32,000 nt of DNA from Candidatus Arthromitus sp. SFB-rat-Yit (GTDB lineage: Bacteria > Bacillota > Clostridia > Clostridiales > Clostridiaceae): the NCBI RefSeq assembly GCF_000283555.1, contig NC_016012.1, positions 480,001 to 512,000 on the forward strand. The letters are read 5' to 3'. Below are positions 1 through 32,000 of the stretch, one piece after another. Both the position numbers and the translations under genes were made by a program. Numbering within the stretch: the stretch's first letter is position 1; each line of letters opens with the position of its first letter. Under the pieces are notes generated by a model that was not told the origin of the DNA, made no database searches, and was given only the letters and a program-made list of their open reading frames with translations.

Positions 1-210
1 GTTGAATTTATTAAAATGTGTTCTTATGTTTGTAGTAAAGAAGATTTAGGAATTGACAGCTATAATTTTATATTGGCTTGTACAAGTTTTCCTTATGAGT
101 TTGTGAGAGTTATATCAAGATATAGGGATTTGGGGCGAGAATTATCTAATTACTCTAAAGAATGCAATTTTGATAATGTTTTAAGTAAAGATGGAGATAG
201 TCTTATATGA
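1..210 (+). CDS. 3' end of a CotS-like (APH/spore-kinase fold) protein; 5' end lies outside the window
   Basis: Frame 1 is open from base 1 to the TGA at 208-210. The peptide ...ILACTSFPYEFVRVISRY resembles the C-terminal 'fP..fw....y' helix I associate with CotS-family proteins. The stop overlaps the next start (ATGA at 207-210). Confidence 0.4.
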   Translation, partial: VEFIKMCSYVCSKEDLGIDSYNFILACTSFPYEFVRVISRYRDLGRELSNYSKECNFDNVLSKDGDSLI

Positions 211-1253
211 TTAATCCTAATTTTTGTATTTTAAATTTGAATGAATATAATTTATCTTATGATTTTTTGAAAATTGTTGTTGGGATAGATGTAAGTGAAT
301 GTTATCCATACAAAAATGGATTTTTTATGGTTGATCAGAATGGAAATAAATATTTACTCTTTAAAATTTTTAAGGAAGATGTGGGAAAATACATTCAAAT
401 ATTTGAGGTTTTGAAAAATATAAATTCTTCAAACAAATTGATTCAAGATATGTATTGTTTTAATGGGAAAAAATATTTTACAGATAACATTACAAATGAA
501 GATTATATTGTTTTTAATTATCCAAATGGAGAACATAATAAATGGAATGATTTTGATTTTAATTTAATCAAAGAAATTTTAATTGATTTTTATAATGCAT
601 CTAGGGACATTTTGAAAGATTATTATAATTTCAATTTAAAAGAAGATGTAAAATTATTGACCATAGGTGATGAGATAAAATATATAGATAATCATCTTTT
701 AAATATACAAAATATAGAGATGTTTATTTTGTACAAGCACAGAAAAAATAAGATTGATAATTTGTTTTTAGAAAATAAGATTTATATGGAAGATGAGCTT
801 ATAAAAATTAGGGAGTTTTTTACTAGTTATAAATTTAAGAATTATGTAAGTGATTATAAAAATATAAGATTTATAAATGGAAATCTATCAAATAAATCTT
901 TTGTATTTAATGACGGAAAGTGTTATATGGCAAACTTCTATAATGCTTCTATTGATTTGTTTGTTAAAGATATAGCTGTGTTATCTGAAAAGGTAATTTT
1001 TAATTTTAATATAGATAGATTCAAAACATTTCTTATAGATTTCTTAAATAATTTTGAAGGAGATATTAAAGAACATTTAGAGGTATTATTTAATTATATA
1101 AAACTCAATAACCGTATGTTTAAGTGGTTTGATAACCAATATAAAGATGATTATCATAATAGTAATAATTCTGATTTGGATAATAAAATGCAAGAAATAA
1201 GTGATTACAAACAAAAAAGAAATTATTTTATAAATAAAGTATCCTTCACTTAG
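207..1253 (+). CDS. CotS-family-like kinase-fold protein, probably catalytically degenerate
   Basis: 348-aa ORF. GGAGA lies 9 nt upstream of the ATG. The segment RFINGNLSNKSFVF..CYMANFYNASIDLFVKDIA lines up with the APH/CotS catalytic loop (HxDxxxxN) and the IDxD..D..DLA metal-binding segment, but has N where the Asp residues are expected. Confidence 0.45.
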   Translation: MINPNFCILNLNEYNLSYDFLKIVVGIDVSECYPYKNGFFMVDQNGNKYLLFKIFKEDVGKYIQIFEVLKNINSSNKLIQDMYCFNGKKYFTDNITNEDYIVFNYPNGEHNKWNDFDFNLIKEILIDFYNASRDILKDYYNFNLKEDVKLLTIGDEIKYIDNHLLNIQNIEMFILYKHRKNKIDNLFLENKIYMEDELIKIREFFTSYKFKNYVSDYKNIRFINGNLSNKSFVFNDGKCYMANFYNASIDLFVKDIAVLSEKVIFNFNIDRFKTFLIDFLNNFEGDIKEHLEVLFNYIKLNNRMFKWFDNQYKDDYHNSNNSDLDNKMQEISDYKQKRNYFINKVSFT

Positions 1254-1270
1254 AGTGAAGGATACTTTAT
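1239..1270. terminator. Bidirectional hairpin shared by convergent genes
   Basis: Perfect 12-bp inverted repeat GTATCCTTCACT (1239-1250) / AGTGAAGGATAC (1254-1265). The loop is the TAG stop of the + strand gene. The flanks are A/T-rich on both sides. Confidence 0.7.
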
Positions 1271-1728
1271 AGTTTTTTATCGTTTATAATATGTTCCAAA
1301 ATAGAATCACATCCAGCCTTAATAAGCTCGAAGGTTAAATTAAAATCTCCAGTATAATAAGGGTCAGGAACAAAATTATGAGATGAATTTTTGATAAAAT
1401 CTGTTAACTTATGTATTTTTATGTTAGGATTTATATTTGTTACATCACGCATATTTGAATCATCCATAACAATTATATAATCGTTTGTACTTAAATCTTT
1501 TTCTGTAAGTTTTTTAGATATGATATTTGAAAAATCTATATTTAATTTATTAAGGATTGTTTGAGTTCCATGATGAGGGGGATTACCTACGTTATAACTA
1601 GATGTAGCTCTAGATGATACGTTGATTTTATCACTAAGATTATTTTGTTTAATGATATGTCTCATATAAGCTTCACTCATTGGAGATCTACAAATATTAC
1701 CTAAACATATAAATAAAACATTGACCAA
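1267..1728 (-). CDS. Low-molecular-weight protein tyrosine phosphatase (LMW-PTP)
   Basis: P-loop VLFICLGNICRSPMSE (CX5R-S) near the N-terminus and a DPYY D-loop near the C-terminus. The track start at 1737 is a GTG inside the GAGGTG Shine-Dalgarno sequence, so the TTG at 1728, 6 nt after GAGGTG, is the more likely start. Confidence 0.85.
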   Translation of the reverse strand: MVNVLFICLGNICRSPMSEAYMRHIIKQNNLSDKINVSSRATSSYNVGNPPHHGTQTILNKLNIDFSNIISKKLTEKDLSTNDYIIVMDDSNMRDVTNINPNIKIHKLTDFIKNSSHNFVPDPYYTGDFNLTFELIKAGCDSILEHIINDKKL

Positions 1729-1876
1729 ATTAATCACCTCAAATATAATTTTCTTATGATTATAACATAATTACAAATGAGTATTGGGTTTTTATTATTA
1801 TGTTTGTATAAAATTAAGTATAGACTCAAATACTAATTATTAATATTATAATCAGTAATAGAGGTGATGGTAGAAA

Positions 1877-2701
1877 GTGTACATATATTCACATTTAAAT
1901 ATAACGGATGTTTTAGAAATAATTAGAAAAGTAAATCCCGTAAAGATATTAGACGTTAATGTTGGTTTTGGACGTTGGGGAATTTTATGCCGAGAATTAT
2001 TAGAGCGAGATAACATGGGAAAGGTTCGAAGACCTGACTTATGGAATATTAAAATAGATGGGATAGAAAATATTACTAGTTCTTATATACAAACTTATCA
2101 TGATATTTTCTATGATAATATATATAGGCAAGATTTAGAGGGGTTTTTAAAAAATCACTTAGCTTTATATGATTTGACTATCTTTTCACACGTATTGGAA
2201 TATAGATCAAGAGAAGAAAGTATAAGAATGTTAAGTAATGCAATGGGAATATCAAGATTTATATTGATCTATGTTAAACTTGGAAAACACAATAAACAAT
2301 ATACACCAGATGAAATACAAGTTAGTGTATGGGAAAAAGAAGATTTTGAAGGGTATGATGTTGTTAATAATATAATTTTAAATGATAGATATGGGAATAA
2401 ATATGGAATTTTTTTAATTGAGTGTAATACGATTAAGCGTATATATAATAAAAATGTTGTGATATATGGAATTGATGAGTATTTTGATTTATGTGTTAAG
2501 CCATTCATAGATGAAAATAAAATTATATGCTTTATGGAAGAAAATGTTTTTAAACAAGGACTCTTTCATATGGGGAAGATAATTCATACTATAAAGGGAG
2601 TTAAAAAAATAAAGGATGATTTTATAATAATAATAGCTAGCGTGTTTTATAGAGATATAAAAAAGAAGCTTGAAGCAGCTAGTTTATACAATTTTATATA
2701 A
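1877..2701 (+). CDS. Class I SAM-dependent methyltransferase-like protein with an extra C-terminal domain of about 85 aa
   Basis: Motif I-like ILDVNVGFGRWG, later IDGIE and YDLTIFSHVLEY. GTG start 10 nt after GAGGTG. The C-terminal part (VVIYGIDEYF...FMEEN...G..I) looks like a small Rossmann-like module. Confidence 0.55.
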   Translation: MYIYSHLNITDVLEIIRKVNPVKILDVNVGFGRWGILCRELLERDNMGKVRRPDLWNIKIDGIENITSSYIQTYHDIFYDNIYRQDLEGFLKNHLALYDLTIFSHVLEYRSREESIRMLSNAMGISRFILIYVKLGKHNKQYTPDEIQVSVWEKEDFEGYDVVNNIILNDRYGNKYGIFLIECNTIKRIYNKNVVIYGIDEYFDLCVKPFIDENKIICFMEENVFKQGLFHMGKIIHTIKGVKKIKDDFIIIIASVFYRDIKKKLEAASLYNFI

Positions 2702-2719
2702 TTGTGGTATTTGATTTTG

Positions 2720-2757
2720 ACACAGGATTTAATTCTTGTGTTTTATTATTTTTTTTG
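2720..2757 (+). terminator. Rho-independent terminator
   Basis: Stem ACACAGGA / TCTTGTGT (one G-U pair), followed by a long T-rich run through about 2756. Confidence 0.6.
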
Positions 2758-2863
2758 TGATTTATGTTTTACAAATAAATATTTTAAATAATGTTGTAAA
2801 TTGGTTAAAGTTTTAATAAAGAATAACATCTATTAAATTATTTGTTTGAGGGAGATTAATATT

Positions 2864-3418
2864 ATGGTTGATTTAAGTACAGAGGTAATTACTGGAAGAG
2901 TTTGTTTTGATGATGTAAATATTTGGAAAGATAAGGCTATTAATGTAGACAATTTTGAATATTCAGTGTGCTTATTAATACCCAAATCAGATGGTAAGAC
3001 ATTAAGTGATATTAGAAAAGCTATAGAAAATGCAAAAAAAATAGGAATAAATATTTTAGATAATAAATTGAATTTAAATATTGAAAGTCCGTTAAAAGAT
3101 GGACTTGAGAAATCTAAAGATGAAATTTATAAAGGTTGTTATTTTATAAATGCCATTAACATCAACCAGCCAGTTATATTGGATAAATTTAATAAACCAA
3201 TTAATAATAAAGAAGAATTTTATAATGGATGTTATGGATATGCTTCAATTAATTTTTACGCTTTTAATGATAATGTGAATAAGGGTATAACATGTAAAAT
3301 CAATACTATTATAAAGACTGATGATGGAGATTTACAGAATAATAAGTTAAATGATTTGGTAGATATGTCTTGTATAGAAGCTATAAAATTAGAGGGTAGT
3401 GGAAGTTTTATGGTTTAG
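2864..3418 (+). CDS. DUF2815-family protein (phage-associated, ssDNA-binding-like)
   Basis: VITGRV...YSVCLLIPKSDGKTLSDIRKAIENAKK...PLKDG...YKGCYFINA...EEFYNGCYGYASINFYAFN..NKGITC matches my recollection of the DUF2815 consensus along its whole length. The ATG at 2864 lies 7 nt after GAGGGAG. The track start at 2846 is a TTG upstream of the Shine-Dalgarno sequence. Confidence 0.7.
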   Translation: MVDLSTEVITGRVCFDDVNIWKDKAINVDNFEYSVCLLIPKSDGKTLSDIRKAIENAKKIGINILDNKLNLNIESPLKDGLEKSKDEIYKGCYFINAININQPVILDKFNKPINNKEEFYNGCYGYASINFYAFNDNVNKGITCKINTIIKTDDGDLQNNKLNDLVDMSCIEAIKLEGSGSFMV

Positions 3419-3487
3419 TTAAATTATAAAGTTTAAGGATAATATTAAGTTTTGAGATTTTGAAATTTGTTTGTTACGAGTATCTAA

Positions 3488-3520
3488 TAGGGTAAATCTA
3501 AGAGATTTACCCTATTTTTC
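3488..3520 (+). terminator. Rho-independent terminator
   Basis: AGGGTAAATCT (3489-3499) / AGATTTACCCT (3503-3513), a perfect 11-bp stem with a 3-nt loop, followed by ATTTTT. Confidence 0.8.
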
Positions 3521-3721
3521 TGTAAAAAGATACAATAATATTAAGATAATATTATTAAAAGATACTATTTTTTAATATTTAAGCATTAAAAGATATTAAT
3601 TTTTAATAATTTCTTAAATAGAAATTACTATTTCAAAAATTTATATGGATATATAATTAAAACATCAAGTAGGACAAACAAAATTTAAAAATAAGAAATA
3701 AAAGTTTAGGAGATGTTTAAT

Positions 3722-5068
3722 ATGTTAAAAAATAAAATTAAGAAAATATTATCAGTTGTAGCTTTAGGAGCATTAATAACAGTTGGAGCAGGAAGTGTAA
3801 AATCAATGGCAGTTAATACGCAACAAAATACAGCAGCAGTTGTTGCAGAAGATTATTCATATAGTAATTATGGATATGAAGATCTTATACAAGAGATGTT
3901 GGATGAAGGATATATAGATCAAAATAGAGCTACTACTCTTAGAAGTGGTATTAATTCTGAAAATGGACAAATTGAAATAGATAAAACGTATGATTTATAT
4001 TTAGTTGATTTAGATGTAAAAGAGGGATATTACAGCAAAGAAGCTGGAGAAATTTATAAAAGAGTGATAGAAGCAGAATATGCAGGAAATTATGATTTAG
4101 CTGATCAAATATATGACGAGCTTATTGTACAGTTAGATAAAGAAGGAGTAACAGCAGACGAAGATTTAGCAGGGTACTATAGTGAACTTGTAAGTGAAAT
4201 GAAAGATGCTGGATATATAGATCAAGATAGAGCTAATACTTTCACAAATGATATTAATTCTGAAAATGTACAATTTGAAATAGAGAAAGCTTATTATTTA
4301 TATTTAATTGATTTAGATGTAAAAGAAGGGTATTACAGTAAAGAAGCTGGGGAAATGCATAAAAGATTGATAGAAGCAGAATACGCGGGAAATTATGATT
4401 TAGCTGATCAAATATATGATGAGTTTATGGCACAGTTAGAGAAAGAAGGAGTAACAGTAAATGAAGATCTATCAGGGTACTATAGTGAGATTATAAGCGA
4501 AATGAAAGATGCTGGATATATAGATCAAAATAAAGCTAATACTTTTACAAATGATATTAATTCTGAAAATGTACAACTTGAAATAGATAAAATGTATGAT
4601 TTATATTTAATTGATTTAGATGTAAAAGAAGGATATTACAGTAAAGAAGCAGGAGAAATTTATAAAAGAGTGATAGAAGCAGAATATGCAGGAAATTATG
4701 ATTTAGCTGATCAAATATACGACGAGCTTATGGTACAGTTAAACAAAGAAGGAGTAACAGCAGACGAAGATTTAGCAGGGTACTATAGTGAACTTATAAG
4801 TGAAATGAAAGATGCTGGATATATAGATCAAAATAAAGTTAATACTTTTACAAATGATATTAATTCTGAAAATGTACAACTTGAAATAGATAAAGCGTAT
4901 GATTTATATTTAATCGATTTAGATGTAAAAGAGGGATATTACAGTAAAGAAGCTGCAGAAATAGAGAAGAGGTTAGTAGAAGCAGAATACGCAGGAAATT
5001 ATGATTTAGCTGATCAAATATATGACGAGCTTATGGTACAGTTAGAGAAAGAAGGATTATTCCAATAG
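3722..5068 (+). CDS. Secreted acidic repeat protein (signal peptide plus four 101-aa repeats), function unknown
   Basis: N-terminus MLKNKIKKILSVVALGALITVGAGSVKSMA is signal-peptide-like. AGGAG at 3708-3712 sits too close to the track ATG at 3713 and 9 nt from the ATG at 3722. The rest of the protein is four copies of one unit. No anchor motif is visible. Confidence 0.85.
   Translation: MLKNKIKKILSVVALGALITVGAGSVKSMAVNTQQNTAAVVAEDYSYSNYGYEDLIQEMLDEGYIDQNRATTLRSGINSENGQIEIDKTYDLYLVDLDVKEGYYSKEAGEIYKRVIEAEYAGNYDLADQIYDELIVQLDKEGVTADEDLAGYYSELVSEMKDAGYIDQDRANTFTNDINSENVQFEIEKAYYLYLIDLDVKEGYYSKEAGEMHKRLIEAEYAGNYDLADQIYDEFMAQLEKEGVTVNEDLSGYYSEIISEMKDAGYIDQNKANTFTNDINSENVQLEIDKMYDLYLIDLDVKEGYYSKEAGEIYKRVIEAEYAGNYDLADQIYDELMVQLNKEGVTADEDLAGYYSELISEMKDAGYIDQNKVNTFTNDINSENVQLEIDKAYDLYLIDLDVKEGYYSKEAAEIEKRLVEAEYAGNYDLADQIYDELMVQLEKEGLFQ
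3872..5065 (+). repeat. In-frame tandem repeat, about 3.9 copies of a 303-bp unit
   Basis: GGATATATAGATCAA recurs at 3908, 4211, 4514 and 4817 (spacing 303 bp). The peptide unit is GYIDQ..ANTFTNDINSENVQ.EI.K.Y.LYLIDLDVKEGYYSKEAGE..KR.IEAEYAGNYDLADQIYDE...QL.KEGVT..EDL.GYYSE..SEMKDA. Confidence 0.95.
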
Positions 5069-5112
5069 ATTAATTTAGGAAATTTATCTATTGAAAGGTA
5101 AATAAATTAATT

Positions 5113-5146
5113 AAAGAAAGCTTTGTTTCAAAGCTTTCTTTTTTTA
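5113..5146. terminator. Bidirectional rho-independent terminator
   Basis: AAAGAAAGCTTTG (5113-5125) / CAAAGCTTTCTTT (5129-5141), a perfect 13-bp stem with a TTT loop and a following T-run. It lies between convergent genes. Confidence 0.85.
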
Positions 5147-5374
5147 TGTGAGAGCATCACGTACATAAATGACGTCACAGTTTAAATGAGTAAATAAAGG
5201 TTCTATTGATGTTTTGAATTCTCCAAGTTCATAATTTAAAGATTGATTAAATAAAACTTGATTCGTTGTGTTGTTAACAACCAATAAAGTTCCATTTGTA
5301 ATGTCGTATGTGATTTCCATCTGTGAATCATTGGACCTTATATAATTTAATAAATCGTTAATTGAATTAAACAT
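5144..5374 (-). CDS. Small hypothetical protein (76 aa)
   Basis: ORF with AGGAGGTG 6 nt upstream of the internal ATG (MFNSINDLL...). The track start at 5401 lies upstream of this Shine-Dalgarno sequence. I recognise no family. Confidence 0.5.
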   Translation of the reverse strand: MFNSINDLLNYIRSNDSQMEITYDITNGTLLVVNNTTNQVLFNQSLNYELGEFKTSIEPLFTHLNCDVIYVRDALT

Positions 5375-5460
5375 AATTACACCTCCTAAATTTATAAACA
5401 CTTTAATTATTTCAAGTAAATTAGAAACTATTCAATATGTTTTTAAAATTATAGTTTATA

Positions 5461-5469
5461 TGTTAGAAT
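5461..5469 (+). promoter_or_regulatory. Candidate extended -10 element (TGTTAGAAT) for recJ
   Basis: TGnTAGAAT lies 29 nt upstream of the recJ ATG and upstream of AGGAGGAG. No convincing -35 element. Confidence 0.3.
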
Positions 5470-5497
5470 TGCAGTATGAATTTAATAGGAGGAGTGT

Positions 5498-7270
5498 ATG
5501 TTAGAACGGTGGATTTTGAGGAATAGAAATACTTTGGTTGAAGGATTAGAAACGCTTAAAATATCTAATAAAATTTTGAAAATACTTATAAATAGAGATT
5601 TTAAAAATTTTGATGACATTAAAAATTACATATATCCGAGTGAAGTTTTGTTGAATGATCCATTTAAATTAAAAGATTTTCAAAAGGCTATAGATATTTT
5701 GATTTCATTAGTTGAGAGTGGAGATAGGTTAAGAATTGTTGGAGATTATGATGTTGATGGTATAAGTAGTGTTTACATATTGTATAGAACTTTTAAAAAT
5801 ATTGGGATTAATGTTGATTTTGTAATACCTGATAGAGTTAAAGATGGTTATGGAATAAATACAAGGATAGTTAGTGAAGCAAAGAATGATGGTATTAAAT
5901 TTTTAATTACATGTGATAATGGAATTGCTGCTATTGATGTAATAAAATTTGCAAAAGAAAATGGATTTACGATAATTGTAACTGATCATCATGATATTCA
6001 AATTGTTAATGGTGAGAATGGAAATTTTGAAAAGGTTTTGCCAGATGCTGATGTGATTTTGAATCCAAAGCAAGATGATTGTACATATGAGTTTAAAAAA
6101 CTTTGTGGTGCGGGAGTTTGTTTTAAACTATGTTGTGAGTTATACAGGAAGTTTGGATTGGAAAATAAAATAAATGAGTTGATTGAAATAACTGCCATTG
6201 CAACTATTTGTGATGTTGTAGATTTGGAAGGGGAAAATAGATTTTTAGCAAAGAAAGGTATTGAGTTATTGAGGACAACAAATAACATTGGGCTTAATGC
6301 TATAATAGATGTAAATTCTATATCGAGAGAAAATATTTGTTCATATGATATAGGTTATGTGATTGGTCCGTGTTTAAATGCTTTGGGAAGACTTGATAGC
6401 GGTATGAAAGGATTGGATATCCTTTTGTGTGATGATAAGGAGAAGGCTTATGAGCTTGCAAGTGAGATAAAAGATTTAAATGATAAAAGGAAGTCCATGA
6501 CCTTAGAGGGATTTGTTGAAAGTTTGAAAATAATTAAAGAGGAGAATTATCTTAATTCAAATGTGATTGTTATCTACAATGAAAATATTCACGAAAGCAT
6601 AGCGGGTATAATTGCTGGAAGAATCAAAGAGAGATTTTATAAACCCACGATTGTTTTAACAAAAGGTGAGGGATGTTGTAAGGGATCGGCTAGGTCGATT
6701 GAAGGAATAAATATTTTTGATTTAATCTCTGAGAATCGAGATTTACTTGAGGCTTTTGGAGGACATCCTATGGCAGCAGGATTATCTATAAAAGAAGAGA
6801 ATATAAATTTGTTTAGAGATAGATTAAATAAGTCGAGTAGAATTGATAAAGATAAATATATAAACACTGTATATATTGATATTTTTTGTCCAATTCAAGA
6901 AATAGATTATGATTTTGTTAAGGATTTAGATAAACTTGAGCCGTTTGGGAAATCAAATCTAAAACCAGTTATTGGCGATAAGCATTTGAGAGTGTATTCT
7001 ATCAAGAGAATTGGAAAAAACAAGAATTACATTTCTATTAAATTAATTTCTACAGATGATAAAATTTTTGATTTTGTATATTTTGGGGATGCTGAAGAAT
7101 TTGATAAATCATTTAGTAATTCTTATTCAAGAGTTGAACTTGAGAGGTTGTATTCCGGAAAATGTAATATGAACAATCAATTTTTTATTGATGTTTTGTA
7201 TGAAGTGAGTATAGATAATTATAATTTTAGTGAAATGATAAAGTATTTCTTATTAAAATATAGATTTTAA
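5498..7270 (+). CDS. recJ: Single-stranded-DNA-specific exonuclease RecJ
   Basis: DHH-family motifs: IVGDYDVDGISS, ITCDNG, IVTDHHD, and the DHHA1 motif GGHPMAAGLSI. Length 590 aa. Preceded by AGGAGGAG. Confidence 0.9.
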   Translation: MLERWILRNRNTLVEGLETLKISNKILKILINRDFKNFDDIKNYIYPSEVLLNDPFKLKDFQKAIDILISLVESGDRLRIVGDYDVDGISSVYILYRTFKNIGINVDFVIPDRVKDGYGINTRIVSEAKNDGIKFLITCDNGIAAIDVIKFAKENGFTIIVTDHHDIQIVNGENGNFEKVLPDADVILNPKQDDCTYEFKKLCGAGVCFKLCCELYRKFGLENKINELIEITAIATICDVVDLEGENRFLAKKGIELLRTTNNIGLNAIIDVNSISRENICSYDIGYVIGPCLNALGRLDSGMKGLDILLCDDKEKAYELASEIKDLNDKRKSMTLEGFVESLKIIKEENYLNSNVIVIYNENIHESIAGIIAGRIKERFYKPTIVLTKGEGCCKGSARSIEGINIFDLISENRDLLEAFGGHPMAAGLSIKEENINLFRDRLNKSSRIDKDKYINTVYIDIFCPIQEIDYDFVKDLDKLEPFGKSNLKPVIGDKHLRVYSIKRIGKNKNYISIKLISTDDKIFDFVYFGDAEEFDKSFSNSYSRVELERLYSGKCNMNNQFFIDVLYEVSIDNYNFSEMIKYFLLKYRF

Positions 7271-7281
7271 AGGTGATTACT

Positions 7282-8940
7282 ATGGAACTGAATGAAATTG
7301 ATATTATTAATTCATTTAATGATATTGTTTTAATTACTGATCTCAATAATATTATAAAATCTTATAATAAAAAGGCTTATGAATCATTTTCATTTGATAA
7401 GGACTTTTTAAAAGGCAAAAGTATAACTGATTTTATTGATGCGTTTGAAATAGGTATACATGATGATGTTATAAGTGATGAGGATTTTCATTTTGTTAAT
7501 AAAATATCGAAAAATATTTTAAACTATGATACAAGAACTGTTGTGTTTAAGAGGGTTTTCAAAAGAAAGGAACTATTTTTTAAACTTGGAATTTATGAAC
7601 ACAAATTATATGGTAATGAAGTAGTGGGAAATATTTATATATTAACGGATATTACAGATATTTATATGGATTATAGAGATTTAAGTAAAAGTAATGAGTC
7701 GATGAGAAATTATATTATTGATATGAAGGGACTTATTGATATAAAGCATAGATTGAATAAAAAGAAACATAATCAGTTTATTCATATAAACAATATAATT
7801 AACAATTTGCACGATGGAATTATAGTAGTAGACAATATGTTTTCTGAGATTTATTGCAATGATGTGTATAAGAATACTTTTGATTTTACAGCTAGAGAAT
7901 TTTTATCTTTAAAATTTTTAGATAATTATAAGGTTGATGCTATTGGGAATACTACGATTGATATTAGGGAGTTTTTAAGGAATATTAAATTCAAAAATGA
8001 AAAGAGAACAGGCCAATTCTTATTTAAGAATATTGAAAAAAATATTGAAAAATATTTTCAAATAACATTGAACACTATAGATTATCATGATAATTCTAAG
8101 CTCAAATATCATAATATTATTATATTTTCTGATATAACTCAAATTAAAACCCAAGAGTTATTAAAAGATGATTTTTTCAACATGGTATCTCATGAATTAA
8201 GAACGCCGATTACTTTAATAAAATCATCTCTTCAAGCACTTGAAAATTTGTGTAGAGATGAAGTGACAATAGGAATGAAAAAATATTTAAATATGATGAA
8301 TAAAAATAGTTCAAGGTTGTTAAAACTTATTAATAATATTTTAGATTTATCAAAAGCGGAATCTGGTTATATGTTACCTATTATGAGTTATTTTGATATA
8401 GTTATTATAACTGAAGACATAGTTACGTCAATAAATTTGCATGCCAATCACAAAAAAAATATAAAAGTTATATTTGAACCAAATGTTGAAGAAGAGTATT
8501 TGTATTTTGATAAAGAAATGTATGAGAAGATTTTATTAAATTTATTATCTAATGCAATTAAATTCACCCCAAACAATAAAATGGTGTATGTTAACCTGAT
8601 TATAAATAGTGATAATTTTGTATTGAAAGTAAGAGATCAAGGAATTGGAATACCTAAAGATAAATTAAATGGAGTTTTTGATAAATTTAATCAGGTTAGT
8701 TCTGTTTTGAGTCGTGGTGCAGAGGGAAGTGGGATAGGTTTATCCATAGTAAAGAGATTTGTTGATATATTAGGGGGTAAAATTGTTATTAATAGTGATA
8801 TTGGAATTGGAACGGAATTTATTTTAACGTTTAATAAAACTATTATTGATAATGATTTTGAGATGATTGAGGAAGATATATTGATAAATGATGATGTTAG
8901 TTCAAAAGTAGACATCCATTTTTCTGATATTTATTCTTAA
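7282..8940 (+). CDS. Cytoplasmic PAS-domain sensor histidine kinase with no adjacent response regulator
   Basis: H-box FFNMVSHELRTPIT, N-box LLNLLSNAIKFTP, G1 VRDQGIGIP, F-box FDKFNQ, G2 GSGIGLSIVKRFV. No hydrophobic transmembrane segment. The start is either the GTG at 7273 or the ATG at 7282, 3-12 nt after the recJ stop. Confidence 0.9.
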   Translation: MELNEIDIINSFNDIVLITDLNNIIKSYNKKAYESFSFDKDFLKGKSITDFIDAFEIGIHDDVISDEDFHFVNKISKNILNYDTRTVVFKRVFKRKELFFKLGIYEHKLYGNEVVGNIYILTDITDIYMDYRDLSKSNESMRNYIIDMKGLIDIKHRLNKKKHNQFIHINNIINNLHDGIIVVDNMFSEIYCNDVYKNTFDFTAREFLSLKFLDNYKVDAIGNTTIDIREFLRNIKFKNEKRTGQFLFKNIEKNIEKYFQITLNTIDYHDNSKLKYHNIIIFSDITQIKTQELLKDDFFNMVSHELRTPITLIKSSLQALENLCRDEVTIGMKKYLNMMNKNSSRLLKLINNILDLSKAESGYMLPIMSYFDIVIITEDIVTSINLHANHKKNIKVIFEPNVEEEYLYFDKEMYEKILLNLLSNAIKFTPNNKMVYVNLIINSDNFVLKVRDQGIGIPKDKLNGVFDKFNQVSSVLSRGAEGSGIGLSIVKRFVDILGGKIVINSDIGIGTEFILTFNKTIIDNDFEMIEEDILINDDVSSKVDIHFSDIYS

Positions 8941-8988
8941 ATTAAAGACTATATTAAAATTTATTTCAGTATAAAGAGGGCATTATAG

Positions 8989-10056
8989 ATGAATAAGAAA
9001 ATTATATTAACTGGTGGTGGAACGGCAGGTCATGTTATTCCGAATATTGCAATAATACCTAAATTGAGAGAAATGGGATATGATATTGTTTATATTGGGA
9101 GTAGGACTGGGATAGAGAAGGAATTAATAGAATCACAAAAAATAAAATATTACGGTATAAGTACAGGTAAGCTTAGGCGTTATATTGATATTAATAATAT
9201 TAAGGATCCTTTTAGAGTTATTAGGGGTGTTTTTGAGGCAAGTAGTATAATTAAAAAAGAGAAGCCGAATATTGTATTTTCAAAGGGTGGATTTGTTGCT
9301 ATCCCTGTAATATTGGGTGCATTTAGAAATAGAGTGCCTATAGTTTCTCATGAATCGGATATTACCCCAGGACTTGCAAATAAGATTGCTATGCCATTTA
9401 TAAAGAAAATATGTACAACCTTCCCAGAAACAGAGAGATATATTGGAAGTAAAAAAATCGAGTTAACGGGAACTCCAATACGAAAAGAATTGTTTCTCGG
9501 AAGTGAGATAAAAGGTAAAGAAATTTGTAAATTTAATAGTAATAAACCTATTATATTTGTAATGGGAGGTAGTCAAGGATCTGTTTTTATAAATAATTTG
9601 ATACGTAAGAATTTGGATAAACTTTTGGATAAATTTAATATAATTCATATTTGTGGTAAAAATAATTTGGATAATTCCTTGGAAAATAAGGATGGGTATA
9701 TTCAAAATGAATATATTGGATATGAATTGCCACATTTATTGAAAATAAGTAATTTGATAATATCAAGAGCAGGATCAAATAGTATATATGAAATACTTGC
9801 ATTAAAAAAACCAAATATACTAATTCCATTATCAAAGCGAGCTAGTAGAGGGGATCAAATTTTAAATGCAAGGTCTTTTGCTGATAGAGGATTTAGTGAA
9901 TTTATTGAAGAAGAAGATATAAAGAGTTTTGATGATTTGGGTAATCTTATAGATAAGGTTTACTCCAATAGAGAGAAATATATAAATAATATGAATATAA
10001 ATTCTGACAATTCAATAGGAAATATAATTAATGTTATAGTTAAATATTCAAAATGA
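8989..10056 (+). CDS. murG: MurG, undecaprenyl-PP-MurNAc-pentapeptide UDP-GlcNAc transferase
   Basis: N-terminal LTGGGTAGHVIPNIAI signature, GT28 architecture, later GGSQGS and RAGSNSIYE motifs. 355 aa. Confidence 0.9.
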   Translation: MNKKIILTGGGTAGHVIPNIAIIPKLREMGYDIVYIGSRTGIEKELIESQKIKYYGISTGKLRRYIDINNIKDPFRVIRGVFEASSIIKKEKPNIVFSKGGFVAIPVILGAFRNRVPIVSHESDITPGLANKIAMPFIKKICTTFPETERYIGSKKIELTGTPIRKELFLGSEIKGKEICKFNSNKPIIFVMGGSQGSVFINNLIRKNLDKLLDKFNIIHICGKNNLDNSLENKDGYIQNEYIGYELPHLLKISNLIISRAGSNSIYEILALKKPNILIPLSKRASRGDQILNARSFADRGFSEFIEEEDIKSFDDLGNLIDKVYSNREKYINNMNINSDNSIGNIINVIVKYSK

Positions 10057-10094
10057 AAAAGGAGAATTCAATTTTAAGTTGAATTCTCCTTTTA
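10057..10094. terminator. Bidirectional rho-independent terminator
   Basis: AAAAGGAGAATTCAA (10057-10071) / TTGAATTCTCCTTTT (10079-10093), a perfect 15-bp stem with A/T runs on both sides. It lies between convergent genes. Confidence 0.85.
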
Positions 10095-10096
10095 TA

Positions 10097-10681
10097 TTAA
10101 AAATTTTTGTATATACCAGATGTTAGTATGTTTAGGAGTTTATCTGACACAATTATATTCCATTGGTTATTTTTCTTGGATAGTTTCACATCTAAGATTA
10201 CAGAAGATTTATATTTTGTGGATTCTAATGATTCAAGAAATTTTTCGTATTTATTTTGACCATCATTGTTTAGGAATGATGATTCATTTTTAAAAAAGTT
10301 TAATATGTGTTTTCCAAGATCAAAATATGTAAATCTTATTTTTAGAGTTGATGAGTTTAAAAATGTTTTTGAAGATAATATCTCATAATTTATATTAAAC
10401 ATTATGTTTCGTAGTTCAGTAATTATTTTTGATTTAGTCTCATTATCTAATTGATTTAATATATTATCAAATACATTGTTTATATCTGGTATTGATATAT
10501 TTGATAAGTAGGTATTAGCTTGATTGATATCTTTTGATGTATATGAGTACATAAAATCTTTAAAGGCTATTTGACTGTTTTTAGATACTGATAAAGAAAA
10601 GTGGATAATAAGACCTAATGCTATAGAAATTAATATTACACAACATAGTTTTAATAATATATTTTTACCTATAATTTTCAC
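10097..10681 (-). CDS. Membrane-anchored hypothetical protein
   Basis: GTG start after AAGGACGG. Single N-terminal transmembrane segment (LLKLCCVILISIALGLIIHF), followed by a soluble domain of about 160 aa ending ...VILDVKLSKKNNQWNIIV. It loosely resembles small NTF2-like extracytoplasmic domains, but the family is not established. Confidence 0.5.
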   Translation of the reverse strand: MKIIGKNILLKLCCVILISIALGLIIHFSLSVSKNSQIAFKDFMYSYTSKDINQANTYLSNISIPDINNVFDNILNQLDNETKSKIITELRNIMFNINYEILSSKTFLNSSTLKIRFTYFDLGKHILNFFKNESSFLNNDGQNKYEKFLESLESTKYKSSVILDVKLSKKNNQWNIIVSDKLLNILTSGIYKNF

Positions 10682-10731
10682 GCTAGTCCGTCCTTTATAT
10701 TAGATTATTTTAGAAGTTTAAAGGTGATCTT

Positions 10732-11841
10732 ATGAAAAAGAATAACAAAAAATTAAAGAATTATACTGATAAAAAATTAATTAATTTAAGATTGTTACAA
10801 ATAAGGTTAATAAGTAGGCTGAACGCACCCGATTTAGAGTATAAAATCTATAACCTTCAACAATTAATTAAACTTCTTGAAGGAGATGAATTTTATGATC
10901 CTACATTAGGTAGACAGTATTTGGAAGAAATAAAAAATAATAATTTTAATTGTATTGAGCAAATTAAAGAAAATAATTTGACATTGGATTTAAATTTTAA
11001 AAGTGATTTTAAGGAATTAATATATAACCTTAAGAAAATAATTTACGATGGAAATTACGAAAAAGCAATAGAACTTGGAAATAAAATAGGAGAAATATAT
11101 CAAAAAAAGGATTTGATATGGTTTTTAATAGCTTTATGCCATGATTTAAATGGAGATAAAGAAGAGAGTATATTCTATTATAAACGATCCATACTTTTAA
11201 ATGAATTTGAAGTTAAATATTATTATTATTTAGCAAATGTATATATAGACATAGGTGATTTAAAAAATGCTAATAAGTATATTTCATATGCTTTAAAGTT
11301 GGATTGTGAAAGTAGATATATACTTGAATCTCATGCATATATTTTGTTGCACAACAATCAGTATGATGCTGCAATTGGTATTTTTAAAGAATTTATATCT
11401 GATACGGATCAGTACAAAAATGTTAATAGAATAATTTCAATAATATATTTCCTGAAAGGTATCAATTATTCATATAAATCGAAGGATGGATATCTTTATA
11501 ATATAGATAAGAACGATACATATAATGTTATTGCTTGTATAGACAAAGCTATGGAATTTGATAATAGCGATTTATATTTTAGAGGACATATTGAGAATGC
11601 GAGAAATTCTTTAAAAATGTGTTTTGATTTAAAAAGAATATGGATTCTATTGATAACGAGTTTATTTTATATATTAAACATTCCATTTATTAAAGTTTTG
11701 GTTGTTATTATGTTGTTTGTGATATTCATATCAAGTTTTAAAATGGTTTGTGTGCTTGAACGATTTAAAATAACAAATGATGGAAGTAAAATTGATAATT
11801 TTTGTGATAAAATAAATAGGATATTTTATTTTAAAAGATAG
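10732..11841 (+). CDS. TPR-like repeat protein with C-terminal transmembrane helices
   Basis: AAAGGTGA ribosome-binding site. The central region has TPR-like helical repeats (e.g. YYYYLANVYIDIGDLKNANKYISYALKLD). The C-terminal segment WILLITSLFYILNIPFIKVLVVIMLFVIFISSF is hydrophobic. Confidence 0.55.
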   Translation: MKKNNKKLKNYTDKKLINLRLLQIRLISRLNAPDLEYKIYNLQQLIKLLEGDEFYDPTLGRQYLEEIKNNNFNCIEQIKENNLTLDLNFKSDFKELIYNLKKIIYDGNYEKAIELGNKIGEIYQKKDLIWFLIALCHDLNGDKEESIFYYKRSILLNEFEVKYYYYLANVYIDIGDLKNANKYISYALKLDCESRYILESHAYILLHNNQYDAAIGIFKEFISDTDQYKNVNRIISIIYFLKGINYSYKSKDGYLYNIDKNDTYNVIACIDKAMEFDNSDLYFRGHIENARNSLKMCFDLKRIWILLITSLFYILNIPFIKVLVVIMLFVIFISSFKMVCVLERFKITNDGSKIDNFCDKINRIFYFKR

Positions 11842-11861
11842 TTGAAATTGGAGGTATCAAA

Positions 11862-12350
11862 TTGACTACATTGTACGAACATAATATATTGGGATCTAAG
11901 ATTTCGATGATCAGTACTACTTTTAATATACCATTTCTTTTTGGAGAGGGTACGATATGTTTATATGAACAGGGAGTAACTTTTTCTGATGAAAATGGAG
12001 ATGAGAAATACATTATAGGTTTAGATGAACTAGTTATCTTTTATGAAACATTTGTTAATATTAGAAATTTAAAATACATCCCAAATGTAAAAATTTTTAC
12101 ATCTGGTGTTTCTTTTAAATTTAAAAATCTGAATAAAAGATTAAGGTATGTTAAAGGAAGTTATTATGGGAAAATGGTTATTAACATAGATAAAATAGGT
12201 AAAATAGAACTTTTGGATAATCAATCGTTTAAATATAGAAAGTTTTATAATATTGTTAATGATTTAAAAAATGGAATTAGTCCTTTAAATAATTTAGAGA
12301 AACAGAAAGAAACTTTTTTATCAAAGTTATTTAAATATAAATTGTTTTAA
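11862..12350 (+). CDS. Hypothetical protein (162 aa)
   Basis: TTG start 7 nt after GGAGG and 20 nt after the preceding gene, so probably co-transcribed with it. I recognise no family. Confidence 0.5.
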   Translation: MTTLYEHNILGSKISMISTTFNIPFLFGEGTICLYEQGVTFSDENGDEKYIIGLDELVIFYETFVNIRNLKYIPNVKIFTSGVSFKFKNLNKRLRYVKGSYYGKMVINIDKIGKIELLDNQSFKYRKFYNIVNDLKNGISPLNNLEKQKETFLSKLFKYKLF

Positions 12351-12387
12351 AAACTTTTGGCAATTATTTGCCAAAAGTTTTTTTTAT
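12351..12387. terminator. Rho-independent terminator, probably bidirectional
   Basis: AAACTTTTGGCAA (12351-12363) / TTGCCAAAAGTTT (12368-12380), a perfect 13-bp stem with a TTAT loop and a following T-run. It lies between convergent genes. Confidence 0.8.
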
Positions 12388-12432
12388 AAAAATGAATATT
12401 ACTTTACATAATTTTAAAAAATATTAAGGAAT

Positions 12433-12819
12433 TTAATCGTTGAGTTCGAATGAGTACGTACCAACACCATTATCATATTTTAAATCTATGTAATATGTTT
12501 TTTCGCTATTAGGGCTTAAGGTTATTTCTTGTTCTGATGGAGAGTTTATATTTAGGTATTCGTTATTATTTTCATCTACAATTGTTATTGATGTTTTACC
12601 TGTTCTAAGTTTTAGTGAAGTTTTTAAGGTGGATTCTTTTGAAATTGTAAATTTATAAGACTCATTTCCAGAAAATTTTGAAAAGTCTTGTGTTATTTGT
12701 GAGTTTGGTTTGAGTTCACCTATTATTGTTCTCTTAGTTTTAGGAGCATTGGAACATGAAGTTAAAAATAAAGTGAGTGTTACAACAATTGTACCGAGTA
12801 TTAAATATTTTGATCTCAT
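12433..12819 (-). CDS. Small lipoprotein with a beta-sandwich-like domain
   Basis: AAGGAG ribosome-binding site. Signal peptide with lipobox LFLTSC|S. The mature part (...SYKFTISKESTLKTSLKL...ITIVDENNNEY...TYYIDLKYDNGVGTYSFEL) has the alternating pattern of PPC-like beta-sandwich domains. That family call is tentative. Confidence 0.7.
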   Translation of the reverse strand: MRSKYLILGTIVVTLTLFLTSCSNAPKTKRTIIGELKPNSQITQDFSKFSGNESYKFTISKESTLKTSLKLRTGKTSITIVDENNNEYLNINSPSEQEITLSPNSEKTYYIDLKYDNGVGTYSFELND

Positions 12820-12912
12820 AAATAAATTCTCCTTTTAATTGCTTTGGATTTAGTATTGCACAAAAATAGAAAAAATTTCAAATGATTTTATGATTTAACA
12901 ATTATTTTAAGA

Positions 12913-15900
12913 ATGTACGGATTAATTAAATCAAGAAAGGAAGGAATTAAGTTGAGGAAATTAGATTTAAAAATTTTTAAATTTATGATTTTGATGTTAG
13001 TTGCGATTAGTTGTTTGAAAATTTATAGTGTTTATTCTAAAAATAAGGTGGTTAAACAATCTAGATCATATGATTTTGAATTAAATGTTGAAGATTTGAA
13101 ATTTAATTCTGCTAGATTTAGTTGGGTTTATCCAGATGATTTTGAATTTATAGTTGGAGATTACATAAATTTATTTTTGATTAATGAAGAAAGTGGAAGT
13201 AATGGAGAAAGTCCGATTTTTTCTGCTATTCATGGTAAAGATGGAAATGATCTGTCTAATATTACGAGTCTTGATTTTGATTCGCTTACACATTCAACAA
13301 AATATCAATTGAAATTAGAATTTAATCAAATACATGGAGATTATTATAGTGTTGAAAAAAACTTTGAAACAAATGATTTTGAGATATCGGATATCCAAAT
13401 AGATGGGATAGAGGATGGGGTTGTTAAAAATAAATTGATAAATGTTAAATGGAAAACAAATCCTGAATCAATATCCTTTGGAGAAAATGATAAAGTTGAA
13501 ATACTTTTAAAAGAGTTGAGTGATGAAAGTTTTAGAAGGAATCCAATTTTTTCATCAAATAAAGATGTTAAAAATGCAGAATTTTCTCTTCCGGTATTTG
13601 AAGGCATGTATGACCTTCAAATAGTTTATTACATAAAAGATGATATTATTTACAGTGATTTATTTTATTGTGATTTAAAAAGTGGGGGGATAGAGCTTAT
13701 TACTCAAGATATAAAAACATCTTCTGCAAAACTTGTTTTAAATTATCCGAATCAGGATATTTTAAGCGATAATACTAAGGTTAATATTTATATTAGGGAA
13801 GATATGAATCTTGATTATAGTAAAGATCCGATAATTTCATTTAGTGGAAAGGAAGACATACTTAAAAATAAGGAGTATGTATTTAATAAGCTTAAATTCT
13901 CAACAAAATATTACGTTAAAGTTCAATTCATCATTGAAACTTTTAACAAATTTGGTAAAGATGTTCCAGTTGTAGTTGAGAGTAATTGTGAATTTGAAAC
14001 GAAAAAATTTGGTGTAAAAGATTTGAAATTTACTGATGGAAATGAAAATATATCAAAGCTTAGTTGGGATTTTGATGGTGAGGAAATCTTATTTTCTGAA
14101 GGGGATAGTTTAAAAGTTTACATAAAAGAGAGTTTGGAAGATAGTTATTCTGAAAATATTTTAAAAGATATTAGCCTGAGTGCAGAAGAATTATTAACTA
14201 AAAAGGATTTAGATATTACATTTCCAAAGTACGATACAAAGTATGATATTAAGTTCAATTATAATATCGGAGGAAGAAATCTCTTTGAGTATTTAACTCA
14301 CACGGTTTCTTTACCTAAAATTGATTTTGGGGTTAAGGTAATAGGTGAGGATAGCTTAAATTTTAAAATTAAATTTGATCAAAATAAAACTAAATTTGAA
14401 AAAAATGATGATGATAAGATAGAAATTTTTGTTAAAAAATATGGGGAAAACGATGAGGCTTATAGATCTATAAATTTTACGGAAAATCAAATTACTGCTG
14501 AGCCAGAAAAAGCAAAAGAAGGGGATGCGGAAAATATAGTAGAGAGGGAACTTAAACTTGAAACAATTTCATCAGTTTTTGGGGAAAATCAGCCTTCTAC
14601 AGTAGAAGGAGATGGAAACTCACAAAATACTCAAACAGAGAAAAAACAATATGAATTTAAAATTATTGTTAGGAAAGATGGGGCGATGTTTCAAGAAAAG
14701 TTTTATAGAGTTTCAATGGAGGAAAATTCCCTTCAAATTGTTGATGTTGTATTCAAAAGGATAAGTGAGAAAAAAATTGAGGCAAGTGTTGAGTATGCTC
14801 CATATGATTATGAATTTTCAGATAAAGTTGAATCGCTAAGTTATACAAAGAGTAAGGACACAACTGCTAAGTCTGTACTTAAAAAGAGAACATCAACTGA
14901 AAGTCAAATAACAAGTGAATTTAAAACTAATAGGAAGTTTGAAATAAGTTTTGATGATTTCGGAGTTTATAAATTGAAATTTTCATACAAGATGAAGGAA
15001 ACTCAGGCTACAAATAGAGATGGGAGTGAAAGTTCAGAAAGTAAATTTAATATAACTGAGATGGAAAAAGTTTATAATAATAAATTTGATGTTTTTAGAC
15101 TGGAACTTAGAGATGATATTTTTAATGAAATAAAGCTAAATTTAGATTTTGATAGCTATTACACTCCTAAAAATGGAGATAAGGTTGAAATATTTTTTAA
15201 GGTTAATAGTGAAGACGAAACAGATAAAAAGAGCGAAGACTTTAGTAAAGATCCATTAGTTACATTTGTTCATAAAGATAATGAACTTAATTTATCAAAT
15301 ATGGGAGCTTTTGATTTAGCAGGATTAGATGCTGGAACTAAATACAGTTTTAAGGTAATATTTACTCCTAAAGATTCACAATCAAATGCAATAGAAAAAT
15401 ATAAAGATGCAGAAACTAAAGATATTAAAATTTCTAATTTAGTAATTGATCATGTATCGGACATAATTGCGTATGCAAGATGGGAACTCGAAGAAGGATG
15501 TGAATTTGGAGTTAATGATAAATTGGATATTTTTTATAAAAAAGATGGTGAGGAGTATCCCAAAGATCCAAATCAGCAAGAAGAAGATTTGTATATTAAT
15601 GATGGGGTTATTCTTTATTTAGATACGGTTGATACTCAGTATAATATAAAATTTGTGTTTAGAAGTGGAAGTAAAACTTTTGAGGAAGAGGTGGATTTCA
15701 ATAATAAGATAAATGATTTAGAAGTTGAAATTTTAGATATATATGAAACCTCAGTATATGTGAAATGGGATTATCCTGAAAATTATAGTATTACAGATGG
15801 TGAGAGTATTTCAATATTTTTAAAAAGAAAAGATGGAGTTTATGCTGAAGAGCCTGATTATTTTGTTGAACAAAATGATGAGGAAGGAGAAGATATAGAA

Positions 15901-17268
15901 ACATTTAAAAGTGTTAAGATTACAAGTTTATGTCCAAATATGGAATATGATATAAAGCTTGTATTAGATTTTGGAGATGTAGGGAAAAAAGAAAAGGAAA
16001 TCAGTTTTAAATCTAAGGAACTTGATATATCAAATATCTCACTGAAAGCATTAACAAATAAATTCTTTGATGTATCTTGGGAGTTTTCTTCAGATACGCT
16101 AGAATTCGATGATGAGTTGGATTATATAAATATTTATAAAAAAATTGAGGATGAAGAATTTTCAGAATCCAATATTGTTTTTGAAATTGATAAAAATATT
16201 GATAAACGAAACAGTGTAAGAATTGAGGTTGATGATATTTCTAAAAATTATGATGTTAAAGTTGAATATGAATTTTTGTTTGGAAGTATAGAGAAAACGA
16301 TTTCTGGAGGAGGATTATTTTTAGAATTTGAGGAAGATTCACCAAACTTAATTTTGAAATATCCTAAATCTTTAGTATTTGAAAATGGGGATTCTATAGA
16401 TATTTTTTCAAAGCATGAATCTGAAGAAGAATATAAAGAGTTTATGAATATAAAACATTCATCTTCTAAAAATTTAAATGAAATAGGAAGTATAGAGCTT
16501 GATAATCCAGTTTCTGGAACATCATTTATTTTAATTATTAACAACAAGAATACTCAAGTATTCCCTGTTATGGCTAATTATGGAAATGGAGAATATGAAG
16601 GAGATGAGTCAGAATACCCAGTTTTGGATATTGTTAGTGAGATGAAGGGAAACTGGGTGGATATACAGATTCCTGATGAATACGAAGTTGATATTTCATC
16701 AGAAGTTTTAAATAGTATTGGTGGAAATTCTTATTATGCTGAGTTAGAGGATGGAAGCTATGTAATTGTAATAGATAGGATTGTACCGAAAAAAGTTTAT
16801 TCTAATGTGTTTGTTTTAACTTCAGATATAGATGGAAATGAAGTTAGATTTGATATAGGTGAATTTAAGCTTGAACCATATAATTTGCTAGAAGATTTCT
16901 TATATAATTCTTATTATTTTGCATTTGATAGAGAGCCTGATGAAAACGGATACAATTATTGGAAGGATCAACTCGAAGAGGAAGAGAGCAGTATATCTGG
17001 TAAATATTTTTTAATTAATTTGATGTTTGCTGAGAGGGAGTTTGCAGATAGAAATTTAAGTGATGAAGATTTGATAAAAGTTTTATATCAAATTGTGGTT
17101 AATAGACAGTATGATACTGAAGGATTAAATTATTGGATTTCTGTATATGGAGAGTATTTGGAAGAGTTTGGTGGAGATAAGTATGAAGCAAAGAAAACTA
17201 TAGTTTTAAGAATGGCTTATGAGCCTGAGTTCGGAAGATTGTGTGATAAGATGGGAATAGCTTGGTAA
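12913..17268 (+). CDS. Giant secreted/surface repeat protein A (1451 aa): N-terminal signal or anchor, about 11 FN3-like modules, C-terminal DUF4214-like domain
   Basis: Single uninterrupted ORF. An alternative TTG start at 12952 lies 6 nt after AAGGAAGGA. Hydrophobic N-terminus FKFMILMLVAISCLKIYS. Modules recur with W.YP..(Y/F)....GD.I.(I/L)F and L.P...Y..K signatures. Confidence 0.9.
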   Translation: MYGLIKSRKEGIKLRKLDLKIFKFMILMLVAISCLKIYSVYSKNKVVKQSRSYDFELNVEDLKFNSARFSWVYPDDFEFIVGDYINLFLINEESGSNGESPIFSAIHGKDGNDLSNITSLDFDSLTHSTKYQLKLEFNQIHGDYYSVEKNFETNDFEISDIQIDGIEDGVVKNKLINVKWKTNPESISFGENDKVEILLKELSDESFRRNPIFSSNKDVKNAEFSLPVFEGMYDLQIVYYIKDDIIYSDLFYCDLKSGGIELITQDIKTSSAKLVLNYPNQDILSDNTKVNIYIREDMNLDYSKDPIISFSGKEDILKNKEYVFNKLKFSTKYYVKVQFIIETFNKFGKDVPVVVESNCEFETKKFGVKDLKFTDGNENISKLSWDFDGEEILFSEGDSLKVYIKESLEDSYSENILKDISLSAEELLTKKDLDITFPKYDTKYDIKFNYNIGGRNLFEYLTHTVSLPKIDFGVKVIGEDSLNFKIKFDQNKTKFEKNDDDKIEIFVKKYGENDEAYRSINFTENQITAEPEKAKEGDAENIVERELKLETISSVFGENQPSTVEGDGNSQNTQTEKKQYEFKIIVRKDGAMFQEKFYRVSMEENSLQIVDVVFKRISEKKIEASVEYAPYDYEFSDKVESLSYTKSKDTTAKSVLKKRTSTESQITSEFKTNRKFEISFDDFGVYKLKFSYKMKETQATNRDGSESSESKFNITEMEKVYNNKFDVFRLELRDDIFNEIKLNLDFDSYYTPKNGDKVEIFFKVNSEDETDKKSEDFSKDPLVTFVHKDNELNLSNMGAFDLAGLDAGTKYSFKVIFTPKDSQSNAIEKYKDAETKDIKISNLVIDHVSDIIAYARWELEEGCEFGVNDKLDIFYKKDGEEYPKDPNQQEEDLYINDGVILYLDTVDTQYNIKFVFRSGSKTFEEEVDFNNKINDLEVEILDIYETSVYVKWDYPENYSITDGESISIFLKRKDGVYAEEPDYFVEQNDEEGEDIETFKSVKITSLCPNMEYDIKLVLDFGDVGKKEKEISFKSKELDISNISLKALTNKFFDVSWEFSSDTLEFDDELDYINIYKKIEDEEFSESNIVFEIDKNIDKRNSVRIEVDDISKNYDVKVEYEFLFGSIEKTISGGGLFLEFEEDSPNLILKYPKSLVFENGDSIDIFSKHESEEEYKEFMNIKHSSSKNLNEIGSIELDNPVSGTSFILIINNKNTQVFPVMANYGNGEYEGDESEYPVLDIVSEMKGNWVDIQIPDEYEVDISSEVLNSIGGNSYYAELEDGSYVIVIDRIVPKKVYSNVFVLTSDIDGNEVRFDIGEFKLEPYNLLEDFLYNSYYFAFDREPDENGYNYWKDQLEEEESSISGKYFLINLMFAEREFADRNLSDEDLIKVLYQIVVNRQYDTEGLNYWISVYGEYLEEFGGDKYEAKKTIVLRMAYEPEFGRLCDKMGIAW
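13075..16560 (+). repeat. Protein-level array of about 11 divergent beta-sandwich modules of about 100 aa each (protein A)
   Basis: Anchor strings: SARFSWVYPDDFEFIVGDYINLFL, LINVKWKTNPESISFGENDKVEILL, SAKLVLNYPNQDILSDNTKVNIYI, ISKLSWDFDGEEILFSEGDSLKVYI, SVYVKWDYPENYSITDGESISIFL, FFDVSWEFSSDTLEFDDELDYINIY, and others. Module boundaries are approximate. Confidence 0.7.
16876..17265 (+). other. DUF4214-like C-terminal domain of protein A
   Basis: PYNLLEDFLYNSYYFAFDREPDENGYNYWKDQL...LINLMFAEREF...LIKVLYQIVVNRQYDTEGLNYW...EPEFGRLCDKMGIAW. The F..LY...L.R.PD..G..YW......SxEF pattern fits my recollection of DUF4214. Confidence 0.6.
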
Positions 17269-17291
17269 TTTTGTATTTATGGAGGAGAAAA

Positions 17292-20200
17292 ATGAAGACA
17301 TGTATGAAGAAATTCATTATTAATCTCATGATTCTTATATTTTTATTTGAATTAATTCCGCTTGGAGATATGGGTATTAAATTAGGATTTGTTGAAAAAT
17401 CTAGTGCTTATTATACCCAGCTTGATTCAGTTGCTCCAGGTTATGTGATAAGTGCTGAGGAGGGAGGGATTGTATTTGATTTAAGTCAAAGATTATCAAG
17501 CTCGATGAGTGTTGAATCATTTAGTATAAAGAATATGAATCCAGAACAACAGAAAAAAGATTTGAAAGAAGAATCTTCAGATGGAGTTAGATGGTTAACA
17601 AAAGATGAAATGATAAATGGTCATATCTATGAAATTGAAAGTAAGATTTATGATTCTGAAATCGATAAGACATTAACATTTATAAATTCTTTTAAATTTA
17701 CAGATAAAAATACAGCGTACAATCCTAAGGTATCTTTTTCAAATTTTGATGCTAATAGGATGATTACTCAAGATGTTTTTTTTGATTTTTCAAATTGTAA
17801 AGAATTGATAAATAATTCAAATAGATTAGATCTTGAGATTTTAAATTCTGATTTAACAAAGGCAGAAATAGATTCAGTTTTTGTTGATAAAAATGACCTT
17901 GTAAATGCTGGTTATAGATATAAACTTTCCAGAGCAGCATCTATTTTTAAACCGAACAAGGATTATATAATTAGACTTAATGCAGATGGTGTTATTTGGG
18001 ATAAGATGATTTCTTGTTCATTAAAGGCAAATCCTACATTAGTTGAAAATATTAGACCTACAGAGATAGATTTTAAATATTATGCTAAGCAAAGAAATCT
18101 TTTCATTCCGACATTAGATTTTGGAATTTGTAAAACGTTTACTGATAGGCATCATGTTGAAGTTAAGATTATTTTAAGTAATTCAAAAAAAGGTCTTGTT
18201 CCAGTTGAAGTAACAGGTGAAATACCACGTTTAGCAGAAATTAATATTCCAGAAGAATATTGTTCAACAATAATACCAAGTGATATAAGAGTTTATTTTT
18301 CTGATAAATATACTGGAGCTTTACTTGCTGAGTATTTATTTCAAGTTACATTTAAAGAGGGCGGGTGTTTTATGTGGACTGGACTTTCTTATTATGGAGA
18401 AAAAGATATATCAGGTTATCAAATAACTAAAATAACACCAGTTCATGAAGAAAATGATACTACAACTGTTCCACATTCATGGGATGAATTTCCACGAGCA
18501 CATTATATAACTTTATATGATAATAAATTAGAAAATCAAATAGGTGGAGAATATAGATTTGATGTTACAAAAACTAAATATGAATATGTAGGTGCGGAGC
18601 AGAATGTTAAAGGTGCTAACTTTAAAGTGCCGTTTAAAGATATGAGGCAAGGTTTTAATAGTTATAATTTTAAATTTGAATCGAGCAATCGTTATCCAGA
18701 ATGGGGATATGCGTATATACCATTTGGTTTTTATGCGGATATAGTTGAAATAAAAGATTTAGACATTGAGGTAAAGGATTTAAAAGTAAATTCTTCAGGT
18801 AAATATGATTTTAGTTTCGAACTGAAAAATCAAAATGTTATCACAGGTGATAAGATGAGCATTATAGATGATAATGGTAAAGAATATATAGCTAATGTAA
18901 ATACTTCAAAGAGATTTAATTTTAAAGATATTCCATTAGTGTTTGGAGGTAAATATGTAGTTACTTATAATAAAATAAGTTCACTTTTTCACTTTAAATC
19001 TACGGATATGTCTATATTATTTAATCCAGTTGTAATAGGAACTTCTTCAAATGGTCAAAATGTTGTTGAAATTGATTTTGATAAGAAATATGAGAAGATC
19101 CTAAACTCAGATAGGATGAAAAATCGTATTAGAATATTGCACATGAATGGTAATAGCACAGGGAATGAATTTACGGATTTTAATGTAGGAAAACATAAAT
19201 TTACATTAAGTTCAGGACTGACTGAAGGACAAAATTATATAGTGGAGTTTTCAAACTCTAAGGAGGAAACGTATAAAACTACGTTTCAGTATACTACAAT
19301 GAAGCTTGACTTGTCAGACGTAACAGGGACAACAGCGAAATTAAATTGGGAATATCCTAGTAATTATCTAATAACAGATGGAGATGTATTAAATATATAT
19401 TTCAAAAAAGAGGATGCTAACTATCCAGCTATTCCTGATGCTAAAATAATGCATGGATTTCAGGGTATAGATTTTAATGATGTGACAACATATACGATTA
19501 GAAACATGAGTCCAAATATAAATTACGTTGCAAAACTTGAACTTGTAACTAATGAGGGTATGACCTATGTAGATGAAACTGAGTTTGTAACAAGTACTTT
19601 TAAAATATTGAATGAAGAAATTGAAGGTATTTCTGAGGATGGTACTGTAAACAGTAAATCTATAAATTTTAAATGGGATATAAATCTTGGTGATATAGAA
19701 TTTAATGCAGGAGATAAGGTAGAACTTTTTCTTAAATTGCGTTCTCATAATGCATTCCCTAAAACGCCAGTATCGACGATAGATCAAGATTTAAATAGAA
19801 ATAAACGGATTAAATTTGATGTATCAAATTATTATGAAGATTATAGTGCAAAAATTGTTTATACAATAGGTGGAGTTCGTCATACAAGTAAAGTTTTAAA
19901 TTTTAGTGTAGAGCCGGAAAAATTAGAATTATCTGTAAATGATATTACAGATTATTCGGCTGTCGTTAATTGGAAATATCCAGAAGGTATAAATATAGAA
20001 AATAATCATGAGATTAGGGTTTATTTAAGAAAAGCTGGTGATTTAGATTATAGACTTGAAAAGACATATAAACAGTCTGAAACTTCTCTTAAAGATGTAA
20101 CTAAATATAAGTTTGATAAACTTAGATTTGAAACTACGTACCAAGTTAAGCTTGTTTATAAAGTTGGAGATAAGCAAGTTGCAGGAGTAAGTGAGGATGT

Positions 20201-23200
20201 AACACAAGATATCGAAATAGAATTTAGGACGGAAAGTTTTGTTATAAATAATCTTCGTTTTGAAAAGGATATGAATAATCTTGTAAATGTAATGTGGAAT
20301 TTAAAAAATGATAATTATCCTTATGTTAATGGTGATTCAGTAGAATTATTTTTAAAAGAAAGAGGAGCACCATCACAGAATTATAAAAAATTCCAATATG
20401 CAACAGGGAATATTTCAGCAGTGAGAGCATTTAACATAATGATACCTAAATTTAATGTAGATTATGATATGAAATTGACTTATACTTTGGGTGGTAAACA
20501 AGTTAGTGCTTATGGAAATTGTAGACTTGATATGGGAGATATAGGTTTTAATGTTGATGAGATAACAGATACTAAAATTAAAGTTTCTTGGACATACCCA
20601 GATAATTATAGTATTTCAAATAATGATAAGATTGAAGTATCTTTGAAAAATCTTGAAGATGGAAATAATGTGGAATCTGAATCGAAGACACAAAATTATG
20701 ATAATAATAATACTACTATGATTAAAGATTTTAAGGAAAAAGAATTTACTTTAACTAAAGATAAAATGTATGAAGTTAAGATTAGATTTTCATCGGTATA
20801 TGCAGAACCTATTGAGAAATCGTTTAAATTTAAAGCTACTTCTGGATTTCAAATTTTAGGTTTAGTTGGTAAGTCTTTAGATTCTAAATCATTTAAACTT
20901 GAATGGGATTTTTACAATAATAATGAGGAATTTGATTCAAATAGTAAAATTGAAATTTTATACAAAGAAGAACCAAAGGGAAGTTCACAAGATGCTTCAC
21001 AAGACAATAATGTTGAAGATAAATTATTTGAAAATGTTAATCCTGTTTCAACTCGTACTGGAAGTGAATTGAAAGAATTTAAGTCTTATGTAGTTGAGGG
21101 ACTTGATGTAAATAAAAATTATTTGTTTAGAGTTCGGTATACTATTACTGGAGATTCGGGAAAGGTAGTATACAAAGATTTGGTAGGTAAAACAGAAGCA
21201 AGAAAAATAACTTCGAGCGTAATTGATACACAACCTACAGGTGTTAAAATTTCAGTTGAGTATCCGGAGAACTATGAAATATTAGAAGGTGATATCTTAG
21301 ATATATTTATAAGAAGAAAAGAAGAAACGAATTATTCAGTTAATCCTAATTTTACTGGAAAGCATGGCAGTGGGGAAGATGATGTTGACTTAAATGAAGT
21401 AACTGTACTTGATATACTTGGATTATCTCCAAATAAAGAATATTTTTCTAAAGTTGTATTTTGGCCAGATGGTGGTTCGGGAATTAAACAAGAGATGGAA
21501 CTTAGCTTTAAAACAGACGTAGTAGAAGGTATAGGAGAAGTAATTATAGGTGACGTTTTAGATTATGTGGTAAAAGTAGGAATTAAGATGGAGCCAGATG
21601 AGCTTATTTTAAGTGATAAAGATAGTTGTAAGGTTTTTATAAAGAAGAAAGATCAAACTCATTATCCAGATAAATCAAATGGTGAAATTCGTGGAGATAT
21701 ATTTAATGAAGAAAAATTTATATCAGCATATTTTGATGAATTGAACGCAGAGTACGATGTGAAGGTTATAGTGAATATTGGTGGCAATGAGTTTGAAAAG
21801 GAAACTAGTTTTGTAAGTAAGATTGATGATTTTAATATTGATGTTAAAGAAATTAATCCGATGACGACGCAAGTAGAATGGAGATATCCAAATAATTATA
21901 CACTTGTGGATGGTGAAAGTATTCAGATATTTATCAAATATCAAGATGAGGATGATTTTTTAAGTGAACCTGATCTTGAACTTATTCAATCAGATGATTT
22001 GAATTTATCTGATATAAATTTGGTTGAATTATATTCATTGATTCCTGATACTAGATATGAAGTTAAGGTGAAATTGAATTTATTAGAAGCGGATGTAAAA
22101 CCAGTTATTAAGGAATTTACTACAACTGTTTTTGAGATAGAGAATCTTGAAATACAGGACATAAGTAGTGATGGAATGTCTATTAAATGGGATCTGAGTA
22201 CAGAAGAATTAGATTTTATAGATGAGTATGATAATTTATCTGTTTTTATTAAGAATAGCAATGAAGAAGATTATGATTTTTCAAATCCTGTGGCAGAGTT
22301 CACAGAAGGTTTAAATGATATAAGGTCAATATCTTTTCAAACAGAAGATAGCATAGCAGATGTTGATATTTATTTATCATATTTAATTGAAGATTATGAA
22401 GCTGCTATGGAAATATCATATACAGCAATTGATTTAAATGTTGAAGTGCAACAAGAAGGGGTATTAGTTGAATGGACGTATCCACCTGGAATAGAATTTG
22501 AAAAAGATGATAGACTCGATATTTATTTGAAACATGCTAATAAGTCGGGATATAAGACAGAACCAAATTTTAGATATACTAATGGAAAAGATGGCGATCT
22601 AAGTGAATTAAATGAAATATTTTTCAAAAGATTAGGAATTGGAAACTATGTGATGAAGTTTTCATTAATCACAAGTGATATGAGATATAATCCTATAGAA
22701 ATCGAGTTCAATGTGCAGGATCAAGATGTGGTCGGAACAGAACTTAAGTTTAATGGAAAATCAAGTAATAGAAAAATAGAATTAGATATTGTTGGTGATA
22801 ATGAATTTGATTATGAAAAAGGGTTTAACATTAATCCTGAAGGTTTGGATCTTGAGATAGATGAGGTTAGAAATAAATTTATAGTTAAGAATCTGGTTCC
22901 AGGGAAAGATTATAAAAATATTGTTATTACTTTTTACACAGAAGAAGACGATGAAATTAATTTTGTAGTTAAAAATGTAAAGATAAATCCTGAAAATCTT
23001 TTGCAAGAATTTATAACAAATATTTATAAATTTGCATTTGAGCGTTATCCAGATGAGGAAGGATATGGATATTGGCTTGGAAGACTTCTTGAAAAAGGAG
23101 AAGTTACAGGTAAGTTTGTTTTATATAATTTGATGTTTGCAGAACGTGAATTTTCTGAAAGAAATCTTTCAGATGATGAATTAATAAAAGTTTTATACCA

Positions 23201-23381
23201 AATAGTAGTTAACAGAGAATATGATGAAGGAGGATTGAATTATTGGATAGGTGAATATAGAAACACATATTTACCACAAGCTAATAATGATAGTTATGAG
23301 GCACAAAAAGCTATAGTTGCAAGAATGTTACATGAGCAAGAGTTCAAAGATTTGTGTAACAAAATGGGTATCTTGTGGTAA
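17292..23381 (+). CDS. Giant secreted/surface repeat protein B (2029 aa): signal peptide, non-repeat head of about 670 aa, about 12 FN3-like modules, C-terminal DUF4214-like domain
   Basis: The ATG at 17292 lies 4 nt after GGAGGAG and 23 nt after the stop of protein A, with no intervening terminator. The track start at 17262 is a TTG overlapping gene A and is unlikely to be used. N-terminus MKTCMKKFIINLMILIFLFELIPLG. Confidence 0.9.
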   Translation: MKTCMKKFIINLMILIFLFELIPLGDMGIKLGFVEKSSAYYTQLDSVAPGYVISAEEGGIVFDLSQRLSSSMSVESFSIKNMNPEQQKKDLKEESSDGVRWLTKDEMINGHIYEIESKIYDSEIDKTLTFINSFKFTDKNTAYNPKVSFSNFDANRMITQDVFFDFSNCKELINNSNRLDLEILNSDLTKAEIDSVFVDKNDLVNAGYRYKLSRAASIFKPNKDYIIRLNADGVIWDKMISCSLKANPTLVENIRPTEIDFKYYAKQRNLFIPTLDFGICKTFTDRHHVEVKIILSNSKKGLVPVEVTGEIPRLAEINIPEEYCSTIIPSDIRVYFSDKYTGALLAEYLFQVTFKEGGCFMWTGLSYYGEKDISGYQITKITPVHEENDTTTVPHSWDEFPRAHYITLYDNKLENQIGGEYRFDVTKTKYEYVGAEQNVKGANFKVPFKDMRQGFNSYNFKFESSNRYPEWGYAYIPFGFYADIVEIKDLDIEVKDLKVNSSGKYDFSFELKNQNVITGDKMSIIDDNGKEYIANVNTSKRFNFKDIPLVFGGKYVVTYNKISSLFHFKSTDMSILFNPVVIGTSSNGQNVVEIDFDKKYEKILNSDRMKNRIRILHMNGNSTGNEFTDFNVGKHKFTLSSGLTEGQNYIVEFSNSKEETYKTTFQYTTMKLDLSDVTGTTAKLNWEYPSNYLITDGDVLNIYFKKEDANYPAIPDAKIMHGFQGIDFNDVTTYTIRNMSPNINYVAKLELVTNEGMTYVDETEFVTSTFKILNEEIEGISEDGTVNSKSINFKWDINLGDIEFNAGDKVELFLKLRSHNAFPKTPVSTIDQDLNRNKRIKFDVSNYYEDYSAKIVYTIGGVRHTSKVLNFSVEPEKLELSVNDITDYSAVVNWKYPEGINIENNHEIRVYLRKAGDLDYRLEKTYKQSETSLKDVTKYKFDKLRFETTYQVKLVYKVGDKQVAGVSEDVTQDIEIEFRTESFVINNLRFEKDMNNLVNVMWNLKNDNYPYVNGDSVELFLKERGAPSQNYKKFQYATGNISAVRAFNIMIPKFNVDYDMKLTYTLGGKQVSAYGNCRLDMGDIGFNVDEITDTKIKVSWTYPDNYSISNNDKIEVSLKNLEDGNNVESESKTQNYDNNNTTMIKDFKEKEFTLTKDKMYEVKIRFSSVYAEPIEKSFKFKATSGFQILGLVGKSLDSKSFKLEWDFYNNNEEFDSNSKIEILYKEEPKGSSQDASQDNNVEDKLFENVNPVSTRTGSELKEFKSYVVEGLDVNKNYLFRVRYTITGDSGKVVYKDLVGKTEARKITSSVIDTQPTGVKISVEYPENYEILEGDILDIFIRRKEETNYSVNPNFTGKHGSGEDDVDLNEVTVLDILGLSPNKEYFSKVVFWPDGGSGIKQEMELSFKTDVVEGIGEVIIGDVLDYVVKVGIKMEPDELILSDKDSCKVFIKKKDQTHYPDKSNGEIRGDIFNEEKFISAYFDELNAEYDVKVIVNIGGNEFEKETSFVSKIDDFNIDVKEINPMTTQVEWRYPNNYTLVDGESIQIFIKYQDEDDFLSEPDLELIQSDDLNLSDINLVELYSLIPDTRYEVKVKLNLLEADVKPVIKEFTTTVFEIENLEIQDISSDGMSIKWDLSTEELDFIDEYDNLSVFIKNSNEEDYDFSNPVAEFTEGLNDIRSISFQTEDSIADVDIYLSYLIEDYEAAMEISYTAIDLNVEVQQEGVLVEWTYPPGIEFEKDDRLDIYLKHANKSGYKTEPNFRYTNGKDGDLSELNEIFFKRLGIGNYVMKFSLITSDMRYNPIEIEFNVQDQDVVGTELKFNGKSSNRKIELDIVGDNEFDYEKGFNINPEGLDLEIDEVRNKFIVKNLVPGKDYKNIVITFYTEEDDEINFVVKNVKINPENLLQEFITNIYKFAFERYPDEEGYGYWLGRLLEKGEVTGKFVLYNLMFAEREFSERNLSDDELIKVLYQIVVNREYDEGGLNYWIGEYRNTYLPQANNDSYEAQKAIVARMLHEQEFKDLCNKMGILW
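19299..22988 (+). repeat. Protein-level array of about 12 beta-sandwich modules of about 100 aa each, two subtypes alternating (protein B)
   Basis: Type-1 anchors: TAKLNWEYPSNYLITDGDVLNIYF, SAVVNWKYPEGINIENNHEIRVYL, KIKVSWTYPDNYSISNNDKIEVSL, GVKISVEYPENYEILEGDILDIFI, TTQVEWRYPNNYTLVDGESIQIFI, GVLVEWTYPPGIEFEKDDRLDIYL. These interleave with type-2 anchors: SINFKWDINLGDIEFNAGDKVELFL, LVNVMWNLKNDNYPYVNGDSVELFL, SFKLEWDFYNNNEEFDSNSKIEILY, VVKVGIKMEPDELILSDKDSCKVFI, GMSIKWDLSTEELDFIDEYDNLSVFI. Confidence 0.75.
22989..23378 (+). other. DUF4214-like C-terminal domain of protein B
   Basis: PENLLQEFITNIYKFAFERYPDEEGYGYWLGRL...LYNLMFAEREF...LIKVLYQIVVNREYDEGGLNYW...EQEFKDLCNKMGILW. It is collinear with the tail of protein A. 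Confidence 0.6.
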
Positions 23382-23385
23382 TATA

Positions 23386-23421
23386 TTAACCATCAATTTA
23401 TATTGATGGTTAATTTTTTTT
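23386..23421 (+). terminator. Strong rho-independent terminator ending the giant-protein operon
   Basis: TTAACCATCAAT (23386-23397) / ATTGATGGTTAA (23402-23413), a perfect 12-bp stem with a 4-nt loop, followed by T8. Confidence 0.9.
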
Positions 23422-23549
23422 GAGTAGAGTATGAAATTTTTGTAATAAATAAGATGAATATATTTGGTAAAAAATAGTAATGAGATTGGAGGAATTATTA
23501 TATAAAGCAAGATATTAAATGATTGAATAACAAATGTAGGAGGTGCCTT

Positions 23550-24056
23550 ATGAATATTGTAACAATTAATATAAACGGTATAGAGTATAAGTTAAAAGGT
23601 GAGGAGTCAGAGGAATATTTAAATAATATAGCAAGAGAAGTGGATGATAAAATAAAAGAAATGATGACAAAAAATGTAAATCTTACTGCACAATCTTCGT
23701 CTATATTATTGGCAATAAATTATTGTGATCAATTATATAAATACAGGACTGAAAAAGAAGATTTAAATAATAGCATTGAAAATTGTAATGTTAAAATACA
23801 ATCTCTTATTGATGAAAAAAATGAACTTAAAGAGAGAATGATACATATTGAAAGTGAAAATTCTAAACTTAAATTAATAAATAAAAATCTCGAAGAGGAG
23901 ATAGAGGCGTATAATACTGTTTTGAAAGAAGATAATAAAAACATATTTTCAGATAATAACGAAATTGAGGAATTGGAAAAAGAGATAGAGCTTCTCAATG
24001 AAACTGTAAGAAAACTTAAGGAAGAAAATGTTAAACTACAAGATAAGTTAAAATAA
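23550..24056 (+). CDS. zapA: ZapA-like cell-division protein with a long C-terminal coiled coil
   Basis: AGGAGGTG lies 5 nt before the ATG at 23550. The N-terminal INGIEYKLKGEESEEYLNNIAREVDDKIKEM...LTAQSSSILLAINYCDQL resembles the ZapA fold. The remaining ~95 aa are E/K/N/L-rich with heptad character. Confidence 0.6.
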   Translation: MNIVTININGIEYKLKGEESEEYLNNIAREVDDKIKEMMTKNVNLTAQSSSILLAINYCDQLYKYRTEKEDLNNSIENCNVKIQSLIDEKNELKERMIHIESENSKLKLINKNLEEEIEAYNTVLKEDNKNIFSDNNEIEELEKEIELLNETVRKLKEENVKLQDKLK

Positions 24057-24130
24057 AAAACCTTTTAATCATTATCAATATTTTGAAGAATTTTAGTAAA
24101 TACTAAAAAGATAATGAGGAGGTATTGAAA

Positions 24131-24715
24131 ATGAATTTATCTAATAGTCAAACTAAGGAAAATTTAATGAGGGCATTTGCCGGTGAATGTCAAGCACATG
24201 TGCGATATGATTTTGGAGCTAATCTAGCAAGAAAAGAAGGTTTCTATGTTATTGAAAAGGAAATTAGAGTTATTGCCATGCAAGAGATAGCACATGCTAA
24301 TGTATTTTATAAATTTTTGAAAGGTTTTAATACTCAATATATAACATTGCAAGGTGCGGCATATCCTGTTGACTTGTATGATAAGACATTGGATTTTTTG
24401 AAAGCTTCTCATGAAAGAGAATTGGAAGAGCATGATAACATATATAAAAGTTTTTCTGATATAGCTGTTAAAGAAGGATTTAATGATATAAGTTATAAAT
24501 TTAAAGAAATTAGTGAAGTTGAAAAATTACATGCAGATAAATTCATTAAAATATATAACGATTTATCTAGTGGTATGATGTTTAAGAAAAATGTTAAGAC
24601 AAAATGGTTTTGTACAAATTGTGGTCATGTTCATGATTCTGAGGATGCACCAGAATATTGTCCTGTTTGTGCTCATCCACGTGGATATTTTACGCCATAC
24701 ATTAACCAATCTTGA
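24131..24715 (+). CDS. rbr: Rubrerythrin
   Basis: Di-iron four-helix-bundle ligand motifs (AGECQAH, QEIAHANVF, ERELEEH, EVEKLHADKF) plus a C-terminal rubredoxin-like CTNCGH...CPVCAHP. GAGGAGG lies 8 nt before the ATG at 24131. Confidence 0.9.
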   Translation: MNLSNSQTKENLMRAFAGECQAHVRYDFGANLARKEGFYVIEKEIRVIAMQEIAHANVFYKFLKGFNTQYITLQGAAYPVDLYDKTLDFLKASHERELEEHDNIYKSFSDIAVKEGFNDISYKFKEISEVEKLHADKFIKIYNDLSSGMMFKKNVKTKWFCTNCGHVHDSEDAPEYCPVCAHPRGYFTPYINQS

Positions 24716-24721
24716 TTTAAT

Positions 24722-24765
24722 TTAAGAGTATGATGATATTTCTATCATACTCTTAATTTTTTTTT
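24722..24765. terminator. Bidirectional terminator between rbr and the convergent transporter gene
   Basis: TTAAGAGTATGAT (24722-24734) / ATCATACTCTTAA (24744-24756), a perfect 13-bp stem followed by T9. It overlaps the stop of the minus-strand gene. Confidence 0.8.
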
Positions 24766-25661
24766 AGAGCATTTGTAAATGTTATAAAAATTTGAGTATT
24801 TATAACTTTTGAATTAATTAGTTTTTTTAATTTATGTCTTAATGTGTCTAATTCATCTATGGAAAATTTACCGTTTAAACTTAATGTGATGTAGATTTCT
24901 GTAAATTTACCGAGTTTTGATATAAAAATATCGTAGATTTTAATTTCTGGATAATTATAGTTAATTAATGATGCAAGTTCTTGTTCAGATTTGTAATGGA
25001 TTCTTTTATAAGTTAGGATATTGATTTGATTTTTTAAAAGTTTTATTGGTTGATATGCAAAGAACATAGTTAAAATGATAACAAGAATTGCATCTGAGAT
25101 TGGAAATAGAGGTTTAAGAAAGGGTATTACATTAAATAAAATAAATGCAATAGATGTACCGAGGCTAAGTAGTGCGTCAATATTTGCACCGATTGCTTCA
25201 GATTTTAATACTTCTGAGCAATTATTGATTTTTTTGTTATAATGTTTATAAATTAAATATAAAGCAAAACAGAGAATGGTCATTAATGTCCCGTTAAGGA
25301 TGATTAATTTTAAATTTACTTCAGGAATTTGGTTCGGATTAGAAATAAATGCAGAAATAGTTGTTATGCTTGAGAAAATAGATGAAACGAGAAGTATTAT
25401 TATAAGAATTGATTTAAATAATACATAAAGAGTTTCTTTACTATATTGTCCCAAAGGATACTGTTTTCTGCTTGAGGTTTCTATATCTTTAGAGATTTTT
25501 ATTGCTACTACAACAGAAATAAATTGTATGAATGAAAATAATCCATCTATTAATACGGCTTTTGATTTTGAAAATATAAACAAAATAATTCCTATAATAG
25601 TCATTAATAGGTTTAATAGGTTGCCACGTTTTAATGCTTTTTGTTCAATTGATAAATCCAT
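24753..25661 (-). CDS. Cation diffusion facilitator (CDF)-like transporter
   Basis: Six predicted transmembrane segments followed by a cytoplasmic domain of about 80 aa (IKIYDIFISKLGKFTEIYITLSL...) that resembles the ZT_dimer domain. AVLIDGLFSF and YPLGQYSKE resemble the CDF TM2 and loop motifs. AAGGTGA ribosome-binding site. Confidence 0.6.
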   Translation of the reverse strand: MDLSIEQKALKRGNLLNLLMTIIGIILFIFSKSKAVLIDGLFSFIQFISVVVAIKISKDIETSSRKQYPLGQYSKETLYVLFKSILIIILLVSSIFSSITTISAFISNPNQIPEVNLKLIILNGTLMTILCFALYLIYKHYNKKINNCSEVLKSEAIGANIDALLSLGTSIAFILFNVIPFLKPLFPISDAILVIILTMFFAYQPIKLLKNQINILTYKRIHYKSEQELASLINYNYPEIKIYDIFISKLGKFTEIYITLSLNGKFSIDELDTLRHKLKKLINSKVINTQIFITFTNALKKN

Positions 25662-25756
25662 TTTATCACCTTAATTTTTATTTGTAATTTTATTTGTAAT
25701 TATTTTAACATATTTTGGTGATGGTGTTCAAAAATAAAGTTAAAAAGTTTATTTTG

Positions 25757-25765
25757 TGGTAGAAT
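25757..25765 (+). promoter_or_regulatory. Candidate extended -10 element (TGGTAGAAT) for the MATE gene
   Basis: TGnTAGAAT lies about 45 nt upstream of the start codon. The -35 region is weak. Confidence 0.3.
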
Positions 25766-25809
25766 ATCGTAAGGTGTATTTTTAAACAATTTATTGGAGG
25801 TTATTAATT

Positions 25810-27165
25810 TTGTTTTTTGTGAAGGATAAGAATTTTTATAGAAAAATATTAACTATAGCTGTACCTATAACTTTACAAAGTCTTATAACTTTTGCAACTA
25901 ATATGATGGACACAATAATGGTTGGAAGTCTTGGTGAGATAGCTTTATCAGCAGCTTCACTATCAGGACAGATCTTTTTTGTACTTAGTGTTCTATGTTT
26001 TGGAATAGGGGGAGGAGGGGCTGTTTTAACTTCTCAGTTTTGGGGTAAAAATGATACAAAATCAATTTCAAAAACACTATCAATAACGATTAAGTTAAGT
26101 TTGATAGTTGGAATTGTAGCTATGATACTTGCTTTAACCATTCCTGATAAATTACTTGGATTTTATATAAATGATTCAAATGTTATACAAGCAGGTGTTT
26201 CTTATTTGAGATTGGCATCGCTTATTTATCCACTTTTTGCGGTATTAACGATAACATCTATAATACTTAGGACAACATCACAGATTAAGATTTCTGTTTT
26301 AGGTAATAGTATAGCGTTTATACTCAATGTGATTTTTAATTATATTTTTATATTTGGTAAATTTGGAATGCCACAGATGGGTTTAACAGGAGCAGCAGTT
26401 GGTACAGTAATTTCAAGAATTGTTGAATTTTGTATAATACTTGGATATTTATTTTTTATAGAAAAGAACTTAAAGTTTAGAATTAAGGATTTATTTAGTT
26501 TTGATAGAGAAATATTTGTAAAATATCTCAAAAGTGGAATCAATGTTTTAATAAGTGATGCATTATTGGTTGCTGGATTGACAAGCCTCACAATGATACT
26601 CGGAAGGCTTGGGCCTGAAATGATTGCAGCAAATAGTATTTGTAGTATAGTAATTCAACTATCCACAGTTTTTATAAATGGAATATCGAGTTCAGGTCTT
26701 GTTATAATAGGAAATACAATTGGAGAAGGTAAATTTTCACTTGCAAAAGAACAGTCAAGAACTTTTTTGTTAATTTCTATAATAGTTGGTATGGTAGCAT
26801 CACTTTTAATTATGGTAACGAAGCATTTTATTATAGATTTTTATAATGTTGAGCAGGTAACAAAAGATATAGCTTATGAATTAATGAATGGTGCAATATT
26901 TATTATAATTTTCCAGGTTCCATCTTCTGTTTTAACAAAAGGGATTTTGCGTGGAGGAGGAGATACGAAATTTTTGGTGTTTGCAGATGTTTTATTTTTA
27001 TGGTTGTTGTCGATACCACTTGGAATGTTAGCAGCATTTGTATTTAAATTTTCACCAGCTATTATATATATTTGTTTAAAATTTGATGAAATAATAAAAG
27101 CTATTTGGTGTACTTTGAGAATGATGGGTAATAAATGGATCAAAGATGTTACTGTAAAAATTTAA
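25810..27165 (+). CDS. MATE-family multidrug/toxin efflux transporter
   Basis: 451 aa and about 12 transmembrane segments. N-terminal ILTIAVPITLQSLITFATNMMDTIMVGSLGEIALSAASLSGQIFF is typical of MATE (NorM/DinF-type) proteins. TTG start 9 nt after GGAGG. Confidence 0.85.
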   Translation: MFFVKDKNFYRKILTIAVPITLQSLITFATNMMDTIMVGSLGEIALSAASLSGQIFFVLSVLCFGIGGGGAVLTSQFWGKNDTKSISKTLSITIKLSLIVGIVAMILALTIPDKLLGFYINDSNVIQAGVSYLRLASLIYPLFAVLTITSIILRTTSQIKISVLGNSIAFILNVIFNYIFIFGKFGMPQMGLTGAAVGTVISRIVEFCIILGYLFFIEKNLKFRIKDLFSFDREIFVKYLKSGINVLISDALLVAGLTSLTMILGRLGPEMIAANSICSIVIQLSTVFINGISSSGLVIIGNTIGEGKFSLAKEQSRTFLLISIIVGMVASLLIMVTKHFIIDFYNVEQVTKDIAYELMNGAIFIIIFQVPSSVLTKGILRGGGDTKFLVFADVLFLWLLSIPLGMLAAFVFKFSPAIIYICLKFDEIIKAIWCTLRMMGNKWIKDVTVKI

Positions 27166-27192
27166 CGTGTTTTAATTAGAGAAGGGATTTAT

Positions 27193-27897
27193 ATGGGGTG
27201 TTTATTTAGGATAATTAAATTATTTATAATTTTGCTATTTATTATTCTTATTTTTTGTTTATTAAAAGGGTTTATATTTTACAAAGATACTTTGGATAAA
27301 ATGCCATTAAATGTAAAAGTTAGTCAAATTACTTCAAATAAAGATTATGTAAATATAGAAAATATTTCAGATAGTATGAAAAAATTTATTGTAACTGTCG
27401 AAGATAAGAGATTTTATAGTCACAATGGTATTGATATATCTTCGATATTAGGTTCTGTAATTGGAAATTTATCTGCGGGTTACTATAAATATGGAGGTAG
27501 TACAATAACTCAGCAATTAGCAAAAAATATGTATTTTTCAAATGAGAAGAACATTACAAGAAAAATTGCTGAAATGTTTACTGCTTTTAAGATTGAAAGA
27601 GAATATTCTAAGGATGAAATTTTGGAGATGTATTTGAATCAGATATATTTTGGAGAGGGATATTATGGAATAAATGCAGCAAGTTATGGATATTTTAGTG
27701 CATCACCAAGTGATTTAACAAAATATCAATCTTCGTTACTTGCTGGAATACCACAATCACCAAGCTTGTATAATTTGAAAACTAAAAATCGAGCTATGAG
27801 TAATAGATATTCGCGTGTTCTCAAAAATTTGGTAGAAAATAAAGATATAACGCTTGAGGAAGCAAAAAAGTTTGAAGAATATTACAAGACATCATGA
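27193..27897 (+). CDS. Monofunctional peptidoglycan glycosyltransferase (GT51)
   Basis: N-terminal transmembrane anchor followed by GT51 motifs VEDKRFYSHNGID, GGSTITQQLAKN, RKIAE...KDEILEMYLNQIYFG. There is no transpeptidase domain (234 aa in total). Confidence 0.85.
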   Translation: MGCLFRIIKLFIILLFIILIFCLLKGFIFYKDTLDKMPLNVKVSQITSNKDYVNIENISDSMKKFIVTVEDKRFYSHNGIDISSILGSVIGNLSAGYYKYGGSTITQQLAKNMYFSNEKNITRKIAEMFTAFKIEREYSKDEILEMYLNQIYFGEGYYGINAASYGYFSASPSDLTKYQSSLLAGIPQSPSLYNLKTKNRAMSNRYSRVLKNLVENKDITLEEAKKFEEYYKTS

Positions 27898-27919
27898 TGT
27901 AATTCGTGATGTCTTTTTA
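27886..27919 (+). terminator. Rho-independent terminator overlapping the stop codon
   Basis: AAGACATCA (27886-27894) / TGATGTCTT (27907-27915), followed by TTT. Confidence 0.55.
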
Positions 27920-27982
27920 TTTATCTTATCATAAAATTACTTTATAATTATATTTATTAGGACAAAATTAAGGAGAATTGGC

Positions 27983-28570
27983 ATGATTTTAAACAAAACT
28001 AATCGAAATGTAATTATAGATATTGACAACTACCAAAATAAATATTTAGATGATATGATTTTCACAAAGTATGTAATAGAGTTTTCAGAAAAAGGTGGAG
28101 CTACAGCATTTTTAACTAATAATTTTACAAATTTTAAAATATTGAAAGAAATAACGAAGTTACCAATATTTTTTGAGGTTGATAGAAAATTTAATGGGAT
28201 AATAAATATAGATCCTGAATTTTTGATTATAGATATAGTTAATTTTAATGGTGTTTATGAACAATTAAATATATTTTTAAATGATATTAGGGAAAAGTTT
28301 AAAGGGAAAATAATTGGGAAAATATTTAATAAGAAACAAGCTATATTAGCATGTAAATTGAATTTGGATGGAATTGCAATAGATGTTTTTAAAGAAAATT
28401 TTGATAATGAATTTATATCAGAACTTTGTTTGGATATAAACATACCGGTTATATTGAGAATTAAAACTTTGGATATAAATATTTGTAAAGACTTGGTTAA
28501 AATTGGTGTAAGCAATTTTATTTTGGGAGAGGACATAACGAATCCAAATAAAATTTTAAGTAAGATTTAA
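27983..28570 (+). CDS. Divergent TIM-barrel-like protein, possibly NanE (ManNAc-6-P 2-epimerase)-related
   Basis: AAGGAGA ribosome-binding site. KGGATAFLTNNFTNFKILKEITKLPIFF and IPVILRIKTLDINICKDLVKIGVSNFILGEDITNPNKILSKI parallel the NanE segments GGA.GIR......I..IK....LPVIG and PVIAEGR.....A......GA.AVVVG.AITRP..IT..F. The similarity is weak. Confidence 0.4.
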   Translation: MILNKTNRNVIIDIDNYQNKYLDDMIFTKYVIEFSEKGGATAFLTNNFTNFKILKEITKLPIFFEVDRKFNGIINIDPEFLIIDIVNFNGVYEQLNIFLNDIREKFKGKIIGKIFNKKQAILACKLNLDGIAIDVFKENFDNEFISELCLDINIPVILRIKTLDINICKDLVKIGVSNFILGEDITNPNKILSKI

Positions 28571-28662
28571 AAAAATATAATTTATGTATAGATTTATATA
28601 GTGAACCTGAACATGATTTTGGGTGCAGATTTTAATTTTGTGGGTAAGTACATAGATTTGAA

Positions 28663-28714
28663 AGAAAAAAGCAGACAGTTTCCAGATGTTTCTGGATTTA
28701 TGTCTGCTGTTTTT
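28663..28714. terminator. Bidirectional compound hairpin terminator
   Basis: Outer stem GCAGACA (28671-77) / TGTCTGC (28701-07) and inner stem TCCAGA (28681-86) / TCTGGA (28691-96). An A-run precedes it and a T-run follows it. It lies between convergent genes. Confidence 0.7.
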
Positions 28715-28743
28715 GTGTGGGGAATGTGATTGGAATTGTGTAT

Positions 28744-29250
28744 TTAATTTTTTATTGAACTCATTATTAAAATTTTCAAAACCTTTTTTTTATATATTAA
28801 TTCCGTAATCATATCTAAATTTTTAATTATCTCATCAAATGATATATTTAAATTTAAATATAAATTGCTGTCCATTATTTGTTTTGATTTTGATAAGGTA
28901 TGCTCATTAAATGAAAAATAATTATTATTCAATTTATTAGATGATATGTTTTCAAGAAAAATTTCCTTATTGTTAATGTATAGAAAATTTATTATGTTTG
29001 GATAAAGATTAAACAAAGAAGGACTATAGAATACTAAATCATTTATTTTAATTCCGCAAAATTTTTCATATCCTAAGTTATATTCGTTAGCTGGTATGTT
29101 TTTAAAGTATACCTTTACTTCTGATTTGTTGCTTGATTTAGCAGCAGAGATAATTATGTTTTCGATTTCCTCGTTTTTGAAATCTTGTTTAATATTGTCA
29201 TGATTATTATTGCGAATAATTTTAAATTTATAATTTTGATTATTTTGCAT
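28744..29250 (-). CDS. Hypothetical protein (168 aa)
   Basis: ORF with a GGAGA ribosome-binding site. N/K/I-rich. No signal peptide and no motif I recognise. Confidence 0.5.
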   Translation of the reverse strand: MQNNQNYKFKIIRNNNHDNIKQDFKNEEIENIIISAAKSSNKSEVKVYFKNIPANEYNLGYEKFCGIKINDLVFYSPSLFNLYPNIINFLYINNKEIFLENISSNKLNNNYFSFNEHTLSKSKQIMDSNLYLNLNISFDEIIKNLDMITELIYKKKVLKILIMSSIKN

Positions 29251-29319
29251 AATAAGTCTCCATATTTTTAAAGTAATATATTAAATATTGTATTTATATT
29301 TTTAAAAAGTATGTAAGGG

Positions 29320-30054
29320 CTATTTAATTTTAATATTAATCAATTCAACGAGCCTTGAAATGATAAGATCAATAAATATGAAAAAATGACCACTGCAATT
29401 TAAGTTATATGTTTTCATTGATTTATTTTCTGGTAAAAACATAAAAAGAGAGACCATGTTGTTAATGTTTTTTAGCATTGTATTTGAGAACACAATAATT
29501 ATTTTGTTCGATAATTTTTCCAACGAATTTCTAAGAGTTATATCGTCAATTGAATCGATTATGTAAATTATAAGTTGAGAATCTTTATTTTTTGAGTTTA
29601 CTTTTAAGGATGATGTTATGTTTGTTTTAATATTTAATTGTTTTAATTTGTCTTCAAAATATTGTGCTATGATTTTGTATGATTCTGAAAAGAGAAGAGA
29701 TACTTTTTGATATTTAAATAGGAAATCTGATATTAGGTTTATATGAGTTTCATTTATATTTTTTACAAAATTATTTAACAAATCTTTTGAAATGTTAAAC
29801 ATGTTATTTTTATTTGATAATATTGTTTTGGAACATTCATTTAATATAGAAATTAAATTTTCAAAGTTATCTAAGTTTAATTTTTTACAAAATTTATTTA
29901 TTGAGTATTCACTAATGTTCATAGATAAGCTTAACTCTTTTATGCTCATTTGTGAAACTTGCGAAATATTGCACGAAATAAAATTGAAAATAAATTTTTC
30001 CTTTTCAGATAAAGAATTCAAGAAATCTCCAAACATTTCTTTAAACAAATTCAT
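29320..30054 (-). CDS. RpiR/MurR-family transcriptional regulator (HTH plus SIS-like domain)
   Basis: N-terminal LSEKEKFIFNFISCNISQVSQMSIKELSLSMNISEYSINKFCKKLNLDNFENL fits the RpiR HTH_6 pattern (LS..E..IA.YI......v...si.eLA....vS.atI.RF.kKLGf.GF.eF). The C-terminal half is alpha/beta and SIS-like. AGGTGG ribosome-binding site. Confidence 0.7.
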   Translation of the reverse strand: MNLFKEMFGDFLNSLSEKEKFIFNFISCNISQVSQMSIKELSLSMNISEYSINKFCKKLNLDNFENLISILNECSKTILSNKNNMFNISKDLLNNFVKNINETHINLISDFLFKYQKVSLLFSESYKIIAQYFEDKLKQLNIKTNITSSLKVNSKNKDSQLIIYIIDSIDDITLRNSLEKLSNKIIIVFSNTMLKNINNMVSLFMFLPENKSMKTYNLNCSGHFFIFIDLIISRLVELINIKIK

Positions 30055-30151
30055 GTTGTTACCACCTAGAAATTAAATTTTACGACTAATAAATTTTAAA
30101 AAATTTACGATGTTTAAATTGATTAATAAATTTTTATTAAGAGGTTTATCA

Positions 30152-30493
30152 ATGAATAGTTTATGTAAATATAAGTTTAATAAAAATATTTTTAAATATA
30201 TATTTTTGTTAATTGGGTTCGGAGGAGTTTTGGCATTTATAAATAAAATTAGATCTAGGAACCGTACAGCATATGTGAGTGATTTATGCAGCAATTTAAT
30301 GGAGTGTCATGTTTTAAATATAGATGATTATGATAAATTGGGGCATTTGGTATACAGTGATGGAACTCAGATTGTTTTAGATCAAAAAACTGGAGTGACA
30401 TCGATAGTTTTTATTAATGCTGATGGAGAAATCGAAATCGTTGAAGTATCTGATGATGATTTAAATGAATTAATTTGCAATAAAAGTTTTTAA
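30152..30493 (+). CDS. Small membrane-anchored hypothetical protein
   Basis: The ATG at 30152 lies 7 nt after AAGAGG; the track start at 30110 has no ribosome-binding site. One transmembrane segment (IFLLIGFGGVLAFI). The gene is divergent from the RpiR gene. Confidence 0.5.
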   Translation: MNSLCKYKFNKNIFKYIFLLIGFGGVLAFINKIRSRNRTAYVSDLCSNLMECHVLNIDDYDKLGHLVYSDGTQIVLDQKTGVTSIVFINADGEIEIVEVSDDDLNELICNKSF

Positions 30494-30579
30494 TGTAGCT
30501 GAGAATTAATTCTATTAGAATTTTTTTGTGTTGTAAACCATACACAAATATTTTAAAATATTTTATAAATATTTTTGAA

Positions 30580-30610
30580 TTAACCACTATTTTTATAGTG
30601 GTTAATTTTG
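30580..30610 (+). terminator. Rho-independent terminator
   Basis: TTAACCACTAT (30580-90) / ATAGTGGTTAA (30595-605), a perfect 11-bp stem with a TTTT loop, followed by TTTT. Confidence 0.75.
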
Positions 30611-30630
30611 TGTTTGGAGGAAAAAGTTTT

Positions 30631-32000
30631 ATGGCAGCTGAACTACTGGCTCCAGTTGGAAGTTATGAATCATTTATAGGTGCAATTAACGAAGGTGCGG
30701 ACGCGATATATTTGGGTGGTGAAAAATTTTCCGCTAGAGCAAACTGTGAAAAATTTTCAGATGAAGAGTTTCAAAATATGATTGACTATGCTCATGAATA
30801 TGGGGTTAAGGTTTATATTGCCTTTAATACGCTTATAAAGCAAGAAGAGTTTAAAGAAGCTTTTGAATATGGATTAAAATTGTATAATATGGGTGTGGAT
30901 GCTTTAATAGTTCAAGATACTGGACTTATACATATGTTTTCAAAATTTAAGGGTATTGAAATCCATGCGTCAACGCAATTAAGTATACATAATTTATCTG
31001 GTGCAAAGTATTTTAGGGATAATGGAACAATTCGTGTTGTAGTCGCGAGAGAATTATCGTTTGATGATATAAAAATTATTTCTGAAGAAGTTGAAACGGA
31101 AGGGTTTATACATGGAGCTATTTGTGTTAGTTATTCAGGTCAATGTACTATGAGTGGACTCATATCAGACAGAAGTGGAAATCGTGGAAGATGTGCTCAG
31201 CCATGTCGTATGGAATATTCTCTTGTAGATGATAAAGGGAGAATTCATAAGAGAGGTTTTCTTATGAGTACGAAAGATTTGATGACTATAAATATTTTGC
31301 CAAGACTTCTCAAAGAAACAAAAATTAAATCCTTAAAGATCGAAGGAAGAATGAAACGTAGTGAGTATGTCGTAAATACAGTTCGTGCTTATAAAGACAT
31401 AATAAGAAAGATTGAAGAAAATAAAGAAGTTAGTGCCTCCTACATAAGAGAAAGAGAAGAAAACTTGTTAAAGGTATTTAATAGAGAAGGATTTACAAAT
31501 GGTTATATGCTCGGTTATGAGGGTGAGAAGTTTTTATCTGTTAATAATCCTAAAAATCAAGGCGTGTATTTGGGAGATATTCTTAATGATGGATACATTA
31601 TTTTAAAGAATGATGTGGCACTTGGAGATGGAATTTCATCCTTAAATGATGGATGTATTTTGACAAAGATACTTTATAATAATGAAAAGATATCTGTAGG
31701 AAAATCTGGAATGAAGGTGAAACTATTTCCGATGAGATTTTCAAAAGGGGATAAAATTTTTAAAACTAATGATCAAAAATTTGAGAAAGAATTGAGAGAG
31801 AGTTTTAAAAAAGAGTATGCAAATAAAAATTATGTTAATGCTAACTTAATATTTGAACCCTATAAACCGATGATTTTGGAACTTACATATAAAAATCACA
31901 TCGTAAAAGTGTTTGGAGATGTTGTTGAAGAAGTCATAAATACTCCTTTAGATAGGGAAAGAATTATGACTCAATTGAAAAAGGGAAGCGTAGGAAGTTT
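30631..32000 (+). CDS. Peptidase U32 family protein (collagenase-like / RNA-hydroxylation-associated family); 3' end lies outside the window
   Basis: It is not in the ORF track because it runs off the window. The ATG at 30631 lies after GGAGG, and the frame stays open to base 32000. N-terminus ELLAPVGSYESFIGAINEGADAIYLGGEKFSAR. EGFIHGAICVSYSGQCTMS matches the U32 signature E-x-F-x2-G-[SA]-[LIVM]-C-x4-G-x-C-x-[LIVM]-S. RCAQPCR follows. Confidence 0.9.
   Translation, partial: MAAELLAPVGSYESFIGAINEGADAIYLGGEKFSARANCEKFSDEEFQNMIDYAHEYGVKVYIAFNTLIKQEEFKEAFEYGLKLYNMGVDALIVQDTGLIHMFSKFKGIEIHASTQLSIHNLSGAKYFRDNGTIRVVVARELSFDDIKIISEEVETEGFIHGAICVSYSGQCTMSGLISDRSGNRGRCAQPCRMEYSLVDDKGRIHKRGFLMSTKDLMTINILPRLLKETKIKSLKIEGRMKRSEYVVNTVRAYKDIIRKIEENKEVSASYIREREENLLKVFNREGFTNGYMLGYEGEKFLSVNNPKNQGVYLGDILNDGYIILKNDVALGDGISSLNDGCILTKILYNNEKISVGKSGMKVKLFPMRFSKGDKIFKTNDQKFEKELRESFKKEYANKNYVNANLIFEPYKPMILELTYKNHIVKVFGDVVEEVINTPLDRERIMTQLKKGSVGS

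Follow-up and report, generated by a model that had tools for sequence, protein, structure and literature searches.

How are very large secreted repeat proteins kept on the bacterial surface when they carry none of the classical wall-anchoring signals? This question is raised by two neighboring genes of Candidatus Arthromitus sp. SFB-rat-Yit, which an initial annotation had described as an operon for paralogous giant repeat proteins with no recognisable anchoring motif. This rat gut symbiont is one of the segmented filamentous bacteria (SFB), which serve as the model commensal in work on attachment to the epithelium and on the induction of Th17, IgA and CD8 responses. We analyzed the pair within a window of 32,000 nucleotides, meaning the whole stretch of DNA under study. 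The reading that we favor, and hold to be probable with considerable room for doubt, is that the locus is a two-gene operon of the SFB core chromosome encoding anciently duplicated, Sec-exported fibrillar surface proteins whose DUF4214 tail would act as a non-covalent envelope anchor.

The gene pair and its flanking signals

Both genes lie co-oriented on the plus strand at positions 12913-23381 in the ORF listing (Table 1). The operon layout proposed earlier was confirmed by the ORFs and by reading the sequence: the 23-nt gap contains GGAGGAG and no hairpin or other terminator-like site, and a T8 terminator follows gene 2, its stem measuring 13 bp where 12 bp had been given. For gene 1 the length had to be corrected. 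The longest ORF begins at an in-frame upstream ATG (12913..17268, 1451 aa, the value reported initially), but the true start is most likely the TTG at 12952 behind the ribosome-binding site AAGGAAGG, which gives 1438 aa and is the start of RefSeq WP_242821416.1. The stop codon is TAA at 17266-17268. The open frame of gene 2 runs from 17262 to 23381 with its ATG at 17292. Predicted masses are 167 kDa (gene 1) and 234 kDa (gene 2), and NCBI (GenBank/RefSeq) annotates both products alike as "DUF4214 domain-containing protein". Neither RATSFB_0417 nor RATSFB_0418 was found by name in the searchable literature, and no Rfam families or tRNAs were found within the 32-kb window.

Table 1. Features of the gene pair and its surroundings (window positions).
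Feature	Position	Strand	Basis or remark
Ribosome-binding site of gene 1, AAGGAAGG	12937..12944	+	7 nt upstream of likely TTG start; read in sequence
Gene 1, RATSFB_0417 (WP_242821416.1), 1438 aa	12952..17268	+	100% identity to SFB-rat-Yit protein
Gene 1 putative signal peptide, ~29 aa (MRKLDLK, hydrophobic core, VYS/K)	12952..13038	+	Sole hydrophobic window; putative cleavage site
Gene 1 stalk, 11 FN3-like modules of ~105 aa	13090..16530	+	Self-built iterative HMM; Pfam fn3 32.2 bits
Gene 1 module 12, degenerate beta-sandwich	16567..16875	+	Aligns to gene 2 module 12, modelled as beta-sandwich by AlphaFold2
All-helical C-terminal tail of gene 1 made of two DUF4214 half-repeats, end ...MGIAW	16876..17265	+	PF13946, 54.4 bits, 2 stretches
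Intergenic gap, 23 nt, GGAGGAG at 17281-17287	17269..17291	+	Sequence reading
Gene 2, RATSFB_0418 (BAK80980.1 / WP_014094443.1), 2029 aa	17292..23381	+	ATG start; exact NCBI protein match
Gene 2 putative signal peptide, ~39 aa	17292..17408	+	AKA/F-type site conserved in orthologs; putative cleavage site
Gene 2 head, aa 40-670 (~640 aa)	17409..19301	+	AlphaFold2 pLDDT 86.9, pTM 0.77
Gene 2 stalk, 11 FN3-like modules, colinear with gene 1	19302..22691	+	HMM; Pfam fn3 73.7 bits
Gene 2 module 12, beta-sandwich	22692..22991	+	Modelled by AlphaFold2 with strands at residues 4-96
C-terminal tail of gene 2, a double DUF4214 repeat with 8 helices, end ...MGILW	22992..23378	+	PF13946, 47.7 bits, 2 stretches; AlphaFold2 pLDDT >90
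Intrinsic terminator, TTAACCATCAAT/ATTGATGGTTAA, 13-bp stem, 4-nt loop, T8	23385..23421	+	Downstream of gene 2

Rods, leaders and tails

That the proteins consist mostly of beta-sandwich modules of about 100 aa was borne out by HMM searches and AlphaFold2 models: we found 11 modules of ~105 aa plus a twelfth in each of them. Defined by a whole-protein score >25 bits together with a beta-sandwich fold, FN3 repeats (PF00041) are present in both. In the module score matrix the stalk modules of gene 1 alternate between two subtypes. At E<=0.1 the only Pfam matches in either protein were fn3, DUF4214 and a weak Pur_ac_phosph_N, and NCBIfam gave no match. When searching for recent repeat expansion or gene conversion we found no DNA-level tandem repeats in the stalks, and the longest word common to both genes is 15 nt.

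A layout of head, stalk and tail had been described for both proteins. It holds for gene 2; in gene 1 the putative signal peptide leads directly into module 1. From the AlphaFold2 model the head of gene 2 is predicted to comprise about six beta-sandwich domains and not a distinct globular binding domain. Of the HMM and structure searches that the initial annotation had proposed for modules and head, Pfam matched fn3 and DUF4214 in the proteins; the head contains no Pfam family, and Foldseek returned for it only multi-Ig, FN3 and macroglobulin chains, generic matches with TM <0.2. A specialised lectin or enzyme head was rejected on the empty Pfam result and the confident, entirely beta-sandwich model. 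In the ortholog conservation profile, conservation is lowest across residues 231-390.

Hydrophobicity scans of both proteins detected one hydrophobic segment each, at the N-terminus only, in agreement with the signal-like leaders noted before, and these putative leaders would direct export via Sec. At the other end both proteins carry the same conserved tail of ~130 aa, as had been recognised; the two copies share 61% amino acid and 65% nucleotide identity and are acidic (pI 4.3-4.6). The view that no anchoring motif is recognisable could not be maintained, since the tail is DUF4214 (PF13946, 54 and 48 bits against a gathering score of 23.2 bits), termed a 'likely surface-anchoring domain' in the literature (PMC12780176). 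No further tail-bearing ORFs were found in the window or in the 10-kb flanks of three related loci. A sequence search of the PDB, profile included, found no solved DUF4214 structure; the best PDB fold matches to the AlphaFold2 model of the gene 2 tail, obtained with Foldseek, were phycobilisome linker domains.

Classical anchors are missing, as stated initially. Pfam searches at E<=0.1 gave no match to SLH, CWB2, LysM, GW or choline-binding modules. Motif and hydrophobicity scans found no LPXTG, lipobox or C-terminal transmembrane segment in either protein; the only loose matches to the sortase motif, NPVSG and LPQAN, are not followed by a hydrophobic stretch. The sortase-anchored LPXTG class, defined by that motif with a hydrophobic segment and a positively charged tail behind it, is thereby ruled out, with motif and C-terminal hydrophobic window both missing, and the empty Pfam result rules out the SLH, CWB2, LysM, GW and choline-binding classes of wall proteins.

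Paralogy and conservation among SFB

The proteins are colinear and 27% identical over ~1400 aa (BLASTP E 4e-128), an alignment that identifies RATSFB_0417 and RATSFB_0418 as paralogs. Their orthologs are adjacent and in the same order in SFB lineages at only 43-50% identity, so that the duplication is old and both copies have been kept, as the initial annotation had concluded. A survey of the distribution of the pair, likewise suggested there, found pair, order and neighborhood conserved across the SFB lineages sampled, including three distant SFB-clade genomes. Every sampled lineage contains intact full-length orthologs of near-constant length: 2012-2069 aa for gene 2, and for gene 1 ~1440-1490 aa in the databases, the calls made in L001 and L003 having 1523-1528 aa.

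With 43-50% identity both proteins evolve faster than the flanking housekeeping proteins (58-74%), and in each of them conservation is highest in the tail. Among gene 1 orthologs, which are 28-84% identical overall, the tail reaches 73-91% and the stalk modules, at matching divergence, 30-60%; among gene 2 orthologs the tail has a mean majority fraction of 0.86 versus 0.50-0.79 in other regions. The N-terminal segment scores lowest of all parts in gene 1 orthologs (14-39% identity), and in gene 2 it ranks among the least conserved, its majority fraction of 0.52 being close to that of the most variable stalk modules. A constrained tail combined with a fast-evolving rod is what one would expect if the rod is exposed and sits on an attachment module that is conserved.

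Proposed retention at the envelope and relation to known systems

A C-terminal DUF4214 motif marks about 19 secreted SFB proteins (PMC3371716; 14-19 across SFB genome papers since 2012). SFB are without sortase, the motif has been postulated as an anchor, and the motif carrier p3340, a Th17 antigen, was located in the cell wall by immuno-EM (PMC7474095). The domain of unknown function of the Th17 antigen is also present on SFB peptidoglycan hydrolases (PMC12780176). Given that SFB lack sortase, non-covalent retention by DUF4214 is the most likely mechanism. In this proposal each protein is a rod, built of 12 beta-sandwich domains in gene 1 and ~18 in gene 2, which ends in a 130-aa helical double DUF4214 repeat. 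Relying on the literature for the absence of sortase and the wall location of p3340, we infer that this tail would attach the C-terminal end to the cell envelope through non-covalent contacts, with a conserved wall glycopolymer as the probable partner, and that the fast-evolving FN3 rod and the extra N-terminal domains of gene 2 would project outward.

Several points speak against a wall anchor. The glycan binding of the Pseudomonas protein Psh comes from in silico modelling; the tails are acidic, unlike basic modules of the SLH/CWB2 type; the sole solved fold relative, the phycobilisome linker domain, is a protein-protein adaptor; and the published SFB peptides and epitopes (epitopes of p3340, the SFBNYU_003240 peptide SGLIYVTL and DUF4214 peptides from human SFB) match none of 243 collected proteins, among them the gene pair and its orthologs. 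A search for expression or localisation data on the two proteins returned none.

Acidity and fold relative would also suit a tail that serves as a protein-protein assembly module, through which the proteins, alone or together with other DUF4214 proteins, would form a lattice such as an S-layer or hair-like layer, or else be released. Phycobilisome linker domains dock into protein rings, SFB possess both an S-layer (intracellular offspring) and an ordered hair-like layer (filaments), and an S-layer association of DUF4214 proteins has been discussed for other bacteria (PMC11970703). We nevertheless consider assembly rather unlikely: the fold match is weak (TM ~0.5, 13-14% identity), and the same tail recurs across numerous unrelated cargo proteins of SFB, among them reportedly the peptidoglycan hydrolases, as one would sooner expect of a generic targeting module than of a lattice contact.

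Retention could instead reside at the N-terminus, the leader being an uncleaved membrane signal-anchor and the DUF4214 tail the distal functional end. The AXA-like site of gene 2, ~15 residues past the hydrophobic core and thus implying an unusually long c-region, would agree with this arrangement, which is nonetheless very improbable: the hydrophobic cores of the two leaders span only 14-17 residues, one of them containing Glu, a rod of 12-18 domains would need to thread the whole wall, and the poor conservation of the N-terminal segments is typical of cleaved signals. That the two genes are mere remnants, decaying or silent and without current function, for which one might cite that expression data for the pair were not found in the searchable literature, is extremely improbable given the intact orthologs, preserved gene order and strongly constrained tail.

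Constrained tail and fast rod support the anchor hypothesis. The pair bears on sortase-free surface display and on the composition of the S-layer and hair-like layer in SFB. One FN3 domain measures ~3.5 nm, so that 12 FN3-like domains would form a rod of ~40 nm, the right order of magnitude for the SFB hair-like structures seen by cryo-ET, which are thin, 34 +/- 6 nm long and conserved between rat and mouse SFB. RATSFB_0417/0418 and their orthologs are hence a concrete candidate for these structures; that they are actually the building blocks of the hairs or their layer, planted on the wall via a DUF4214 tail that would then stand for a new class of non-covalent surface anchor in Gram-positive bacteria, we regard as a decidedly long shot. 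Of the FN3-rod proteins of the DUF4214 family that we encountered, this pair is the longest. The family to which it belongs is known and the pair is an ordinary case of it, and the observation is real but largely known: since family, motif and question are already in the literature, we add a well-described candidate and no discovery. Measured against the refuting condition set by the initial annotation, membership of a characterised family whose way of anchoring is known, the claim of an unexplained attachment is not refuted, since the anchoring role of this known family is a proposed one.

Among known systems, the phycobilisome linker domain (PF00427; PDB 3osj, 3nph, 7sc8) resembles the tail at the fold level only (Foldseek probability 1.0, E 4e-3), with unrelated biology; membership of the linker polypeptides was rejected, as neither Pfam nor PDB gave a sequence match. 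The host organism is non-photosynthetic. The resemblance of the SFB motif had been reported earlier via 2KY4 by Pamp et al. (PMC3371716). Psh of Pseudomonas putida KT2440, an RTX-DUF4214 protein, is likewise secreted, has a helical C-terminal DUF4214 and acts at the cell surface; it differs by its Gram-negative host, type I secretion and an RTX instead of FN3 body, and its binding to a surface glycan, the O-antigen, is a proposal from in silico modelling (bioRxiv 10.64898/2026.09.02.748959).

Sortase-anchored fibrillar adhesins (SasG/Aap, Rib/alpha-like, Bap-type) share the layout of a signal peptide, putative in the present pair, before a long tandem beta-sandwich rod that would project from the wall, and the Bap BSP domain is a weak Foldseek match to the gene 2 head. 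Unlike them, the proteins studied here lack LPXTG, C-terminal transmembrane segment and charged tail, in an organism without sortase, and their modules are anciently diverged without DNA tandem repeats. In many sortase-anchored fibrillar adhesins the module number is variable; here it is apparently fixed, with 11 + 1 in both paralogs and near-constant ortholog length. The SLH and CWB2 modules of Firmicutes have the role proposed for DUF4214, a conserved terminal module on many surface proteins that binds a secondary wall polymer. These modules are basic and bind anionic wall polymers, whereas the DUF4214 tail has no sequence match to them, an all-alpha linker-like fold and an acidic character.

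The closest relatives are the SFB DUF4214 secreted proteins of Cluster.1 and Cluster.3 (Pamp et al. 2012), which come from the same organism group and include p3340 (SFBNYU_003340) and the CD8 antigen SFBNYU_003240. Identity with these two antigens is ruled out, their epitopes being absent from both proteins and the collected orthologs. The proteins of the pair are SFB-encoded and end in a helical PF13946 C-terminus with linker-like fold, which places them with the SFB C-terminal-motif proteins (Pamp 2012 Cluster.1/3; Jonsson 2020). Like the cluster members they combine a putative N-terminal signal, a variable, fast-evolving body and this C-terminus, and one Cluster.3 member was noted to contain an FN3 domain. 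In contrast to the antigens, they are encoded at distinct loci, as a tandem pair of paralogs that is conserved; FN3-like modules account for nearly their entire length, and they are much longer than the Th17 antigen, whose tagged recombinant form has ~114 kDa.

Gene identity and genomic surroundings

The proteins of gene 1 and gene 2 are 100% identical to proteins of Candidatus Arthromitus sp. SFB-rat-Yit (1,515,556-bp contig), both named "DUF4214 domain-containing protein" by NCBI. Gene 1 corresponds to RATSFB_0417 (BAK80979.1), and gene 2 was taken to be RATSFB_0418 because its accession BAK80980.1 is consecutive. The orthologs in mouse SFB (segmented filamentous bacteria) are SFBNYU_010710 / SFBSU_006G241 and the adjoining SFBSU_006G242 (70–71% identity).

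An ORF scan of the window recovered both large ORFs, separated by a 23-nt gap containing GGAGGAG. A consensus scan detected no terminator between the two genes and one with a T8 tract after gene 2. The initial annotation had read the ORF positions, the gap and the terminator in the same way, and its inference of an operon was correct. The start of gene 1 is more probably a TTG located 7 nt downstream of AAGGAAGG. RefSeq WP_242821416.1 uses this start (1438 aa); the original GenBank record begins at a later ATG (1424 aa). An antisense ORF within gene 2 most probably reflects chance in coding sequence that is AT-rich.

The neighbors are ordinary chromosomal genes: RecJ, a PAS histidine kinase, MurG, a TPR protein and small hypothetical proteins upstream, and ZapA, rubrerythrin, a CDF transporter, MatE and a monofunctional transglycosylase downstream. 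The window is AT-rich (G+C 22–31%). GC skew is strongly positive (0.17–0.46) in all 1-kb windows of 1–32000 and the plus strand carries 17 of the 24 long ORFs, which suggests that the window sits in one replichore, on its leading strand. Neither tRNAs nor Rfam families were found in the same range. Further upstream, amid chromosomal housekeeping genes, a phage-type ssDNA-binding protein is followed by an ORF whose Pfam matches were all sub-threshold and mutually unrelated; the two may be a remnant of a prophage or mobile element. Just upstream of gene 1 lies a divergent gene for a small predicted lipoprotein (MRSKYLILGTIVVTLTLFLTSC..., lipobox LTSC) that matched no Pfam family.

Features in the window (strand in brackets where given)
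Feature	Position	Details
ssDNA-binding protein	2846–3418 (+)	PF10991, Enc34 family, E 2e-42
ORF after ssDNA-binding protein	3713–5068 (+)	451 aa
Predicted lipoprotein	12433–12819 (-)	
Gene 1, ORF	12913–17268 (+)	
Gene 1, probable start	12952 (+)	TTG
Gene 1, modules 5–6	14330–15100	module 5 truncated
Gene 1, stop	17266–17268 (+)	TAA
Gene 2, ORF	17262/17292–23381 (+)	
GGAGGAG in gap	17281–17287	
Gene 2, start	17292 (+)	ATG
Gene 2, residues 231–390	17982–18461	lowest conservation in gene 2
Antisense ORF in gene 2	19389–19787 (-)	132 aa
Terminator after gene 2	23385–23421	13-bp stem, 4-nt loop, T8

Architecture of the two proteins

Each protein has one hydrophobic segment, at the N-terminus, and LPXTG, lipobox and C-terminal transmembrane stretches are absent from both. 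At E≤0.1 a Pfam scan returned only fn3, DUF4214 and weak Pur_ac_phosph_N (FN3-like fold) matches, and NCBIfam gave none for either protein. The reported lack of LPXTG signals and C-terminal transmembrane helices, as well as of SLH, LysM, GW, choline-binding and CWB2 repeats, was thus borne out. The further statement that no recognizable anchoring motif is present did not survive the Pfam search, in which the shared C-terminal tail was identified as DUF4214.

Paralogy, likewise proposed earlier, is supported by BLASTP: gene 1 residues 42–1451 align colinearly with gene 2 residues 656–2029 (27% identity, E 4e-128). Using an HMM grown from one module we found 11 FN3-like modules per protein with a period of ~105 aa. 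A further module, the 12th, is degenerate and lies before the tail. Two subtypes alternate, odd modules carrying a W-x-YP-x-NY...GD motif and even ones being of a different type. For modules 2, 3, 4, 8, 10 and 11 the best match of a gene 1 module is the gene 2 module of the same number, implying that the entire rod was copied in one piece. DNA-level tandem repeats were found in neither rod. Following the truncated fifth module of gene 1 we noticed a low-complexity stretch rich in E/K/S/T/Q (…EPEKAKEGDAENIVERELK…GNSQNTQTEKK…), which belongs to the regions of gene 1 that diverge most across orthologs (28–62% identity) and may be a flexible hinge of the rod.

The head-stalk-tail layout that had been suggested held only in part. 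Gene 2 does have an N-terminal extension of 640 residues, matching no Pfam family, but this "head" is not predicted to be a distinct globular domain. AlphaFold2 predicted it to be all-beta with roughly six domains (pLDDT 86.9, pTM 0.77), and its PDB matches were multi-domain Ig/FN3/macroglobulin chains (CD109, gp130, complement C5, Bap BSP) with TM <0.2; it therefore probably consists of further beta-sandwich domains. Neither the model nor these generic matches revealed a recognizable lectin or enzyme.

The 130-aa tail (window 16876–17265 in gene 1 and 22992–23378 in gene 2) is built from a pair of DUF4214 half-repeats that follow the pattern [FL]Y..[AF]..R.PD..G..[YF]W...L...(S/A)-EF. Its R, D, G and W residues (R118, D121, G124, W128, R175, D178, G181 and W185 in alignment numbering) do not vary in either half, distant relatives included. 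Between gene 1 and gene 2 the tails share 61% protein and 65% DNA identity with a longest common word of 15 nt, and there is no recent gene conversion between them. For gene 2 residues 1801–2029, AlphaFold2 with an 18-sequence alignment predicted module 12 to be a beta-sandwich and the tail to be a bundle of 8 helices (mean pLDDT 88.8). No PDB sequence match was found for the tail, profile search included; its top fold matches were the phycobilisome-linker (PF00427) domains 3osj, 3nph and 7sc8 (probability 1.0, E 4e-3, TM ~0.5). The DUF4214 family is very large, with 7085 representatives at 50% clustering (E≤1e-3), and the nearest relatives fall into two kinds, further long FN3 + tail proteins and short ones consisting of the tail only.

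Conservation in the SFB clade

In a set of species-representative genomes the locus is present in three SFB-clade genomes: a Clostridiales MAG (L001), Ca. Dwaynia gallinarum (L002) and an uncultured Ca. Arthromitus (L003). Gene 1 precedes gene 2 in all three, gene 1 of L002 being cut by the contig end, and flanking genes are shared where contigs reach, upstream in L001 and L003 and downstream in all three loci. Both proteins are 43–50% identical to those of rat SFB, whereas flanking housekeeping proteins reach 58–74%. Ortholog lengths are nearly constant, with 2012–2069 aa for gene 2 and ~1440–1490 aa for gene 1 in the database (the L001 and L003 gene calls give 1523–1528 aa). The duplication is therefore older than the SFB radiation, and purifying selection acts on the overall architecture of both copies, in agreement with the old, maintained duplication proposed previously.

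Among orthologs of both genes, conservation peaks in the tail. For gene 2 the majority fraction is 0.86 in the tail vs 0.50–0.79 in the modules and 0.36–0.71 in the head; for gene 1 the tail shows 73–91% identity vs 30–60% for stalk modules in more distant orthologs (28–84% in all orthologs). Residues 231–390 of gene 2 (0.36–0.45) are bordered by well-conserved blocks, e.g. IPHSWD.FPRAHYITLYD and GGEYRFDV, and may represent a host-specific variable surface.

In L001 and L003 the predicted lipoprotein occupies the same place (53–66% identity). The downstream neighborhood differs among lineages: L002 has an extra 443-aa ORF between ZapA and rubrerythrin (9539–10870, minus strand), and the rubrerythrin gene is absent from L003 (18917–19048).

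Possible role and relation to known SFB surface proteins

The two genes are best read as encoding a pair of Sec-exported paralogous fibrillar surface proteins. The present analysis establishes their architecture, their paralogy, the conservation gradient and the synteny. The double DUF4214 repeat would retain them at the envelope of a sortase-less Gram-positive bacterium, and the fast-evolving beta-sandwich rods would face outside. We infer both envelope retention by the tail and the existence of a tail ligand; that sortase is lacking and that a sibling protein resides in the wall are taken from the literature. Two points weigh against an anchor: the tail is acidic (pI 4.3–4.6), and its sole structural relative, as judged from the predicted fold, is a protein-protein adaptor. 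That the tail instead serves as a lattice or oligomerization module, or that the proteins are released, is a less likely but serious alternative. Retention by an uncleaved N-terminal signal-anchor, for which the single hydrophobic segment would have to serve, appears improbable. Non-functional genes are very unlikely given the conservation of the pair.

In SFB research the DUF4214 motif has been regarded as a putative anchor since 2012. The locus tags of the two genes are not mentioned in the searchable literature, and published SFB epitopes and peptides matched neither protein nor the collected orthologs. SFB have no sortase gene, and this C-terminal motif, postulated as surface-protein anchor, occurs on at least 14 extracellular SFB proteins including the Th17 antigen p3340, which was located in the wall by immuno-EM (Jonsson et al. 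2020, PMC7474095). [quoted passage not shown] The gene pair is a reasonable candidate for the hair-like surface structures; that it forms these structures itself we consider doubtful. In a 2026 preprint a P. putida RTX-DUF4214 protein was given a surface, receptor-masking role, with O-antigen binding suggested solely on the basis of genomic context and modelling.

Pamp et al. (2012, PMC3371716) described "Cluster.1", an SFB-specific group of 19 proteins with predicted secretion that share four conserved C-terminal regions matching PF13946, and a related "Cluster.3" with one FN3-containing member, and proposed the cluster proteins to be components of surface structures. For these Cluster.1 regions they predicted helices in tandem and a 3D structure like that of phycobilisome linkers, a resemblance that our fold matches for the tail reproduce independently.

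Follow-up and report, generated by a model that had tools for sequence, protein, structure and literature searches.

The closest described counterparts of the two proteins discussed here, A and B, are proteins specific to segmented filamentous bacteria (SFB): the secreted proteins of Cluster.1 and Cluster.3 (Pamp et al. 2012, PMC3371716) and the motif-bearing surface proteins of Jonsson et al. 2020 (PMC7474095). They come from the same lineage as A and B and are built in the same way, with a signal at the N-terminus, a body that varies and, at the C-terminus, a conserved DUF4214 region. In the SFB proteins of Pamp and Jonsson this region was predicted to resemble the phycobilisome linker 2KY4, and the hypothesis that it acts as an anchor was already stated (Pamp 2012, Jonsson 2020); we see no essential difference between those proteins and A and B. 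One member of Cluster.3 was noted to have an FN3 domain, like the repeats of A and B, and SFB surface proteins of up to 2040 aa have been reported, matching B (2029 aa). At least 14 SFB surface proteins are reported to have the same C-terminal motif; one of them is the Th17 antigen p3340, placed at the cell wall by immuno-electron microscopy (PMC7474095). Sortase is reportedly absent from SFB (PMC7474095), and DUF4214 has been named the likely surface-anchoring domain of these bacteria (PMC12780176).

Beyond SFB, phycobilisome linker domains (PF00427; PDB 2KY4, 3OSJ, 3PRU and the ApcE linker domains) share a helical fold and profile homology with the tails of A and B, but the tails do not match PF00427. 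A and B are extracellular proteins of a non-photosynthetic gut bacterium, and genes for phycobiliproteins are not expected in a gut clostridial lineage, so a phycobiliprotein partner is most improbable. Extracellular proteins of other, probably Gram-positive bacteria carry DUF4214 modules in tandem; these align with the tail from end to end, the two R..D..G...W half-repeats and the EF...C..YGI at the close included. These modules differ from the tail in copy number (two to seven, against one in SFB), in lacking an SFB insertion of about 10 residues, in the.PG that follows the module where SFB have a terminal Trp, and in their passengers, where enzymes, leucine-rich repeats or Big_2 take the place of FN3-like rods. 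The classical non-covalent wall-binding modules of Gram-positive bacteria (SLH, CWB2, LysM, SH3b and choline-binding repeats), found on autolysins and large surface proteins, often terminally and often repeated, do the job proposed here for the tail, but the tail has an unrelated, all-helical fold. The RTX-DUF4214 protein Psh of Pseudomonas putida (bioRxiv 10.64898/2026.09.02.748959) is also secreted, has a C-terminal DUF4214 and is proposed to be retained on the surface glycan of its producer, its O-antigen binding having been deduced largely in silico. Unlike A and B, Psh has RTX repeats and leaves its Gram-negative producer by type I secretion.

Earlier papers have described both the family and the anchoring hypothesis (Pamp 2012, Jonsson 2020, Cruz 2025). 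The core finding is real but is a rediscovery, and the tail, called non-canonical in the initial annotation, is not new, having been described in 2012. Our analysis adds to the published picture that the terminal motif would be an element of the fold and not a signal, that the tail is better conserved than neighbouring housekeeping genes, and that related proteins carry the module where autolysins usually bear wall-binding repeats.

Layout of the two genes

Genes A and B adjoin each other in a 32,000-nt window, the whole stretch of Candidatus Arthromitus sp. SFB-rat-Yit DNA that was analysed; all coordinates are positions in this window (Table 1). Gene A encodes, in order, a predicted signal peptide, 11 FN3-like repeats, a beta module and the DUF4214 tail. 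Gene B has the same order, except that a head of about 620 aa, which has no match to any family, lies between its predicted signal sequence and the repeats. For gene A, the TTG at 12952, preceded by the ribosome-binding site GGAAGGA at 12939-12945, seems a more likely start than the ATG from which its length is counted. The two genes form one operon.

Table 1. Features of genes A and B, with positions in the 32,000-nt window
Feature	Position	Strand	Remarks
Gene A	12913..17268	+	1451 aa counted from ATG 12913
Predicted Sec-type signal sequence of A, MRKLDLK-IFKFMILMLVAISCL-KIYSVYS	12952..13032	+	sole hydrophobic segment in A
11 tandem FN3-like repeats in A (aa 48-1216)	13054..16560	+	about 97 aa each
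Divergent beta module immediately before tail A	16705..16872 (limits approximate)	+	by analogy with the model of the B segment
Tail A, DUF4214 / phycobilisome-linker-like module	16876..17265	+	130 aa, final residues RLCDKMGIAW
Ribosome-binding site of gene B, GGAGGAG	17281..17287	+	13 nt past the stop of A
Gene B	17292..23381	+	2029 aa
11 tandem FN3-like repeats in B (aa 663-1800)	19278..22691	+	
Beta-strand module immediately before tail B	22821..22982	+	strands fall at residues 47-98 (numbering of the segment used for the model)
Tail B, eight-helix DUF4214 / phycobilisome-linker-like module	22989..23378	+	stop codon 23379-23381
Half-repeat 1 of DUF4214 in tail B	23001..23156	+	pattern F..Y.....R..D..G...W ... 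EF
Half-repeat 2 of DUF4214 in tail B	23172..23345	+	with SFB-specific insertion of about 10 residues
Closing motif of tail B, EFKDLCNKMGILW	23340..23378	+	SFB version of the family-wide EF...C..YGI
Terminator-like hairpin immediately 3' of B	23385..23414	+	13-bp stem, then T run

A Pfam scan of A and B returned only fn3, DUF4214 and, below threshold, Pur_ac_phosph_N, and NCBIfam gave no match for A, B or three small neighbours. A six-frame profile search of the window found no copy of the tail besides those of A and B. None of the known SFB T-cell epitopes or reported human-SFB DUF4214 peptides is encoded in the window, which rules out that A or B is p3340, SFBNYU_004990 or SFBNYU_003240.

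Both proteins combine a predicted N-terminal export signal with a C-terminal DUF4214 region. It had been claimed that they have no other anchor, and at the C-terminus this is borne out: an LPXTG motif with hydrophobic segment and basic tail was not found in either protein, hydrophobic windows are N-terminal only, and the SLH, CWB2, LysM, SH3b and choline-binding Pfam models match neither A nor B. The claim is less secure at the N-terminus, where both have a hydrophobic segment. These segments could be uncleaved membrane anchors, in which case a second anchor would be unnecessary, a point that counts against a retention role for the tail.

Fold, family and conservation of the tail

The tail had been assigned to DUF4214 by its residue pattern, and correctly so, as PF13946 matches two stretches in each tail and scores the tails at 59.4 and 62.4 bits (E 3.6e-16 and 4.3e-17), far above its curated gathering threshold of 23.2. 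The tail is a single phycobilisome-linker-like module made of two DUF4214 half-repeats, of the pattern F/L..Y.....R..D..G...W...EF, and a short closing helix. An alignment of 22 sequences that includes distant relatives shows no variation at F8, Y13, R19, G25, E54, Y70, R76, G82 and E118, and almost none at D22, W29, D79, W86 and F119. The AlphaFold model of the tail has eight helices (pLDDT 80.6, pTM 0.73), and the module before it is predicted to be beta-stranded. With Foldseek, the best 48 matches in the PDB were all phycobilisome linker domains (probability about 1, TM-score 0.47-0.54), at weak E-values (0.02-0.8). A profile that includes the tails reaches the ApcE linker domains (E 1.3e-8) and 2KY4 (E 0.005), while an SFB-only tail profile matched no PDB sequence, and only the broader one reached the linkers. 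With the E-value limit relaxed to 10, PF00427 itself still matched none of the four SFB tails searched; at E < 1e-4 it is passed by 44 of 125 close relatives. In our searches DUF4214 turned up in over 6000 protein clusters (50% identity).

Phycobilisome linkers, the only structurally characterised relatives, bind proteins and not glycans, an observation that speaks against retention on a glycan. The tails are acidic (pI 4.3-5.0), which excludes plain electrostatic attraction to anionic wall polymers.

Translation of 22989-23381 and 16876-17265 reproduces exactly the tail sequences quoted in the initial annotation, which end in DLCNKMGILW (B) and RLCDKMGIAW (A) before the stops. As claimed there, the tail is the best-conserved part of the two proteins: 79 of 129 aligned residues are the same (61%), while the preceding 670 residues, taken in 40-column blocks, are 11-35% identical except for one block at 49%, and the whole proteins are 27% identical (BLASTP). 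The module immediately before the tail is indeed homologous in A and B, although weakly conserved (about 35%).

A and B belong to a four-member paralogue family. Each of three other SFB-like genomes carries three or all four of the tail types, and full-length representatives of all types consist of a predicted signal peptide, 6-11 copies of the same FN3-like repeat and the tail. Orthologous loci are found in Ca. Dwaynia gallinarum and in metagenome-assembled genomes of Ca. Arthromitus, protein B is also present in run DRR001117, and the tail is 94% identical to a protein of Candidatus Arthromitus SFB-5. Between species the tail is 75-82% identical, against 41-47% for the body and 57-63% for the syntenic ZapA and rubrerythrin, with no excess synonymous identity in the tail. 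From these comparisons, the tail is evidently under strong purifying selection and is better conserved between species than the neighbouring housekeeping genes.

Possible function of the tail

The domain partners of the module in 125 close relatives include Amidase_3, Glucosaminidase, GH25, YkuD, VanY, Polysacc_deac_1 and VgrG3-like_C, in up to 17 proteins, as well as BspA leucine-rich repeats, Big_2 and transglutaminase. The closest carriers outside SFB are probably Gram-positive, their taxonomic range being read from the partner domains only. Often the module is present in 2-7 tandem copies, by analogy the pattern of Gram-positive wall-targeting repeats, and in 116 of 158 proteins no more than 20 residues follow the last module. 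A few relatives also have choline-binding or SH3_3 domains, so the module is not always the sole candidate anchor. A peptidoglycan hydrolase bearing this module in SFB themselves is implied by Cruz et al. (2025).

About one in seven of these close relatives bears the module on a cell-wall-active enzyme, and envelope retention is therefore the best reading of the tail. We infer, and consider it somewhat probable, that the tail is a non-covalent envelope-retention module for FN3-like rods, its partner most likely being a conserved cell-wall component. A and B would be exported by Sec, and the tail would then hold the C-terminal end of the long rods on the SFB envelope. The most likely tether is peptidoglycan or a wall polysaccharide, and the variable repeats would point outward, as would the 620-residue head of B. 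Among the roles initially suggested, envelope anchoring has the best support and is also the hypothesis of the SFB literature (PMC7474095, PMC12780176), while a terminal signal and recognition by a secretion system do not hold up and nothing specific speaks for A-B pairing.

Other explanations concern the conservation itself. Because A and B are adjacent and paralogous, the likeness of their tails might come from recent gene conversion, or from chance, and have no functional meaning; we regard the likelihood of this as negligible. Where A and B share an amino acid, their codons agree in 62% of cases for the tail against 60% for the body, and the tails have no stretch of exact DNA identity longer than 15 nt, which argues for selection on the protein and against recent gene conversion. 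A-type and B-type tails each cluster with their own orthologues across species, a grouping that together with the codon identity rules out gene conversion as the source of the likeness, and Pfam E-values of about 1e-16 also stand against both origins. It is very improbable, too, that C.KMGI.W is a C-terminal sorting or secretion signal for a dedicated export or processing machine, even though the endings of A and B are nearly identical and lie directly at the stop codon, and DUF4214 proteins of Gram-negative bacteria are often type I secretion substrates. The string aligns with the EF...C..YGI that closes every module in the relatives, where 194 of its 221 occurrences lie inside arrays of tandem modules. 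Among the SFB paralogues, those of C-type continue for 12 further residues beyond the Trp, and the D-type has neither the Cys nor the Trp of the motif. SFB are reported to be without sortase (PMC7474095), and the predicted Sec-type N-terminal signals of A and B, along with the internal and tandem positions of the module elsewhere, make recognition of the tail by a secretion system unlikely. By this alignment, C.KMGI.W would be the SFB form of a domain-closing motif and part of the fold.

Two further explanations accept that the tail is a binding module and differ in what it binds. It may dock into another SFB surface protein or into itself, building the regular SFB surface layers from the rods or pairing A with B. 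Docking, into phycobiliprotein rings, is the known role of the linker domains to which the tail is related by fold and profile; A and B are co-transcribed, their tandem arrangement is kept in two other genomes, and SFB have repetitive surface layers (PMC12780176). Even so, we consider such docking unlikely, since the tails cluster by paralogue type with no sign of pairwise A-B co-evolution, and the presence of the module on peptidoglycan hydrolases and many unrelated passengers in relatives would be expected of a shared envelope ligand more than of one particular protein partner. Binding of a host or environmental ligand, such as mucus or epithelial glycans, in place of the cell's own envelope is less probable still and would be surprising. 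SFB do attach to the epithelium (PMC7474095), and aromatic residues are abundant in the tail (15-19%). However, the tail is better conserved than housekeeping neighbours across SFB of different hosts while the body varies, the opposite of what would be expected if the tail bound host-specifically, and relatives carry the same module on autolysin-type enzymes.

SFB are model gut commensals whose surface proteins drive Th17, IgA and CD8 T-cell responses. This tail or motif has been reported in at least two known T-cell antigens (PMC7474095; bioRxiv 10.64898/2026.04.29.720676). A ligand of DUF4214 would explain how SFB, lacking sortase, hold their surface proteins, and would give the domain a function. 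It is an improbable extension of the envelope-retention reading that A, B and the two other paralogue types are building blocks of the hair-like structures and hair-like layer recently imaged on SFB, planted in the wall by DUF4214 with variable repeats and heads exposed to the host. If so, DUF4214 would take the place of sortase in the SFB lineage and stand for a class of wall anchor new to Gram-positive bacteria. The width is given as 1.3 nm (PMC12780176), less than that of an FN3 domain, which counts against this possibility. The rod formed by 11 FN3-like repeats, at roughly 3.5-4 nm each, is estimated at about 40 nm long, of the same order as the SFB tip structures (34 +/- 6 nm; PMC12780176).

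The C-terminal tails and their conservation

The adjacent surface-protein paralogues A and B of this segmented filamentous bacterium (SFB) each end in a 130-residue tail that is a real and functionally important feature. Translation reproduced each string quoted in the initial annotation, and its assignment to DUF4214 was right: the tails match PF13946 in Pfam (E 3.6e-16 and 4.3e-17), with two matching stretches in each, so an artefact is an unlikely source of their similarity. The sole Pfam match in the bodies, the FN3-like repeat regions before the tails, is fn3. The tails are also, as first noticed, better conserved than the rest, at 61% identity (79/129) against 27% for the whole proteins; across the 670 residues before the tails, identity in 40-column blocks ranges from 11 to 35%, apart from a single block that reaches 49%. 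Recent gene conversion was ruled out, as codons agree at 62% of same-amino-acid positions within the tail and at 60% of those within the body, and exact DNA matches between the tails extend to 15 nt at most. The similarity therefore reflects selection on the protein. A six-frame profile search found no third tail copy in the window. The nearest tail homologue is a protein of Candidatus Arthromitus SFB-5 (94% identity).

SFB-like genomes carry four tail types, A to D. Full-length members of all four are built alike: a signal-like segment at the N-terminus, one FN3-like repeat of ~95 aa present in 6-11 copies, and the tail. Tails cluster by paralogue type when species are compared, so the duplication is old, and other SFB-like genomes keep the tandem A-B order with ZapA downstream of B. 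Between species, identity is 75-82% in the tail, 57-63% in the neighbouring ZapA and rubrerythrin, and 41-47% in the repeats. Constraint on the tail is unusually strong, even as the body diverges. In B and the C-type, the N-terminal part additionally includes a long head without a family match. The head of B, which precedes the repeats, matched nothing in Pfam or NCBIfam and is a candidate for the distal, ligand-binding part of a rod; the C-type head is comparable, at ~420 residues.

Fold, module structure and phycobilisome linkers

An AlphaFold model of tail B, computed from an alignment of 10 sequences, contains eight helices (pLDDT 80.6, pTM 0.73). When the final 230 residues of B were modelled, a beta-strand module preceded the same helices. 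The top 48 Foldseek matches of the tail model in the PDB are without exception phycobilisome linker domains, with probability ~1 and TM-scores of ~0.5, yet weak E-values (0.02-0.8). SFB tails alone matched neither PF00427 nor any PDB sequence. A profile combining them with distant relatives matches ApcE linker domains (E 1.3e-8) and 2KY4 (E 0.005), and 44/125 close relatives pass PF00427, which supports homology of the tail to the linker superfamily.

An exhaustive profile search returned 6380 representative proteins at E <= 0.001, and most of the best 150 carry 2-7 tandem modules. Alignment with relatives reveals an internal duplication, F/L..Y.....R..D..G...W...EF occurring twice before a closing segment. 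The module consensus in the best relatives ends SxEFxxxCxxYGI. Similar EF...C..YGI patterns occur 221 times in 131 non-SFB relatives, are separated from the C-terminus by more than 10 residues in 194 of these occurrences, and recur ~128-135 residues apart. C.KMGI.W is thus the SFB version of a fold element closing every module.

Proposed envelope retention and its alternatives

The observation and its main hypothesis are rediscoveries of a feature already described. Pamp et al. 2012 found SFB-specific secreted proteins, Cluster.1 (19 members) and Cluster.3, united by a conserved, PF13946-like C-terminus with predicted resemblance to phycobilisome linker 2KY4 (PMC3371716). Jonsson et al. 2020 reported that SFB lack sortase, listed at least 14 surface proteins with the C-terminal motif, including the Th17 antigen p3340, located p3340 at the cell wall by immuno-electron microscopy, and proposed anchoring via the motif (PMC7474095). 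Cruz et al. 2025 considered DUF4214 the likely SFB surface-anchoring domain (PMC12780176), and in a 2026 preprint SFBNYU_003240, a DUF4214 protein, was identified as an antigen of CD8 T cells (bioRxiv 10.64898/2026.04.29.720676). Anchoring, the function preferred in the initial annotation, is thus also the one favored in the field (PMC7474095, PMC12780176).

A and B contain neither an LPXTG motif nor a C-terminal hydrophobic segment, and Pfam finds no known wall-binding domain in them. Relatives fuse the module to cell-wall-active domains: Amidase_3 (3), Glucosaminidase (4), GH25 (2), YkuD (2), VanY (1), Polysacc_deac_1 (2) and VgrG3-like_C (3). Other fusions are to BspA leucine-rich repeats (15), Big_2 (11) and transglutaminase (8), and in 116/158 proteins no more than 20 residues separate the end of the final module from the C-terminus. 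This deployment matches the use of Gram-positive wall-targeting repeats. Together with the published wall localization of p3340, it leads us to lean toward a model in which the tail would act as a non-covalent module retaining the protein on the envelope.

The main rival, which we consider rather doubtful, is that the tail is a protein-protein docking or lattice-assembly module, as its phycobilisome relatives suggest. A secretion or sorting signal at the tail end is unlikely. The initial annotation stressed the extreme C-terminal residues, and a strict signal there is unsupported because the endings vary: C.QMGI.W in A-type tails, C.KMGILW in B-type, GIFW plus a conserved extension of 12 residues in C-type, and MTSMGIDY or LILGMNLKY, without Cys or Trp, in D-type. 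It is also unlikely that the tail binds a host ligand. The tails are acidic (pI 4.3-5.0) with 15-19% aromatic residues, so any binding would have to be specific rather than simply electrostatic.

The 12-residue C-terminal extension, RQ.DQDAAGVPS or similar, follows the tail in one paralogue type and is conserved across three SFB-like species (tail ends L006, L007 and L008; proteins P0004, P0006, P0016 and P0019). In a distant, probably proteobacterial genome (L012, 3851-5627), a HemolysinCabind-DUF4214 protein adjoins a DUF4214-only protein, with methyltransferases and a polysaccharide lyase close by. This resembles the surface-glycan neighborhood reported for Psh, an RTX-DUF4214 protein of Pseudomonas putida whose O-antigen binding rests on mostly in silico evidence (bioRxiv 10.64898/2026.09.02.748959).

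The probable A-B operon and its surroundings

Genes A and B are large and lie head-to-tail. A TTG at 12952, preceded by the ribosome-binding site GGAAGGA, is the likelier start of A. The ribosome-binding site of B (GGAGGAG) lies 13 nt past the A stop codon, and a hairpin (13-bp stem, T run) directly follows B, so the two very probably form a single operon.

Features of the window
Feature	Position	Strand	Description
Enc34-like ORF	2846-3418		Enterobacter phage Enc34 ssDNA-binding protein family, E 2e-42
Its neighbors	207-1253, 1877-2701, 3713-5068		no or only weak matches
murG	8989-10056		
Unannotated ORF	10097-10681	-	membrane-anchored
TPR-repeat protein	10732-11841		hydrophobic C-terminal end
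Predicted lipoprotein	12433-12819	-	128 aa, lipobox LTSC
Gene A	12913-17268	+	1451 aa from first ATG
Tail A	16876-17265	+	
Gene B	17292-23381	+	2029 aa
Head of B	17412-19277		~620 residues (~41-662)
Tail B	22989-23378	+	

The assembly of run DRR001117 contains protein B exactly; there (L011, 1-2977) gene A is annotated as two separate products (1366 and 81 aa), a split that suggests a frameshift, or a difference in assembly, in A just inside the tail. The small lipoprotein divergent from A has no family match and is probably the "neighbouring lipoprotein" of the initial annotation. The TPR-repeat protein and the membrane-anchored ORF lie between murG and the operon. The region of the Enc34-like ORF, given its poorly matched neighbors, may be what remains of a prophage or mobile element. 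The window has ~26% G+C with the majority of genes on the + strand. GC skew in 2-kb windows is strongly positive (0.26-0.45) across 1-32000 and almost all long ORFs are on that strand, which fits a stretch of leading strand from a low-GC Firmicute chromosome.
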